Virus record (IMG/VR): IMGVR_UViG_3300025084_000006
Origin: a virus
Length of the DNA stretch: 64,000 nucleotides
Reading direction: 5' to 3' (one strand)
The notes under the pieces are model-generated. The model was not told the DNA's origin, ran no database searches, and saw only the letters and a list, made by a program, of their open reading frames with translations. Both the position numbers and the translations under genes were made by a program. This document shows positions 1 through 64,000 of the stretch, piece after piece; within the stretch, counting starts at the first letter, position 1; each line of letters opens with the position of its first letter.

Positions 1-1382
1 TCTGTGTCATTAAGACCGACAGAACCATCATTGTAAGTAGAATTTAAAAATAGTGTAGGATACGATGTTAGTTCAGCACCCTCTGCATTAAGTGGGGTTG
101 TACCATATACGTTACTAATATAGAAGGAAGTCAGACCTGTTGTTTTTAGTGTCTGATTTTCTCTTTTAATTGTATCTCTTGCTTTATCAATTTCGAGATA
201 CTTACTCTCTTTATTTTTAACTTCATATCCTTTAATATATGCTTTACCAGAACCAATAGTTCCTAGGAGTTTTGCGGATGCTTGATTTACTGATAGACCA
301 TTAACAAGTCCATCAGCATCGGCAGTATAGAATCCTAAGTTATTATCATTTTGATAATACTCTCTAACTTGTAGAGGGAATGGTTCTACAACATAATCAC
401 CAGATTCGTCAAAAGTTTTCTTAGCAATTGCTGCTTCTACAAGAGAATAGTCATTTGCTTTAATTTGTTTCTGAATAGTACCACTTTTAATAAGTAGTAG
501 TTGAATAAAATTCTTATCAGTTAGATCATAGTAACCATACTTAACAAGTTCTAGACTAATTTTAAGTCTATGAGCACCAGGAGCAGAGAAATTAGAATAA
601 CCCCTTGCATTATCATACAAAGAACTATCTTCCTCAGGTGTAACCAGAGACTCTACAATTTTAAAACCAATTTTGCTGGAAGGTGCATCGTAGTATTTGC
701 TAACAACTAAAAGTTGCTCAGCATTTCTTACAAAATATCCATTAACAAAGTAAATACCTTCTTCTACTTTTATAGCAGAAGCAAATCCCAATGCGGGACT
801 ATCAATAAATTGTTCAATACCTGTGTCAGGATCAGTAACACTGATACTGGTAGGAAGAGATACTCCATCAGTTCCGACAACCAATAGAGGAGAATTAACA
901 CCACCAATTACTTCTAAAGTCTCACCTTGACGGAATCTCTCTTCGTCACCAGATGCACCAGAGTCTAAGTAATTGACATAAATTGTATCTGATTCTGTAT
1001 CAGAACCAAATTCTGTAGCAATAACACTTGCAATAACACTAGATGATACACCCTGAATTTTCAGACCGACCAGTTGACTAATGTCATATTTTTGATATAC
1101 AACGTTTCCTGCTTCGTCACTGATTGCAACCTCAGAAACAGAAGATAGTTTAACGTAATTTAGTTTCGTATTGAACCCGACTTCTCCAGGCACAACAAGA
1201 TCGCCTTGCTTGAAGACGTTCCTCCCGAATGATTCTAATTGAGTTTGTAATACAGACTGGAGAGTTGTTAGTTCTCTAGTCTGTACCGCAAACCCTGGTC
1301 TAAACAAGACCTTATAGAAATTATTCTGAGAATCAAAGTCTTCAAAGTAAGGCGATGCGTTTAAGTTAGTATTTTGAGGCAT
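1..1382 (-). CDS. DUF4815/VrlC-like virion structural protein (5' part; runs off the window edge)
   Basis: Manual translation from ATG at 1382: MPQNTNLNASPYFEDFDSQNNFYKVLFRPGFAVQTRELTTLQSVLQ..., the typical N-terminus of the large protein that follows gp8 in cyanomyoviruses. Not in the ORF track because it is truncated. Confidence 0.85.
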   Translation of the reverse strand, partial: MPQNTNLNASPYFEDFDSQNNFYKVLFRPGFAVQTRELTTLQSVLQTQLESFGRNVFKQGDLVVPGEVGFNTKLNYVKLSSVSEVAISDEAGNVVYQKYDISQLVGLKIQGVSSSVIASVIATEFGSDTESDTIYVNYLDSGASGDEERFRQGETLEVIGGVNSPLLVVGTDGVSLPTSISVTDPDTGIEQFIDSPALGFASAIKVEEGIYFVNGYFVRNAEQLLVVSKYYDAPSSKIGFKIVESLVTPEEDSSLYDNARGYSNFSAPGAHRLKISLELVKYGYYDLTDKNFIQLLLIKSGTIQKQIKANDYSLVEAAIAKKTFDESGDYVVEPFPLQVREYYQNDNNLGFYTADADGLVNGLSVNQASAKLLGTIGSGKAYIKGYEVKNKESKYLEIDKARDTIKRENQTLKTTGLTSFYISNVYGTTPLNAEGAELTSYPTLFLNSTYNDGSVGLNDT

Positions 1383-1416
1383 TGTATATGCACTAACGTC
1401 CTGGTTTTCCTAACGT

Positions 1417-1423
1417 TATTTAG
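1417..1423 (-). promoter_or_regulatory. T4-type late promoter variant (CTAAATA)
   Basis: CTAAATA about 35 nt upstream of the DUF4815-like start. Confidence 0.55.
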
Positions 1424-1427
1424 GAGG

Positions 1428-3296
1428 TCAGAACTCAATTACTAACTTGATGTCTTCAATTTGGTCAGGAGCACGTGTGATGAGTCTTCTGTTCTCAACA
1501 TAAATGACATCTCCAGAGTTCGCTTCGATCTCAGGATTACCTTGACCATTGGTGAAACTAACACCTAGAAGTGTGACAGCAGTGGTTGTTGTATCAACTG
1601 TGCCAGAAGCAAGAGATGAAGTACCAACAACAGCAGCACTAGAATCAAATTCTCTTACAACTCCGTTTTCTGCATGCAAACCAGGGACTTGGATGTACTT
1701 AAGAACACCATCAGTGGTAGAACCAGAATCAAGAGTCCAAGAAACTACGGTGCCTTTTGCAGTACCACCAGAAGACAATGCTTGAGTAATTTCTTCATCA
1801 GCATTGTAGTCAGCAGTTGCATTTTCGATCTTAACTGCAAACAAACCATTACGGGTGTCGTTAGTTGCGAAATCGGTAGTGCCGTAGTTGTATGGGTCCT
1901 TGATAATGCCGATACGACGGAAGTCGTTATCAACGGGGAAGTCGCCAGAACCTTCAGCGTAGGTCAAACGAATGTTCGTCATAACACGCTTAGCGCCGAA
2001 CTCAGACTCCATGTCTGAACCATGACCGCCTTCGGGGGCAATAATAACTTCCAAAGCACCTGTGCCAGAAACGCCAGTGCGTCCAGTTGTAAGTGCAGAA
2101 GTAGTGAATAGACCAGTCTTGATACCACCGACTGTTACGCCGTCAGCAAGGTTGACTGAACCATAAGTATAACCAGCACCTTCTGTTACAATTTTAGCAG
2201 ACTGGATAACATTAGAAGCAACTACGATTTCTACAACTGCTTCAGTACCGCCAGCAAGTTGACCATCACCATTAATAGGTGCATAGTGGGTTCCGTTAGG
2301 AAGACCGCCGCCAACTTCTTCTACTAGAACAACGTTTACTGCACCTTCAACCGCAGCAGATTGGACAGCAGCTCTAGTGCTTTCCGATGGTAGGTTGATG
2401 GGTAGGAAGTTGGTAGAAAGGAAGCGAAGAACATCATCTGTTGGGATGGTGTACATATACTTCCAAGCATAACCTGCAGTTTCAGAAACTTCTAGGTCAG
2501 CACCTTCGGTAAACACATTACCATTATAAGTACCTTGACCAGCAGAAGGAGAGGTCTTGGGTTCGTACTGAGGGTTAGGGGAAGTTCTGCCAGGGAACTC
2601 ACCATTATAGAGGCACTTGAATACCTCGTAGTTAGAGTTGATTACATAGTACTTAGCAGTTGCTAGAGATGCAGCATTAGTAAGTGCTAGTTTGCCGATC
2701 TGACCAGTCGTGGTTGCGGTGTAGTCAGGCTTGTACATGTCGAAACGAGGTTCCGCAGCAAGCGTGTTCCAATCGTAACGAGTAATTACACCACGGGCAA
2801 ACGAATCGGTGATACGCTTAGCAGCAATAATTTCATCATAAACATCAAATTTTTCCGACTGGTGATCCAGTGGAGTAGGAGGGGTGTCTTCTGTAGCAAA
2901 GCGATATACACCTGCTCTTGCTTCTGCTCCTGTATCGGATGCTCCGTTCCAACCTTCAACTACAGAGTTGGGGAGAGGAGTTGAAGATGTACTTGGAGAA
3001 ACTGAACTAAGGATAAGAGAATTTTCGTATACTGCTACAATGCTTGCCTTGAAAGGTGCATTTGCCCAAGTATACGATCCATTCGTATCGCTAGAAACAT
3101 AAACAAACTGACCAGCAGTAAATGCTGTTGCGTTTGCGGAGTAAATCTCCAAGTATGAATTCCATGCTTGTGGACGACCCACAAAGAAGTACATTCTAGT
3201 TCTGTCGGATCCAGTATCACTACTGCCTTCGGACAGAGACTCTAGAAATTGTTTAGCATTGAAAATTCTAAATTTGTCTGAAATAATTGCAGCCAT
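1428..3296 (-). CDS. gp8: baseplate wedge subunit gp8
   Basis: MAAIISDKFRIFNAKQFLESL...YFFVGRPQAW, YVINSNYEVFKCLYNG, GYAWKYMYTI, C-terminal ENRRLITRAPDQIEDIKLVIEF; synteny with gp6/gp7. Confidence 0.93.
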   Translation of the reverse strand: MAAIISDKFRIFNAKQFLESLSEGSSDTGSDRTRMYFFVGRPQAWNSYLEIYSANATAFTAGQFVYVSSDTNGSYTWANAPFKASIVAVYENSLILSSVSPSTSSTPLPNSVVEGWNGASDTGAEARAGVYRFATEDTPPTPLDHQSEKFDVYDEIIAAKRITDSFARGVITRYDWNTLAAEPRFDMYKPDYTATTTGQIGKLALTNAASLATAKYYVINSNYEVFKCLYNGEFPGRTSPNPQYEPKTSPSAGQGTYNGNVFTEGADLEVSETAGYAWKYMYTIPTDDVLRFLSTNFLPINLPSESTRAAVQSAAVEGAVNVVLVEEVGGGLPNGTHYAPINGDGQLAGGTEAVVEIVVASNVIQSAKIVTEGAGYTYGSVNLADGVTVGGIKTGLFTTSALTTGRTGVSGTGALEVIIAPEGGHGSDMESEFGAKRVMTNIRLTYAEGSGDFPVDNDFRRIGIIKDPYNYGTTDFATNDTRNGLFAVKIENATADYNADEEITQALSSGGTAKGTVVSWTLDSGSTTDGVLKYIQVPGLHAENGVVREFDSSAAVVGTSSLASGTVDTTTTAVTLLGVSFTNGQGNPEIEANSGDVIYVENRRLITRAPDQIEDIKLVIEF

Positions 3297-3329
3297 TTAT
3301 TTTTTCTCTAGAACGTTGTTGTCTTGATT

Positions 3330-3337
3330 TATTTATA
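3330..3337 (-). promoter_or_regulatory. T4-type late promoter TATAAATA
   Basis: Perfect TATAAATA 34 nt upstream of the gp8 start; same extended context (TATAAATAAATCAAG) as the copy at 58560. Confidence 0.85.
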
Positions 3338-3350
3338 CAATATAGTTTGA

Positions 3351-3896
3351 TCAATCAACAGAATACTGGATGAACTCCGTAGAAGGCGGAATATTCACAT
3401 TTCCAGACTTAACATAACCAATAAATCCTGTGGCAGTCTTAGATGTATACTCAAAAAGAGTACGCGCACTACCACCAATAAAAAGATGACCAGCACTTCC
3501 AAATCTTGTAATGTTAGTTTCTGCTTCAAGAATTGTTTGATTTGACTCATCAGTAGTCAGTACTTGTAGACTATTGATGCTAGAACCAAAAGGTAATGCT
3601 TGAGTAGAACCAGCAAAATTGAATTTATTACCTGTCAATGTGAATGAAGAATCTGGTCTTAATTCAAAATCTCTAATTTGAAGAGTAGGAAATTCTCTTG
3701 TTAAATCATCAATAACATTATCACCACTGAAAATGTGCTTTTCAAAAGCCGCAAGAGTATGGAAAGCATTACCAGAATCAAACGAATCAAATCCCTCTGG
3801 TTTTCTTTGCTTAAAATTTTCTACTTTAATAACTAAAGTATTTCTTTTAAGTACCTCATTATAAGGACTTGCTAATTGTAACTGCGTTTGTGGCAT
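3351..3896 (-). CDS. hypothetical virion structural protein (between gp7 and gp8)
   Basis: 181-aa ORF tightly packed in the baseplate operon. Confidence 0.7.
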   Translation of the reverse strand: MPQTQLQLASPYNEVLKRNTLVIKVENFKQRKPEGFDSFDSGNAFHTLAAFEKHIFSGDNVIDDLTREFPTLQIRDFELRPDSSFTLTGNKFNFAGSTQALPFGSSINSLQVLTTDESNQTILEAETNITRFGSAGHLFIGGSARTLFEYTSKTATGFIGYVKSGNVNIPPSTEFIQYSVD

Positions 3897-3901
3897 TGAT
3901 T

Positions 3902-6900
3902 TTAACGGAGAAGGACACTGGTTTCTAGTACAACTAGTTCTTCAAAGAAGTCTAAGACTCCCATCTCTCTATTTAACGTAATATCTGCAGGTTTATCTTT
4001 ACCATCAATAACTGGTAGATGGTTGCCAAGAATAGCAACTTCAGTTTCAGTTCCGTGAATAACTGCATATAGAGCAGTTTCAGTACTTAGAATAGAAGCA
4101 ACTGGAATTGGTGAATTGAGTCCACCTGGATCAGTGCTTGGAGGAATTGCTGCAAATATTTGTAGAGATTGAGAGACTGATGTTTCAACTTGTGAAGTAT
4201 GTAGATCTAGTGCCTTTTCTGTTACAATAGAAGCATTATTAATAGTTTGAATTGTAGATGCAACGACAGATACACTTTCATCACTCATCAAGACAGAAGA
4301 CTCAGTTGGAGTTGCTGTAGAAGTGAGCTGTAGAGTTATAACTTGATCATTGTATGTTAGGTATGGAGCAATCTCATATTCAATAACGTCAGTAAGAACC
4401 TGCTGAGGAAGTTCAGCACTATTAATAGATTGAATTGTAGATGCAGCAACAGATACACTCTCACTGCTCATCAATACAGAAGATTCAGTTAGTGAGATTA
4501 CATAATTTTGAATTGCAACAGATACTTCAGTTACAGAAGGCTGAATCTCCTTCTGTAGAGTCATCTTAAGGTTAGTATCTACCTGAACGTCTACAATATC
4601 ACTGATGGAGTGAATTTGATTCTTAACTTCAATGTTGGATACATCACTCTGTGCAACACTGACGATAGTAGCAATAATGCTTCTAGGACCAGCATCAATA
4701 ACCCTTACAGAATCTGGGATAGTTCTGATGTATTGACCTGCAGGATGAGCAACTGCTACAGTTCTATCAAGACCTCTAGTAACATTAAGGAATCTATCTT
4801 GTAGTTTTCTTTCATATCCAACAATCTCTCTACCAACTTGTAGTTTACCAACGTCTGCAAACAGAGACGTATTATTAACATATAGAGTAGTACCTATTGG
4901 AGATAGTGGGGAATCCAACAATGCACCAGTTGCAGATGCAGATTCTTCACGGAAGTATGCAATTGGTGTATTAATAATCTTCTGTAAATTATTAATAATA
5001 ACGTCAACACCACCAGCAGGACTGATGTTAGTGATACTTGCAATTGGGTTATCAAGTGTAACTGTGATGAGAGTCTCATTAATAAGAAGTTCAGATGCAA
5101 CTTGATCAATTGCAGTGAATGGATCCCTATTAGTAAAGATAATAGAGTTACCTTCAGGCAACCCTAGTTGATCACCAACTTCTTCTGCCTCAGGTGTAAT
5201 GATGTTAACAATTTCATCGTTATCAATTGGTGTAACTGAACCAACAATACCAAATGAGATGAGAGAGAAGAGACCAGTAGATTGTCCCTGACCAGAAATA
5301 ATAATCTCTGTAGCAATGGTAGTTTGCTGTTGTAAACCAATTTGTGTTCCAATCTCAAGTCTATAGTTAGATTGAATAGTTCTATTTGGTTTACGTAGAA
5401 CGTTATATCCTCGTGTTACAACTGCCCTAGGTGGTTGAGTGTATCCACTACCACCCTCAAGGAGAATAACATCTAAAACTTGTCCTGCAATAGTGAGAAC
5501 TTCTGCTCTTGCACCACCACCTCTTCCATCGACAGGAATAAATTTAACTTGAGGTGGAACAAAATACTGATATGCTGTTGGTTGTAGTAGAATACCTGTA
5601 TCAAAAAAGAGTTTTAGATCTCTTCTATTCCACTCAAGGTCACTAAAACCAACACCAGTGACGGCACCACCATCACCAATAGTGCAAGTAACACTAAGAC
5701 CTTCTCCTCTTACTATATCATTATAGTTAGTAACTTCAATAGGACTATAGTGCTCAAATTTGGCAGTCTGTCCGTTGTTGAAGTTTCTTCCTTTTACTTC
5801 TGGTGGGATATACAAAATTTTTCTGTAATCTTTCTCACCATCAATCATAATTTCATCGCCAGGAGCAATGTCAACTAGATTATTATAAAGATTGAAGTAT
5901 GCATCATCACCTAGTTTAGATCCTTTCAACCAATCAGGAATATCTTGAACAAGAACCCTTTCACCATCAGCATTTTTAGAATATTCCCAATCAATTTTAA
6001 AGATAGGATATGCTGAGTTGAAACTTACGAAATCAGTAAAGTCAGTTTGGTCTGTAATGAAGATTCCTTTAATTCTTAGTTCATCATCATCGCTAACTCT
6101 TGGATCATAATCATTTGCGGTAAACTTAAGGTTTTCTGCATTGAGAATCTTGATAGTTAGTTGTTCTGCAACAACTCCTGGTTTTGCATTGCCAGTTGCT
6201 GTTCCGTCTTCTAGAAGATCAAATCTTACACTATTAAGTTTACCAATGAATACTCTGTTACCATTATCATCAAATGTGAATACATTCTTGGTAACAGAAG
6301 GATCAAAAGCAGTAAAGTTTTCCTGCCACTCAATATATTCATCTTTTCCATTAGGATCATCTAATACTTTAGTTAGAACTATACTAACTTCATTTCTAAA
6401 AATAATTCTATCATAATCATATGCAGATAAAGTTTTAGGAACTTGTCTACCAAACAAAGAAATAATTTCTACTTTGCTTGCTAAAGATTCTCCAGTACTA
6501 GGAATATACTTAATAAGTTTTTCTGTAAACGAAATATTTGGTCCATTCAACTTATAAGTATCAGGTGCTTGTAGAACACCATCAACAAACACTAATGCAA
6601 AGTCTGCTTCATTAATATTTTTGACTGTATCAGTTTCTTCATCAAATACAAGATATGGACCCTCACCACGATAAGGAATCAATCTCTCATCAATTCTAAG
6701 TCTATCGTAACTACCAACACCATATCCATAGAAATATTCTTTTTGATCTAATTGTTCTGGAGTGTAGTCAATAACATCATAGAAATTTCTTGGTGGTTCA
6801 ATGAATACAATAATATCTGTTTGGGAATCATTAGCACTCCTTCTAATAGTATATGCGGTATTTACTGCCTGTAAAACACCATTAACAAAAATTAGAAGAT

Positions 6901-9900
6901 TTTCTTTGGTGTCAGTTTTAACAATAGTATCGTCATCCCAACTTAATGCAAACTCTGTAGAAATACCATCAAAACTTCCAGAAATATCTTTAATTTTTTT
7001 AAGATACTTATCATTAAATGTATCATTTTTAAATTTAAATGATTTACATACAAACTTTGTTGGATCTGTAGTGTAAGTATCATCAAAATTTTCCCCAGTA
7101 ATAGGATACTGAGGTCCTAAAGGAGCAGATGCAAATGTAATTTGACTTCCACTTATCTCGTATGCTTTTTTTGGTTCTTGTGCAACACCATTTAAAGTAA
7201 TGAATGTTTCTTGCTCATTATATGGTGAGTATGCTAAATTATTTGCTTTGTCTAAAAGTTGGAAGGTTCTTCTTCCAAGAACATTACCATCACCAATAAC
7301 ACCTAGCGTTGGGTGGTATGCTGGAGAATCTACAGTTACAACTTCAACTTTAACAAACGTTGAAGCATTTTCATAAAAAGTAATAGTATCACCAACTTCA
7401 AATCCTGATGCAATCTCAGAAAAGTCAGATTCGTTTGATTGGATAACCGCACCAAATTCAGTATTTGAAGTACCTTGATTACTTGAGAACTCACCAAACT
7501 CAGGCATGAAACCAATAGTCATAAGATTGATCTTTGACAGATCAAAATTACCACCTCCACTGGTTACATACTCATCATTTGGGAGAATAGAGTAGTTGTG
7601 TAATGATCCGCTCCATGATTGTGCAGGAGAAGTAGCATCAACATAAGGAGTGATGGCAGGTTGATTATTGGTGTTGCCAAGCATTTTAAACTTGACCCAG
7701 TGATTATATTCACCAGCAATAGTGGTAAAGTTAGTTCCACCACCAAAACCAACAGCAATCTCAGAAGTGCCATCACCTACTTTTGTAATTGATTTGATAG
7801 GTCCAATATAATCTTCCTGAGTTGCATAGCGACCAGAGAAATCTTGTGCTAAAATTAATTCTTTAGATAGAATACCTTCAGTATCATACTCATTAATGGA
7901 AACACTACCAACACCTCTACGAAGATTGGTATCTCTAACTCTAATTGAACTTTGAGTAACTCTAGTAGATTTTCTTTCTACTGTAACATTTTTAGGTGCT
8001 AGTTCGATAAAAGAAATTTTATCCGACTTTGGTTGTTCAATTGGCATTGAACTTTCTTGTTCACTTTCAATGACAACTTCACCAAACATCAAGAAACCAG
8101 CTGGATGCGTAGTTTGCTTGATCAAGTCTCTCCACGTATTAATAGGAGTCTTGGATTGAATTACATAAGAATAATCTTGGTAGAAGAAAGAATCGGTAAG
8201 TCTTTGATTTCTATCACCAATTTTTCCCTTATCGGATGTAAACCTACCCATGTTATCTGAGAAAGATTTAATGGTAGGTTTAAATTGAGTTGACAAAACA
8301 TCTACTACTTCAACAGATCTTGATGTTTGCATTACCGAAACTAGCGGTAAATTGAAATCTACATTACCTGTAATTTTTTCTAATCTTATAATGTTAGTAC
8401 CAAGTCTCCATCCCTTATCAGAAATAATTGCACTGAATACTAAACGATTACCATCTCTCTGCTCAACTCTTTCTCCTTTGAAAAACTTAGATTGTCCTCT
8501 AATAATAAGAGCATAGTGTGATGTAAATTTAGGTAGAATAGTAGTATCATTATGGTATCCACCACCATTTTTAACAATACTCACATTCTTAGGTAATCCA
8601 ATATTATTAGATCCAAAGTATGCTTCTACTCCGCCTTCGTAGATAGTAATTTCAGGAATGTAATTATATCCACTACCTTCATTAACAACATCTATTCTAA
8701 CAATTCTGCCAGCATCTTGGAATACATTAAATACTGCTCCTGTACCATCACCTCTACTAACATATGCTTTAGGTGATACAAAATTCTTGCCACCTTGTAA
8801 AATTTCAACTCCAAGAATAGTTTTTGTAATAGAATCCCATTGAACTTTAAGGTTTGGTTGATTGTCAGAATCAACATTACATCCAGTAATTACTGGCAAT
8901 CTTTTGTAATCTATACCTTTATTGTCAATAGTTGCAGATTTAATTTTACCAATAGCAAATGGGGAATCGGTGTTATACCTTAAAGATCCTTTGCCATTGT
9001 AATCAGGAGTCTCTGTATAAGCATATGCAAATTTAGTTTGACTAGAGAACAAGATTTGCTTAGAACCTGCAATTGGATCATCAATAACTCGTAGAGCTGC
9101 ACCATCAGTATTAACATCACTATTTGATTTAATAAAGTAATAATACGTGTCAAAGTTTACTGGGAATCTCTGTTGAGTCTGACCTACAATATTTGGACCA
9201 AATCCGAGAGTAATTGAAACAAACGAACCAGCATTGCCAGGTTGAATGCCACTTACTATTTTTTCTTCTGTGAAGATAGTTCCTGTTCTGCTAGCAGAAA
9301 AATCTAGGAAGACACCTTGCATAGAAACATGACTAGTGTCAAACACATAATTGTAGTATTTTTGAATTCTAATATCAGTATTAACACCAAACGTAGCAAA
9401 ATTAACATCTTTAGAAAATTCTAGTCTATTTTCTCCAGGAACAACAGAACTTAGAGCAATAGACTTCTTAGGAGAACTATTATCTTGGAATACGCTACTT
9501 AGAGTAACTTCTCTAGGAGAAGTAGAACTATAATCATATGCCAACACAATGTTCTGTGTTGTAGAGTCATATGAAATAATAGTTGGATCGTTAGGACCAA
9601 TTCCTAGAGGTCTTGAATTCGCATCAAATCTATAGACACCTTTGTATAGAGATACAAGCGTTCCATCAAAGTGATCTACAATATTACTACCTTCAATACC
9701 CCTTTCAATTGTTACTTCTCTATTACTAGAGTCAATACTAACAACTTTGACAATTTCGCTATCAATTTTAAGAAGGTCATTCTCAGACAACTTATTGACT
9801 TGAACTAAACTCAATTTAGTATTAAGTTGTGCAAGACCAATATGATCTACATTGATTGCTAGTCTTTGAGAAGAAATAGCATTAGAAAGTCTACCAAGAT

Positions 9901-12900
9901 CAGCATCTGCAACTGTTAGAATATCACCTTTGATATAATCACTTCCTTTATTAGTAATAGTAAAATCAGATACACTACCATACCCAGTGCCATTAAAGTC
10001 ACTAACATTAATAGTTGCGATAGCATTCTTACTATCACCAGGAGAACCAATTCCATTCCTAACTCTGCTTTGGTCAAGGAAAATCAATTCTACATCTACA
10101 TAATTTCCAGAAGTATAGGCAAGACCACCATTTAATAGATCTCCTCTACCTACACCAGTATCAGTCATCAAACTACCAAAACTAGGAGTCTTGAGTTTAA
10201 TTTCCTGATAGAAACGTTTTCTTACATAATATTCAGTTGTAGTCTGACTTACATCTGGATCTACTTCAACATCGATATAACTATTAACTCCTACATTATG
10301 AGTTCCATCAGTTTCGACTAGAACTAGATCATCTCTAACTGCAAAAGCTTTAATTTCTTTACTTAGATTTGAATAAACTACAACTTCACCACCAACACTA
10401 TCACCTAGAGTTGTGCTCTGCAAAAAGTGTGCTGTGGTTACACTATCAGGAACAACAAACTCACCTGATAAAACTTCTACTTTAACAGAATTTTGATTAG
10501 ATACTGATTCTAAAACTCTACCAGTAGCAAGGGTTGAATCTGCACCATCAGTTAACAGAAGAGTTGATTCTGCAGTAAAAAATACATTTCTATCAATTAA
10601 GATACTAATAATTGTACTAGAAGAATTAAGATCCTTACCTTCAACAAAAGTTCCTGATACTTCTTCAAGGACAAATTCACTCCTATTAGATATGTCGGAA
10701 ATTACCTTACCAGTAAATGCAGAATCTTCTTGTGTAACAATATCATTTTCAAACAGGTATGTTGGAGAAATTAATCGTACTAGCGCAACTGACTTAGTAT
10801 TAGTTGTTTCTAAGGACTTACAATCCATAGAAAGAATATCTTTACCTACAACAGAAGAAACAAATGCAGACGCACCAGATCCATCTGTTCTTACATCACT
10901 AACTTGGAATTTACCGCCAACTTTAAATTGATCCGTAGAATTTAAAATACTTAAAGTTTCAACGTTTCCTGATAAAGTCTCAGCAATAGTTAGCATGGAT
11001 TGGGAACCATTTCCGTCCATACCAGGAATTCTGTATCTTTCTGCTTTTGTCGGTAGATCGTCCTGAGTTAAATCTGCATTGTAGTTGGAATCAACAGGTA
11101 AAGAATAAAAATTGTTACCTAGAATGTATGGGAAAGTTGGGTTATCATCAGAATCAACACTAATAAAATATGCATAGGTGCCAGTAGGATATTCTGGAGT
11201 TACACAGAATCTACCATTGTTCTCATCTAGTTCAGTCTTACCGATAGATGTACTTGCTACCCATTCATAATCTTGGATAAATGTTCCGATAGGAAATTCA
11301 TCTACCGATGGTCCATCAATTCTAGTTGCTTTAATTCTATATGCAGATCTGATCCTTCCTATTGTACTAGTAGAATCTAGTGGATTTTCAAATCCAAAAG
11401 GACCATAGATGGGATTACCATCATAAGCAAAACCTAAAATAGGTGAATGTCCAGTTCCATCATCAGATAACTCAGTTCTTAATTGAGTTGGGGATGCACA
11501 AACGCCATATCCAAATCCTCTAGTTGGATTATAGTGAGGAAATACGTAAGAATTATTATTGTCTAGATCTGGTTGTAATTTATTATATCTGTTTTTAGTC
11601 CAAGTGAACACATCACATGTTACCAGACCATCTCTACCAACTGGGAAAATTTCAACAATTACATTTCCTTTGCTGTAGAATTTACCCTGATCTACACTTT
11701 CAAAGGAAACAATTTTACCATCTACTAGAATTGCTTTATATTCTGCAAAACGACCCTTACCTAGTTTATCTGTAATTACAACCCTAGGAGGAGTTGAATA
11801 GTATTCTCCAGAATTAACAACATTAATACTTGTGATAGCACCGAAAGTTACAACAGCTGTTGCCTCTGCTCCTCTACCAGAAGTAATCGTAACTTCAGGA
11901 ACACTAGTAAAAATATTATCAGTTTCTAGTTCAATACTACCAATTGTCTCTCCAGACAAAAATGTTCTTGCTAATCCTGGAGCTCCATTAATAAGAACGT
12001 TAGGGGGATCATTATATCCATTACCTTTGTTTTCAATATTGAATTTAGTAATTTTACCATATTTAATTTGATCAAAGTCTTTGTGACTGAACGCAATGGT
12101 GCCATCAACAAAAATACCAACATCACGTTGTGAAGTCTCATAAGACTCGGTGATCGTAAGTGGTTTCTTACGAATCAATCTAAGAATTTTTTGATCACTT
12201 AGAGTTTGTCCAATACCACTATACAAGATAGGTCTATTTGGCAATCCTCCTGTAGCAAGATAATAATAGTTTTCATCACGATATACAGCAGAAATGTTAT
12301 TCTTTAACTTACTAATAACATTACCGACATTAATATCGCCAGATGATCCATAACCAGCATTTTCAAACCATCTTAGATTACCATTAGTATCAATAAGAAT
12401 TGGATCGATACTAGTGAATCCTGGTTCGGAGATTTGAATCCTATCACCTGGTTCTGAATACGGAGCAGAGGTCTCTTGCTCCAAATTGTATAGAACTCCT
12501 AGACAAAGTAATCTAACGTCTCCAGAGGTGATTGTAGAGTAACTATAGACGTTAGTATCTGCAGCATACCCATCAGATCTTTCCCTGCGACTAATTACGA
12601 ACTGATCTACATTTTTAGAGGAATATTGAACCTCTTCTCCATTAATATAGATTCTGCCCTTCTGTAAAAATCCTTCTGTAGAGAATACATTAATCCTATC
12701 ACCAACATCACTATTAGTTGGTAGACTATCAGTTAAGCGTGTTTTGGATGCAGTACCGAATTGATTATTAAGTGTAGCAGTATCAATCGTAATTTCATAC
12801 AAAGACAATCCATCAACTGACCCAGCACTGAATACATTGTCTACAATAGCAGATGCATACTCAACAGATTCGTTGAGTGGATCTAAATTCTGAATAATTG

Positions 12901-13663
12901 TCTCACCGATTAAATCATCAGCATTTCCTTCTAAAACAATTACCTTAAGAGCATATGATGTAATCCAATCAGAAAAAGATGATTTTAGAGTATTATCTTT
13001 AGGTCTTAGAACCTTGGGTTTATCATTAGAAACTAGTGTGTTGAAAATAAACTGAATAGACCTATCAGTACCCTTTGCCTGATAGAAATCAGTAATATTC
13101 TTGATTAGGGTACGCTTATCAACATCATCCTTTAAATACTTTTCTGGGAATGATGCTAGGTAATCATTTTCAAAGTTTTTGACAAATGCATACAAGAACA
13201 GATTACTAATGTTCTGTACATTGGCATTGATGTCATGATTTTCTGCCAGAGTGGTAACAAACTGACTGGAGCTGTACAAATCTCCTAGTCTTTGATTGCC
13301 ACTGACACCACGGGATACTTCTCTAAATTCAGTATCTGTTCTGGACTTATAAAAGATGATCTCACTACCGATAGAGATGTAACCATCAGTTTCAGGGAAG
13401 GAAGTTGCATCTTCAACCCGAATAGTGGTATCAACTGCATCAACGTAAGATACTACTTTAGTAGACTCTTTAAGTAGATTTTTTTCATAAAAATCAATAT
13501 CACGATATTTCGTGATATTACTAATCACGTCAAGAGGATTGCCTCTTAACTCCAACTGCTCATAATATTTCTCAATGACTTTAGAGAAATTCTCATATTC
13601 ATTGATAATGAACTCAGGGAGTTGAGATTCAATAAGAGTAGATATTCTTCTGGTCTCTACCAT
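3902..13663 (-). CDS. gp7: baseplate wedge initiator gp7-like protein (3253 aa) with YHYH-like domain
   Basis: N-terminal ISTLIESQLPEFI...LIKNITDFYQAKGT; DSFFYQDYSYVIQS...HPAGF; YHYH-type segment SPILGFAYDGNPIYGPFG...LDENNGRFCVTPEYPTGTYAYF; directly downstream of gp6. Confidence 0.85.
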   Translation of the reverse strand: MVETRRISTLIESQLPEFIINEYENFSKVIEKYYEQLELRGNPLDVISNITKYRDIDFYEKNLLKESTKVVSYVDAVDTTIRVEDATSFPETDGYISIGSEIIFYKSRTDTEFREVSRGVSGNQRLGDLYSSSQFVTTLAENHDINANVQNISNLFLYAFVKNFENDYLASFPEKYLKDDVDKRTLIKNITDFYQAKGTDRSIQFIFNTLVSNDKPKVLRPKDNTLKSSFSDWITSYALKVIVLEGNADDLIGETIIQNLDPLNESVEYASAIVDNVFSAGSVDGLSLYEITIDTATLNNQFGTASKTRLTDSLPTNSDVGDRINVFSTEGFLQKGRIYINGEEVQYSSKNVDQFVISRRERSDGYAADTNVYSYSTITSGDVRLLCLGVLYNLEQETSAPYSEPGDRIQISEPGFTSIDPILIDTNGNLRWFENAGYGSSGDINVGNVISKLKNNISAVYRDENYYYLATGGLPNRPILYSGIGQTLSDQKILRLIRKKPLTITESYETSQRDVGIFVDGTIAFSHKDFDQIKYGKITKFNIENKGNGYNDPPNVLINGAPGLARTFLSGETIGSIELETDNIFTSVPEVTITSGRGAEATAVVTFGAITSINVVNSGEYYSTPPRVVITDKLGKGRFAEYKAILVDGKIVSFESVDQGKFYSKGNVIVEIFPVGRDGLVTCDVFTWTKNRYNKLQPDLDNNNSYVFPHYNPTRGFGYGVCASPTQLRTELSDDGTGHSPILGFAYDGNPIYGPFGFENPLDSTSTIGRIRSAYRIKATRIDGPSVDEFPIGTFIQDYEWVASTSIGKTELDENNGRFCVTPEYPTGTYAYFISVDSDDNPTFPYILGNNFYSLPVDSNYNADLTQDDLPTKAERYRIPGMDGNGSQSMLTIAETLSGNVETLSILNSTDQFKVGGKFQVSDVRTDGSGASAFVSSVVGKDILSMDCKSLETTNTKSVALVRLISPTYLFENDIVTQEDSAFTGKVISDISNRSEFVLEEVSGTFVEGKDLNSSSTIISILIDRNVFFTAESTLLLTDGADSTLATGRVLESVSNQNSVKVEVLSGEFVVPDSVTTAHFLQSTTLGDSVGGEVVVYSNLSKEIKAFAVRDDLVLVETDGTHNVGVNSYIDVEVDPDVSQTTTEYYVRKRFYQEIKLKTPSFGSLMTDTGVGRGDLLNGGLAYTSGNYVDVELIFLDQSRVRNGIGSPGDSKNAIATINVSDFNGTGYGSVSDFTITNKGSDYIKGDILTVADADLGRLSNAISSQRLAINVDHIGLAQLNTKLSLVQVNKLSENDLLKIDSEIVKVVSIDSSNREVTIERGIEGSNIVDHFDGTLVSLYKGVYRFDANSRPLGIGPNDPTIISYDSTTQNIVLAYDYSSTSPREVTLSSVFQDNSSPKKSIALSSVVPGENRLEFSKDVNFATFGVNTDIRIQKYYNYVFDTSHVSMQGVFLDFSASRTGTIFTEEKIVSGIQPGNAGSFVSITLGFGPNIVGQTQQRFPVNFDTYYYFIKSNSDVNTDGAALRVIDDPIAGSKQILFSSQTKFAYAYTETPDYNGKGSLRYNTDSPFAIGKIKSATIDNKGIDYKRLPVITGCNVDSDNQPNLKVQWDSITKTILGVEILQGGKNFVSPKAYVSRGDGTGAVFNVFQDAGRIVRIDVVNEGSGYNYIPEITIYEGGVEAYFGSNNIGLPKNVSIVKNGGGYHNDTTILPKFTSHYALIIRGQSKFFKGERVEQRDGNRLVFSAIISDKGWRLGTNIIRLEKITGNVDFNLPLVSVMQTSRSVEVVDVLSTQFKPTIKSFSDNMGRFTSDKGKIGDRNQRLTDSFFYQDYSYVIQSKTPINTWRDLIKQTTHPAGFLMFGEVVIESEQESSMPIEQPKSDKISFIELAPKNVTVERKSTRVTQSSIRVRDTNLRRGVGSVSINEYDTEGILSKELILAQDFSGRYATQEDYIGPIKSITKVGDGTSEIAVGFGGGTNFTTIAGEYNHWVKFKMLGNTNNQPAITPYVDATSPAQSWSGSLHNYSILPNDEYVTSGGGNFDLSKINLMTIGFMPEFGEFSSNQGTSNTEFGAVIQSNESDFSEIASGFEVGDTITFYENASTFVKVEVVTVDSPAYHPTLGVIGDGNVLGRRTFQLLDKANNLAYSPYNEQETFITLNGVAQEPKKAYEISGSQITFASAPLGPQYPITGENFDDTYTTDPTKFVCKSFKFKNDTFNDKYLKKIKDISGSFDGISTEFALSWDDDTIVKTDTKENLLIFVNGVLQAVNTAYTIRRSANDSQTDIIVFIEPPRNFYDVIDYTPEQLDQKEYFYGYGVGSYDRLRIDERLIPYRGEGPYLVFDEETDTVKNINEADFALVFVDGVLQAPDTYKLNGPNISFTEKLIKYIPSTGESLASKVEIISLFGRQVPKTLSAYDYDRIIFRNEVSIVLTKVLDDPNGKDEYIEWQENFTAFDPSVTKNVFTFDDNGNRVFIGKLNSVRFDLLEDGTATGNAKPGVVAEQLTIKILNAENLKFTANDYDPRVSDDDELRIKGIFITDQTDFTDFVSFNSAYPIFKIDWEYSKNADGERVLVQDIPDWLKGSKLGDDAYFNLYNNLVDIAPGDEIMIDGEKDYRKILYIPPEVKGRNFNNGQTAKFEHYSPIEVTNYNDIVRGEGLSVTCTIGDGGAVTGVGFSDLEWNRRDLKLFFDTGILLQPTAYQYFVPPQVKFIPVDGRGGGARAEVLTIAGQVLDVILLEGGSGYTQPPRAVVTRGYNVLRKPNRTIQSNYRLEIGTQIGLQQQTTIATEIIISGQGQSTGLFSLISFGIVGSVTPIDNDEIVNIITPEAEEVGDQLGLPEGNSIIFTNRDPFTAIDQVASELLINETLITVTLDNPIASITNISPAGGVDVIINNLQKIINTPIAYFREESASATGALLDSPLSPIGTTLYVNNTSLFADVGKLQVGREIVGYERKLQDRFLNVTRGLDRTVAVAHPAGQYIRTIPDSVRVIDAGPRSIIATIVSVAQSDVSNIEVKNQIHSISDIVDVQVDTNLKMTLQKEIQPSVTEVSVAIQNYVISLTESSVLMSSESVSVAASTIQSINSAELPQQVLTDVIEYEIAPYLTYNDQVITLQLTSTATPTESSVLMSDESVSVVASTIQTINNASIVTEKALDLHTSQVETSVSQSLQIFAAIPPSTDPGGLNSPIPVASILSTETALYAVIHGTETEVAILGNHLPVIDGKDKPADITLNREMGVLDFFEELVVLETSVLLR

Positions 13664-13669
13664 TTAAAC

Positions 13670-15478
13670 TTACTCTGCGATAATCGTGAACAAACTCTTA
13701 GGGATATCTACGTCAAGATAAACTTCCCTGATGGCACTAATATCATTGCTTAGAGGGACAGATCTAATTTCAATACGATTGTCAAAGAAACTACCTTTGA
13801 TAATCGTTAAGTCAAACAATTTAACCTCGCCTTTCTTGTAATCTACTGTTCCAACAGAATCGTTGAGAACAATTTTTTCACTAGTTATAGAGTCTATTCT
13901 ATATAGGACCATTTTACCAGCACGATCCTCCAGATACACTGTATACAAAGGATATTCGCTGACCTTAAATCCAGTAGATTGAACTACAGTATCCTCATCA
14001 CATGTGTCATCGAATGCATTCTGGAAACACACTTCATAAAAGAATTTGTTATTGATACTAGGATAGAAATCCTTTCTCATTTTAATTGTTGTGAGATTGC
14101 CGTTAATACTACGATCTGCATCATCGATGACACTGACAAATTTTGAATACCTAAATTTGCCATTAAATTTTTCTGTATCAGATGTTTCGATATATTTCTC
14201 TAGTCCAGCAATAACTTTGGATTTGATATCGTCATTAGTTTGATTAGTCTTAGTCTTATCAAACATGATTCTAGATGTCATCTCAACATATAGTACAGAT
14301 GCATCAACAATATCAGCACTGATAGAAGCAACAATATATGGTTTGAGACCAGTTTTAATTTCTTTCTTGGTTCTCGAACTCAACCTTGATGCGGATTTTG
14401 GTTTTACTACAATCTTTACCTTACCATATTCTGGGGGATCATCCTCTTCTCCGCCAAACGTAATGATATCAGCAACAGCAGGATAAATCTCACGAACAAT
14501 TGCTGCGTAGTCTTCTGCAGTTACTGCTCTGTTCTGTGTACCAAAAAACTTAGGTGCGTTGTACTTGATCTTTTTAAGTGACTCAATTTCAGCACCTCCA
14601 TTTGCCGCTTCAGCAAGATCTGCTGCTGACGTGTAGGAAATGCTGTAATTATAGTTAGAAGACCCCTGTGGGTCCTCTAGGACGCCATTGAAGGTGAATG
14701 ATTTGGCACCATTGCTCTCAGGACCATTTGTAGAGAGATATGTAATGTCAATCTTGTTTCCTGCTTCTAATTTCTTTCCAAGGACTCCATCACCGAAGAA
14801 AATTTCATATTGCTCATCTTCAATCTCTTCTACGTAGAATACCTTGCTATCTCCCGTAACAGAAAGTATATTGTCCGCTCTTGCAAACATAGTTCCCGTA
14901 CTTGCCTGTGCAGAAGGGAGAACACGTACTCTTAACGTAGAAATGTCCGCAGATGGGTTCTTAATTGTAAACCTGTTCGACGCAGTTGCATTTACAATAT
15001 AAGTATCTGTAACAAAATTACCCTCATAGATCGCAACTTCATCAAAAGTTGCGGTTCCATTAACTACTTGTGTTTTAATATCCTCAACTGCAACGTAATT
15101 ATACGCTCTTGTGTCATACGATGCGGTAAATCCTGTACCTCGCTTCAGTATGATCTCATTGGGTGCAGTGTTGGGGAAAACTGCTCTAAACGTTAATACT
15201 GCTTTTGGTGATGTTGCAGACTTGGGTGTGTATCCTAATTGCTTCGCTAATGCTACTACGTTGTCCCTCAGCGTTGCTGAATCAAGGAACGTCTCATTCA
15301 CCACCATGTTAGTGTTGAATGCCGTGTAGTAGGTGTTATACGCCAACACATCCAAAAGGTTCGCCCATGTCGAACCTTCAAAATCGAAGTCAGTAAATTC
15401 TTGCTGCGATCTCAAGTATTCCTTGAGAGCAGTCTTAATATCTGCAAAATCTAGGTTTGACAGCTGAACGTATGGCAT
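13670..15478 (-). CDS. gp6: baseplate wedge subunit gp6
   Basis: LDFADIKTALKEYL, FTDFDFEGS, LAYNTYY, FLDSATLRDNVV, QNRAVTAEDY motifs. Confidence 0.96.
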   Translation of the reverse strand: MPYVQLSNLDFADIKTALKEYLRSQQEFTDFDFEGSTWANLLDVLAYNTYYTAFNTNMVVNETFLDSATLRDNVVALAKQLGYTPKSATSPKAVLTFRAVFPNTAPNEIILKRGTGFTASYDTRAYNYVAVEDIKTQVVNGTATFDEVAIYEGNFVTDTYIVNATASNRFTIKNPSADISTLRVRVLPSAQASTGTMFARADNILSVTGDSKVFYVEEIEDEQYEIFFGDGVLGKKLEAGNKIDITYLSTNGPESNGAKSFTFNGVLEDPQGSSNYNYSISYTSAADLAEAANGGAEIESLKKIKYNAPKFFGTQNRAVTAEDYAAIVREIYPAVADIITFGGEEDDPPEYGKVKIVVKPKSASRLSSRTKKEIKTGLKPYIVASISADIVDASVLYVEMTSRIMFDKTKTNQTNDDIKSKVIAGLEKYIETSDTEKFNGKFRYSKFVSVIDDADRSINGNLTTIKMRKDFYPSINNKFFYEVCFQNAFDDTCDEDTVVQSTGFKVSEYPLYTVYLEDRAGKMVLYRIDSITSEKIVLNDSVGTVDYKKGEVKLFDLTIIKGSFFDNRIEIRSVPLSNDISAIREVYLDVDIPKSLFTIIAE

Positions 15479-15871
15479 TTATCGAGTTCTCTCTAGGAAG
15501 AATTCTAGTGTTTGTGGAAAATCTTCTCTACCAACAATCTCAAACTCTATTTCTACATCAAACCCGTTACTATCAAAGTTTGCTTCAACAGAAAGTTGAG
15601 TCGTTGCAACACGTGGTTCATAATCACGTAACGTTTTTTTAATATTAGTGGCAACCTGACCTGCAGTTGCCACATCAAGTGGTTCAAACATTAATGAACG
15701 TAAATCAGAACCTAGATCAGGAGCAAAGGGCCTTTCTCCCTTATTTGTTAATAATAAATTTACAATCGCCTGCTTAATTGCAGCATCATCCTTCTTAACG
15801 ACTAAATCGCCTGTTACAGGATGAGGTTTGAACGTAATGCTCAAATCTTTAAACGATTGTTGATTCGCCAC
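15479..15871 (-). CDS. gp25: baseplate wedge subunit gp25
   Basis: FKDLSITFKPHPVTGD, AIKQAIVNLLLTNKGERPF, YEPRV. Confidence 0.95.
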   Translation of the reverse strand: MANQQSFKDLSITFKPHPVTGDLVVKKDDAAIKQAIVNLLLTNKGERPFAPDLGSDLRSLMFEPLDVATAGQVATNIKKTLRDYEPRVATTQLSVEANFDSNGFDVEIEFEIVGREDFPQTLEFFLERTR

Positions 15872-15902
15872 TTATTAGTAGAGGTTACCTCCTAGTATTT
15901 AG

Positions 15903-16079
15903 TCACTTACCAACAAATCCATCGTCCCATTCTGCTGTTGCTAAAAATTCTCTGGTCTGTTGCATTAGTTCATTTTCTTTAGCAGACTTATTCAACCAAT
16001 AATCACTTTCTACTTGAGTGATCAAGGTCATTCCTGATTGTACGAAATCGTTGCTCTTATCGGTGGGACTATTTGCCAT
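15903..16079 (-). CDS. small hypothetical protein (58 aa)
   Basis: Manual translation MANSPTDKSNDFVQSGMTLITQVESDYWLNK...; fills the gap; below the ORF-track cutoff. Confidence 0.7.
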   Translation of the reverse strand: MANSPTDKSNDFVQSGMTLITQVESDYWLNKSAKENELMQQTREFLATAEWDDGFVGK

Positions 16080-16506
16080 GGACTATTCTCGTATACATTT
16101 TTGGTGACCAATAACTATAATAATTGGTCTGGTGCAAAGATTTCCTTGCCTGTACTAATTTATCAATCTTTGAACATAGCACTATATTGTATTCACCAAA
16201 GTTCGTCTGAACTCCATTGATATATGAAGGATCATGTTTATGATCATCTAATACAATATATTCATTTTGTGCCATGTTCAACATTGATACACTTTGTAGC
16301 ATTGCTGCTTCTGAAACGTCATCCTCAACTATAAAGATGATAATCTCAGCGTTAAGGTCTGAATTCAGAGCAATGTCGATTAAATTACACTCTATAACTT
16401 CTACACTTGCTGCTGCTGCAAAGGGACATATAGCATGCCCACCGAGTTCCTTTCGTTTTACTGAAACATACTCGATCCATTTACTAACAGCATCAATCTT
16501 AGACAT
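16069..16506 (-). CDS. hypothetical protein (CPFA motif, DUF1415-like)
   Basis: LGGHAICPFA motif; coupled to neighbouring genes. Confidence 0.65.
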   Translation of the reverse strand: MSKIDAVSKWIEYVSVKRKELGGHAICPFAAAASVEVIECNLIDIALNSDLNAEIIIFIVEDDVSEAAMLQSVSMLNMAQNEYIVLDDHKHDPSYINGVQTNFGEYNIVLCSKIDKLVQARKSLHQTNYYSYWSPKMYTRIVHGK

Positions 16507-17143
16507 CGGTGAAAAAGAATACTTGGTTTAATCTATACTCTTCACCAAAATACATATCATCAACAATATTCATTCCATGCGTGAATTTATTTCCGTTGAA
16601 AAGATATAATCGATTGTATATTGGTTCTAACGTATGTATCACTTCATAATACTCTTTAGATCGCCATGGGAATTCGTGCTCATTGACTCCCGTCTTATTA
16701 TCGATATCCTTGGAAATATAAAGATTCGTACCTGAACGATCACCTGGATTATTATTTAAATATATGATCCCAGTATACCCTGCATCTTTATGTGGCCACC
16801 AATAATGATCATGATAGTTATTAAACTCACATTTCTTGAAGCGAGTTAAATTTGTAATCACTTGACCTGATTCAATAGCACGATGTCCACAAATTTCTGC
16901 TAAGTCATCATAAACTCTTATTGAATCAGAGTGATAAACATCATGTCTACGATCCTCAAAGTGTATCCCGTTCATTGATCGACTCTCATCACCCTTCCAT
17001 AACCCAGGTAGTGTGCCGAGAAAACTTCCGACAACACTATCTGGATCTGAATAATAATCGTCGATCTGATATATCGTAGATCCTTCTACCTTACTTTCCT
17101 TGACCACGATAACGCTTCTTTGCTCCATTACGACTGGTTGCAC
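16499..17143 (-). CDS. 2OG-Fe(II) oxygenase-like protein (DUF6445-like); true start probably downstream of 17143
   Basis: IDDYYSDPD, PHKD (HxD), GIIYLN, GTNLY, YNRLYLF...H...R. Confidence 0.75.
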   Translation of the reverse strand: MQPVVMEQRSVIVVKESKVEGSTIYQIDDYYSDPDSVVGSFLGTLPGLWKGDESRSMNGIHFEDRRHDVYHSDSIRVYDDLAEICGHRAIESGQVITNLTRFKKCEFNNYHDHYWWPHKDAGYTGIIYLNNNPGDRSGTNLYISKDIDNKTGVNEHEFPWRSKEYYEVIHTLEPIYNRLYLFNGNKFTHGMNIVDDMYFGEEYRLNQVFFFTDV

Positions 17144-17237
17144 TTAACTTGGTGTGCTTCCCCTTACCCTGACGACTCTTCTTGGGAATTGCTTCCACAT
17201 ACGTGCCGCCTTTCATGAATCCGCCTGCTTTTGCCAT
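17091..17237 (-). CDS. small basic protein (48 aa)
   Basis: Manual translation MAKAGGFMKGGTYVEAIPKKSRQGKGKHTKLSATSRNGAKKRYRGQGK; has its own sigma70-like promoter. Confidence 0.8.
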   Translation of the reverse strand: MAKAGGFMKGGTYVEAIPKKSRQGKGKHTKLSATSRNGAKKRYRGQGK

Positions 17238-17260
17238 GAGTCTCTCTTGGTTACCTCCAT

Positions 17261-17289
17261 ATTATAGCACATACCTCACTACCCTGCAA
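17261..17289 (-). promoter_or_regulatory. sigma70-like promoter
   Basis: TTGCAG-17 nt-TATAAT upstream of 17237. Confidence 0.65.
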
Positions 17290-17608
17290 AGACTTTGTTC
17301 GTACCCTTTGCAATCGTGATCCCTGTGCCAGGATTCAATGTATCACCCATTCTTCCAATACTTGCCCCGTTTACTCTCACAGTACTCGATCCCTTCAATG
17401 TCCTAGGACTCGTACATGGATCGCCCTTTGGTGTAGTGCCAGGTACAGGTTTAAATGCATCACCCTCCTTTAATACAACTTTACCCCCCACATATACCTT
17501 CCCACTAGTTGCAACACTCGGTGTCCCTAAAACAGTCGGAGGGGTGTTACATATTCCTGCGCCACCAGAATCTATGAAGGTGGGGTCTGCAATTGACGGA
17601 CCTGGCAT
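17279..17608 (-). CDS. PAAR-like tail spike tip protein (T4 gp5.4-like)
   Basis: VYVGGKVVLKEGD, GSSTVRVNGASIGRMGD, GTNKVFAG. Confidence 0.88.
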   Translation of the reverse strand: MPGPSIADPTFIDSGGAGICNTPPTVLGTPSVATSGKVYVGGKVVLKEGDAFKPVPGTTPKGDPCTSPRTLKGSSTVRVNGASIGRMGDTLNPGTGITIAKGTNKVFAG

Positions 17609-17766
17609 TTTATCTCCTGTAGTTGTATATACACATCATTGAGAAAATCTGCCAACTTTTCATGTTGCACAGATCCTGGACGACAATAATACATCGTCCC
17701 AGGTTCCTCACAATCCTTCAACCTCTTCTCCAAGGAATTCAATCTCGCTGTTAACTCTTGATCCAT
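17572..17766 (-). CDS. hypothetical protein
   Basis: Likely start MDQELTARL...MYYCRPG...; the upstream extension in the ORF track overlaps the adjacent gene. Confidence 0.65.
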   Translation of the reverse strand: MDQELTARLNSLEKRLKDCEEPGTMYYCRPGSVQHEKLADFLNDVYIQLQEIKCQVRQLQTPPS

Positions 17767-17974
17767 TCTTAAATTGCTCCTTCTGTTGTATGCCGTATGC
17801 TCCAAATGCTGCAGAAATATCCATCTCTGGTGCTGCCTCAGCACCCGCATAGTAATCTAATGCAGCATCTTGGATGGCATCGGCAAATTCATTGAAATCA
17901 TCAAACCTTTGCTCCTTAATAGTGCCATCCTTTGTTTTATACCTGATCTCTAGGTTTTCCTCTTTTTCAGTCAT
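17708..17974 (-). CDS. acidic hypothetical protein (late region)
   Basis: 88-aa ORF in the late operon. Confidence 0.7.
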   Translation of the reverse strand: MTEKEENLEIRYKTKDGTIKEQRFDDFNEFADAIQDAALDYYAGAEAAPEMDISAAFGAYGIQQKEQFKNGSRVNSEIEFLGEEVEGL

Positions 17975-18087
17975 TTTTTTACTGGGCGAATTTTTTCATA
18001 TGCATTTAATCCTAAAATACGTATTACCTCCACTAAACACATACTAATATAACTGATTTCTTCAAAAGGGGTTGTGCGAGTGTTCAT
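17971..18087 (-). CDS. small hypothetical protein (38 aa)
   Basis: MNTRTTPFEEISYISMCLVEVIRILG...; ATGA overlap with the next gene; first ORF after the late promoter. Confidence 0.5.
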   Translation of the reverse strand: MNTRTTPFEEISYISMCLVEVIRILGLNAYEKIRPVKK

Positions 18088-18122
18088 ACCTGGAGGATTT
18101 TTTATATTCGGAGATGCACTAA

Positions 18123-18130
18123 TATTTATC
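18123..18130 (-). promoter_or_regulatory. late promoter (GATAAATA) opening the baseplate block
   Basis: NATAAATA just downstream of the early-region terminator. Confidence 0.65.
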
Positions 18131-18196
18131 TCGCTTGGGTAACACTTTGTAGGTTAGAGTACGAGTAGGAGTCCCGCTCGGCATTCGGGGGTATAC

Positions 18197-18224
18197 AAAA
18201 AAAGGGGCATATTACTGCCCCTGT
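18197..18224 (-). terminator. rho-independent terminator closing the early region
   Basis: AGGGGCA-GTAATA-TGCCCCT followed by a T-run on the minus strand. Confidence 0.85.
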
Positions 18225-18226
18225 GT

Positions 18227-18433
18227 TTAATTTAGTGCTGTCAGTGATCTTCTCAATTGTCGCTTAATCTGTGCGATGGCATAGTTATCACTTGGTGTCT
18301 TTGAGCATGTTTGAATGATGCCTAGGTCAGGGTGTTTGTATTTCAAATGCTTCGATTCATCGATGCAGATGAGACCTTCGGCAAACATGATTGAATCAAC
18401 TGCCTTGCGGTATTTCCTGATGTTCATTGACAT
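18227..18433 (-). CDS. HicA-like (dsRBD-fold) mRNA interferase family protein
   Basis: KHLKYKHP...TCSKTPSD...IAQIKRQLRR matches the phage HicA-like pattern; start at MSMNIRK. Confidence 0.6.
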   Translation of the reverse strand: MSMNIRKYRKAVDSIMFAEGLICIDESKHLKYKHPDLGIIQTCSKTPSDNYAIAQIKRQLRRSLTALN

Positions 18434-18473
18434 ATAGTGTGGTGGGGTTAGTGTAAGGAAAGGGGGCGACCCC

Positions 18474-18695
18474 TTAGAGTTCAGCGAGCATCTCATCCAT
18501 CTCGTCGGTGTCTACGTCATCGGATAACCAGGAGATGCCGTCGCCTGTGATGTACTCGCCGTACTCATCGATCCAACGCTTCGCCCACTTGCGATAACCT
18601 AGATTCTTGTTTGCTTTGGCGTGGCGGTAGATCGTCTCATCGTTGCCGATCCAAAGAGCGACGTTCCAGGTTGCGTGGTTTGCCCATCCGTTCAT
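18474..18695 (-). CDS. early hypothetical protein (NGWxNxxTWNVALW family)
   Basis: MNGWANHATWNVALWIGND. Confidence 0.8.
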   Translation of the reverse strand: MNGWANHATWNVALWIGNDETIYRHAKANKNLGYRKWAKRWIDEYGEYITGDGISWLSDDVDTDEMDEMLAEL

Positions 18696-18747
18696 GCTGT
18701 GTCCTGTGTTGTGTTCTCTTGTATTGTAGTCGGTAGGCAGACGCTGC

Positions 18748-18975
18748 CTAGGAGAGCAGTGCCAGTTCCTGCTCTGTCACGCTGCTGATGTTCTCGTCTT
18801 CGTAGACACGCACCCATGGGATGGGGTTGCCTTCGGTGAGACGCCAGATCATTTGATCACCCTCGCGTTCCTGCTGTCTGATTGCTGCGATGCGATAAGC
18901 GCCAGCAATGGTGGGGGTATAGTCAGCACCCCACTCGTCAAAGGTGCCGAAGGAGGTGGGTTGAACTGCGAACAT
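18748..18975 (-). CDS. early hypothetical protein
   Basis: 75-aa ORF with upstream early promoter module. Confidence 0.75.
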   Translation of the reverse strand: MFAVQPTSFGTFDEWGADYTPTIAGAYRIAAIRQQEREGDQMIWRLTEGNPIPWVRVYEDENISSVTEQELALLS

Positions 18976-19042
18976 GTGTTTGTTTGTTTGTTGAACTTAG
19001 TCTACAGGGTCAGGGTGGCAACCTAGGGGTTGCCTGTGTCAC

Positions 19043-19282
19043 TTATCCGATTGTCCCACCCATCATGACGCTGTACTGAGAGATGGAGATGATCTTCATC
19101 AGCACGTATTCAAAATCGTCTTTGATTTCTTCTTTGTAGGCGTCTGCCGTTGATTGGCAATCAAAGAGACGAAGAGAATTGAAGGACTGGAAAAGATGTT
19201 CCAGTCCTTCGTAATGTCCGTCAAGATAATCACCACCGATGACGGCGTAGCATTTTGGGTCGTTCATGGTTTCGTTTCTCAT
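19043..19282 (-). CDS. early hypothetical protein
   Basis: 79-aa ORF with upstream CCCTGTAGACT -10 element. Confidence 0.7.
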   Translation of the reverse strand: MRNETMNDPKCYAVIGGDYLDGHYEGLEHLFQSFNSLRLFDCQSTADAYKEEIKDDFEYVLMKIISISQYSVMMGGTIG

Positions 19283-19306
19283 GCTGTTAGTCTACAGGGT
19301 CAGCGC

Positions 19307-19495
19307 CTAGTGTCTGTCGCTGATGTTCCAGTTCGTGAACTGTTCGGGTTGGATCTTGCCTGCTCTCACTGCCATGCGATACTCATGCTCTGCCTGCTGT
19401 TGCTTAAGGATCGAATCCATGACACGACTCATCAAAGGGGTAGGGTCGCCCGTGGTGATGAATTGTCCGTTGTGATGGCGTTGTGTTTTGTTCAT
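19307..19495 (-). CDS. early hypothetical protein
   Basis: Start reassigned to MNKTQ because the promoter TTGGCA-17-TATAAT lies immediately upstream. Confidence 0.7.
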   Translation of the reverse strand: MNKTQRHHNGQFITTGDPTPLMSRVMDSILKQQQAEHEYRMAVRAGKIQPEQFTNWNISDRH

Positions 19496-19611
19496 GTCCT
19501 TATTATAGGGGCTGTGAGAGGCAGTGCCAAAACCATGTGACACTTAGGCGATTGGGAGGCAGCCGACCAGTTAGTGTTACTTAGTGGGGGGATTGTCCCC
19601 CCTAAGTGTGA

Positions 19612-19938
19612 TCAAGCAAACTCGACAAAAGTGTAACCATTGACGAAATCATGGGTGACGTTGTTGTCACGAATGAACCATGCAAAATTGCTTTGATGTA
19701 CTCCATCAGTCATGCCATTACAGAACTCGTTGATGATAGCATTGAGACGTGATTTGGTTGTGTTTGACTGCCAACCGCCATCGAAGATGCGAACGAACTC
19801 ATCACCAATCTCAGCAATTTTGTTGCCATGCAAGCGAACCTCAGACACACCATCTTGAGTCGTAACTGTTGTGTTTGCCTTTGACCAGTTGGCGTTGCCT
19901 TTGATAGCAGCGTTCATTTGGGTTTCGATCTTACGCAT
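19612..19938 (-). CDS. conserved phage early protein
   Basis: MRKIETQMNAAI...VRLHGNKIA...GGWQSNTTKSRLNA. Confidence 0.8.
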   Translation of the reverse strand: MRKIETQMNAAIKGNANWSKANTTVTTQDGVSEVRLHGNKIAEIGDEFVRIFDGGWQSNTTKSRLNAIINEFCNGMTDGVHQSNFAWFIRDNNVTHDFVNGYTFVEFA

Positions 19939-20010
19939 GAAAGTCGTGAGTTGTTTGTCTTGAATGTATTGTTGCAGGGATGGGGGTGAATTGCAACCCC
20001 CTATGTGACA

Positions 20011-20208
20011 CTAGTCAGACTGGTTGGATTCGTCCACATCCAGCATGATTGCCATGGCAAGATCACAGAGGTGATCATCTGCCTCGAATGGGACAATCTG
20101 TGAGTCTACGAAGTCCATGACCATTTCAAAGTCTGCCTCAGGATTGGAGATACAGAACCCCCTGATGTCTGAAGCGATGTTGTTGCGTGGATCGTTGAGT
20201 TTGTTCAT
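20011..20208 (-). CDS. early hypothetical protein
   Basis: Start MNKLND just after a TATACT -10 element. Confidence 0.65.
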   Translation of the reverse strand: MNKLNDPRNNIASDIRGFCISNPEADFEMVMDFVDSQIVPFEADDHLCDLAMAIMLDVDESNQSD

Positions 20209-20243
20209 GTGTCTAGTATAGAGGTTGATGGGGCAGGATGGGG

Positions 20244-20432
20244 TCACAGACCATTAAGATAATCTGCAAGTGCCTCATCGTAGTCTGCCTTAGTCTCAAA
20301 GGTGCGACCATGGATCACACGTGGGTACGTGGCATCGCGACCAGCAGCAGCGACCATCTCGCAGTCGGCACGATCGTATCCCATCTCAACCAGGTTGTTG
20401 ACGTATGGGTTGTTGCTTGGTGTTTCGTTCAT
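20244..20432 (-). CDS. early hypothetical protein
   Basis: NPYVNNLVEMGYDRADC; has its own promoter. Confidence 0.75.
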   Translation of the reverse strand: MNETPSNNPYVNNLVEMGYDRADCEMVAAAGRDATYPRVIHGRTFETKADYDEALADYLNGL

Positions 20433-20492
20433 GTGTCTACAATACAGGATCTGAGGCAGAAATCAAGCGATGGTGTGCTGTTCACCGATTGT

Positions 20493-20518
20493 CCTGTGGA
20501 ATAAAAGTTTTCCACAGG
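20493..20518. repeat. inverted pair of DnaA-box-like 9-mers
   Basis: CCTGTGGAA-taaaagtt-TTCCACAGG, containing TTTTCCACA at 20508-20516. Confidence 0.6.
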
Positions 20519-20715
20519 CAGCTGACTAGTTCTTCTTACTTAGTCGCACTACGAGTTTGATACACTTAGTCCAAAACTTGACACCAGAAGTATACTCCAC
20601 AAATGTGGGTATGTATGGTTCAGTCACAAAAAAATCCCAACCATGTATAGACTACACGATCAGGATGATTTTGGATGATATAGTGGACGCTTCAACTAGT
20701 GGCACATAATTCTAC

Positions 20716-20871
20716 TCAATCCTCAAAATATTCGTTATCTTTAAACTTGCGCTCATGCTTGTTACGCTTATTGTAACGCTTAGCATTTGACACATTGTAA
20801 CCATACGACTCATAATCGTCTCTAACTTGTTTTGTAGACGATTCAGTATACTTTTTGCTAGTTTTTGCCAT
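20716..20871 (-). CDS. small basic hypothetical protein (51 aa)
   Basis: Manual translation MAKTSKKYTESSTKQVRDDYESYGYNVSNAKRYNKRNKHERKFKDNEYFED. Confidence 0.65.
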   Translation of the reverse strand: MAKTSKKYTESSTKQVRDDYESYGYNVSNAKRYNKRNKHERKFKDNEYFED

Positions 20872-20913
20872 CTTTAGTGTAAAAATCAGTCAATTAGTGA
20901 TTAATATGAGTAT

Positions 20914-21174
20914 TTATGGTACAATCTTGTCAATTAGAGTCAGTTCCTCTTGTTTAATACTATTATTCAAGAATTTACCTACTGATTCTTTACTATCAAT
21001 GACTTTTTGTAAGTTATTATCGAAAGTATCTACATTTCTTTGATACTTATACACTACACTACTAGTAGTAAATTGTATTTCAATATAGTCTTCTCTTAAT
21101 ACTATACGATTAACCATAGATGACTCTAATGATTTAAAGTCTTTAAGAATAGTAGAGAATTGTGATTCTGTCAT
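20914..21174 (-). CDS. KTSC-like domain protein
   Basis: SSMV...IEIQF...YKY...ESVGKFLNNSIK pattern. Confidence 0.55.
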   Translation of the reverse strand: MTESQFSTILKDFKSLESSMVNRIVLREDYIEIQFTTSSVVYKYQRNVDTFDNNLQKVIDSKESVGKFLNNSIKQEELTLIDKIVP

Positions 21175-21177
21175 TTG

Positions 21178-21290
21178 TGAAATTAAATTAAATCTTAAAA
21201 ATTAAACTTTTTAAAAAATTAAACTTTTTTAAAAAACGAACTTTTTGACTTTCTTAAGTTTTTGAGTTTTTGATCTTTTTGCTTTTCTTC
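21178..21290. repeat. AT-rich tract with direct repeats (AAAAATTAAACTTTTT)
   Basis: Non-coding stretch of recurring A/T runs. Confidence 0.75.
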
Positions 21291-21324
21291 GGATTGCCTC
21301 TGTGTGCCTCTCGAAGACCTTCAT

Positions 21325-21420
21325 ATTATAGCAGCGACCCCATGACCCTCGGCGGGGGTTTGTGCCAGTTTGCAACGTGTCATAGAGGGCATTGACAATC
21401 GATGCAGGGTGCGCTAAGAC
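21325..21420. promoter_or_regulatory. divergent sigma70-like promoters flanking one palindromic box
   Basis: Minus-strand TATAAT at 21325-21330; palindrome GTGCCAGT-N6-CGTGTCAT at 21362-21383; plus-strand TTGACA (21392)-17 nt-TAAGAC (21415). Confidence 0.65.
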
Positions 21421-21463
21421 AACAACTCCACCGCACCTTACCTATATTAAATAAACCATTTAG

Positions 21464-21486
21464 TTTTCCACAGGTTTTTCCACAGG
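21464..21486 (+). repeat. tandem DnaA-box-like 9-mers
   Basis: TTTTCCACAGG twice (21464, 21476). Confidence 0.6.
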
Positions 21487-21532
21487 CACTCAACATATTA
21501 TAAAGTTTTATCTTTAAAAGTCGTTGTAAACA

Positions 21533-21757
21533 CTAGGGAGTGCCTTTGCGGTGTATAGTGAGTATCTCTGGAGATAATACCAATTTCTTTTCTTCCATCC
21601 CTGTTACGTCTTGTCCTCTCTTAATCATCTTCATCATTGCTTCTTGTGCTGATTGAAGGGTCATATAACAGGCATATTGAGTGGTTGATTCAGTATGCCC
21701 ATAGAGGATATGTTCGTAACCTATAGCATAGTAAGTGTTGGGTAACTTTGGTCTCAT
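21533..21757 (-). CDS. hypothetical protein
   Basis: 74-aa ORF, ATGA-coupled. Confidence 0.65.
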   Translation of the reverse strand: MRPKLPNTYYAIGYEHILYGHTESTTQYACYMTLQSAQEAMMKMIKRGQDVTGMEEKKLVLSPEILTIHRKGTP

Positions 21758-21984
21758 TTATCGAATACATCACTTAGTTCATCCGAATTATAATAACTGA
21801 TCTCTTCCTGTTCATTCTCTTCTTCACCTAGTAGCATCCACTCATAGAATTCATCAGCAAGTGCCATGGCATCATCCATACGATCTTTCTTGAGAAGAAA
21901 CTTAAATCTTCTCAATCTATTCTGCATGATGGTGTCTATCTGATTAGAGACAGATGCTTGTTCTTTAGCAAGTTTATTGTTCAT
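21754..21984 (-). CDS. hypothetical protein
   Basis: 76-aa ORF, ATGA-coupled. Confidence 0.7.
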   Translation of the reverse strand: MNNKLAKEQASVSNQIDTIMQNRLRRFKFLLKKDRMDDAMALADEFYEWMLLGEEENEQEEISYYNSDELSDVFDK

Positions 21985-22262
21985 TGGATTGTAAGTACGT
22001 TAGATAGATGATCATAACGAACGAACACTTGTTCTTTAGCAAGTGCTAGGGACAAACCTTTAGCAAACTCATTAGGGAATTTTGAGAAGTAACGCCAGTA
22101 TTTGTCTGGGTCAATTTGATTAGGTACTGGTTTAAATGTAGTTGGTGTCAGTTGTTGGAGTTCAACTAGTTCTTTGACGTGATCAGAAATTAAATTCACT
22201 TGACAAATACCTCGCTGGTGTGTTCTTGAGTCAGTTGTTGTGCTTGTTTGAGAAGATGGCAC
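21981..22262 (-). CDS. hypothetical protein (start uncertain)
   Basis: ORF in an operon; C-terminal YWRYFSKFPNEFAKGL. Confidence 0.55.
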   Translation of the reverse strand: MPSSQTSTTTDSRTHQRGICQVNLISDHVKELVELQQLTPTTFKPVPNQIDPDKYWRYFSKFPNEFAKGLSLALAKEQVFVRYDHLSNVLTIQ

Positions 22263-22426
22263 ATATGAACAATATGATCTACATCCTCATCTTGGGGATT
22301 GAAGTCATAAGATGTAGACCAATCAGGAATACCATCATTGTCAATGTAAGCACCAAACATGTAACCATCAGCACCAATGGCATATACATGGGGAGAGGCA
22401 ACAAGAAAGAACTGGGGAGCAGTCAT
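22196..22426 (-). CDS. early hypothetical protein
   Basis: Follows a near-consensus sigma70 promoter. Confidence 0.7.
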   Translation of the reverse strand: MTAPQFFLVASPHVYAIGADGYMFGAYIDNDGIPDWSTSYDFNPQDEDVDHIVHMCHLLKQAQQLTQEHTSEVFVK

Positions 22427-22449
22427 CGGTCTGTGTGTTGAATGAATTC

Positions 22450-22478
22450 AGTATACTATGTATTGGGTTGAATGTCAA
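22450..22478 (-). promoter_or_regulatory. sigma70-like early promoter
   Basis: TTGACA-17 nt-TATACT. Confidence 0.85.
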
Positions 22479-22927
22479 CCCTGGTAGTATGCATTTTTGT
22501 AGAGATAACCGCCACTCCAGTCAGCATTCTCAAATACCCACTCACGTTCTTTGATGATATTCAGATCGAAACGTGCTTCTTTCACTGGTGCTTTGAATGA
22601 TGCTGCCTTGTGCAACTCACCAGTTTTCATATTGATGAAGCAATGAACACTACGTGAACCACTATCAGTCTCCATGATGATCTTGTGATACTTACGACCA
22701 CTTTCAATGTAGAACTTATACAGACATTCACCACTCTCAATCGAAGCAAGACGCTGTGCTTTATATTCAGGTTCAGTATGATTGAAGAAGTTAGCACGGC
22801 GAATGCTATCACGCTTGAAGTCATACTCCAATGCATCACATAACATCAGGCAATACTCTCTCACTTTGAGTTGAATGCTGTTACGAGCGTCTTGAGTGGC
22901 AACGAAGTCAGTGAATGAAGCAGTCAT
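22475..22927 (-). CDS. conserved phage early protein
   Basis: GRKYHKII...SVHCFINMKTGELHKAASFKAP; start MTASF after TTGCAA-17-TATACT. Confidence 0.8.
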   Translation of the reverse strand: MTASFTDFVATQDARNSIQLKVREYCLMLCDALEYDFKRDSIRRANFFNHTEPEYKAQRLASIESGECLYKFYIESGRKYHKIIMETDSGSRSVHCFINMKTGELHKAASFKAPVKEARFDLNIIKEREWVFENADWSGGYLYKNAYYQG

Positions 22928-22968
22928 GTCGTTTGTGTCGATGTTGTTAGTATAGTGCTTTGTGGGGA

Positions 22969-23205
22969 TCATTGCAACCCACATACAGACACTTGATCAG
23001 GTGTCATAGTCTCAACTGTCAAGCGTCTCCATCCACGCACGTCTCGGATGCCTTCCACTACCATGTTCACAACACGCTCTAATTGCTGCTGACGACCCTT
23101 GACGGTGGTGCATTGACCTTGCTTAGAGTAAAGTGTGCTCACTGTGTTGTCTTCATTGGTGATGAAGATGCGATAGTGTGCATGCTTGACTGCTGTGACT
23201 GCCAT
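22969..23205 (-). CDS. early hypothetical protein
   Basis: 78-aa ORF with promoter module. Confidence 0.7.
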   Translation of the reverse strand: MAVTAVKHAHYRIFITNEDNTVSTLYSKQGQCTTVKGRQQQLERVVNMVVEGIRDVRGWRRLTVETMTPDQVSVCGLQ

Positions 23206-23275
23206 GTGGGTCGTTCCCTTTGGTATGAATATAGTATAGCGTGGTGAGGTGCCTTGTGGTGGGTGAGTGGTCAGT

Positions 23276-23491
23276 TCATGAAGTGGTCAGTCGAGACATG
23301 CTGATCATGAATAGAAACACTACCATGATCACCACATCCCATGACTTTGTTCTAATGAAGTATGGGATGCTAATCAGATCAGCAACACAATTAATCATCA
23401 CACCAACAATCACATTGACATGTAGAATCACAAAATAGGCAGTGATAACACCAACACTACCTAATACTCTTGCTTTACTGTCGAGTTTCAT
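23276..23491 (-). CDS. small membrane protein
   Basis: Hydrophobic segments; SIPYFIRTKSWDVVIM. Confidence 0.7.
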   Translation of the reverse strand: MKLDSKARVLGSVGVITAYFVILHVNVIVGVMINCVADLISIPYFIRTKSWDVVIMVVFLFMISMSRLTTS

Positions 23492-23660
23492 GCCATGTGA
23501 TACCTAGTCTGTCCCATAACTCATCAATTGTAATCTCTAACTCTGCTGCTACTTCTTCATCCCATTCACGATTGTTCTTCTCACATTGTGCAACGAAGGC
23601 AGGATCATCACACATCTCTTCAATCAAGTCTTCAAATGAAGTTGTATCTGGAATGGTCAT
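23475..23660 (-). CDS. acidic hypothetical protein
   Basis: 61-aa ORF, coupled to neighbours. Confidence 0.6.
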   Translation of the reverse strand: MTIPDTTSFEDLIEEMCDDPAFVAQCEKNNREWDEEVAAELEITIDELWDRLGITWHETRQ

Positions 23661-23947
23661 TGTTCTACGTATGATTTGAGTAGTGGCATAGAAGTATATG
23701 CCGTGGTGTTGCTTACGTCTACTGGTTTGCCAGGACGTTTATGGTTGATTGGGGCAATGTAGCATCGTTTTTTTGTGTTGTAGAATCCCCAAATTGAGAC
23801 GACAGGATCATTGGTGTAACTAAACCTAGCATGATTCCTAATCCAAATGCCAACGATGTTGGTCTTATGTTCCTTAACATAGTATGAGTAACCTTCTGGT
23901 GGTTGATGTGGGAAATCAGTTGGCAGATTGTTCAATGGTTGAGTCAT
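23657..23947 (-). CDS. conserved cyanophage hypothetical protein
   Basis: LPTDFPHQPPEGYSY...IWGFYNTK. Confidence 0.75.
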   Translation of the reverse strand: MTQPLNNLPTDFPHQPPEGYSYYVKEHKTNIVGIWIRNHARFSYTNDPVVSIWGFYNTKKRCYIAPINHKRPGKPVDVSNTTAYTSMPLLKSYVEQ

Positions 23948-24067
23948 AGTAGTTCATCATCTTACTATCACGCTCTGCTAAGAATAGCAGGTAGCATGTG
24001 AGAGCAACAAAGGCAATAATGCCGCTGAGGAGATACTGGGTGATTTTCATAGTTAAAATTGATTAGG

Positions 24068-24099
24068 ATGAAGCGATTACCTCACCCTAATCGCTTCAT
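24068..24099. terminator. 12-bp perfect intergenic hairpin (terminator or processing site)
   Basis: ATGAAGCGATTA-8 nt-TAATCGCTTCAT directly after the stop of 24103-24357; no clear U-tract. Confidence 0.5.
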
Positions 24100-24102
24100 T
24101 GA

Positions 24103-24357
24103 TCAACCAACTGCCATTGGTGAATACTCGGAACGTGGCATTTGGTCTACATTGTAACCAGTAACCTCAGCACCATTAGCAATGCGCTCAGACCACTCAT
24201 TACGTGCTGTTAGTGCTGTGACTGTGCTGTAAGACTTCTGACCATTAGAGTTGAAGGTGACGCGCTTCTGGAAACGCTTGACGATTGTGCCAGACTCTTC
24301 AGCAATGAATGCCTCAGGGAAGAAATCAACGGTGGTGACGAGTGTAGTGAGTTGCAT
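24103..24357 (-). CDS. early hypothetical protein
   Basis: 84-aa ORF after promoter TGGCAC-17-TATATT. Confidence 0.75.
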   Translation of the reverse strand: MQLTTLVTTVDFFPEAFIAEESGTIVKRFQKRVTFNSNGQKSYSTVTALTARNEWSERIANGAEVTGYNVDQMPRSEYSPMAVG

Positions 24358-24424
24358 GTGAGGTGTGTTCCTTTGACTCTCTTAATATACAGGGTTTTGG
24401 GGTGCTGTGCCACAATTGTGGACA

Positions 24425-24625
24425 CTACACCGACTGGCACATGTCCATGACTGAAACGACAGCACCTGTGGTATCCATAGATTGAAACCAAAAGGCACGT
24501 ACCACTTCATAATCAGGGAATTGATATGATCTACCATCAGGAAATGATATCTGATAGTAATGTCTATCATATGGTGCATCACTAGTTTGTTCAAACCATT
24601 TGACTTTCTTAGACTTCTTAGACAT
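24425..24625 (-). CDS. conserved cyanophage hypothetical protein
   Basis: FEQTSDAPYDRHYY...AFWFQ; start MSKKSKK. Confidence 0.7.
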   Translation of the reverse strand: MSKKSKKVKWFEQTSDAPYDRHYYQISFPDGRSYQFPDYEVVRAFWFQSMDTTGAVVSVMDMCQSV

Positions 24626-24889
24626 CTTTCTTTTGTTTGTGTGGATTTTTGATTGGGAATGGTTTCTCAAATCCCCATTTCTTATTCTTTATCTTGTTTT
24701 CATGTCTAATAGCATTGATCATCTCTTCTCTGCTATTCCAAGGAGAGTTCTTATTAGTGTCCATGGTATCGATTGATCATGTTCCTTATCTTTTGTTCAA
24801 TACGTGAGTGTTCCTCATCATTCTCTTCAGATTGAAGTGATTCAAACACATCTAAGATGTACACAAGTTCTTCAGCAGTGAATTTCATT

Positions 24890-25081
24890 TTACTTCCAAC
24901 GTTTTGTTTTTAAATAATCTAGAACATCACCACGTACATCCATTAATTCATGGTAGCACATCTGATTGTGAGCACACTGACGTAATGCAGGATCAGGTTT
25001 CAGTACAGATTCAATGAACAAATCAAGTCCACGATTCCATTTGTCTTGTTTACTTTCTTGATCGATGTTGTCAGGGTTCAT
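24890..25081 (-). CDS. conserved cyanophage hypothetical protein
   Basis: KWNRGLDLFIESVLKPD..LRQCAHNQMCYHELM. Confidence 0.75.
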   Translation of the reverse strand: MNPDNIDQESKQDKWNRGLDLFIESVLKPDPALRQCAHNQMCYHELMDVRGDVLDYLKTKRWK

Positions 25082-25521
25082 GAGACTGCTTCCTGTAGTT
25101 TATATTGAAGTTTAGTCAGATTATATCGATTGATATATTTCTCTGCATGATCATAACACTGAAACCAACATACTTTCTTTTCTTTTCGATCTTCCAATCG
25201 CCAAGGGAATGTACCAAGATGTGGGAATAGTTTCAGATCTTTTGATCTGGTGTATTTAATGGAATCCGAAACCTTCGTCTTCGGACCAGAACTTGTTCCA
25301 GTCTTCTTCTGTTGCTTGACTGATGTTAACTTTTCTAGATTGCTCTCTAGAGTTTTCTGTACTGATTTTGATCGAGTTGTCTTCGTTGACTTCCCAGTTG
25401 ACGATTGTACCTTCACCCCAGTTGAGTTTTTCGATGATCTCTTCGGGGATCTCGATGTAGAGTTCTTTTGTTGTGGCATCTTCTTGGATTTCAATTGATA
25501 TATCCATTTTCTCTCAACCAC
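25078..25521 (-). CDS. hypothetical protein with K/S/T-rich N-terminus (start uncertain)
   Basis: C-terminal FPWRLE...CWFQCYDHAEKYI looks globular; N-terminus overlaps the AbrB-like ORF. Confidence 0.6.
   Translation of the reverse strand: MVERKWIYQLKSKKMPQQKNSTSRSPKRSSKNSTGVKVQSSTGKSTKTTRSKSVQKTLESNLEKLTSVKQQKKTGTSSGPKTKVSDSIKYTRSKDLKLFPHLGTFPWRLEDRKEKKVCWFQCYDHAEKYINRYNLTKLQYKLQEAVS
25256..25507 (-). CDS. AbrB/MazE/SpoVT-like DNA-binding protein
   Basis: LYIEIPEEIIEKLNWGEGTIVNWEV...IKIS swapped-hairpin pattern. Confidence 0.7.
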   Translation of the reverse strand: MDISIEIQEDATTKELYIEIPEEIIEKLNWGEGTIVNWEVNEDNSIKISTENSREQSRKVNISQATEEDWNKFWSEDEGFGFH

Positions 25522-26171
25522 TCGCCTGTTTTGGGGGTGGGATCATACACTTCCCACATATTGCCACCAGCACACGCTGCTAGGGCGTCCATAGTCATGT
25601 TCTCTGTTCTACCTGCCCATTGTGCTTCTGCCTCCCATGGGACTGCTGCAGCAGGGTAGGTGCGCTCTACCATCACACGCCAGATCATAGGAACTTGATC
25701 TTCAGGTTTAATAATAGCAATCAAACTATTGTCAATACTACCTGCCATACAATCTTGAGCAGCATGCCACCCTTCATGTCTCATCACCATCATTAGAGTA
25801 GCAGGATCACCCATGAAATCCTTATTCAGAAAGAAGTTATTGCTAACTGTATGGTAGACACCACGATGCATCGCGGGGAAATACTTCTCATCAGCAAGAA
25901 ATACATTTACACCAATCTGATTGAGTGAGTGTAAGATGTTATGAAACTCACCAGTGACACTAGTGAATGCTCCTGTGTTGTCATACTTAGATGAGATGTC
26001 AAGCATAGAGTATACTTTCTCTACACCATCCGTGCATTCACCCAGTAGCATACAACCAAGAGAATCCATGGTCTTATATCCTTGGGTGATCTTACTATCA
26101 TCAGCAAGAACATGTGGCGATGCACCTAAACTGAGTGTAGTTAAGAGTGCAAGTAGTGTTGAACGTAACAT
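25491..26171 (-). CDS. exported zincin-like metallopeptidase
   Basis: Signal-peptide-like N-terminus; RHEGWHAAQ (HExxH) and downstream EAEA. Confidence 0.7.
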   Translation of the reverse strand: MLRSTLLALLTTLSLGASPHVLADDSKITQGYKTMDSLGCMLLGECTDGVEKVYSMLDISSKYDNTGAFTSVTGEFHNILHSLNQIGVNVFLADEKYFPAMHRGVYHTVSNNFFLNKDFMGDPATLMMVMRHEGWHAAQDCMAGSIDNSLIAIIKPEDQVPMIWRVMVERTYPAAAVPWEAEAQWAGRTENMTMDALAACAGGNMWEVYDPTPKTGEWLRENGYIN

Positions 26172-26182
26172 AAAGGTGATTA

Positions 26183-26407
26183 TTAAGTGTTGGTGCTGTC
26201 TGCTGCATTGTCTGCTACAAGGTGAGACAGACGTTTTTCTAAATCAACATCATTGATGCCGTACTTAAATGCCATTGCTTGTGAATCGTGGCGCGTATGT
26301 CCCCACATACAATCAATGAGAAATTGAATCTCATTGACAGATAGGGTTATATTGATTTGATCAGTATTCACTGAGGAGGTCTTCTGGGAGGAGTTCATAG
26401 ATTTCAT
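26183..26407 (-). CDS. hypothetical protein
   Basis: 74-aa ORF. Confidence 0.55.
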   Translation of the reverse strand: MKSMNSSQKTSSVNTDQINITLSVNEIQFLIDCMWGHTRHDSQAMAFKYGINDVDLEKRLSHLVADNAADSTNT

Positions 26408-26500
26408 TACTGGGCAGGTAATATTCTGCCATATGTAGTGCTTTCATACGCTCATCATACTCCAGTACTTCAGCGTAGTCAATGTCAAGGACAGAATTGT

Positions 26501-27388
26501 TCATCGTTTGATAATAAGGATTTCGTGTGATTCTTTGGTGTGGTCGGTTTTGTTGGCGATACGATTGTCACCAATACGTGTCTCACCTAGTTGGTAAGAG
26601 TAGTGCCACTCAGGATAGTGTAACTCGAAGTCACCATACCACTCGCGAATGGTCTCACAATTATTGTATGAGAGAATGAATGGACCTTTGTGCGAGTGGA
26701 GCAGGTCTCTCAGTATAGCATGATCGAACCCAGTGTGGTGGACATCAATGTTACAATTTGGATACATGCCCTTGAGCATCTTGTTATCCTTATCTTTCTT
26801 GAGATAATATGGTGGGTCAAGATACAAGAAGTCAGTATCATATGAAGTTATGACATCTTCAAATGATGACTGGTACACACTGAGATTCGGATTCTTGTAG
26901 TTACGAATCTTCTTGATCATAGTGTCCCACTTCTTCTGATCTTGGTAGATCTTACTCATCCACCCCAGATACATCGGACCATAGGATAGATTGTGGTTGT
27001 AATAGTAATATGCTGCGGCAGTGATGTTATCAAGACGGATTGGATCACGCTTGTAATACTCTGTCTTCCAGTCTTTGAGCATTTCCTGAGTGTAATCCCA
27101 GCAAATTAGTTGCTCTTTGATCTCAGCATACTTCTCTTTGGTTGGTTCGATGAGTTGTAGAGCGTCTGCTAGTTCATCTGGTTGGTTTAATAGAACTACC
27201 CAGAAGTTTACTAGCGCAGGAAATACATCCCAACCAATGACATTCTTACCCAATTCACCTGCCCAACGCGATTCTAGTGAACCACCACCAATGAATGGTG
27301 ACACAATACGATCTGTCTCAGGCAATTGCTGCGTGATGATCTTGTATGCTTTACTTTTACCGCCAGCATAGCGAATAGGTGTCTTCAT
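26501..27388 (-). CDS. D12-class (Dam-like) N6-adenine DNA methyltransferase
   Basis: PIRYAGGKS, SPFIGGGS (motif I), YLDPPY (motif IV), FILSYNN. Confidence 0.93.
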   Translation of the reverse strand: MKTPIRYAGGKSKAYKIITQQLPETDRIVSPFIGGGSLESRWAGELGKNVIGWDVFPALVNFWVVLLNQPDELADALQLIEPTKEKYAEIKEQLICWDYTQEMLKDWKTEYYKRDPIRLDNITAAAYYYYNHNLSYGPMYLGWMSKIYQDQKKWDTMIKKIRNYKNPNLSVYQSSFEDVITSYDTDFLYLDPPYYLKKDKDNKMLKGMYPNCNIDVHHTGFDHAILRDLLHSHKGPFILSYNNCETIREWYGDFELHYPEWHYSYQLGETRIGDNRIANKTDHTKESHEILIIKR

Positions 27389-27951
27389 TTAGTCTTACGA
27401 TCGATTTTGTACTGACCGAACGCTTCATGAATGGAATCAGGAAGAGAAACGCCAGTCTCTTGATAGTTCCACTTAGGATAGCATCCTTCAATGGTATTAT
27501 ACTCCATCAAGCAGTTTTCTTCAATACCTTTGGCACTGACAGGAACACTCACTTGCTGAGACTTGAACAAACCAGGAACTTCAACTACAATGGGTTCCAT
27601 GTAAATCATGTAAACCTCAACTTTGTTGCCCTTGTTCAGTTCTTCACGCATGAACCAGTTAATGGCAAAGCGATTGATGCCAGGGTCATCTTGACCAGCA
27701 TTGAGATAGAAACCCATGCAACCTTGAATGCCACTCTTGGTAGAAGATTGACCAATCTTGTAGATCTCTCCATCTACACACAGAATGTACACAAGAGACA
27801 CATGCTTGCTCTTCAGTTTCTTAGGAAAACTGGTATCATAGTTCATCACAAGTTTGGTCTTGTAAAGAACATGCTTGGGACCAGAGTAAGCAGCAGTGCC
27901 GTGAGAAATCTCACCAACACGAATGGCGTTAGGAACGTCAGTGATGTGCAT
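27385..27951 (-). CDS. GIY-YIG endonuclease, Hpy188I-like putative type II restriction enzyme
   Basis: LVYILCVDGEIYKIGQS, NKVEVY, KGIEE..L..Y....G.YP.WN.Q; ATGA overlap with the MTase; start MHITDV after the promoter. Confidence 0.7.
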   Translation of the reverse strand: MHITDVPNAIRVGEISHGTAAYSGPKHVLYKTKLVMNYDTSFPKKLKSKHVSLVYILCVDGEIYKIGQSSTKSGIQGCMGFYLNAGQDDPGINRFAINWFMREELNKGNKVEVYMIYMEPIVVEVPGLFKSQQVSVPVSAKGIEENCLMEYNTIEGCYPKWNYQETGVSLPDSIHEAFGQYKIDRKTK

Positions 27952-27972
27952 GATGTGTGTCTCAATACAAGT

Positions 27973-28030
27973 AGTATGACATAAAAAAGGGAGGGTGTCA
28001 ACCCTCCCCAACCAGTTCATCAAGTGTCAC
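27973..28030 (-). promoter_or_regulatory. early promoter overlapping an intrinsic terminator
   Basis: GGGAGGG-TTGACA-CCCTCCC-TTTTTT hairpin whose loop is the -35; CATACT 17 nt downstream; upstream palindrome at 28009-28030. Confidence 0.75.
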
Positions 28031-28089
28031 CAAAGATGGGGACGATGTTAGTCTTTACATGTATTGTCATGTTGATATGTTGTTCCCAC

Positions 28090-28377
28090 TTAGTTGCGTC
28101 TTCTAGGTTGTAGAAGACTGCTTCTTGGCGCGATAACGCTTTGCCCATCGCTTTCTTGTCCTTGTTCTTGTTGTAAACAACTGCGTACTTCATGCCAAAA
28201 TTCAGAATAAACGATCAGGTTGACTTGATAACGACCCCAACGACAACTAGCGTCGGGGCGATCAATGAAACAAATACTAATGTATCTGTCACAAATAAAC
28301 GAAATGTAGCCCGAGTTCTGTCGGTATGCTACTGGTTGGAGCAATTCAAACGTCATACTCTCTGTTTTGCATGTCAC
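28090..28377 (-). CDS. hypothetical protein
   Basis: GYISFICDRYISIC; start may be MTFELL. Confidence 0.6.
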   Translation of the reverse strand: MTCKTESMTFELLQPVAYRQNSGYISFICDRYISICFIDRPDASCRWGRYQVNLIVYSEFWHEVRSCLQQEQGQESDGQSVIAPRSSLLQPRRRN

Positions 28378-28530
28378 TCATTTGGGTCTGTAGTTCGATA
28401 ACGTAGCAATCTAGAGATTTTAGTTTGCTTTCTAATTGCTTGTTACGATCTTGGAGATCTTTAACCAAGTCTTTTACTTCATCGGTTAGTGCATCTGCCG
28501 CGTCTTGATTGTGTGCCATGTAAATTTGAC

Positions 28531-28782
28531 TTAGAATGATGTCTTATTTAATTGCTTTAGAGTTTCAGTTGCTTCATCTGCGGTAGATTGAAGTCCTGAT
28601 TGTGTGAGATCAATAACAGGAGCACCCCCATTACCGAACCCATTACCTCTAGTCATGTCTCTCTTGATAGCACGAAGATCACGGAGACGGCGTTTTAAAC
28701 GTCGTAGTTCATCATCATCGTACAAGTGAGGACTTTCGAGAGCAGTCTTCACGTATTTAATCTCTTTTTGTGGTGTCCACAT
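28531..28782 (-). CDS. hypothetical protein
   Basis: ALESPHLYDDDELRRLK...GNGFG. Confidence 0.7.
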   Translation of the reverse strand: MWTPQKEIKYVKTALESPHLYDDDELRRLKRRLRDLRAIKRDMTRGNGFGNGGAPVIDLTQSGLQSTADEATETLKQLNKTSF

Positions 28783-28783
28783 G

Positions 28784-29113
28784 TCAATAACGTTCGGGTA
28801 TTTCGGTATACTTTATTTCACAATCTTTCTTTGCTTTCAAGAACTCATGGCGTCCAAGATCAGAACTGATGTTGTCAATACACTCAGCAAGATTGTCGAT
28901 GTTGTCAATTTCTCTGTAACCACACATCAGCATTTTGAGTTGACGTGCTTTCTCAAGATGTTTTTCATGATACTGCATCCAGTCATCGATGACGCATAGC
29001 ATTTCTTCGTATGCACGTCTTGCATCTACAGCATCATCATTTAGATAATCTGCAATGGCATCATCAAGTCGTAATTTACGACTATGTTCAAAGGAGGGCG
29101 TGGTCTCGGTCAT
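28784..29113 (-). CDS. hypothetical protein
   Basis: 109-aa ORF after a sigma70 promoter. Confidence 0.7.
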   Translation of the reverse strand: MTETTPSFEHSRKLRLDDAIADYLNDDAVDARRAYEEMLCVIDDWMQYHEKHLEKARQLKMLMCGYREIDNIDNLAECIDNISSDLGRHEFLKAKKDCEIKYTEIPERY

Positions 29114-29157
29114 TAGATTGCGTGAGAGGGGTCTATAAGGCGTTGTGAGGCGTCTCC

Positions 29158-29186
29158 AGTATATATCACGTGGTTTGGTTTGTCAA
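29158..29186 (-). promoter_or_regulatory. sigma70-like early promoter
   Basis: TTGACA-17 nt-TATACT. Confidence 0.85.
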
Positions 29187-30424
29187 GCGACTACAGACGT
29201 GGCAGGGAGACCTTCTACGAAAATGGTGTTGACGATGTGCTGAAGACGTTTGATTGTCTTGGCACCATAGTTCTTGAATACAGGCACTGTCACATAACCA
29301 GTGGATTTACGATAGAGTCCAACAGCACCAGCAGGGATCTTGCCGTTAGCAATATCAGCAGCATCATCCTTGTTCATACGGATAACACGACCGATGGTCT
29401 GTGCCATCTCAATGATGTCAAGATTGCGAAGCATGATAGTATTGGTAAGACCATGCACATTGATGCCTTCAGACAGAATGCTGTAGTGAAAGATGACAAA
29501 CTTCTTGCTTGGATCTTTGCCCCAAGCATCAAATGTGTTGAAGAACTCTTGACGATTGACTTTAGTCTTGTTTACATAAGCACCATACTTGCTGGTGATG
29601 TGGAGGACATTGTAACCACGTTCCTTGAGATCGTGGAGAATGCTGGTCTTGAATAGTAGAGCACCCATGATCTTGCTGGCAGGTGCTGCTACAAGGATCT
29701 TGCTTGCCTTGTCAGCAGGCAGAGAGTCCACGATGTCTAGAAGCATGGTACGATCGCCTACAGAGGCATCAGCACCCTTCTCACGAATGATATCCATTTC
29801 ATAAGGTACTACAGTTGGAGCAAGGATGCTACCACTTGCGATCAGTTCGGGAGCTGGCACATTGCACAACACATATCCAAAGACTTCGGTATTATTCATA
29901 CCACGTTCAGTCTTACGAGTATGCTTGGGTGTTGCAGTAAAGAAGTATGATGCTTTGCTACTCAGACTAGCAGCAGCAACACCAACAAAATGGTTGCGCT
30001 GAACTGCATTGTGTGCTTCATCAAAGTAGCAGCAATCGATGTCGATACCAGAATCAATGATACGTCCGAGTGAGTGATATGTGGTGAAGATGATTACATG
30101 CTCACCAACATGGTGACACATGCGAGTGAATAGGTTGATACGATCAGACTTAGTAGTACTGAAGTGTTTTGTCTCTCCACTATGAACATGAAGAACATTA
30201 GCATTGGTGATGCATTCAAGATATTCCGCACTCAGTTGCGTTGCAAGCATGATACGAGGAGCAACAACAACAATAGTTTGCGGAGTCTTTGCGGAACTAA
30301 GACGCTTTACAGCATCCATGATAGCAATGAGAGTCTTGCCACCACCAGTAGGCACAATGATTTGACCTTTGTCATCCATGTCCATCGCGTCGAGAGCACG
30401 TTGCTGATGGGGACGGAGTTGCAT
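29183..30424 (-). CDS. superfamily 2 (DEAH/ResIII-like) helicase
   Basis: LRPHQ, PTGGGKT (Walker A), DEAH, TATP, LSEGI, QTIGRVIR. Confidence 0.92.
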   Translation of the reverse strand: MQLRPHQQRALDAMDMDDKGQIIVPTGGGKTLIAIMDAVKRLSSAKTPQTIVVVAPRIMLATQLSAEYLECITNANVLHVHSGETKHFSTTKSDRINLFTRMCHHVGEHVIIFTTYHSLGRIIDSGIDIDCCYFDEAHNAVQRNHFVGVAAASLSSKASYFFTATPKHTRKTERGMNNTEVFGYVLCNVPAPELIASGSILAPTVVPYEMDIIREKGADASVGDRTMLLDIVDSLPADKASKILVAAPASKIMGALLFKTSILHDLKERGYNVLHITSKYGAYVNKTKVNRQEFFNTFDAWGKDPSKKFVIFHYSILSEGINVHGLTNTIMLRNLDIIEMAQTIGRVIRMNKDDAADIANGKIPAGAVGLYRKSTGYVTVPVFKNYGAKTIKRLQHIVNTIFVEGLPATSVVA

Positions 30425-30450
30425 CGGGTCTGTCTTGCGTTGATGCCATT

Positions 30451-30506
30451 ATTATAGCAGATCAACGCACCCTTGTCTAGTCAGTGGACACTACAGCAAC
30501 TGGTCA
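30451..30506 (-). promoter_or_regulatory. early promoter with upstream palindrome (start of the early region)
   Basis: TGACCAGT-N6-AGTGTCCAC, then TAGACA-17-TATAAT. Confidence 0.8.
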
Positions 30507-31379
30507 TGGTCTCCATGAGACAAAATCTTTTGCTTCTCTCTTATATACTAGTATATCAATGAGGTTGTAATCGCCATCAAATTCAAATGAGAAGTCAATT
30601 TCTTGCTCATCATGATCAAACAGAGATTTACACCACGCAGCATCTTCATCATTCATCATAGCATAACGTGACACCATAAGATCGATCCATAGATCTCTGC
30701 TTTGAATCTTAGTCCACTTCTTCTTACTATGCTTAAACTCTAGGATTCTATCACCAGTTGGATCTTTGGGTAGTGTATATGGTCTTGTAGTGTATCCACG
30801 ATGAGTATGAACAATCAATCCACTATCACCTTTAGTGTGCTCAAATGTGACCTTACATGATATTCTATCCGCCAAACTCTTCATGAATACACCGAGTTGT
30901 GTATCCTTATGTGCTGGATCTAAGACTCTTGGTGATGTGTTCAACCCAGTAATATTACCATCTACATCCATATGCATTTCACTGATACCAACATTGATAG
31001 GACCAGGAATATCAAACAGAGCAACAATTTTCTCTCTAATATCACGATTCAGGTCTAATACAGCAACTGCATTCTCCCACTCGCTGGGATCAACAATGGA
31101 TGATATCAATACACCACATGTAGCAGAGATCTTCTCAATAGTATCGTTATAACATATATCAATGTACTTTGTCATACTATTTGATACTTCTAATCCTTTA
31201 GAAATATAGTCAAAGTTCAATACATCAATAAGTTGACTCTTAGCAGAATCAGTAAATATTTCATCATAAGAATCTGAAGCAATTGATGTACATACTGCCC
31301 ACATTGATGCAGTTGTATATTGAATTTCTTTAGTACTAAGTCTATAAACCTTAGATACGTCTAGTTCTTCTGAAAACAT
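30504..31379 (-). CDS. hypothetical protein
   Basis: 291-aa ORF ending the tail-fibre operon. Confidence 0.7.
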   Translation of the reverse strand: MFSEELDVSKVYRLSTKEIQYTTASMWAVCTSIASDSYDEIFTDSAKSQLIDVLNFDYISKGLEVSNSMTKYIDICYNDTIEKISATCGVLISSIVDPSEWENAVAVLDLNRDIREKIVALFDIPGPINVGISEMHMDVDGNITGLNTSPRVLDPAHKDTQLGVFMKSLADRISCKVTFEHTKGDSGLIVHTHRGYTTRPYTLPKDPTGDRILEFKHSKKKWTKIQSRDLWIDLMVSRYAMMNDEDAAWCKSLFDHDEQEIDFSFEFDGDYNLIDILVYKREAKDFVSWRP

Positions 31380-31732
31380 TATTCGTTATCCGCCAGCAAC
31401 TGACCTTGAGGATTATACACCGCATAGAAAATGTAATCTTCTGGTCTAGAACATGCTTCCTGACTTGATGGGAAGAGATCTTCACAATATTCTAATGCTT
31501 CTTCTGTATTATCACATACAATGAACACATATTCAGACTGATCTAAACCTGTCCACACATCAAGTTCCATTCTTGTTTTGTACAAGTTTCTCGATGCATT
31601 GATTGCATCTACATCACTACTACTATTCCACCCAGTAGAACGCAGAAAGATAATAGTCTTCTCTTGCATCTTTGCAGACGCACCGATGAAGTCTTGTAGA
31701 TAATCAATAGTATAGTTTGCGTGTAGCTCCAT
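31379..31732 (-). CDS. hypothetical protein
   Basis: 117-aa ORF, coupled. Confidence 0.7.
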   Translation of the reverse strand: MELHANYTIDYLQDFIGASAKMQEKTIIFLRSTGWNSSSDVDAINASRNLYKTRMELDVWTGLDQSEYVFIVCDNTEEALEYCEDLFPSSQEACSRPEDYIFYAVYNPQGQLLADNE

Positions 31733-32219
31733 TTAACTTCCAGGCGATAGTGACTCTCAATGAATTGAATACCCTAGAGACTTCTTCGGCATGATGTTTT
31801 CTCATACCAGGGAAGAATATTCCTCTATTAGGTGCTGGTTCAACGTATGACCATGTGTTGTCTTCGTTTAGAAAAGCAGTTTTGCCTCCCCAGAGATGAT
31901 CCCAATTACTATTTGCATAGAGTAGGAATGTTCTGCAGTCTTCATAATCTCCATCTGTATGAGGCATTGCCTTGTCACCATATACGTGTCCATTTGCATA
32001 AACACGTTCTAGTTCTAGATGAGGTTCGTCTACAGTTTCTCTAATGATATTTAGTAAATAATCTGAAAAGAACTCATCATCAGTCAATTCCATCTGCCAA
32101 AAGGGCAATCCAGATGATCCTCTTAAAGAACCATGACCATACGCCCATTTTGGTTGAGTTACCTTCTCTAGTACTTCTGCAAAATCAAGATTGGTTAACG
32201 TTTGGTCGTAGATCTCCAT
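31704..32219 (-). CDS. 2OG-Fe(II) oxygenase (prolyl-hydroxylase-like)
   Basis: PHTD, WGGKT, PNRGIFF...HHA...RVTIAWK. Confidence 0.88.
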   Translation of the reverse strand: MEIYDQTLTNLDFAEVLEKVTQPKWAYGHGSLRGSSGLPFWQMELTDDEFFSDYLLNIIRETVDEPHLELERVYANGHVYGDKAMPHTDGDYEDCRTFLLYANSNWDHLWGGKTAFLNEDNTWSYVEPAPNRGIFFPGMRKHHAEEVSRVFNSLRVTIAWKLNGATRKLYY

Positions 32220-32880
32220 ATTCTCTAATAAAGTTAGCTCTAATTTGTTCAAATGGCAAGAATGTGTCTACTGGTGCATCAGGACATGCCTTCATTGCTG
32301 CTAAAGTTGCTGTAGATTGTGCGATTAATTGATAACGCAAGAAAGTTTCATCAATAATACTAGTTGCCCACAAAATAACAACACGACGTTTGCCACTTGT
32401 AACAGGATTAACATGATGTATCAACCCAGTTGGGTATACTAATGCATTACCTGCTTTTGGTTTAAAGGGTACAGATTGATCTCCTACTGATAGCATAAGT
32501 TCCCCGCCTTCATATTCGTCAGGTTCGGTAAGAAATATGCTAATACTATGATGTGTCTTGATACCAGAAATAGTGACATCATCAATATGCTTATTGTAAA
32601 ACCCACCAGTTCTATACTCTGCAAAAATAGGAACAGTGAGTTCTTTGAAGATATACACTGATGTGAATTCTTCATTATTTCTCATTGCTGTTTGAACAAC
32701 ATCCAAACACTTTCTGAACTGAGGGGAAGTTTGTTGTATGATGTGGTTGTCCTTTACATCAGGATTAACCTGATGTTTGCCATCTCTCTTTACTAATCCT
32801 GGTTTGGTTGGTGCATCATCAAAATAACTATTGATTCTTGATAGTTCTTTACTATCAAGAAGTTCACTTTCATAAATCAT
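32185..32880 (-). CDS. PKHD/PiuC-type 2OG-Fe(II) hydroxylase
   Basis: GGFYNKHIDD, FLTEPDEYEGGEL, YPTGLIHHVNPVTSGKR. Confidence 0.9.
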   Translation of the reverse strand: MIYESELLDSKELSRINSYFDDAPTKPGLVKRDGKHQVNPDVKDNHIIQQTSPQFRKCLDVVQTAMRNNEEFTSVYIFKELTVPIFAEYRTGGFYNKHIDDVTISGIKTHHSISIFLTEPDEYEGGELMLSVGDQSVPFKPKAGNALVYPTGLIHHVNPVTSGKRRVVILWATSIIDETFLRYQLIAQSTATLAAMKACPDAPVDTFLPFEQIRANFIREYGDLRPNVNQS

Positions 32881-32881
32881 A

Positions 32882-33826
32882 TCAATCCTCTTCTTCCTCT
32901 TCTTTGAATAGTTCGTAGTCGAAATCAGGATAGATTTCTGTTACCTTCATTTCTTTAATAATATCAAGAATTTCTTTCTTGATAAGTTTTGTTGATGTAA
33001 CTCTAGATCTAGCATAGATCAGTTGACTTAGCATTCTGCTGTCAAGGAAATCGGATGATGCATCATCATCGTAATTTGTCCACTGAGAAGCATCATCAGC
33101 ATCCATGAATGCAGGTGCATCAGTTACACCATCTTCCAATTTACCATCTGGATATAGTTTGAGATAGTTCTTAGGATCAATAGGGAACACCTGTTGATAC
33201 AATGATTTAGCAAAATCTAATGGTGATGGGAAATCTTTTGGATTGGGGATACCAATAGATCTAATTTTTGCTCTCCAGTCCATCCAACGTTGCTTTTCAC
33301 CCTCATAACTATCCTCAACGTCAGGCAATACATGCCAATCAGACGCACTAAGCATCATTCTTTTTTCTCTAAGTCTCTTCAACCATTTTGCATCAAAGAA
33401 TGAATATTCTTTTTCAACACCATCAAGTTTCTTTAATGTAGCAGCAGTTTTAACACCAGCAGCAGCAATAAACAATGCCAAAGCAGTATTGTAAACTGCT
33501 TTTGCTTGTTCTACTGTGCCACCTTTAAACTGATATTCATTCCAATAACTAGATTCAGAAGCAAAATCATACTTCTGTCTGTTTCTCTGTGCATAAAAGG
33601 TATCATCACTATTGTAAGCAAAGAATAGCAATAGATCTTCATCAGTATGCCAAAAAGAATCAATTTGTTCGTAGAACTTTGCCTTCAATTCGTCACTGAA
33701 TTTAGTGCGAGTCATCGCAGCATCTACATTGATATCTACTTGATCAATCGGTGCAGTTAGAATGGTATTATTAACCAAATCTACTTGAAGGATTGGTCTT
33801 TTGATTTTTGGTGTTGTTGAGGTCAT
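32882..33826 (-). CDS. tail fibre assembly chaperone-like protein
   Basis: REKRMMLSASDWHVLPD...WMDWRAKIRSI motif; downstream of fibre genes. Confidence 0.7.
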   Translation of the reverse strand: MTSTTPKIKRPILQVDLVNNTILTAPIDQVDINVDAAMTRTKFSDELKAKFYEQIDSFWHTDEDLLLFFAYNSDDTFYAQRNRQKYDFASESSYWNEYQFKGGTVEQAKAVYNTALALFIAAAGVKTAATLKKLDGVEKEYSFFDAKWLKRLREKRMMLSASDWHVLPDVEDSYEGEKQRWMDWRAKIRSIGIPNPKDFPSPLDFAKSLYQQVFPIDPKNYLKLYPDGKLEDGVTDAPAFMDADDASQWTNYDDDASSDFLDSRMLSQLIYARSRVTSTKLIKKEILDIIKEMKVTEIYPDFDYELFKEEEEED

Positions 33827-34542
33827 GCTAGGTGCGTTTTAATATACCATCCTGTCAAAAGATATTTATCATCTTTAAGAAGGGTATTTCCTTTATGGAC
33901 ATGTGTCATGCCAGCAGGGAAGAATACAACTGTGCCTTTTGTTGGTCTAATTCTTCTACCTTGATACAAAAACTCAGTCTCACCACCTGCCTCTGGATCT
34001 ACATCATTGAGATAAATCATCCACACAACTTCTCTTTGTGCATGTGATGCAGCAGAGTTTTCATAATGCCATTGATGATATCCACCTTGAGGTAGTGTCT
34101 TCTGCATTTTAATATCACTTGAAAGCATAGGAACATTTTTTAATTGTCCGTACTCACTGATATAATGCTTGAGACAAGACTTCAGAAACTGATTAACTTG
34201 GTAACTTAGTCCATCATTGCAATAATTTGCTAGAAGTGAAAGATCTTTTCTATACAAATTACTACCATATTGGATGTGACCATCCATTTTAAATTCATCT
34301 ACATATTCGGTATCAGTTTTTGATCCAAAATCTCTTTCTAGTTCCTCAAAATCAACACCTGAACTATTGCCATTCATCACATGCTCAAACCATGCAATAC
34401 ATTTATCACAAAATGGTTCAGGTACAAAATTGTCCCAAACTCCAATAAAGTCATCAAAGGATGCTTTTGTAATCTGCTCATTCATCATTAATTCTAAAGG
34501 TCTCCATTCTTGGACCTTCTTGGATAATGTATTAGATACCAT
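33823..34542 (-). CDS. 2OG-Fe(II) oxygenase
   Basis: GGYHQWHYE, WMIYLNDV, GGETEF, THVHKGN, KYLLTGW. Confidence 0.9.
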   Translation of the reverse strand: MVSNTLSKKVQEWRPLELMMNEQITKASFDDFIGVWDNFVPEPFCDKCIAWFEHVMNGNSSGVDFEELERDFGSKTDTEYVDEFKMDGHIQYGSNLYRKDLSLLANYCNDGLSYQVNQFLKSCLKHYISEYGQLKNVPMLSSDIKMQKTLPQGGYHQWHYENSAASHAQREVVWMIYLNDVDPEAGGETEFLYQGRRIRPTKGTVVFFPAGMTHVHKGNTLLKDDKYLLTGWYIKTHLA

Positions 34543-34552
34543 TATTTAAAAC

Positions 34553-37500
34553 TCAGTATGCCTTTATTATATATTTGATTTTATGGAAGGGTGCTAGGAT
34601 AGGAACCTTCCTTTGTGGATTCATTTTTGCTTGAGGAATTGGTTTGGTTGAGTTATTCCAACTAAACGTTGCTGGATTAAGTTCAATTTGAACGTCGCTT
34701 TGACTAAATTGTAAGTCAAATGTGGAATTAAACGTAGCAAGACCAGATCTATATGCAACTGCATCGCCATTTACATTACCATAAGTATAATCATTTTGTG
34801 GATCTAATACAGGATCAGTACCCAACAAGTGTGCGTGAGTCAATGTTCCTGTGTAGATGGATAGATAGTTTTTAATTCTTGCTCTTCCTTCAGTTGTATC
34901 AATGACACCAGCATCTTGAGTGAATGCACCAATAGCAGCAAATCTATCAGGTGAGAATGAACCACCCTTACCATCACTATTTGCTTCAGACTGCAGATCA
35001 CCAGCAGGAGTTCCCCAATAGTTACCGAAAGCAACTGTTGTACTACCAGATCCAGGCAATACATCTTCTAAAGAACCACGACCTGCTCTACTAAATTCTC
35101 TGTCTGCATCAGCATAGTTCCAGAAATTTGCATCTTCCCAGTAACCATCATCAACTGCGTCATCCTTACTATCATTTTGACCACTCCAACTTTGTGATCC
35201 CTCACTCGCAGTACGTAGATATGCGTAAATATTCCATGGAATAACAGGATCACCATCAGGATCTTCTGGTTGACCAGTAATAAATTGGTGTTCATGTTGT
35301 GGTGGACGAACAGAAACACTAGTCACAGGACCAACATTAGCATTAACATTACCTGTAACAGTAAAGTCAACTTCAGTAGTTACTAATTCTGTACCAAATG
35401 TTCTTGGTGTTCCTAATGTATAGAACGAAGATTCTGTTCCACTAGTCTGTCCAGCTGGTGCAATAACCTGTTCTAAGGGATCAGGGGCAGCAGAAACATC
35501 TACATCATCAAAATACCACCAACCACCAGTAGAACCAGGAAGTTCTGCACTACCACCAGCAGAAGTAACAGGAACAGATGGAGATGATCCTTTATTAAAG
35601 TCTACTCTACCAGGTCCTACCATTCTAACATTACGATAGTCGGGTAAGTTGAAATTACCAGAGTATGTTTTTGATGCACTAATATAGGTTGCATTTCCGC
35701 CATAGGTGTTACCAATTGATTCCCATAACCAAGGATACTCTGCTGCTGCTACTGAAGTTCCATCACATTCAAGGAATCCAGGGAATCTAATGTCGATATC
35801 ACCATAACCAAAGTTACCATCATCAGCAATAGTTTCTCTAGGTACAGGTAATACAGTACCAATAGCATAACCATCAAGCTTGGGTTGTCTATAAAAACTC
35901 TTGGCATTTGCAGGATCTGAATTAGATACTGCTTCCCATGCTTCTTCAGCAAAGAATGCATTCTTCTCGGAATACCAAACACCAAGATATGATGGAGGAA
36001 CTGGTTTTACTGCATAGTTTACAGATCTAAGTGTAAATGGCGCTGCAGTTCCAAAACTAATATCTGCTACACCATAATGAGATAGTCCTACAACTGGATC
36101 TAAATTAGCATTACCTGGTTGTTGGTAAATAATCGTTACAAATACTGGATTATTACCAGGATCAGGACTCAATGTACGAGGTCCAGGTGCTGGTGTGTCC
36201 CCATTAAGAGAGAACAATACGTTACCGATGTTTTCGCCTGTAGCAAAATTAAACTCATTATAGGCAACTAGACTGGATGCTGATATTGTAATCGGTAAGT
36301 TGAAATTTGTCAAGCCTATAGGTCCGATCACACTCGCTCCACCAGGAGTCCTATTTAAAACTTGATTGATTGGAGTAAAAGATGGACTAGTATCAGGACC
36401 AGTCCAATTAGTAATAGACCATGTTGGGACAAATCTATCACCAACATTAATACCCATTTTTGTTGATCCTTGACCAGGAAGCAAGGGATTACTAATATCA
36501 TTACTACCATCAAGAACTAATTCAATAATATCACCATTTTGAACTTGAATGTTACTAATAATACCAGATGATCCACCATTAACACTAATTCTCGGATTTG
36601 CTGTAGATGTAGTGTCACCACTCCTCAAAGAAACAGGAACAAATATACCAGGAGTTAGACCAGCAATTAATGCTTTGCCACTAGATGCCGATCCAGATTG
36701 AACAGTTGATCTATAATTAACATTACCAGGAATCTGTTCGACGAGATTTTGGAAGACAAAACTATCAGGATTTTCATCAAGACCAGCACCTGTCGTCACT
36801 ATCCATCCAGAAATACCATTTCCATCACCAATAGTTACACTAAAATTCTTTGGCGAGAACTCACTTCCAGAACTAGTTCCTCTTAATTGAACATATTGAC
36901 CATTCTGAACTGTTTTATTATTGCCCCATGTACCAATAATATTAGATAAAACTTCAAAACCATCAGCATTTGTAAATGTTGTATTGAAATTAGAGACAGC
37001 AATTTCAGCACCATTATCAACAGTCATAAGTGCTTGAGTTGTCAACCCTAAAATCTGAGGTCTGTCGCTATAGACAAGAGCATTCAACTCTTGGTTATTT
37101 AAACTACCGAAATTAGGTGCAGGATTTGGAGTGTTGATAGGAATAGCACCTGTAGTGATTTCCCATTCAGCAGAACCAGTACCAACAACAACGTTAACAT
37201 TTTTGGTATCAGATGGTGCCGAAGAAGCTCTTAGTCTAACTTGAATTCTGTCAAGGTTAGAAATAGTCTGGTTAATTGCTCTTGTCCATGGACCCCAAGC
37301 ACCATATGAACTAGTTGCTGTGAGATATTGATTAACACGATAAGCGTAGTCATTAGGATCTAATACGTTAGATGTGACTGATAATGGTGCTTCAGTTCCA
37401 GGATCTAAACCAGTAATAGTAATAACTTCTTCACCACTACGAAGAGGATCTGGTTCTCCAGGAGTTAATCCAGTATATGCAACGCCATCATCAGGAAACG

Positions 37501-37735
37501 CAGTTTGTGCATATGTATACATGACATCACTTTCTGCTTCATCTATATTCTGTAGAAAGAATGGATCTGGAGCAAAATCTTCTAACTTGGTTTCAATAAC
37601 CCAAGTAATAGTGAGCTCACCAATATCAATAGTTACATTAGTAACTTCCGAGTAACTAGGAGGTGCCTCATACCTAAACTGGATGGACTGACCTTCCTCA
37701 ACATATAGTGGGGTAGCACTAAACTGATACGCCAT
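34553..37735 (-). CDS. tail fibre protein with tail-collar domain
   Basis: GYAIGTVL...GFLECDG...YPWLWESIGNTYGG...FNLPDYR; HxH motifs; C-terminal KYIIKAY. Confidence 0.85.
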   Translation of the reverse strand: MAYQFSATPLYVEEGQSIQFRYEAPPSYSEVTNVTIDIGELTITWVIETKLEDFAPDPFFLQNIDEAESDVMYTYAQTAFPDDGVAYTGLTPGEPDPLRSGEEVITITGLDPGTEAPLSVTSNVLDPNDYAYRVNQYLTATSSYGAWGPWTRAINQTISNLDRIQVRLRASSAPSDTKNVNVVVGTGSAEWEITTGAIPINTPNPAPNFGSLNNQELNALVYSDRPQILGLTTQALMTVDNGAEIAVSNFNTTFTNADGFEVLSNIIGTWGNNKTVQNGQYVQLRGTSSGSEFSPKNFSVTIGDGNGISGWIVTTGAGLDENPDSFVFQNLVEQIPGNVNYRSTVQSGSASSGKALIAGLTPGIFVPVSLRSGDTTSTANPRISVNGGSSGIISNIQVQNGDIIELVLDGSNDISNPLLPGQGSTKMGINVGDRFVPTWSITNWTGPDTSPSFTPINQVLNRTPGGASVIGPIGLTNFNLPITISASSLVAYNEFNFATGENIGNVLFSLNGDTPAPGPRTLSPDPGNNPVFVTIIYQQPGNANLDPVVGLSHYGVADISFGTAAPFTLRSVNYAVKPVPPSYLGVWYSEKNAFFAEEAWEAVSNSDPANAKSFYRQPKLDGYAIGTVLPVPRETIADDGNFGYGDIDIRFPGFLECDGTSVAAAEYPWLWESIGNTYGGNATYISASKTYSGNFNLPDYRNVRMVGPGRVDFNKGSSPSVPVTSAGGSAELPGSTGGWWYFDDVDVSAAPDPLEQVIAPAGQTSGTESSFYTLGTPRTFGTELVTTEVDFTVTGNVNANVGPVTSVSVRPPQHEHQFITGQPEDPDGDPVIPWNIYAYLRTASEGSQSWSGQNDSKDDAVDDGYWEDANFWNYADADREFSRAGRGSLEDVLPGSGSTTVAFGNYWGTPAGDLQSEANSDGKGGSFSPDRFAAIGAFTQDAGVIDTTEGRARIKNYLSIYTGTLTHAHLLGTDPVLDPQNDYTYGNVNGDAVAYRSGLATFNSTFDLQFSQSDVQIELNPATFSWNNSTKPIPQAKMNPQRKVPILAPFHKIKYIIKAY

Positions 37736-37761
37736 GCGAACTTATACTTTATCCCGTATTG

Positions 37762-37768
37762 TATTTAG
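37762..37768 (-). promoter_or_regulatory. late promoter variant (CTAAATA)
   Basis: About 27 nt upstream of the start at 37735. Confidence 0.5.
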
Positions 37769-39267
37769 GGTGATTGTCTGACATCATTCCAATTTGCTTC
37801 AATTAGAGGATCAGCATCGTCAAATTTAACTTTAATTGGTTTGTTCGATCTAATTTCTACAGCAACATCAATATCATCAACAATAATAGGGTCACTCAGT
37901 ACTGACTCTTGATCAGGTGCCAATACATTATCTGTTGGAACTTGATTTAGACTAGGGTCAATAGTAATAGAGTCAGGTAGTTCATCAATACTGACATCTA
38001 TAGAGTTCGATACGTTGGTAGTACCACCGCCACCAGAAGCAGCTAAAGAAATTTCTATACCAAATACACCTTGTACTGTCCAAGGAATACTTAAATTAAC
38101 GGTACCTGTAATGGCACTACCACTTTGATCAGATGTTGTTCCAGGTAAACTAATATTTTGTGAAACAGTAATAAAACTACCAGTAGTAGGATTTCTAACA
38201 CTATAAACTGCTGTACCATTGACTCCACCTGTTGCATACCTATATGTCACTACAAACCCTACGCTTGCTCCATAATCTATATTAGTTGGAACATTATAAC
38301 TAATTTCTGGTAGTTGATTTACTACGATAGTCACAGAATCACTATCACTACCACCAGGTCCGCTGGCAGATAAAGTATATGTGGTTGTACTAGATGGAGA
38401 TACAGATTTATTGCTACTAAACAATACAGCACCAATACCTTGATTAATAGTAGCAGGAGTATTAGCAGAACCTGATACTACCCAAGTTAGAGTTGTTGAT
38501 TGTCCAACAATAATAGGGTTTGAAGATACACCTGTAAATTGAGCAACTACTGGTTGATATACAGTTATAGTTACATCAGTAGTTCTGCTGGTGATACCAT
38601 AATAACTCGAAACTAACGTATAAGTTGTACTATTAGTAGGAGATTTTGTTAAAGACCCACTAGACGCAACACTACCAGAACCTGTCAAAGTTTGTGATGT
38701 AGAACCACTGACAGACCATGCTAGAGTAGCATTCGCACCCGCAATTATAACATTAGGAGTTATAGTAAGAGTATTAGATGGTGTGGGATATACACAAGTT
38801 CCATTATTAACATCTGCGTTTGGATTATAGTTTGAAGCACGGGAATCTGTACATCCATAAACAAGTGGTGGTGGAAGAAATCCTTGCCACTTAATTGCGA
38901 TGCCCCAAGGTCCACCACCACTATTATTAGCATTAGCACTAAGAGTATATGTGCCTGGTCCATAATAATTTGTGGTAGTGACTAAACTTCCAATGTCTGG
39001 ACTAGAATTTGGATTTCCAAATCCACCCATTCCCATTTCATAGTTGCCATTAATATAAATCCCTCCATTATCATCACAATTAGCATAGAATCGTTGTCTA
39101 CCATAATTATTAAAAGTGATAGTCCATGAATATGTCCTATTAGGACCAGGAGTACCACTGGCATCCCTACCCCCAACATTCCATTTGTTCATGAACTGAG
39201 ACCAATTCGGCTCATAAAATTTAGGACCGCCGTTGGATCTACTACTAAAATTAAAATCTTGTGTCAT
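37765..39267 (-). CDS. putative fibre-tip/adhesin paralog 3 (PA14/lectin-like N-terminus, Ig/PKD-like repeats)
   Basis: NCDDNGGIYING, YGCTDSRASNYNP, TLxW..TYTL repeats, shared C-terminal module. Confidence 0.7.
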   Translation of the reverse strand: MTQDFNFSSRSNGGPKFYEPNWSQFMNKWNVGGRDASGTPGPNRTYSWTITFNNYGRQRFYANCDDNGGIYINGNYEMGMGGFGNPNSSPDIGSLVTTTNYYGPGTYTLSANANNSGGGPWGIAIKWQGFLPPPLVYGCTDSRASNYNPNADVNNGTCVYPTPSNTLTITPNVIIAGANATLAWSVSGSTSQTLTGSGSVASSGSLTKSPTNSTTYTLVSSYYGITSRTTDVTITVYQPVVAQFTGVSSNPIIVGQSTTLTWVVSGSANTPATINQGIGAVLFSSNKSVSPSSTTTYTLSASGPGGSDSDSVTIVVNQLPEISYNVPTNIDYGASVGFVVTYRYATGGVNGTAVYSVRNPTTGSFITVSQNISLPGTTSDQSGSAITGTVNLSIPWTVQGVFGIEISLAASGGGGTTNVSNSIDVSIDELPDSITIDPSLNQVPTDNVLAPDQESVLSDPIIVDDIDVAVEIRSNKPIKVKFDDADPLIEANWNDVRQSP

Positions 39268-41024
39268 TAGTTAGGACGCACGTCGTACCAATTGGAGTTT
39301 ATTAATGGATCATCGTCATCAAACCTAACTTGTATTGGTTTGTTTGATTTAATTTCAACAGCAACATCAATATCACTTACAATAATAGGATCACTGAGAA
39401 CAATATCAAAATCAGGTGCTTCTACATCATCTGATGGTATTTGTTCTAAACTATTTGGTAGAGTAATATTATCGGGTAATTCATCAACATTAACATTTAT
39501 AGTTTCTAATTGATTTGTAACTCCTCCCGCACCATTGGAAGACAAAGAAATATCTATAGCAAATACACCATGTAAACCATATGGAATATTAGCAACAACA
39601 TTACCTGTTTTCTCTGCACCTGATTCATCCGAACTAGTTCCAGATAAAAATACATTTTGTACTTGAGTTTCGTTCAAACCAGTAGTGGAATTTCTCATAG
39701 TATATGTAATAGTTCCATTGACACCACCACTAGCGTATCTATATGTTACTGGAAATTCTAAAGTATCTCCATAATCTATATTAGTTGGAACATTATAACT
39801 AATTTCTGGTAATTGATATACTGAAATTGTTACACTATCACTATCAGTACCACCAAGACCACTAGCACTAATTGTGTACGTAGTGCTGGTTGATGGTGAA
39901 ACTGAAGTATTTGATGTTAAAACAACAGCACCAATACCTTGATTAATAGATGCTGTGGTGCCACCAGCACCAGAAACAACCCAATTCAATGTAGAATTTT
40001 GTCCAACAATTATTGAGTTAGGGGATGCAGAAATGGTAGCAATTGTTGGTGGATAAACTGTAATGCTAGCATCTGCTGTATCATTACCTGCTAATCCAAT
40101 TGCAGTCATTGTATAAGTTCTAGAACTACCAGGACTAATTGTAGTTGAACCAGAAACACCAACAGAACCAATACCTTGATTGATACTTCTTGATGTAGAG
40201 TCAGCAGTACTCCACGACAATGTGGCAGATTGTCCAGCAATTATAGTATTAGGTGATATAGTAAATGAAGTGATCTCGGCAATTGTGACTGTGAATGATA
40301 GCGTCATGCTACCATTACCACTATTGGTTGACTGATTAACAAAACTAACTTTACTGCTGTTGTATCTGGAAGTTCCACCGCCTCCTCCACCGCCGCCATA
40401 GTTACAATCAACACCTTGACCGCCTCCACCGCCGCCTGAAGAACCGCCGCCTCCACCGCCTCCGCCTCCGCCGTCTCCACCACCAGGAGAACCGCCGCCG
40501 CCACCATTAGATAAACCAACACCACCAGATGAAAACCCACCACCAGTGCCGCCAGTGCCACCAGGACGTTGAGCACCACCACATGAGTAGGATCCACCTC
40601 CACCACCGCCACCGCCTCCAGCGGTAACTACAATATTTCCACCCAAATAAAATACAGATGCTGCTCCCCCACCTGCTCCACAACCAGACCATCCACTAGT
40701 TCCATCATCACCACCTTTGCCACCTTTGCCACTTCCACCAGCAATATTTCCGCCAGGACCACCAACAGCAGCACCAGATCCACCAGGACCATTACTACCT
40801 CTAGCACCCCATCTACCAAGAAAAGATCTATTGCTATTTGATGTTGGAATATTAAAATTACCAGATCTACCATTACCTCCACCGCCACCAGGACCACCAG
40901 AGTCAAAACCTCCAGAACCTCCTGATCCTGCTGCAATACTTAAAGAAATATTTTGAGCACCACCAGGAATTGTTCCTGATTGACCCCCAAATGGTATGTT
41001 GTAACTAACAGGTGATGAACTCAT
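39267..41024 (-). CDS. putative fibre-tip/adhesin paralog 2 (glycine-rich N-terminus, Ig/PKD-like repeats)
   Basis: Poly-Gly-rich domain, then INQGIG repeats and the shared C-terminal module. Confidence 0.7.
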   Translation of the reverse strand: MSSSPVSYNIPFGGQSGTIPGGAQNISLSIAAGSGGSGGFDSGGPGGGGGNGRSGNFNIPTSNSNRSFLGRWGARGSNGPGGSGAAVGGPGGNIAGGSGKGGKGGDDGTSGWSGCGAGGGAASVFYLGGNIVVTAGGGGGGGGGSYSCGGAQRPGGTGGTGGGFSSGGVGLSNGGGGGSPGGGDGGGGGGGGGGSSGGGGGGQGVDCNYGGGGGGGGTSRYNSSKVSFVNQSTNSGNGSMTLSFTVTIAEITSFTISPNTIIAGQSATLSWSTADSTSRSINQGIGSVGVSGSTTISPGSSRTYTMTAIGLAGNDTADASITVYPPTIATISASPNSIIVGQNSTLNWVVSGAGGTTASINQGIGAVVLTSNTSVSPSTSTTYTISASGLGGTDSDSVTISVYQLPEISYNVPTNIDYGDTLEFPVTYRYASGGVNGTITYTMRNSTTGLNETQVQNVFLSGTSSDESGAEKTGNVVANIPYGLHGVFAIDISLSSNGAGGVTNQLETINVNVDELPDNITLPNSLEQIPSDDVEAPDFDIVLSDPIIVSDIDVAVEIKSNKPIQVRFDDDDPLINSNWYDVRPN

Positions 41025-42853
41025 TAAACGTCCCTACTTCTTACATCTTTCCAATTTGCTTCAATTAGAGGATCAGCATCGTCAAACCTAACTTGAATTG
41101 GTTTGTCTGATCTAATTTCAACAGGAATATCAATATCCGTGACAACAATGGGGTCACTGAGAACAATATCAATTTCTGGTGCTTCTACGTCATCAGATGG
41201 TATTTGTTCTAAACTATCTGGTATAGTAATATTATCAGGTAACTCATCAATTTCAATAGTTAATGTTGGAGTAACATTTACATTAGTTGTTCCACCACAT
41301 CCCTGTGCTGATAAACTATATGAAATAAACTCAGGTCCAAAATCAGTATATACAATGGATGAATTAAATGTTTCAGTTTTTTGTGTAATATTTTTGTCAC
41401 TATCATTGCCTGCCAAGTCAAATACAACATTAGCAACACTACCATCAGTATAAGTCATCAATGCTGTTACTTGAACAGTTGGTGCTGCAGCATATGTAAT
41501 ATCTACATTAAATTGTTCCCCATAATCTATATTAGCTGGGAAATTGGCACTAATTTGAGGTATTTGACAAACATTAGCTGTTACACTAGCAGTATCAGTA
41601 CCTCCAGGACCACTAGCAGTAATAGTATATGTAGTTGATGTAGATGGACTAACAGGAGTATTTGATGTCAGTAGTACAGCACCAATACCTTGATTAATAG
41701 TTGCTGTATCAGCATCACCACTAACAACCCAAGACAAAGTTGGAGTTTGACCGACTGTAATTGGGTTAGGATTAATAAAAATAGTAGCAACTGTCGGTTC
41801 ATAAACAGTTAGATCTACACTTTTTGTAGTTGTAGATCCTAATGCACCACCGAAATTTTTTGCAGTTATAGTGTAAGTACGTGATACACTCGGATTAACT
41901 ACTATACTACCATTTAATCCAAGTGGTAAAACATTACCAATTCCATTATTAATTGATAGAAAATCAACATTAACACCAGTAACATCCCAACTTAACGTGG
42001 CAGAACCAGGGTCAATATAGTTATTAGGAGTAATTGTAAACGTAACTGTTGGTGGAGGTGGAGGTAATACCGTAACAGTGACTTGTCGTGTCGTAGTACC
42101 AGCAGGACCAACAACAGTTAAAGTATAATTTGTTGATGATGTTGGATTAACAGTAATAGTACCTGATGGATCAGAAACTACTCCTACATCTGGTAATATA
42201 TTTGCTGATGTAGTGTCTCCAAATACAATCCACGATAGTACTGCAGTTCCATTATATGGAATAGTAACACCACTTTGCTCATTAAAGTTAGTCTGATGAT
42301 TGGGATCTGTAGAGAATGATGCCGATGGAGGAAAATCAACTGCCTGATCTGCAGACCATCTTTCACCTTGATCACTCTCTTCATAAACAACATTAATACC
42401 TTCTGCTGCACATCGTTCAATAAAATAGTTGTACGACGCTAGTACAGTAGATTTTCTCATCGAACCCGAAACGTCTAGCCACAAGGATACATAAGAACCT
42501 GGTGGTTGACTTCCTAGATTACAAATAGCAAACCAATCTGATCTTGAAGCAACGTTGCCGTTATCTCTAGCAACTGTAACAGTATGAGTTAATGAGTCAT
42601 TAATATAACTGGTTGGTCTTAATAGTTGAGACTGAGTTCGTCCTGGTTGTAGTAACCAAAACTCTCTACCAGTACCACTATTGTTGGGATATAAATCTCT
42701 AAATCTGGTCCAATCGTTAGCAATCGCCTGTGCGCTGCTACTTACACTTTGTGGATAAGGTGCTGGTGGTGGAAAACTATTATAATTATTTCTTGCCTGA
42801 TTACCAACCGATTCGTCAATAATTGATATACATTGTGTCCTTGGAACTACCAT
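41024..42853 (-). CDS. putative fibre-tip/adhesin paralog 1 (VWA-like N-terminus, Ig/PKD-like repeats)
   Basis: LWLDVSGSM (MIDAS DxSxS), INQGIG repeats, shared C-terminal module. Confidence 0.7.
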   Translation of the reverse strand: MVVPRTQCISIIDESVGNQARNNYNSFPPPAPYPQSVSSSAQAIANDWTRFRDLYPNNSGTGREFWLLQPGRTQSQLLRPTSYINDSLTHTVTVARDNGNVASRSDWFAICNLGSQPPGSYVSLWLDVSGSMRKSTVLASYNYFIERCAAEGINVVYEESDQGERWSADQAVDFPPSASFSTDPNHQTNFNEQSGVTIPYNGTAVLSWIVFGDTTSANILPDVGVVSDPSGTITVNPTSSTNYTLTVVGPAGTTTRQVTVTVLPPPPPTVTFTITPNNYIDPGSATLSWDVTGVNVDFLSINNGIGNVLPLGLNGSIVVNPSVSRTYTITAKNFGGALGSTTTKSVDLTVYEPTVATIFINPNPITVGQTPTLSWVVSGDADTATINQGIGAVLLTSNTPVSPSTSTTYTITASGPGGTDTASVTANVCQIPQISANFPANIDYGEQFNVDITYAAAPTVQVTALMTYTDGSVANVVFDLAGNDSDKNITQKTETFNSSIVYTDFGPEFISYSLSAQGCGGTTNVNVTPTLTIEIDELPDNITIPDSLEQIPSDDVEAPEIDIVLSDPIVVTDIDIPVEIRSDKPIQVRFDDADPLIEANWKDVRSRDV

Positions 42854-42865
42854 ATCTCAACCTCC

Positions 42866-43756
42866 TCAAATTTTAATAATGTAACTAACAATAATGAATG
42901 GAGTAACCACATCATCCAACTTAGTGATTCTTTCTGTGGAAATATTTAATACAGTATTCACATTATCAGCAGGGATTGGAAATACAGTATGCTGATATTG
43001 AAAATTTTGAGTGTAAAGTGTTGGTTTGGCAATTTTATGTGTGTGCGATGATAATGCCGACGTATTTGAATTTGAAACGTCTAGAACATTACCAGAACCT
43101 GAGTTACCAATATCTTGTCCATCATCTTTACCATCACCACCAACAATATGAGATGTAGTATAGTTTAGATATCCTACATCAGCATCATGAGCATGTCCTT
43201 GAAAGTTTTCGATATCAAGGAATTGTTCTGTTGATGTAGTTTCAAATTGATATTTGGGACTAGATTTAAAATCATAATTAGTTGAAACAGGAACTCCTTC
43301 AAAACTACCAATAAAGTCACATGTTAGTTGAGTTCCTTCATTACAAATAACTTCTGCTGCTGGTCCTACTCTATATTCATCTGTATCACCAACAGTTGTT
43401 GAAAGATAATCACCAACACTTCTGCTAGGAATAATAACTTTTGATCCTAAGTCAGGTAATTGAAATTGTCCTAGATCTCCAGTTTCTTCATCTGGTTCTC
43501 TAAGATCAACATTTAGTTTTTTAAATTTAGATTCACTACCTACACCTAATACCTTACTTAAGGCAAGATATTTTTGAGCATTTTGAATTGACCCATCACA
43601 CTTCAAAAATCCTGCGGGAATAATTTCCTGAAACGATGTAAAATTTGGATCATTTACACTACCAAGTGACGATGTTGCATGAGTTTGGATAGATCCAATA
43701 AATCCACCAAAATGTGCTTTAATTTGAGAGTAGTTATTATTGGTATTAAATGCCAT
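42866..43756 (-). CDS. tail-collar domain protein
   Basis: PAGFLKCDGS...FQLPDLGSK; HAH/HTH; C-terminal YIIKI. Confidence 0.85.
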   Translation of the reverse strand: MAFNTNNNYSQIKAHFGGFIGSIQTHATSSLGSVNDPNFTSFQEIIPAGFLKCDGSIQNAQKYLALSKVLGVGSESKFKKLNVDLREPDEETGDLGQFQLPDLGSKVIIPSRSVGDYLSTTVGDTDEYRVGPAAEVICNEGTQLTCDFIGSFEGVPVSTNYDFKSSPKYQFETTSTEQFLDIENFQGHAHDADVGYLNYTTSHIVGGDGKDDGQDIGNSGSGNVLDVSNSNTSALSSHTHKIAKPTLYTQNFQYQHTVFPIPADNVNTVLNISTERITKLDDVVTPFIIVSYIIKI

Positions 43757-43757
43757 T

Positions 43758-45452
43758 TTAATATGCTCGGATTACGTAGACACATGTCATGCCTGGTTGT
43801 GTCGTGTTGAGGTTTATTTGGAAAACACCAACATTTCTAGAATTATCTAGGTTTAAATTATCATTAGGAGCAGTAACATACACATTGATACTATTTTCTG
43901 GTCTCATTCCTGCTCTATCAAAGTTAACATCAAATTCATCATGGGTATGAGCAAGAATTTGATCCTGTGTTGCTGTTGATGGACTTTTTACTCCAAAATC
44001 CCAACCAGGATTACTATTAAATGTATCATAAGTATCGAATGCAGAAGGCGCAGATAGTCCAGAATCTGACGTTCCAGCATATTCTAGAAGATCAGGATAC
44101 CAGTTTGTAAGACCTGACCCTATATTTGCAATAGGAATTCCACCGATACCATAATCAACATCTCTTTTTTCTCCAGGACCTTTATTAAAACCAAAGATAC
44201 CACCAGACAGAGCACCCTTCTTCAAACCAACACCTTCATTAAATGTTCTGTGGTTTAGTGGTTGATTAAGCTCTGCTTGAATGGGAGTATAAGTAACCTG
44301 CTTTGGTGTCCAGTTAACTGGTGGACTTTCTGCATTAATGATAGCAAGCGTTCTGCCTGGTTGTCCACCACCAAGACCAGATCTGCCTCTATTGTAGTCT
44401 CCCATAGTATACTCTAGATCAAATTCATTATCATTTGTAATAAAAATATCACTATCACTAGTTTGAACTTCTGCAGTAAAGTTAAAGTTCAAAGATGACC
44501 ATGGAATAACACCTTCTCCAGGTTGTGTAGTAGGATTAACTTTAATAGTATCATATCTACCACCATGCCCATGTCCCTTAATATGTCCTCTACCCAATTT
44601 TCTAGGTCCAAAGAACATAACTTTACTACCTTCACCTGATCCAGGAATGACTATATTACCCTGTAACTTACCACCATAGTAATAATCTACTCCACCACCA
44701 GATCCAGGTGTTGTATTTCTTTCGTTTAATTCAAATACAACATCGGTTGCAACATCATTAAAAGATGTGGGCACACCAGTGTCGCTATTTGCTCCAATAT
44801 ATGGTGTAATTTGTGTAAATGCATCCGACTCTTGGTCAAATGCTCTGCCTGTAGGAGTACCAGGACCAAAATAATCTTCTTGAACATCAACCAATGGTCT
44901 GTTTAAAAGATTTGGAAGAACAATTTCGCCAGCATAATTCGGAAACTCTCCACCAAAAGTAGAAACAGATCCCTGCTTAATTGACTGAACAGCAACAGAC
45001 ATATCAGAACCATTACCAGAGTTACCTCCAGGAATACTTAATACATCACCAACAACATAATTAACACCTGGTGCTAAAAGTTGGAATGTAACTGTACCAC
45101 CTACACCATTAGGAGCATTGCCTGATTGGGTGCCAGCATCGCCTACAATGATAGCAAAGTTAGCTCCACCCCCACTACCATCTAAAGGTGAATAGATGTA
45201 TGTTCCAGGTATTCTTCCTGCTTGTACTGCTGCAGTTCCAGCAAAATTTTCAATTAGACCTTCAGTTACTGCTGTTGATAGATTATATGTATCTCCAATT
45301 GCTCTAGACAGCAAAGGAAAATCACCTGCACTAATCTGTGATCCATCACAAGGAATCCACCCATTGGGGATACTTGAGATACCCCCTGTCCATGGCATGA
45401 TTGTACCAATAGCAGCTGCTTTGGCAGTTCTTATTTCCTGATAGAATGACAT
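43758..45452 (-). CDS. tail-collar domain fibre protein
   Basis: IGTIMPWTG...IPNGWIPCDG...LPNL; C-terminal YVIRAY. Confidence 0.85.
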   Translation of the reverse strand: MSFYQEIRTAKAAAIGTIMPWTGGISSIPNGWIPCDGSQISAGDFPLLSRAIGDTYNLSTAVTEGLIENFAGTAAVQAGRIPGTYIYSPLDGSGGGANFAIIVGDAGTQSGNAPNGVGGTVTFQLLAPGVNYVVGDVLSIPGGNSGNGSDMSVAVQSIKQGSVSTFGGEFPNYAGEIVLPNLLNRPLVDVQEDYFGPGTPTGRAFDQESDAFTQITPYIGANSDTGVPTSFNDVATDVVFELNERNTTPGSGGGVDYYYGGKLQGNIVIPGSGEGSKVMFFGPRKLGRGHIKGHGHGGRYDTIKVNPTTQPGEGVIPWSSLNFNFTAEVQTSDSDIFITNDNEFDLEYTMGDYNRGRSGLGGGQPGRTLAIINAESPPVNWTPKQVTYTPIQAELNQPLNHRTFNEGVGLKKGALSGGIFGFNKGPGEKRDVDYGIGGIPIANIGSGLTNWYPDLLEYAGTSDSGLSAPSAFDTYDTFNSNPGWDFGVKSPSTATQDQILAHTHDEFDVNFDRAGMRPENSINVYVTAPNDNLNLDNSRNVGVFQINLNTTQPGMTCVYVIRAY

Positions 45453-45455
45453 TCC

Positions 45456-48400
45456 TTATACGTCCATTAGATACCAACCTGCTTTATTGGGGTTAGCGCC
45501 TCCGTTACCATCGGCATCAACCTCACCACAGAACACAAGACCAAATGCAGCATTTGGAGTTTGAACAACCAATTCACCGCCGTTATGTGTTAGTGAGAAG
45601 TTTTCGCCAAGAGTGTTTCCTGTTACGGTAGTGCCTGTATTACTTTGAGATCCTTGAACATTGACTAGAGATTGTGCTCTAACAACCAAAGACTTATCGT
45701 AAGATAGGATACCACTAATATCTATAATGCGAACCATGTCGCCCATTTGAGCATTAACAGGTAACTTGAATAGTGTTGTACCAGAGACATCAACAAAGTA
45801 ATTGACATTTGCATCAGCATTGATAATGCTAGTATTAGCAACAACCCACTTCATACCACCAGTAGGTGAGATGTAGTTAGAAATTCCAGCAATATTGAGG
45901 GATCCGTCATCGTCAACTGCAAAGACTTCATTACCATTTTGATTAACAACGAAGTCTCCACCATTGACTGTTAGGTCACCAGCAATTTGAACAGGACCAC
46001 CGAATTTAGATAGTCCATCACCTTCAGCAGATAGAGAACCATAAACTGTAAGATCGCCTGCACCTGTAAGGGTTAAACGTTCAGTTGTACCATCAACAGC
46101 ATAGATGTTAAGGTTACCCCCGTTCATCGTTACATTGCCATTAGCAGTATCGATTTCAAATGTAGTTCTTAGCGGAGTAGCAACTGTAACACCATCGTTC
46201 TGGAAAGAAGGACCGCCATTGGTGATGGTAAAGAATTGCTGGTTAACAATCGTAGATCCATTTAGTGTCAGTGTATTTTCAATAGTCGTAGTGCCATTGA
46301 TATTAGTGTTACCATTTGCACCATTGATAGTAAACTGATTGAATCCAAGTCCAATACCAACATTACCTGCAATAGTAGTGTCACCAGTAGTAGAGTTAAC
46401 TCTAAAGTTTTCTACCGCAGGTGATCCACCATCGTTAACAATCAATGCTTGAACATCGGTGCTAATAACATCAGCAATACCAACAATTTCAGCGCCATCT
46501 AGTCTCAATAAGTCAAGAGTAGTTAGAACGCCACCAAACTCAGCAACACCAATTCTTACATTAGCAGTAGAGCTATCAATACCTGATCTAGGTTCGTCAA
46601 TAATGCCATCTGGTACTGTTGGTTGACCAGGTGATCCAATATCCTTACCAGTAATGAAGGATGCAGCAGGTTGCTTATCAAGTTTAGCAATTACTGTGCC
46701 ATCAGGGTGATCGATCCAACCAGAACGACCCAGAGAAGTTTGTGTTGTAGGATCACCAGTACCTTCTTCTGCTCTTGTAACAGAGATTCTGAATCCTTGA
46801 CCATCACTAGGATTAGTTACGTTATCTAATCCAACAACACGCATGATCTCAGACTTTGCTTGATCACGCAGACCTGTAATAGAACCGCCACCAGTAACAA
46901 TAATGTTGTTAGGAGATGCAGAGTTACCACGATCAAGAAGAATTAGATCACCGATATCAAAGTCGCCAGCTCCAGGTGTACTGATTGGTAGGATGAATAC
47001 ATCACTAGAATCAGTAACTCCATTAATATCCAGAGTAATATCTGGAGCACCACCGCCACCAATTAAGGAGTCGGCAATCGTTAGTTGCTGATTATCAGCA
47101 TATCCAGTACCAGTTGAAACAACCTCTACTGATACTGTTCCATCAAATGCAACCGAAATATCGAATGCAGCACCACTACCACTACCACCAGTAGCGAATC
47201 TAAACGCATATTGTCCAGAAACACGCAAGTTAGAAGGATCAGGTGCTTGTAGGTTATCAAATCCAGAGATTCTACCACCACCAGCAATGTCCTGACTACC
47301 ACCCCAAAGTCTTACACCAGGAGTATCAATTACTCTACCAGTACTCTTATACTTGTAGAAGTCAATGTTAGGAGTATCAAGGGATCCTAGGTTGTGAAGA
47401 CTAATAGGAGTAGAGAATCTTTCTCTTACAATTTCAATGATACCTGCAGTTGTACCACCATCAAGGATAATACTGGAATCAACTGTTGCAGATGCTTGAA
47501 CTTTCAGGGAGTTTCTAATGGTAGTTGTACCACCAAGAGATGCAATTGTAATCTTATTTGCTTTAGTAAACGCTTCAACTTGTTGCGTTCTATCATCATC
47601 AAATAGTCTTGCTTTACCAGTTTGAGTGAAGATTCTTGCTTCACCAGTACCAGCAGCAACTTTACTGCCAACCTCTAATGTACCACCAGTGATAGTTTGT
47701 GCAGATCCTAGAACAACCTTGGAGTCTGCATTTCCCCATGCACCACCGATGAAGACTTGAGAATCCTTATCAGCATCATCAGCAACTGTTGCAATGTCTA
47801 CAAATGCATTTTCTGATAGAGCATGAACACTGAAGATTGATCTAGGTACGTTCGTACCAATTCTTACTGTTTGGAAGTCAGCATTAGCACCAATAGTGAT
47901 CGTTTGATCATTACTGGTATTACTGAACATATCAATCAGTTGTGCATCACCAGCAAAGTTCAGGATTGTAGCATTGTTATTAATTAGATTAAATGCTTGT
48001 GATGTAGTGTTAATATCACCACCATCGACACTGATGTCATCGGAGATCAAGAAATTACCAGTGATTCTACCATCACCAACAACAACCAAGTTACGATCTA
48101 GTTCTCTTTCAGGAGTAACACCAAGAGCAGTATTAATACCAACTCTACCACCAGCAGTGTAAGTAGTGCCAGGAGTTAAATCATCACTGGTTGCAACACG
48201 TAGAGTTGCAGGTTGATCAAGGTTATTACTATCACCACCGACTAGCAGTGCATTATCCTGAGGAATGAATCCCTTCTGGGTAAGTAGAGCACCTGTTAGA
48301 CCTTCACGCTGATCACTATTAAGATTACCAAGACCATTAATGTTGACTATGGTGTTTCCACCAGAATCTTGACCAACGTTATCGTAGCGGTTCTCTTGTA

Positions 48401-51400
48401 CAACACCATTGACATCGTATGAGACTAAAGTTTTACCAGAGATGAATGCAGTACCTACAACATCAAGGTTTGCGCGAGGAGTGGTGAACTCGTTAACATT
48501 GTTAGAGAGAACTGCATCAAAAGCAGTTCTTGCAACTGTGTTAACACCGAGTCTGTAATCTCCACGCTCATCTGTGTAAGTTCTGATTGTTTCAGCACCA
48601 AGAACACCTTGTTCTTTCCATTGCTTGGAAGAAACTTGAATGTCTCCACCAGCCCAATCTGTAGCAGTGTAGATAGTACCAGCACCAATCTCAGTTGAAA
48701 TCTGGAATTGGAATGTAACACCTGTTTCAGACCAAGTACCATCAACAACTTCCCAGTCACCATTAAGAACGTTGTTAGAGAAGTTAATGATTCTAATCTG
48801 AGAATCTTGCAGAATCTTGACATTCTCGTTAGTAAAGGTTGCAGCAAACTCAACTGTTAGATTCTTTGTTCCATCTGCAGTAATTCTAAAGATTTTAGCA
48901 GCAAAACTAGTGAATTTATTAGCAAGAATCCAACCAAGTGAACCAGACTCTCCAACATAGCTACCTTTGTATAGAAGATCGCCAGCGGCAGGATCTTTCA
49001 GTAGGTTGGCACCATACTCAACAACCTGAGTTCCATAGAATGCAGTATCTTCATCCTGCCAAGGTGTAAGGTTAGATGGTTCAGAACCAAGATAGTTAGT
49101 TCTCCAAGTGTAGGACTGACCATACTGAGCAGATGGTTTTGGACGAGCATTTAGAACAAATACAGCGGATCTAATCTTGTTACCAGAGAGTAAGATATCA
49201 CCATCTGATTGAGTTCTCCAAGAACCAGCAAACAATGTTTGATCTTCATCAGCAGAAATATTAGAGAGTACTCTAAGTGCATCGCCTTCAGATGCTTCAA
49301 CATTGATCTCAACAGGTCCGTTCAATGAGGACTTGCCAGCAACTACAATTGTAGAATTAAACGTTACTGGAGAATCGAATGTCGTAACAAGCGTTCCGAT
49401 GTTCTCATCATCATCCTCAGAATCAATCAATGAAGCAGATTCAAGGAATGTCTCTTCGCCAGTGATAGCGTTGACTTTCTTGTTACCAATATAGAGGTCG
49501 CCGTTAGAGTTTAGACCTGTGTAGAAGACGATACCACCATCTTCACGTTTTGCCTGAGCGTAGAAGTCTTGCTTATCAGTAAGAACAACTTCTTGGCGAA
49601 GTGGGAAACCAGTTGAATAGTTACCAGGACCGAATCCAAGATACTCAAATGTGTGGTTACCAGATCTAGCAATAGATGGTCTACGAAGTTCGACGTAAAG
49701 TTTACGTTCTGTTGGGAACTGCGAGTCTCCAGAGATTGGAATCAATCTATCTTCAGAACCAGAAGTTGCATTACCTTCTTGTCCTTGAATTCTGTTATCA
49801 ATAATGTTTCCATTACTATCTGTTGTTACATTGGTGTAAGTAAATCGATTTAGGAAAGAGTTAGAGATTGCATCGGTAATCATCTCTTTCGTTTCACTAC
49901 CCTTAGCATCGTTAACTGTTACCAAACCATGTACATAGTTGTCAGCAGCAGAAATTGTAGCAGGAACATCAACAATAGAAGTATCTCTAACACCTGTACC
50001 ACCATCAACTTGGAACCACAATGGGTCGTTCTTGTAGTTGATAGGATACAACTGAGAAATAGGTTGAGAGAACTTAAAGTTTCTGAAGTTCTCACCAACA
50101 CCAGATCCTTGTGGGAACGGAGAGATATTACCACGCAAGCAGGTTAGGTAGTAGATACCATCCTGTTGGTTTGCAATACGCTCTTGCAACGTATTAATAT
50201 CAAAGATGTAGAAGGAATCATCAAAGTTTCCTTGGTCTTCAATTGTTGCGACAAAGTATGCATTCTGACCAGTATCATCAGTAACAATATCACCAGGAGC
50301 AATAGTATAAACGTTTGCTCCTTCTACTCTATAGAGGTAGTTGTCACGTTTTGCTTTGTCTAGTCTTGCAATATCACCGAACGAGTTAGGAGTCTCGACG
50401 AGTTGAATTTGAACTGCACCTTGCTTGAACAGAACTACATTACCTGCAATGAAATCTAGTTCGCCAACAACACCTTTCAAGACTAAAACTGCTTGAGAAG
50501 TTTCAATATCATTAATGTATGATTGTAGATATGCTTCACCTTGTACTGTGCCGCCACCTACTGTCTCCCACGTAATCTTATTAGCATCATTACTTTGAGT
50601 TGCATTAGCAGTGAAGAATCCACCTTGCAGGAAGTTACAACGAACAACTGTGAAGATCTCGTTCTTAACAGACTGATTAACGATCGTGTGATCAAAGAGT
50701 GTTACCTCTAGGAACTCATCACTGGATCCTAGAATGGGTTGAACTTTACGTGCAGATTGAATCGTAGCAGAAATCTTAGAATCAAATTCAATTACCTTCG
50801 GTTCTAGATATGGATCGTAAAGATTTTGCTGTTCTGGTAGTAGATCAACAACAGATGGATCAATTGTTCTTACTTGATCAGCAATCAATTCTGACTTGTT
50901 TAGACCAATTTGCTCACCAGCATTGGTGGGGTTAAAGAACGATGCAACATTATTTGGGTTACCAGGAATAGGCTTCAGCAATACTCTTTGTGGAACTAAG
51001 CGACGTTTGTCATCAGTTCTACATTTGATAACGAAACCATTAAGGGGATCACGTACTGTCTCCAAGTAGGAAGGAACAACATAACGCATTCTATAAACAC
51101 GATCTTCCTTACCTCTTTCATCTTCAACACGAAGATAACGAGTATCAAGTGTAGGATCAGTCTTAGTTTGGAAATCATTGACCAGTTCTACACCACCATG
51201 GAATCTCGAAAGAATACTATAGCGATTATATGTGCCACTATTACCAGAATTTGACTCATCTTCAACATTAAGATACCACAAACCACTATTGTTTCCTGTT
51301 GTTGTAAACTCAGGGTCAAAGACTAGAGGTGATGGACGCTTATTAGCATAGAGATAGAAATTATTACCTGTTCCAGAAACAAACGTCAGTGCTCTGTCAC

Positions 51401-54400
51401 CAGACTCAGCATCAGCTGCTGTTTCATGAAGAGTAACACGTTTGTTGGAAACGTAACGTACAAAGTATAAGGTGTTAGTGTTAATTGAAGCAGCAGAACC
51501 ACTCAGTTGAGGTAGAGTAGATCCCGCAATGTCAGTAGCAATTCTGACAAATACTTGCTGTGAAGTTGTATTAGAAGCAGGAACGTCAAAGATATGAGCA
51601 ACGTTTGTCTCAATCTCAGATGCACCAACAACATTGGACTTGTACTTATGAAGATCATAGTTGCCATCTAGTACATACTGCTCAATGTAGATCTCAACAT
51701 CAGGATCAACTGAGTCAGTCTCAGGAGAGTACATGTAGATACCTGCTGCTGCATTCTCAGGAGATGTAGCAAGCATCATCTTGTTAGTCTCAGTTCCATC
51801 GAATACACCAGGATATTCTGCTGTGGATACTGCAGTGATTTCAATCTCGATGTCAGGAGCACCAGTTCCACCTAGTTGACCATCACTAATAACAACAACG
51901 TCTCCATTTTGATATCTAGAACCACCATTAGCGATTCCATCAAGATTTACGCCATCGCCAAGTTGTAGAGAACCATCAGCATTAACCTGAATGTTAAAGC
52001 GTAGTCCAGTACCAGATGCTAATGCAGTACCATCTCCAGCAACTTTAGGTTGTGCAACTAATGAACGATAGAGACCTGTTGCTGTTGCTCTTGTAGTATT
52101 AGGAGCAGTGAATGATGTACCAGCGGCTTCAGTAACAGAAACTGCGGTAGCAGATAGAGAGAAATTCTCTGGATAAAGATTTCTACCAGGAGCAATAACA
52201 TAATACTTTGTATTCGTCTTAAATCCATCAGGTAGTCTAACAACACGCTTATCAGGATTTTGACCTGCTTTTGCACGAGGAATCAATCTAACAGCAGTAC
52301 CAGTTTCAAGGTCATGTGGGTTAGGATTGCCTGCAAAGGTGCCTGTAGCAAGCGTGAATAGCGTTGCGCGAGCAGATAGACCAGATAGGTTAGTATTAGG
52401 TTCAACACGTGTTACAGAAGCAAATGTAGGCATTGTAATGCTACCTACCAATGTACCTTGAATAGCAGAGGTAATTAGTGCAGTCAAAGTAGTAATGTTG
52501 TTTGCAATACCAGCACATGGAGGTGTTACAAGGTTGCCATTTGCATCATAGTCAGGAATAATGGTGTTATCAATTACTTGAGTAAGACCATGTGTACCTT
52601 GAACTGTGATTGTTTCTTGACGCATCGCATTGATGGCAAGATCTCTCGCCAGATTAAATGCTGCAATAGATTCAGTTTGCTCACCAATAACTGATGCGCT
52701 AGTGATATAGAGTTCAGCAGCTGCATATACTTTGTTATTACCACCAAATCTAATGTTGTATGCAATCTCGTTAAGTACAGTTTCAACGTCATCAATACAA
52801 GCATCTTCGATTGTTTCGCCAGTAGATGCTAGTAGACCTTGACCTAATTTTGTTCCAGCATATGCGGGATCATTAGCAATTCTGAAAACTGCTTCTGAAG
52901 CAATGAAACGTGCATTATCAGTGATTGCATTAGAAGCATCAACTTCAGTACCACCCAGTACACTATAACCAGAGTTAAGTACCAAGAAGATCTGCTCAAA
53001 GTAACCATCAATTGTGGTTGCAATGTTAGAGCACTCAGGCAGTGGATCACCAGAAATTGGATCAACTCTGCTATCTTGAGTGATTGTTGGATCAGTCGTA
53101 GGAGTGATCGCAGACCATGAACCTTGAGGAAGAGTGAAGTATAGGAAAGAACTTGTAGTTCCAGGACTTGTAGATTGTACAGGTCTTGTAGATCCAAAAC
53201 TCAATCTAGCACCAGGAACACCCAATTCAATTTGAGTATCACTAATAATTTGCTTAATGAAACTATTACCATCTAGGTTAGTTGTAATTTCAGTTGGTGA
53301 AGCATTAAGTTTACCATTAGTAAAGGAAGAAGGTGTGTACTCATTAACCTTCATTCCAATGATAAGACCAGATGTGTCTCCAACATTGACAATTGCCGAG
53401 TTAGGAGTTAGAGAACAATCTCTAATTAGGTAATCAAAATTACGCATTGCTGCGATCATCATGCTCTTAACATAATCAAGAGCATCCAAAGTTTCGTTCA
53501 ACTCATTAAAGATGTAAGAGAGTTGACCTTGAATGTAGTAACCTTCTGCTGCTTGAATAGAGTTGATGTTACCACCAAGTCTCAAGTCATTGACAACAGC
53601 ATCAACAAAATATCCGATGTCTCTTTCGCACTTACCAATAACAATGTTTGGATTAGAAAGAAGTTCTGGGTACTTAGTAACAATGTACTGATAAGATTCG
53701 TTCTGAATCAGTTCTTTGTTATCTTCAATTCTGTTAGCAGCATCTTGTGCATAATTGTCAACTGCTGCGCTTGCAGGAGTTAGAGTTTCGATGCCAACTG
53801 TCCAAGACTTAAATCCACTTGGAGAAATTTTTGATGTAAACTCAAGTGGACCAGCAGGTTCTGAAGGATAACGAGAAAGATCAACTGCTAGTGTCTCACC
53901 TGTTTTAGCACCAATTCTATATCCATTAATGGAAGATGCTGGACGGGATTCTGGATCATTAACGTCATCACCAGCAAGGTATAGTTTAGTATGGTTGTTT
54001 CTAGACTTAGATGCACTAACATCTAAAGTATACCACTGGTTGATGATTGTCGTACTCTCATTAATTGTACCAGGTGGAATAATATCAGTAATGTATCCAC
54101 CCTTATCTTGGTTGAAGGAGAATCCTTTGAAACCAACAGAGTGAAGTGATGTATTACCGAAGTTAGAGTTCGAGTTCGTGATGGACATATCTCCACCACT
54201 TTCCATTAGGAAGTGATCGAAGAAACCAACAGCAAAGACCGAGACGCACTGAACGAAAGAGTCATCCGAAGCACGGATGTGGAAGTTTCTCCAGTCATCT
54301 TTCCAGTATGCATCACCCTTAGTATGGTAAGGAATGGTAGCAAATGCGTCAGTAAGTGATGCTTGGTTCCAAGTATTGGTAAGTCTGTCGTAACGAATGA

Positions 54401-57400
54401 ACGCACGATCATCTTTTTGAAGGCTAACTCCAGTATATTGAGCTACGACCATTGACTTAAATCCAGTCGCCTTAGATCCATCCGCCCACATGCCGCATTG
54501 ACCCCAAGTAGAGCGGATCGAGCAGTTAAACACATAAGGAGATGCGGACTCAACAGAGTCAATTTCCGCAAGAACTACCGCGTTTGTAGAGACTCCACCG
54601 ACTTCACCAGAGAAATAAGTTTGACCAGATACAAGTCCAAGTGATGCTGCGGTATTATTGTATACTTCATACTCAAATACCTTAGGATTAACCTGATCAA
54701 TCTTGGTAACCTTCCAGGTTCCGTTGATTTCATCAGATAGTCCAGAGTTAATGATAGCAACGTACTGACCTTCAAAGTAACCATGATCAATCTTGGTGAC
54801 AATGGTAATGTTTGAATAACCGAATTGCGAAACGAATGAAACTGAACCAGCACCACTAATTGCTTGAGTCAGGGTAACTGTGTTACCAGAGATAGATTCA
54901 ATTCTAGTGTTAGGATTGATAACTACGCTTACATCACTAGATGTAACTGTTGCACCAACGTTGAGTTTGCTGGTATCAGATACATTAACTAGTTGATCCG
55001 TGCTGTTAGCAGTTCCGATGAATGTAGTGGAATCCTCAACTTTAATACTCTCGATAGTTCTGCTATCAGATAGAGGACCAACGATTCTGTTTTCTTGAAC
55101 CAGTGCTTCTAGTCCACCATCATCGATAGTTGGTTGGAATTGCTGGAATGACTTACCTACTTTTTCGTAGTAGTTATCAAGATCTTTAGAATCTGCATAC
55201 TCCATGATGCAAATTTTATGGTGAGAATACTCAGGAATTGCTAGTTGAGTAGAACCACGCTTGTTATAAACTTTACCGACACCTGCAGTTGCATCATACA
55301 GAGGAGATTGTGCAGAAAGATCACCATCTTTGATAGTGAACTGCCAGATATAACAACCACCAGTTAGGTTGAAGATACAAGTTCTGTCTTGTGTAGTATC
55401 AGCAGGATCAGGAACATACAGAGGACGAACAACTGTACGACGTAGGTCATAACCGATTAGAGAACAACCTCTAGGAACGATACAACCACCTTTTTCTGCG
55501 TTAAACTTATAGAGAACGTTGTCAGGATTGCTTAGATCAACAATTGAATTATCCTGCCACTCTTCCAGTGCTCTATTGTAATTGAAGGAAGGAAGAACAC
55601 CAGTAACTTTAACAGATGCCAGATCGTCAAGATTTCCGACTGAAATAACGTCAGTTAGAATCGTGATCAATGTATCAATAGTTGCCTGAACATCTTGACA
55701 TGTTGCTAGATTGCCAGATCCAGTAAAAGGAATTACAGGAGTATTAGCACCAGCAATAGCAGGTCCAGGAGAGATTGTCAGATCTTTAGCAAACAATCTG
55801 TTGGTAACTGCTCTCTTTGCCCAATAACCAATAGCACCAAATGCAGTGACAGATTCTGCTTCTTCGCCTAGAAGACCATTAGAAATTGGATTACCGAAGC
55901 GGTCAAAATATGCTTTAGTGTTAGTAATGGTGTTAGCATTACCATCAGTTCCTAGGTCATCAATCAAACCATCAACAATAATACCAGCATCACGCTTGCA
56001 CTTAGCATGACCAGTAGAGACTTGGGTAGAAATTGTTTCTGCGGGAAGTTGTGAAAGATTCTCGTCAGTAACAGCAGTGATAACAATAGCACCCAATGTG
56101 TCAATAGCAGACTGAACGTCAGCACATGCAGCAGGGTTACCAGATTGTAGGTTTTCCTGTGGGTTGTTGGTGTTACCAAAGATAGCATCACCAGGAGTGA
56201 TACCATTAGGACCAGAATCTTTGAAGTAAAGCTGATTAGTAATCGCTTTCTTCATCTCACCGATTGCAAAGTTAAATGCAGTCAGTGACTCAGCAGTTTC
56301 ACCTTGGAGACCATTAGAAACCCAGTTAGTTCCAGACTCATCAAAGTAATTTTGTGCAAGTTTTCTCGTATATACGTTTCCACCTGCTTCATGAACATCA
56401 AGGGCAATAGCGTCAACAAATTGACCAATGTCACGCTTACACTTGATCTCGCCATCAGGGAGAATTGTGGAACTCGTTTCTGCAGGTAGAAGAGAACTGA
56501 GTAGGAAAGTACCATTGTTTGCTGCTAGATTTGCATCATCGAAGATTGTATCAACGATAGCATATAGCGTATCCACCATGTTCTGAATATCAGTACAGGC
56601 ATTAACAGAAGTGTTAGCAACTACTCCGTTACCATCACCATAAACTGCTTCACCAGGAGTTACTGTCAGATCCTTATACTCATTACCAGGAGATGATGTA
56701 GAAGTGAAGTTATTAGTCATTGCTGACTTCATCAACTCAATTGCTTTAGCAAATGCAGTCAATGCAGAAACTTCTTCTCCACGAAGACCACTGGTTGCAT
56801 CATGAACAAGACCATTTGTTAATGCACTAACGAATGCATGTGTAGATTGTGGTTCGTGCTTAATTGCTTGAGCAGTTGCACTAACAAATGTATGAGCTGA
56901 TGTATCAGAAGAAGTACCAACGTTAATTGTAAACGTACCATCTTGACGTTCAAAAGCACCAGTTCCACCAACAAAAGTGTGAGCACCAGTATACTCGGAA
57001 GGTCCTACATCAATTGTAATTGTATTTGTATCAACAACCGTGATATCCAACCAACGACCTGATGGATAATCAATACCAGGACGAGGATAAGATTTAGTCT
57101 CTTGGTTGCCATCTAGGACACATGTATACTCCAAAGAGTTGTCTTCAATCTTGATGTAATCTCCAGTAGAGAATCCATGATTTGCAACTGTTAGGGTAAC
57201 AATGTTAGTTGTTGCATCGTATGGAGCATCAGTTGCTGTATGTGATGTAGAACCAACACTAGCAATAGCAATAGACTTACCAGCGAAAGGATCACTACCA
57301 GGACGTGGATATGTCTTAGGTTGTGTAGGATCAGTTAGGCAAGTGAATGTAAAGGAGTTGTCTTCTAGAACAACACCACGACCAACACCTAGACCATGCT

Positions 57401-58526
57401 GTCCAACGGTGACTTCCATGACACCAGTTGCAGGATCATATGTAGCAGCAGATGGTTGGAAATACTTATTAGGACCAGAAACACCACCATTGAATGTGAT
57501 AGTATTATTAGTAGTCTGAGTTACAGAGAATCCTTTAATTGCGCCAGGATCAATACCAGAACGAGGATAAGATTTAACTGCTTGATCACCATCCATGTCG
57601 CAAGTGAACGACAAAGCACCTGCTTCTAGGAATACTCTATCATTAACAGCAATGTTATGATCATTAGCAAAGGTAATTGTAGTGCTACCATTTGCGGGAT
57701 TGTATGCTGCGTCAGTTGGAGTATAAGAAACTCTGCTTCCTACCCAATCAGTACCAGCATCATTAAAGTAATTAGTAATATACTTTCTAGTATACTTGTT
57801 ACCACCACCTTGCTTAACATCAAGTGAGATAGCATCAATCAAGAACTTGATGTCGCGAACACAACTACCAGAGTTATAACCAGGAGGTACAGGATCAGGA
57901 CGAATAATAGCATCCATATGATCGAATGCATCTTGTGCAATCAGATCTTTATTTCTTTGGATGAGATTATATCCATCATTAAATCTAGACCACTCACCAG
58001 TAGCAGCATCATTAGGGTATACAAAATCAGGGTGTTGAACAGAAATTTCAGCAGCAGATCTATCAATGATCTCTTCTCTGTTCTTCTGAATCAGACGATA
58101 TGCGTCCTTATAACGAGACCATGCACCTGTTTGTGGATCACCAGGATAGAAAAAATCTGGATGTTGTACTGATACTTCTGCTACTCCACGATCAATAACT
58201 TCCTGACGATTTGCCTTCAGGAGGTTAGATGCATCAAAATATCTTGCTTCTACTGCAGTTTCTGTTACAAGACCTGGGCGGTTATCAATATAGTGATTAC
58301 CTGGCATCAACATGATGCTGAACTGGTCAAACCTGTCGTTATTTGCTCCAGGTAGATATGAATATCTAGATACTTCGATAAATGCCCTTTGAATCGTCTT
58401 AAATGGACGTAAAGGTGAATTTCCTCGGTTGTTCAGTTCATCAGTAGCATTAAAGTCATCTGGAGATACATAGAGGTATTTTCCAGTCTTACTTGAATAC
58501 AAGTTATCAAGTCTTGTTAGCGGCAT
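45456..58526 (-). CDS. giant tail fibre/virion structural protein (4356 aa)
   Basis: YLYVSPDD...RPFKTIQRA and SPYVFNCS beta-helix-type motifs; YDxxTG...HG...FTC...YPR repeats; helical CxRD repeats; gp9/10-like C-terminus LPVNAQMGDMVRIID; late promoter upstream. Confidence 0.85.
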   Translation of the reverse strand: MPLTRLDNLYSSKTGKYLYVSPDDFNATDELNNRGNSPLRPFKTIQRAFIEVSRYSYLPGANNDRFDQFSIMLMPGNHYIDNRPGLVTETAVEARYFDASNLLKANRQEVIDRGVAEVSVQHPDFFYPGDPQTGAWSRYKDAYRLIQKNREEIIDRSAAEISVQHPDFVYPNDAATGEWSRFNDGYNLIQRNKDLIAQDAFDHMDAIIRPDPVPPGYNSGSCVRDIKFLIDAISLDVKQGGGNKYTRKYITNYFNDAGTDWVGSRVSYTPTDAAYNPANGSTTITFANDHNIAVNDRVFLEAGALSFTCDMDGDQAVKSYPRSGIDPGAIKGFSVTQTTNNTITFNGGVSGPNKYFQPSAATYDPATGVMEVTVGQHGLGVGRGVVLEDNSFTFTCLTDPTQPKTYPRPGSDPFAGKSIAIASVGSTSHTATDAPYDATTNIVTLTVANHGFSTGDYIKIEDNSLEYTCVLDGNQETKSYPRPGIDYPSGRWLDITVVDTNTITIDVGPSEYTGAHTFVGGTGAFERQDGTFTINVGTSSDTSAHTFVSATAQAIKHEPQSTHAFVSALTNGLVHDATSGLRGEEVSALTAFAKAIELMKSAMTNNFTSTSSPGNEYKDLTVTPGEAVYGDGNGVVANTSVNACTDIQNMVDTLYAIVDTIFDDANLAANNGTFLLSSLLPAETSSTILPDGEIKCKRDIGQFVDAIALDVHEAGGNVYTRKLAQNYFDESGTNWVSNGLQGETAESLTAFNFAIGEMKKAITNQLYFKDSGPNGITPGDAIFGNTNNPQENLQSGNPAACADVQSAIDTLGAIVITAVTDENLSQLPAETISTQVSTGHAKCKRDAGIIVDGLIDDLGTDGNANTITNTKAYFDRFGNPISNGLLGEEAESVTAFGAIGYWAKRAVTNRLFAKDLTISPGPAIAGANTPVIPFTGSGNLATCQDVQATIDTLITILTDVISVGNLDDLASVKVTGVLPSFNYNRALEEWQDNSIVDLSNPDNVLYKFNAEKGGCIVPRGCSLIGYDLRRTVVRPLYVPDPADTTQDRTCIFNLTGGCYIWQFTIKDGDLSAQSPLYDATAGVGKVYNKRGSTQLAIPEYSHHKICIMEYADSKDLDNYYEKVGKSFQQFQPTIDDGGLEALVQENRIVGPLSDSRTIESIKVEDSTTFIGTANSTDQLVNVSDTSKLNVGATVTSSDVSVVINPNTRIESISGNTVTLTQAISGAGSVSFVSQFGYSNITIVTKIDHGYFEGQYVAIINSGLSDEINGTWKVTKIDQVNPKVFEYEVYNNTAASLGLVSGQTYFSGEVGGVSTNAVVLAEIDSVESASPYVFNCSIRSTWGQCGMWADGSKATGFKSMVVAQYTGVSLQKDDRAFIRYDRLTNTWNQASLTDAFATIPYHTKGDAYWKDDWRNFHIRASDDSFVQCVSVFAVGFFDHFLMESGGDMSITNSNSNFGNTSLHSVGFKGFSFNQDKGGYITDIIPPGTINESTTIINQWYTLDVSASKSRNNHTKLYLAGDDVNDPESRPASSINGYRIGAKTGETLAVDLSRYPSEPAGPLEFTSKISPSGFKSWTVGIETLTPASAAVDNYAQDAANRIEDNKELIQNESYQYIVTKYPELLSNPNIVIGKCERDIGYFVDAVVNDLRLGGNINSIQAAEGYYIQGQLSYIFNELNETLDALDYVKSMMIAAMRNFDYLIRDCSLTPNSAIVNVGDTSGLIIGMKVNEYTPSSFTNGKLNASPTEITTNLDGNSFIKQIISDTQIELGVPGARLSFGSTRPVQSTSPGTTSSFLYFTLPQGSWSAITPTTDPTITQDSRVDPISGDPLPECSNIATTIDGYFEQIFLVLNSGYSVLGGTEVDASNAITDNARFIASEAVFRIANDPAYAGTKLGQGLLASTGETIEDACIDDVETVLNEIAYNIRFGGNNKVYAAAELYITSASVIGEQTESIAAFNLARDLAINAMRQETITVQGTHGLTQVIDNTIIPDYDANGNLVTPPCAGIANNITTLTALITSAIQGTLVGSITMPTFASVTRVEPNTNLSGLSARATLFTLATGTFAGNPNPHDLETGTAVRLIPRAKAGQNPDKRVVRLPDGFKTNTKYYVIAPGRNLYPENFSLSATAVSVTEAAGTSFTAPNTTRATATGLYRSLVAQPKVAGDGTALASGTGLRFNIQVNADGSLQLGDGVNLDGIANGGSRYQNGDVVVISDGQLGGTGAPDIEIEITAVSTAEYPGVFDGTETNKMMLATSPENAAAGIYMYSPETDSVDPDVEIYIEQYVLDGNYDLHKYKSNVVGASEIETNVAHIFDVPASNTTSQQVFVRIATDIAGSTLPQLSGSAASINTNTLYFVRYVSNKRVTLHETAADAESGDRALTFVSGTGNNFYLYANKRPSPLVFDPEFTTTGNNSGLWYLNVEDESNSGNSGTYNRYSILSRFHGGVELVNDFQTKTDPTLDTRYLRVEDERGKEDRVYRMRYVVPSYLETVRDPLNGFVIKCRTDDKRRLVPQRVLLKPIPGNPNNVASFFNPTNAGEQIGLNKSELIADQVRTIDPSVVDLLPEQQNLYDPYLEPKVIEFDSKISATIQSARKVQPILGSSDEFLEVTLFDHTIVNQSVKNEIFTVVRCNFLQGGFFTANATQSNDANKITWETVGGGTVQGEAYLQSYINDIETSQAVLVLKGVVGELDFIAGNVVLFKQGAVQIQLVETPNSFGDIARLDKAKRDNYLYRVEGANVYTIAPGDIVTDDTGQNAYFVATIEDQGNFDDSFYIFDINTLQERIANQQDGIYYLTCLRGNISPFPQGSGVGENFRNFKFSQPISQLYPINYKNDPLWFQVDGGTGVRDTSIVDVPATISAADNYVHGLVTVNDAKGSETKEMITDAISNSFLNRFTYTNVTTDSNGNIIDNRIQGQEGNATSGSEDRLIPISGDSQFPTERKLYVELRRPSIARSGNHTFEYLGFGPGNYSTGFPLRQEVVLTDKQDFYAQAKREDGGIVFYTGLNSNGDLYIGNKKVNAITGEETFLESASLIDSEDDDENIGTLVTTFDSPVTFNSTIVVAGKSSLNGPVEINVEASEGDALRVLSNISADEDQTLFAGSWRTQSDGDILLSGNKIRSAVFVLNARPKPSAQYGQSYTWRTNYLGSEPSNLTPWQDEDTAFYGTQVVEYGANLLKDPAAGDLLYKGSYVGESGSLGWILANKFTSFAAKIFRITADGTKNLTVEFAATFTNENVKILQDSQIRIINFSNNVLNGDWEVVDGTWSETGVTFQFQISTEIGAGTIYTATDWAGGDIQVSSKQWKEQGVLGAETIRTYTDERGDYRLGVNTVARTAFDAVLSNNVNEFTTPRANLDVVGTAFISGKTLVSYDVNGVVQENRYDNVGQDSGGNTIVNINGLGNLNSDQREGLTGALLTQKGFIPQDNALLVGGDSNNLDQPATLRVATSDDLTPGTTYTAGGRVGINTALGVTPERELDRNLVVVGDGRITGNFLISDDISVDGGDINTTSQAFNLINNNATILNFAGDAQLIDMFSNTSNDQTITIGANADFQTVRIGTNVPRSIFSVHALSENAFVDIATVADDADKDSQVFIGGAWGNADSKVVLGSAQTITGGTLEVGSKVAAGTGEARIFTQTGKARLFDDDRTQQVEAFTKANKITIASLGGTTTIRNSLKVQASATVDSSIILDGGTTAGIIEIVRERFSTPISLHNLGSLDTPNIDFYKYKSTGRVIDTPGVRLWGGSQDIAGGGRISGFDNLQAPDPSNLRVSGQYAFRFATGGSGSGAAFDISVAFDGTVSVEVVSTGTGYADNQQLTIADSLIGGGGAPDITLDINGVTDSSDVFILPISTPGAGDFDIGDLILLDRGNSASPNNIIVTGGGSITGLRDQAKSEIMRVVGLDNVTNPSDGQGFRISVTRAEEGTGDPTTQTSLGRSGWIDHPDGTVIAKLDKQPAASFITGKDIGSPGQPTVPDGIIDEPRSGIDSSTANVRIGVAEFGGVLTTLDLLRLDGAEIVGIADVISTDVQALIVNDGGSPAVENFRVNSTTGDTTIAGNVGIGLGFNQFTINGANGNTNINGTTTIENTLTLNGSTIVNQQFFTITNGGPSFQNDGVTVATPLRTTFEIDTANGNVTMNGGNLNIYAVDGTTERLTLTGAGDLTVYGSLSAEGDGLSKFGGPVQIAGDLTVNGGDFVVNQNGNEVFAVDDDGSLNIAGISNYISPTGGMKWVVANTSIINADANVNYFVDVSGTTLFKLPVNAQMGDMVRIIDISGILSYDKSLVVRAQSLVNVQGSQSNTGTTVTGNTLGENFSLTHNGGELVVQTPNAAFGLVFCGEVDADGNGGANPNKAGWYLMDV

Positions 58527-58559
58527 AACTACCCGAGCTTATTGTCGTTTTCCTTGATT

Positions 58560-58567
58560 TATTTATA
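58560..58567 (-). promoter_or_regulatory. T4-type late promoter TATAAATA
   Basis: Perfect match 34 nt upstream of the giant fibre gene. Confidence 0.85.
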
Positions 58568-58600
58568 CACATCACGTCTACCTATTCAGTAAACTAAGAA

Positions 58601-58672
58601 CTCCCAAGGCTGGATTTGAACCAGCGACCAGCCGATTAACAGTCGGCGGCTCTGCCACTGAGCTACTTGGGA
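58601..58672 (-). tRNA. trnN: tRNA-Asn (GTT), CCA not encoded
   Basis: TCCCAAG TAGCTCAGTGGCAGAGC...CTGTTAA...GGTTCAAATCC...CTTGGGAG cloverleaf. Confidence 0.96.
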
Positions 58673-58674
58673 TT

Positions 58675-58814
58675 GTTAGGAGGATTTTAGGAGAAAGATG
58701 CACCATGCAGGTGGACCACTCGCTCTTTATCAATCCTCCTTACTACCCTCTGCTATTAGAGAGGTTGTAGTATAGGGGCGCTTTCATATAAGAAAGATCT
58801 TTTGTACTCCCCAT
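58675..58814 (-). ncRNA. putative structured RNA (three consecutive stems) upstream of the tRNA
   Basis: Stems at 58775-58812, 58741-58772 and 58678-58740; no convincing ORF. Confidence 0.45.
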
Positions 58815-58816
58815 AA

Positions 58817-59371
58817 TTACTCACGAAGTTCATCAAACGAATAATTGCAAGAAAAAGTTTTTCTTGTTTTTTTGCTATGATGAACATTTACTCCATGAAG
58901 AATTGTACTAGGAAAGAAAATAATATCTCCAGGAGATACTTGTGGTGTCCATGTAGTACGGAACCCAAAGATTTCTTTCCATTTAGGTTTTAATGAATTG
59001 TTATATCGATCATAAAAGAAAAATTGTCCAAAGTCATCTTCCTGTTGAGGGAAGAATACCGATGCAAAATCTACTTCTATATGATCATGTATTTCTTGAT
59101 AAGAACCACGTTCATAACAATTGATCCAAGGATCATGGAAAGTATATGAGAAAGATTTTCCCACAGACTCGCCAAACTTTTGCATGGATGGTTTAATTAA
59201 CTGATCAGTTTCTTCCCAAGGACAAGCAATAGTTTGTACTTGGCACCCTTTAGTCCAATCAAAAGCAGTATAGTTTTCACTTTTGTTCAATACGTATGAA
59301 GTTAATTCATCTGCATTGGGTGCTTGAAATTGAACAAAGAACTGATTAAATGAAAAAAGATCAGTTATCAT
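58817..59371 (-). CDS. 2OG-Fe(II) oxygenase (TIGR02466-like)
   Basis: WINCY..GSYQEIHDH, GDIIFFPSTILHGV, RKTFSCN. Confidence 0.85.
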   Translation of the reverse strand: MITDLFSFNQFFVQFQAPNADELTSYVLNKSENYTAFDWTKGCQVQTIACPWEETDQLIKPSMQKFGESVGKSFSYTFHDPWINCYERGSYQEIHDHIEVDFASVFFPQQEDDFGQFFFYDRYNNSLKPKWKEIFGFRTTWTPQVSPGDIIFFPSTILHGVNVHHSKKTRKTFSCNYSFDELRE

Positions 59372-59894
59372 ATTTTTTAAATAAGAAGCATCCGTGCTGA
59401 GATCCCCAGACTTGTTTTTTTGACTCAGGGTCAAACCCCTTGTCCTCTACATTATACCACCCTTCGCCCAAAAATGCAACGTTTTCTAAGTAGGTTTCGT
59501 TATCGCCTTGCATGACGACACAAGAACATCCTGGTTCGATGCGACCTGCATAGTGTCCATTCTTGAACTCAAATATTGTATCACATCCTACCTTGTGTGT
59601 CAAGACCATATTTAAAAGACTCTCTAGGTTTTTAAACCCAAGATGACGACTTTTATCTTCGATTTCGTAATTTTGTACTACGATATTACCTGTGCTATCG
59701 TCTGCTACTATATTCAGCAAAAATTGACGATATGGTTTATGTGTCTTATTAAAATATGCTTGCTCACCATAAAACCACCCATCTTTAACCTTACGATGAG
59801 TAACTACAATATAAGCATACCGAGAGGGGTATGTAAATGCTTGTATTTTATTATTGAACGTTCCTTCAAACCATTTACAAAAATTTTCAATCAT
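59361..59894 (-). CDS. cpeT: CpeT/CpcT-type phycobilin lyase
   Basis: FEGTFNNKIQA..YP, FYGEQAY...PYRQ, GCD, DKGFDP...VWGS..G.F.F. Confidence 0.92.
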   Translation of the reverse strand: MIENFCKWFEGTFNNKIQAFTYPSRYAYIVVTHRKVKDGWFYGEQAYFNKTHKPYRQFLLNIVADDSTGNIVVQNYEIEDKSRHLGFKNLESLLNMVLTHKVGCDTIFEFKNGHYAGRIEPGCSCVVMQGDNETYLENVAFLGEGWYNVEDKGFDPESKKQVWGSQHGCFLFKKYDN

Positions 59895-60156
59895 CTTGTG
59901 GTAACAAAGTTTTATCGTTTACTTGAAGATCAAATACCAATGGGTGTAGTTCTTCTTCCATCAAATATGATGATAATTTGTATAGATCTTCCATATCCCA
60001 ATCCTTTCCTTCCAGTGCTTGTGTCTGAACAGTTGGGTGATCTTGTATAATTAATGGCAATTCATCAAAAGTGTATGGAATTCCCTGAATGAAGTACATA
60101 CGTACAACACTTCCTTCTAAAAATTGATATAGTTGGGAAAGTTGATATGCTTTCAT
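59887..60156 (-). CDS. conserved cyanophage hypothetical protein
   Basis: VVRMYFIQGIPYTFDEL...YLMEEELHP. Confidence 0.75.
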   Translation of the reverse strand: MKAYQLSQLYQFLEGSVVRMYFIQGIPYTFDELPLIIQDHPTVQTQALEGKDWDMEDLYKLSSYLMEEELHPLVFDLQVNDKTLLPQDD

Positions 60157-60181
60157 CTTTCTTTAATCACTTACGAATTAT

Positions 60182-60820
60182 TTATTCATATTGTAAGTAA
60201 TCATATTCTGACACAGATATGTTTGTTATAGAATCATGCATTCCAAATATACCATTTGGTAAAATATTAAATGCAAGAGAATATCTATTTTTATTAGTTC
60301 TGTTAAGAGAAACTTGATGTCCCAAATGACTTGGAAATAATAGTAATGATCTTTTACTAGGTTCAAAAATTACTTCATTTGAATGCTCAGGTGTTATTCT
60401 ATCTACATCCTGATCTAATACAATTTGATTTAATATTGGTTTATGAAATAGTATAGGATTTGTATAATCAGCAAAATATAGACAACCAGACCAAAACGAA
60501 TTGCAATGAGAATGTCTATTCGACATACCACCAGGTGGAGTCATAGTTGACCACGAACCCATTATTTTAAAATCACATGTTCGTTTTACTGTAAGTGTGT
60601 TATACGCAAAATCAGTAAATAAGGACTCAATTGATGTTTTTAGTTCTGGGAAATATTTCCCCAAAACATTACGTTCTTCTGATCGATATGATTTTGCTTC
60701 TGTAGTTTTTTTATAGTAGTCAAGTGCCGCACTTATATCTGCTAATCTAATACAATCGTTTTCTGATAAAAAATTGTCTTGTTTCGCAATAGGTATCGGA
60801 AAAATTCCTAAAGTATCCAT
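60182..60820 (-). CDS. 2OG-Fe(II) oxygenase (TIGR02466-like)
   Basis: IFPIPI, HSHCNSFWSGCLY, LLLFPSHLGHQV, RYSLAFN. Confidence 0.88.
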   Translation of the reverse strand: MDTLGIFPIPIAKQDNFLSENDCIRLADISAALDYYKKTTEAKSYRSEERNVLGKYFPELKTSIESLFTDFAYNTLTVKRTCDFKIMGSWSTMTPPGGMSNRHSHCNSFWSGCLYFADYTNPILFHKPILNQIVLDQDVDRITPEHSNEVIFEPSKRSLLLFPSHLGHQVSLNRTNKNRYSLAFNILPNGIFGMHDSITNISVSEYDYLQYE

Positions 60821-60827
60821 AATTATA

Positions 60828-61064
60828 TCACACCAGTAAACCTTTATCACTCATGTAATGAAGTGTATCGTGCATGTTACCAAGATGCTTAGCACCAATA
60901 GCAACCTGAGGATATGTTGCCCCAGATCCGAACTCTGCTTCAAATGCTCTTTGAGTAAAGTGTTCGTTAAGTTTGTATTCTAGGAATTCACCACCTAATG
61001 ATTTAAGTAGTGAGGTCATACGCTCACACTCTTGACTGCCGTTAGAATAAATTACTGCTTGCAT
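60828..61064 (-). CDS. glutaredoxin-like protein (single Cys)
   Basis: AVIYSNGSQEC...ATYPQVAIGAKHLG. Confidence 0.8.
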   Translation of the reverse strand: MQAVIYSNGSQECERMTSLLKSLGGEFLEYKLNEHFTQRAFEAEFGSGATYPQVAIGAKHLGNMHDTLHYMSDKGLLV

Positions 61065-61255
61065 GGGGGTTCTTTATATGTGATAGTGATTTGTTTATAT
61101 ACTTCATCTCGATTGTCGCTGTTATAAACATTACATCGATCGATTTTAGCATTTAATATATTCACTACATTATCTAGTTGATGTTCAACTATAAACTTTT
61201 TAAATCCATCATCCATCCAACTCTTGTTAGATCCTGGTGCGTTAAAATCATCCAT
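61052..61255 (-). CDS. hypothetical protein
   Basis: 67-aa ORF, coupled. Confidence 0.65.
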   Translation of the reverse strand: MDDFNAPGSNKSWMDDGFKKFIVEHQLDNVVNILNAKIDRCNVYNSDNRDEVYKQITITYKEPPCKQ

Positions 61256-61530
61256 TACTCAATACCTTTGGGAAATTCTTCAATCTCAGTTAATTCATAG
61301 TCCCAGTCTTCCATAACTGTATTGGCATAGAAACGATCAGAAAGCATTTCGATTTCTTTCTCGGCATACTCTCTGGTTTCTGCTTCCAACCAAATATCAA
61401 TCACCTTACCAAGTCTAAGTTTCTTGATATCCAACTCAGACAATCGTCTACTACCATCTCTCACAGCATTACCAGGAGAGTCATCAACTTGTGATCGTAG
61501 TCGGATGAATACTAGTGCTTTAAACTTCAT
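61255..61530 (-). CDS. purS: phosphoribosylformylglycinamidine synthase subunit PurS
   Basis: V.IRLR..V.D..G.AV, LRLGKVIDI, ANTVMEDW. Confidence 0.9.
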   Translation of the reverse strand: MKFKALVFIRLRSQVDDSPGNAVRDGSRRLSELDIKKLRLGKVIDIWLEAETREYAEKEIEMLSDRFYANTVMEDWDYELTEIEEFPKGIE

Positions 61531-61748
61531 TCAAATAATTCCTTCAAATCTTTCGCAAATGTGTCGTTTTTCAATTCCACGGGATCAGGACGTTCTCTAG
61601 CATCAAGTACTTCATTGAAGATCTGCTTCAACTCTTCACGTTCTTCTGGTGTGAAGATTGTGCGAATTTTTACTGGCATAGGTTCATAACTACTTGGTCT
61701 CTTTGATTTACCAGGAAGACTCATGCCTTGTGTGTCAATTTTGTCCAT
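61527..61748 (-). CDS. hypothetical protein
   Basis: Start MDKIDTQGMSLPG; the longer ORF-track version overlaps the glycosylase. Confidence 0.65.
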   Translation of the reverse strand: MDKIDTQGMSLPGKSKRPSSYEPMPVKIRTIFTPEEREELKQIFNEVLDARERPDPVELKNDTFAKDLKELFE

Positions 61749-61752
61749 TATA

Positions 61753-62265
61753 CTATACCCAATCAGGTTTGTTGTGTGGTAGTCGTAGGTAGTTATCAGA
61801 TACCCATGGTTTAGATGCAATGTACATCTTATATGCTTCAATGGTAGAGATACTATCATCGAACTTATACTCCTCAGGCATTGCACGAACAAAAGGAGTG
61901 TGATCATCCCATGATACATCAGGAATGATTTCGTCAGCAGCAAGGAGAGTTTTAAAGCAAGTATGGCATTTGCCATATCGAGTGAAATACTCTTCGCATA
62001 GAGCAATACCATGCTCAAGCAACCATCTAGCATTTGCTACAGATTCGTTTGCCCACTTAGTGCATGGATGATTACGGAATGCTCCCTTCTCTGTAGCATA
62101 AGGTGTGCCGTCTTTCTTAGGCAATGTGCCATAACCATGCCCCCACTTGTCAGAACATACAATAGCAAGCATCTGACAGGTTTCTAAGGGCATCTTGACG
62201 ATGTGCTTGTCTGGTAAGACAGCAGCAGATCTCCAAGGTGATTCATTCGTGACAAAAATATTCAT
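61753..62265 (-). CDS. pyrimidine-dimer DNA glycosylase/endonuclease V-like protein
   Basis: MNIFVT...LPDKHIVKMPLETCQML, NHPCTKWA, LCEEYFTRYGKCH. Confidence 0.8.
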   Translation of the reverse strand: MNIFVTNESPWRSAAVLPDKHIVKMPLETCQMLAIVCSDKWGHGYGTLPKKDGTPYATEKGAFRNHPCTKWANESVANARWLLEHGIALCEEYFTRYGKCHTCFKTLLAADEIIPDVSWDDHTPFVRAMPEEYKFDDSISTIEAYKMYIASKPWVSDNYLRLPHNKPDWV

Positions 62266-62399
62266 TTTTTTGACTTAACCCAACAAGGTTTACATAACGA
62301 ATTTTTATATCTTTTCTCGGATGGGACATAGCATCCAACCTGAGGGCATTGATTCGCTGGTATCATCTTACCACAACCAACGCACTTTGTCTCCCACAT
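62262..62399 (-). CDS. small Cys-rich (zinc-finger-like) protein, 45 aa
   Basis: Manual translation MWETKCVGCGKMIPANQCPQVGC...LCKPCW. Confidence 0.65.
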   Translation of the reverse strand: MWETKCVGCGKMIPANQCPQVGCYVPSEKRYKNSLCKPCWVKSKK

Positions 62400-62401
62400 C
62401 T

Positions 62402-62701
62402 TCATAATGTTCTCTCTAATCTATTTGTTGCTTGATCTGGGAAGTCTCTTGGTCTACTATCAGTAGCATTATCAGTTCTAGGTGAACCTTCGTTCGCCTT
62501 CATTGTATGCTGATAGTTTGGTCTTGGGTATCTAATACAGAATGGATCAGGCATCCAGTATGTTACCTGCCATTCTTGATCAGGACATAACTCAAGATGC
62601 TTCTCTACACTATGAGAAAAGATACCTAGTTGAATATGACCATCATGACTGACACATCTACCATTGCCAATGTCAACCAGGAAAAGCATCTTACTACTCA
62701 T
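62402..62701 (-). CDS. hypothetical protein
   Basis: Start MSSKML; coupled to purM. Confidence 0.7.
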   Translation of the reverse strand: MSSKMLFLVDIGNGRCVSHDGHIQLGIFSHSVEKHLELCPDQEWQVTYWMPDPFCIRYPRPNYQHTMKANEGSPRTDNATDSRPRDFPDQATNRLERTL

Positions 62702-63629
62702 AAACTTTACCAATAACCCAAGATTTCATACCATATGGGGTATCGGCAATGAGAGTCTGGGTCAACGTTGCTACCTCTTCAGGTACAACCAAACAGAATC
62801 CAATACCTAGATTGAATACATTTCTCATTTCCTCCTCAGCAATGTCTCCTGCCTGTTGGAGTTTGTTAAAGATCTCTGGTCTCTCCCATGCATCATAGTT
62901 AACATCAACTTTCATCGAAGCGGGAAGGCATCTAGGAAGGTTCTCAGGGATGCCACCACCAGTAATGTGTGCCATGCCTAGGATAGGAACCTCATCTAAC
63001 AGGTGCTGTACCAGTGGAGAATAGATGGTGGTTGGTGTTAGCAACTCAGGCATCTCTTTGTAGAAAATGTAATTTCTCCACAGCATATCATTGACAAGAG
63101 TGTATCCATTACTATGAAGACCACTACTCTCAATACCAATGACTACATCACCTGGTCTAATATTCTGACCATCAACAACCTCATTCTTCTCTACAACACC
63201 AGTACAGAAACCAGCAAGGTCATAGTCAGTTGCTCTGTAATGTTCTGCAGTTTCTCCACCGAGGAGATCCATTCCAGAGAGTCCACATCCAGTAACAACT
63301 CCATACACAATGTCACTGACATTAGCATCAAGTGATTTGGTAGAGATATAGTCTAGAAAGTATAGTGGTTTAGCACCACTGCAGATCACATCGTTGACAC
63401 ACATGGCAACCAAATCGATACCGATAGTAGTATAATCAGCAGCAATTCTACAAATGTTAATCTTAGTACCCACACCATCAGCACCAGATACAAGTACAGG
63501 TTGATCATATCCTGGCGGGACATGAATCATTCCATTAAACCCACCAATTCTAGGTGCCAATACTTTGAGATACTCTGTAAAGGATCGTCCTTTAATAATG
63601 TCAACGCCAGAAGTTTTATAGTCCATCAT
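62694..63629 (-). CDS. purM: phosphoribosylaminoimidazole synthetase
   Basis: DGVGTK, GIDLVAMCVND, PLYFLDY, GGETAE, SSGLHSNGY, AHITGGG, FNLGIG. Confidence 0.97.
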   Translation of the reverse strand: MMDYKTSGVDIIKGRSFTEYLKVLAPRIGGFNGMIHVPPGYDQPVLVSGADGVGTKINICRIAADYTTIGIDLVAMCVNDVICSGAKPLYFLDYISTKSLDANVSDIVYGVVTGCGLSGMDLLGGETAEHYRATDYDLAGFCTGVVEKNEVVDGQNIRPGDVVIGIESSGLHSNGYTLVNDMLWRNYIFYKEMPELLTPTTIYSPLVQHLLDEVPILGMAHITGGGIPENLPRCLPASMKVDVNYDAWERPEIFNKLQQAGDIAEEEMRNVFNLGIGFCLVVPEEVATLTQTLIADTPYGMKSWVIGKVYE

Positions 63630-63826
63630 TGATTTTTAACATCCGTAAGTGAGTCAAGTGAGTCAAGAAGTTCGTCATAAGATCCGATACTCTCAATGTC
63701 ACCAATCAACTTGGAAATTTGGGTACAAGCAATGGGACGTTCTTGTCTAGCAGCAAATGCTAGAGCATTACGTAGTGATGATTCTGCTTCATTGAGCGAG
63801 TCTTGAACTGATTTTGATAGTGCCAT
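63626..63826 (-). CDS. conserved cyanophage hypothetical protein
   Basis: MALSKSVQDSLNEAESSLRNALAFAARQERP. Confidence 0.75.
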   Translation of the reverse strand: MALSKSVQDSLNEAESSLRNALAFAARQERPIACTQISKLIGDIESIGSYDELLDSLDSLTDVKNQ

Positions 63827-64000
63827 TAGTCTCTTCCTAAACGAATGTATAATGTAATGAGTGATTGTGAGATAAGGTCACAAGAATAGGTGAATCCAAT
63901 CTTACCTTCCTTGTCCCAATGCTCTCTTTGACTTTTGAGAAGTGTAGAGAACTCTTTGATCTTAGTTCTCATCTCATCTTTTGATAACTTATCCAATGAT
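63826..64000 (-). CDS. hypothetical protein (3' part only)
   Basis: Open frame ...DKLSKDEMRTKIKEF...YIRLGRD* entering from the window edge. Confidence 0.55.
   Translation of the reverse strand, partial: SLDKLSKDEMRTKIKEFSTLLKSQREHWDKEGKIGFTYSCDLISQSLITLYIRLGRD

Follow-up and report, generated by a model that had tools for sequence, protein, structure and literature searches.

In phycobiliproteins (PBPs), the bilin is held by a thioether bond to Cys84, with Arg86 contacting its propionate and Asp87 contacting the pyrrole nitrogens. The B-E loop of these proteins helps close the Cys84 pocket, and the X-Y hairpin pairs alpha with beta. T-type lyases act at the beta-Cys153/155 position. PBP paralogues are also known outside antennae: the bilin biosynthesis-associated globins (BBAGs) of heterotrophic bacteria are linked genetically to a PcyA-like reductase and are reported to be self-assembling biliproteins (Rockwell et al. 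2023, PMC10151467). Phage structural proteins are not mentioned in that paper, and no prior description of PBP-like modules in phage was found in the literature that we searched. To our knowledge, pigmented cyanophage virions have not been reported. Bilin genes do occur in phages of non-cyanobacterial hosts, where their purpose is "still enigmatic" (PMC11480375), and the phages P-HM2 and S-PM2 adsorb in the light only, independently of host photosynthesis and by an unknown mechanism (PMC6628666). Here, we analyzed a window of 64,000 nt, the whole stretch of DNA from virus record IMGVR_UViG_3300025084_000006, in which a giant fiber gene carries five modules that resemble PBPs.

Results

Five C-x-(R/D)-D modules in a giant fiber protein

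The fiber protein (Table 1) matched phrog_4527, "short tail fiber," with 6023 bits, and its gene shares 82% nucleotide identity with that of a "putative tail protein" of Synechococcus phage Sf-CH11; its relatives are annotated as tail, short tail fiber, or virion structural proteins. It is a tail or baseplate fiber protein of a marine cyanophage (cyanomyovirus). For the gene content of the whole phage genome, we relied on inference from Sf-CH11 and S-PM2. The fiber gene is the only module-carrying ORF in the window.

The pattern C-x-[RD]-D matched the fiber protein exactly five times (Cys222, Cys696, Cys843, Cys1633, and Cys1910), and all five modules lie within the N-terminal 2,040 residues. 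With 0.21 matches expected from composition and no set of five in 2,000 shuffles, a chance motif was ruled out. Moreover, phmmer self-comparison showed that the five stretches, designated R1 to R5, are true internal repeats, with C-x-R-D cores in R1 to R4 and C-x-D-D in R5. A sequence-only reading had placed five such cores at the Cys codons listed in Table 1, and all five were exact. Its claims of a later Cys in each repeat (Cys644, 801, 943, 1832, and 2004) and of a DAxNxIxxN segment before three of them held as well, and the alpha and beta PBP motifs that it quoted agree with the cpcA and cpcB consensus sequences. The DAxNxIxxN helix pair stands before R4, R5, and R1, where it occurs as three copies in tandem; it is absent before R2 and R3.

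Table 1. Features of the cpeT-fiber locus (positions in the 64,000-nt window)
Feature	Position	Strand	Evidence or remark
cpeT, T-type phycobilin lyase homologue	59361..59894	(-)	PF06206, E 2.9e-37; 835 nt upstream of the fiber gene, same strand
Giant fiber gene	45456..58526	(-)	4356 aa; ORF call
Two extra helix A/B hairpins alone, aa 99-131 and 141-176	57999..58232	(-)	Match to A1 profile positions 2-37
R1 first part, aa 184-268, helices A, B, E, F; Cys222-Val-Arg-Asp	57723..57977	(-)	Cys codon 57861-57863
Beta-rich insertion within R1, aa 269-576 (~310 aa)	56799..57722	(-)	Read from translation
R1 second part, aa 577-668, helices G, H	56523..56798	(-)	Second Cys644, codon 56595-56597
R2, aa 681-833, helices E-H only; Lys-Cys696-Lys-Arg-Asp	56028..56486	(-)	Cys696 codon 56439-56441; second Cys801, codon 56124-56126
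R3, aa 834-975, helices E-H only; Lys-Cys843-Lys-Arg-Asp	55602..56027	(-)	Cys843 codon 55998-56000; second Cys943, codon 55698-55700
R4 helices A-G, aa 1590-1695, core KCERDIGYF, Cys1633	53442..53759	(-)	PF00502, phmmer, AF2; Cys1633 codon 53628-53630
Ig-like beta insertion (~100 aa), R4 G-H loop, aa ~1698-1800	53127..53435	(-)	AF2 strands, model residues 118-218
R4 helix H, aa 1832-1853, second Cys1832 at start	52968..53033	(-)	Codon 53031-53033; AF2 helix, model residues 253-272
R5, aa 1861-2039, full helices A-H; degenerate core Cys1910-Ile-Asp-Asp	52410..52946	(-)	Cys1910 codon 52797-52799; second Cys2004, codon 52515-52517

The globin-like core consists of helices A, B, E, F, G, and H, with A and B absent from R2 and R3. 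The extra A/B hairpins together with R1 gave a PF00502 match at aa 90 to 265 that scored 22.9 bits, above the cut-off of 22.2. The two halves of R1 flank the beta-rich insertion, as shown by phmmer; this insertion consists of three repeats of ~85 aa with one Cys in each (Cys309, 396, and 469), and its region is matched by phrog_1276 and phrog_701. R4 is the module closest to phycocyanin alpha, and its Ig-like insertion gave VIA Z scores of about 6 to 7 against the Ig-like domains of phage tail-tube, decoration, and baseplate proteins. Orthologues of R5 keep C-x-D-D; two that lack the first Cys (Cys1) also lack the second (Cys2).

Sequence homology to PBPs

The sole Pfam match of the whole fiber protein was PF00502 (28.3 bits; E = 2.1e-6; gathering threshold, 22.2). 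Single modules fell below this threshold (R4, 18.0 bits over profile positions 33 to 84; R5, 13.5 bits), and R2 and R3 alone had no Pfam match; the membership of these two rests on the internal repeats and the family profile. Across the family, 22 of 89 single copies matched PF00502 unaided, with a best E of 1.3e-6, and phmmer matched R4 to C-PC alpha (1phn_A and 3brp_A). We further built a profile, A1, from 89 module copies and searched it against 177,635 PDB sequences using hmmsearch. The best 60 matches were all PBPs (best E, 1.7e-5), and hhalign of the module profile against CpcA gave 96.1% with an E of 3.6e-9. Both hmmsearch and hhalign aligned the Cys, Arg, and Asp of the modules in register with PBP residues Cys84, Arg86, and Asp87. 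The profile alignment comprises 57 columns and extends beyond the motif to span helices A, B, and E; these are the only helices covered by hhalign against CpcA and CpcB, as F to H are too diverged for sequence alignment. The B-E loop is 9 to 11 residues shorter in the modules than in PBPs. The modules have no equivalent of the X-Y hairpin: the matches begin at profile position ~32 (PBP residue ~35 to 38), and nothing similar precedes the modules.

Predicted fold of R4 and R5

AF2 models were obtained for R5 (pLDDT, 90.4; pTM, 0.88) and R4 (pLDDT, 88.8). For both, the best Foldseek matches were PBPs with a probability of 1.00 and E-values of only about 5e-3; the best ~48 matches of R5 were all PBPs, and that of R4 was 4f0t_A, at 26% identity. 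VIA likewise returned PBPs as the best eight structures for each model, with Z scores of 10.9 to 14.8 for R5 and 11.9 to 15.7 for R4. Against PE beta 5aqd_M, R5 reached a Z of 14.8 (rmsd, 2.4 Å over 143 residues) and R4 a Z of 15.7 (3.2 Å over 156 aa), the R4 alignment extending to model residue 271. The next neighbors were heme globin-coupled sensors, RsbR, and photocobilins, at Z of about 10 to 11, and non-PBP globin-like folds scored 11.2 at most. A caveat is that helical folds tend toward high VIA Z scores. In the VIA alignments, which are not resolved to single residues, helix H of the models falls on the PE beta C-terminal helix, a region beyond the reach of hhalign. In both models, the second Cys stands directly before this helix (R5, residue 144 and helix 145 to 162; R4, residue 252 and helix 253 to 272).

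These results bear on convergence or chance, in which an unrelated helical repeat would share only a short motif with PBPs. In its favor are the weak or absent scores of single modules, the modest Foldseek E-values, and the high Z scores common among helical folds. On the other hand, PBPs ranked first, and in the same register, by each of three independent sequence methods and by both structural methods, PBPs scored above every other globin-like fold, and the 57 aligned columns span three helices. We therefore consider convergence to be practically ruled out, and the modules are, in all likelihood, divergent PBP homologues with a globin-like fold. Thus, the globin-fold, PBP-derived domains that the sequence-only reading had inferred in a virion fiber are supported by PF00502, the PDB profile search, hhalign, and the two AlphaFold models examined with Foldseek and VIA; the non-globin helical bundle that would have refuted it did not occur in these models.

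Conservation of residues equivalent to the PBP bilin contacts across the module family

The module family comprises about 1,600 representative proteins, a single one of which can hold as many as 36 copies. In a set of 50,697 isolate phage records, only cyanophages carried the module. The motif tally across the family was 534 copies of CxRD and 42 of CxDD. In 194 and 311 non-redundant copies, respectively, Cys was kept in 90 and 97%, Arg in 75 and 97%, and Asp in 99 and 97%, at an overall identity of about 25%. Two groups are distinguished here, of which group B belongs to a distant phage lineage with 16 to 23 tandem modules. A Cys-Gln thioester as in bacterial adhesins was also considered, prompted by a Gln at profile column 86 in group B; it was rejected, since group A has Glu there and the fold is another.

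The strongest competitor to bilin binding is that the modules are purely structural, with a PBP domain captured from a host serving as a rigid helical bead whose pigment was lost and whose Cys, Arg, and Asp stabilize the fold; in marine cyanophages, a Cys1-Cys2 disulfide would form in oxidizing seawater. This reading is favored by the presence of the modules in tail, baseplate (gp7), and fiber proteins, in tandem numbers reminiscent of scaffold repeats, by the shortened B-E loop and lost X-Y hairpin, and by the absence of helices A and B from R2 and R3. In addition, Cys1 and Cys2 are gained and lost together in group A (both present in 108 copies, both absent in 4), a pattern equally expected from a disulfide. 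However, group B copies keep Cys1, Arg, and Asp at 97% each with no second Cys in the repeat, which weakens the caveat of the sequence-only reading that the first Cys might simply form a disulfide. By homology, the two Cys lie where helices E and H begin, positions that are distant from each other in PBPs; this, rather than a distance in the models, also argues against a disulfide. Furthermore, a structural role leaves unexplained why the three pigment-contact residues are the best-conserved polar positions at such low identity, as well as the link to cpeT and to heme oxygenase plus reductase described below. On balance, we lean slightly against the purely structural reading.

Bilin genes associated with the modules

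A cpeT gene lies upstream of the giant fiber gene in 29 of 30 fiber-centered loci, and a module-bearing ORF follows cpeT in all 57 cpeT-centered loci, with gaps between cpeT and the module gene down to 16 to 43 nt. In P-HM2, about 26 kb separate cpeT from gp7, the closest gene with a module (record positions 46318 to 59682). This synteny could possibly be a gene order inherited within one clade. Cys2 and cpeT are both present in group A and both absent in group B.

Group B carries other bilin genes. A bilin reductase was found in three of three near-complete group B genomes, and heme oxygenase was adjacent to it in both genomes searched for the two genes; the three genomes represent one broad lineage. 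None of psbA, hli, nblA, and cpeT was found in the near-complete group B genomes, and we thus rejected the possibility that these are ordinary cyanophages. Their capsid protein was nearest to those of an uncultured huge phage, Flavobacterium phage immuto, and Microcystis phage Mel-JY01, and the host remains unassigned. Such a reductase occurs in only 27 of the 50,697 isolate phage records, 26 of them cyanophages. Strict coupling of the module with heme oxygenase plus reductase was refuted by Pelagibacter phage Mosig and P-SSM2, which have the cassette without the module.

We also compared the presence of the module with the adsorption phenotype. The light-adsorbing phages P-HM2 and S-PM2 have both the module and cpeT, and the dark-adsorbing P-SSM2 has neither. 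This comparison covers three phages only. The S-PM2 transcription paper contains no cpeT data.

Discussion

Our data identify PBP-like modules in phage virion proteins; everything past homology and fold is inference. Our favored inference is that the modules are holo-proteins, although bilin binding on at least some of them could go either way at present: no chromophore has been shown, and the proposal is inferred from residue conservation, cpeT synteny, and the group B heme oxygenase and reductase. In the proposed mechanism, the fiber would fold in a host cytoplasm rich in phycoerythrobilin and phycocyanobilin, and Cys1 would receive its bilin there from host S/U-type lyases or by autocatalysis, the route used by ApcE. 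ApcE, which binds its bilin without a lyase, is a precedent for such self-loading. Cys2, capping helix H at the presumed equivalent of beta-Cys153/155, would be loaded by the phage CpeT encoded just upstream, and the assembled virion would bear pigmented beads along the fiber. Evidence against pigment includes the shortened B-E loop, the Asp that replaces Arg in R5, and the R5 orthologues without Cys. The likeliest use of a pigment would be light sensing that gates adsorption; this step is speculative, and we consider it unlikely. Chromophorylation and light sensing had been offered as possibilities by the sequence-only reading, and they have gained circumstantial support only, from cpeT synteny, the group B heme oxygenase and reductase, and the adsorption phenotypes; no supporting evidence was found for its other suggestion, host-protein mimicry.

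Alternatively, the globin-like pocket might hold another ligand. Candidates are heme or another tetrapyrrole, a metal bound through Cys and Asp, and a host surface molecule; with the last of these, the modules would serve in receptor binding or sensing and have no relation to bilins. The next structural neighbors, the heme globin-coupled sensors, RsbR, and photocobilins, and the tail fiber annotation of relatives speak for this view. Nonetheless, no proximal His pattern was seen, the homology is specific to PBPs with the bilin triad included, and the associated genes (cpeT, heme oxygenase, and bilin reductase) are bilin-specific; we thus regard another ligand as very improbable.

A bolder version of the bilin-binding reading is that the virion has its own bilin photoreceptor on fibers and baseplate and that light changes the fiber, resulting in light-only adsorption. 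Here, the phage CpeT would load bilin on the modules in cyanophages, and phages that infect hosts without bilins would make it with a heme oxygenase and reductase of their own. We doubt that this version is correct. If true, it would account for the light-dependent adsorption of S-PM2 and P-HM2, for phage retention of cpeT, and for bilin synthesis by phages of apparently non-photosynthetic hosts. More modestly, if the modules bind bilin at all, the virions would be pigmented, for which there is no earlier description, and several puzzles would become testable: the role of phage CpeT, light-only adsorption without host photosynthesis (PMC6628666), and the presence of heme oxygenase and reductase in phages without photosynthesis genes (PMC11480375). 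Even as apo-proteins, the modules would clearly exemplify the reuse of a host antenna protein as a virion building block, and naming them fills a blank in the annotation of these giant genes.

Comparison with known systems

The closest relatives are the alpha and beta PBPs (PF00502; C-phycocyanin alpha and phycoerythrin beta). Shared with them are helices A, B, E, F, G, and H, the K-C-x-R-D-I-G-Y motif at the start of helix E with its Cys, Arg, and Asp in register, and a conserved Asn in helix A/B. The second Cys of the modules begins helix H and may correspond to Cys153/155 of beta subunits, an equivalence that lies outside the region aligned by hhalign. Insertions in the G-H corner loop are shared with phycoerythrin beta. 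In contrast, the modules have no X-Y hairpin and hence no alpha-beta pairing, their B-E loop is shorter, their F to H region cannot be aligned by sequence, and they have no demonstrated chromophore. They are repeats within a virion protein of 4,356 aa rather than free subunits of ~170 aa, and two of them contain inserted beta-domains. Given the tail and fiber context, assembly of phycobilisome (alpha-beta)3 discs by the modules is highly unlikely.

The core-membrane linker ApcE offers another parallel, as its PBP domain also sits inside a large multidomain protein and is broken by a loop insertion; VIA gave Z scores of 12.3 (R5) and 13.0 (R4) against ApcE 4xxi_A. Nevertheless, ApcE has one PBP domain and is intracellular, in the phycobilisome core, whereas the phage modules are multiple and on the virion. 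Similar to BBAGs, group B phages pair a reductase with a PBP-like globin, but BBAGs are small stand-alone bacterial proteins.

Finally, the known phage bilin genes, cpeT and the hemO plus pcyX/pcyA cassettes, co-occur with the modules, cpeT being adjacent in marine cyanomyoviruses and hemO plus reductase being present in group B. Since the cassette occurs in Mosig and P-SSM2 in the absence of the module, loading of modules cannot be the only role of the cassette. These genes have so far been read as host-metabolism genes that aid the host antenna, whereas here a phage-encoded candidate substrate is proposed for them.

Phycobiliprotein homologues within a virion fibre protein

PHROG profiles place the product of the giant ORF among tail or short tail fibre proteins (phrog_4527, 6023 bits), and a gene with a tail-collar domain comes after it. 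Among isolates, its closest relative, at 82% nucleotide identity, is annotated as "putative tail protein" in Synechococcus phage Sf-CH11; next come S-RIM32, S-H9-2, Syn1, and S-RIM44, all T4-like cyanomyoviruses. Self-comparison with phmmer revealed five genuine internal repeats, hereafter modules R1 to R5, and two additional copies of the first helix pair alone lie before R1. The motif C-x-[RD]-D occurs in the protein only at the five module cores; 0.21 matches were expected from composition, and none of 2000 shuffles of the protein yielded five or more. The codon positions that a sequence-only reading had assigned to these cores all proved exact. The insertion within R1 comprises three beta-rich repeats of ~85 aa, each with one Cys, set within the conserved pattern F-T-C ... 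K-[ST]-Y-P-R-x-G-x-D-P; the insertion matched no Pfam family, only PHROG entries (phrog_1276 and phrog_701).

Features of the fibre locus and of related viral records
Feature	Nucleotide position	Strand	Residues	Core Cys (Cys1); later Cys (Cys2)	Remarks
Giant fibre ORF	45456..58526	minus			13,071 nt, 4356 aa
R1			184-268 + 577-668	222; 644	interrupted by ~310-aa beta-rich insertion
R1 insertion	56799-57722		269-576
R2			681-833	696; 801	without first helix pair
R3			834-975	843; 943	without first helix pair
R4			1590-1695 + helix H 1832-1853	1633; 1832	interrupted by Ig-like insertion
Ig-like beta domain, R4 G-H loop	53127-53435		~1698-1800		model residues 118-220
R5			1861-2039	1910; 2004
Auxiliary-gene island	58601-63629	minus
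cpeT	59361..59894	minus			PF06206, E 2.9e-37
Second module-bearing giant protein, S-PM2	record ~55.5-57.9 kb
Second module-bearing giant protein, Sf-CH11	record ~95-97.3 kb
Module-bearing sites, P-HM2	record 46.3-59.7 kb (gp7) and ~81-83.8 kb
Single-module ORFs, group B	L062:11172-12092; L064:11154-12083				309-aa ORFs also in L051-L054 and L061
Heme oxygenase-reductase locus L078	G002:C1:91000-101000
Heme oxygenase-reductase locus L079	G003:C1:74000-84000

PF00502 (Phycobilisome protein) was the sole Pfam family detected in the whole fibre protein, with a score of 28.3 bits (curated cut-off, 22.2). When the protein was searched by pieces, residues 90-265 scored 22.9 bits, R4 18.0 (profile positions 33-84), and R5 13.5, while R2 and R3 alone gave no PF00502 score. 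In a phmmer search of PDB sequences with residues 1581-2039, phycoerythrin beta and C-phycocyanin alpha ranked on top, in register with Cys84. We then gathered 76 related viral loci containing 646 module copies and built an alignment, A1, from 89 diverse copies, 22 of which matched PF00502 individually. Searched against 177,635 PDB sequences, the A1 profile returned phycobiliproteins as all of its best 60 matches (top, CpcA 8iml_A; E 1.7e-5); A1 positions 5-60 align with phycobiliprotein residues 38-104, placing K-C-x-R-D-[IV]-G-Y over K-C-A-R-D-I-G-Y. Comparison by hhalign with alignments built from cyanobacterial genomes gave, over 57 columns each, a probability of 96.1% for cpcA (alpha; E 3.6e-9) and 72.7% for cpcB (beta; E 3.2e-5). 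Helices F to H have diverged too far for sequence alignment with phycobiliproteins.

AlphaFold2 produced confident models of R5 (139-row alignment; pLDDT 90.4, pTM 0.88) and of R4 with its insertion (106-row alignment; pLDDT 88.8, pTM 0.88). In Foldseek searches of the PDB, nearly all top matches to both models were phycobiliproteins with probability 1.00 (TM about 0.6 for R5). With VIA-align, phycoerythrin beta (5aqd_M) ranked first among 48,161 representative chains for R5 (Z 14.8, rmsd 2.4 A, 143 residues) as well as R4 (Z 15.7, rmsd 3.2 A, 156 residues), followed by allophycocyanin, the ApcE phycobiliprotein domain, and phycoerythrin alpha; globin-like folds other than phycobiliproteins (photocobilins, globin-coupled sensors, RsbR, and pXO2-61) reached Z 11.2 at most. 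The sequence-only reading had proposed a globin fold derived from phycobiliproteins, to be refuted by a non-globin bundle; no such bundle was predicted, and the models match the phycobiliprotein fold. Because the R5 match begins near phycobiliprotein residue 35, the module corresponds to the globin-like core and, unlike phycobiliproteins, lacks the X-Y hairpin. Phycoerythrin beta, like R4, carries an insertion in the G-H loop; that of R4 resembles Ig-like domains of phage tail-tube, decoration, and baseplate proteins (VIA Z about 6-7). Altogether, the modules are phycobiliprotein homologues with the phycobiliprotein fold, residing inside a virion fibre protein with their bilin-site residues kept.

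Conservation and distribution of the module

Two groups can be distinguished among the collected loci. Group A (L001-L050 and L076; 55-96% identity to R4) is marine cyanomyovirus-like, with 1-7 modules per protein within the sequenced stretches. Group B (L051-L075; 31-46% identity to R4) has giant ORFs, most of the longer ones carrying 15-22 tandem modules of ~107-150 aa and truncated ones fewer. Among non-redundant copies (194 in group A and 311 in group B), the Asn of helix A/B is conserved in ~100% and 94%, respectively, the core Cys in 90% and 97%, the core Arg in 75% and 97%, and the core Asp in 99% and 97%; the Gly-Tyr after the core, a G-G-N turn, and one Tyr are also highly conserved, with a mean identity among copies of only about 25%. 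The core reads CxRD in 534 copies and CxDD in 42.

Searching 1.84 billion representative proteins with the profile gave 1610 members at E <= 1e-3; a single protein holds as many as 36 copies, the number present in each of the metagenomic proteins P0006 (6382 aa) and P0007 (5984 aa). Of 50,697 records of isolate phages, 111 contain the module; all are cyanophages, and they include S-PM2, S-RSM4, S-WAM2, and, in gp7, both P-HM1 and P-HM2. Relatives also bear the module in another giant structural protein, gp7 of the baseplate wedge being one example; no second module-bearing gene was present within the window. Several group B phages also have a single-module ORF of ~307-310 aa, separate from the giant multi-module gene and immediately downstream of it.

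Two cysteines and a possible pigment

By homology, Cys1 marks the start of helix E. In the models, Cys2 marks the start of helix H: it is residue 144 of R5, just ahead of helix 145-162, and residue 252 of R4, just ahead of helix 253-272. In phycobiliproteins, the starts of these helices hold the well-separated beta-84 and beta-155 bilins. We infer that the modules may carry covalent bilin, attached to Cys1 by self-loading or through host lyases and to Cys2 by the phage CpeT; we consider this reading evenly balanced, and direct evidence for a chromophore is lacking. Under the main rival reading, which we place slightly on the unlikely side, the modules would be apo structural beads, with Cys1 and Cys2 joined by a disulfide in group A. 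Against pigment binding stand a B-E loop shorter than in phycobiliproteins, the degeneracy of R5, and the vanishing of both cysteines together in group A: among group A modules with helix H, 108 have both, 4 neither, and 6 only one. This pattern could reflect either a disulfide or the joint loss of pigment sites. In group B, Cys1 occurs alone in 55 modules and with Cys2 in one; thus, Cys1 needs no partner at the Cys2 position. The group B pattern weakens the disulfide caveat raised in the sequence-only reading.

cpeT upstream of the fibre gene

The window's genes upstream of the fibre gene share its strand; their order is tRNA-Asn, one 2OG-Fe(II) oxygenase, cpeT, a second 2OG-Fe(II) oxygenase, purS, a denV-like gene, and lastly purM. 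Of 30 group A loci with sufficient flank, 29 have cpeT 240-2330 nt upstream of the giant gene, at 32% to 94% identity to the window's copy. Conversely, among loci centred on CpeT profile matches, all 57 that extend 5 kb or more downstream have a same-strand module-bearing ORF, starting 16-2182 nt past cpeT. cpeT is present in just 31 of 153 sequenced cyanophages, and T-type lyases serve beta-Cys153/155 (review, PMC10452541), the place to which Cys2 would correspond by homology. Cys2 was found only where cpeT is: both are present in group A and P-HM2 and missing from the two complete group B genomes. Counting against pigment binding, the synteny may be mere inherited gene order.

The surrounding auxiliary-gene island includes the denV-like pyrimidine-dimer glycosylase, and the two oxygenases flank cpeT. 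Pelagibacter phage Mosig has a comparable island adjoining its neck genes, with four 2OG-Fe(II) oxygenases, denV, ferrochelatase, heme oxygenase, and PcyX.

Bilin pathway genes in group B

The two complete group B records analysed, G002 (274 kb) and G003 (207 kb), with 23 and 16 profile matches, respectively, contain no psbA, hli, nblA, or cpeT. Each encodes a heme oxygenase adjoining a PcyA/PcyX-like ferredoxin-dependent bilin reductase; the two genes overlap. Their reductases are 62% identical, and we counted these related genomes as one lineage. The reductase also occurs in G023, a 70%-complete record, and was not found in smaller group B fragments; it is closest to that of Mosig (34% identity). 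Only 27 of the 50,697 isolate records have such a reductase, 26 of them cyanophages, and with this rarity its presence in group B is unlikely to be accidental. The G002 capsid protein is closest to those of an uncultured huge phage, Flavobacterium phage immuto, and Microcystis phage Mel-JY01, and these mixed kin leave its host undetermined. Nearby in G002 are S-adenosylmethionine decarboxylase-like and SAM-lyase-like genes and an NAD-dependent sugar epimerase; the G003 surroundings were compared by BLAST only.

As a possible coherent reading, inferred from gene content, module phages of bilin-rich hosts would bring the lyase only, and those without photosynthesis genes would bring the bilin pathway. 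The converse fails, which counts against a pigment: Mosig and P-SSM2 have the bilin pathway and no module.

Light-dependent adsorption and comparison with known systems

Neither P-HM1 nor P-HM2 adsorbs in the dark, unlike P-SSM2, and the light-dependent adsorption of S-PM2 is independent of host photosynthesis (Liu et al. 2019, PMC6628666). P-HM2 (6 profile matches) and S-PM2 (13) have cpeT; P-SSM2 has neither profile matches nor cpeT. With three phages only, this association is a lead rather than a test, and that a pigment makes adsorption light-dependent remains a speculative possibility.

No description of phycobiliprotein-like domains in phage structural proteins was found in the full-text literature searched. 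Rockwell et al. 2023 described bacterial BBAGs and not phage proteins, and a 2024 study of tetrapyrrole genes in phages (Nature Communications) called the role of the hemO-reductase cassette "enigmatic," limiting its speculation to phytochromes or BBAGs. What is new here is the phycobiliprotein superfamily in a virion-borne, repeated form; were a pigment shown on the particle, the finding would count as a new category.
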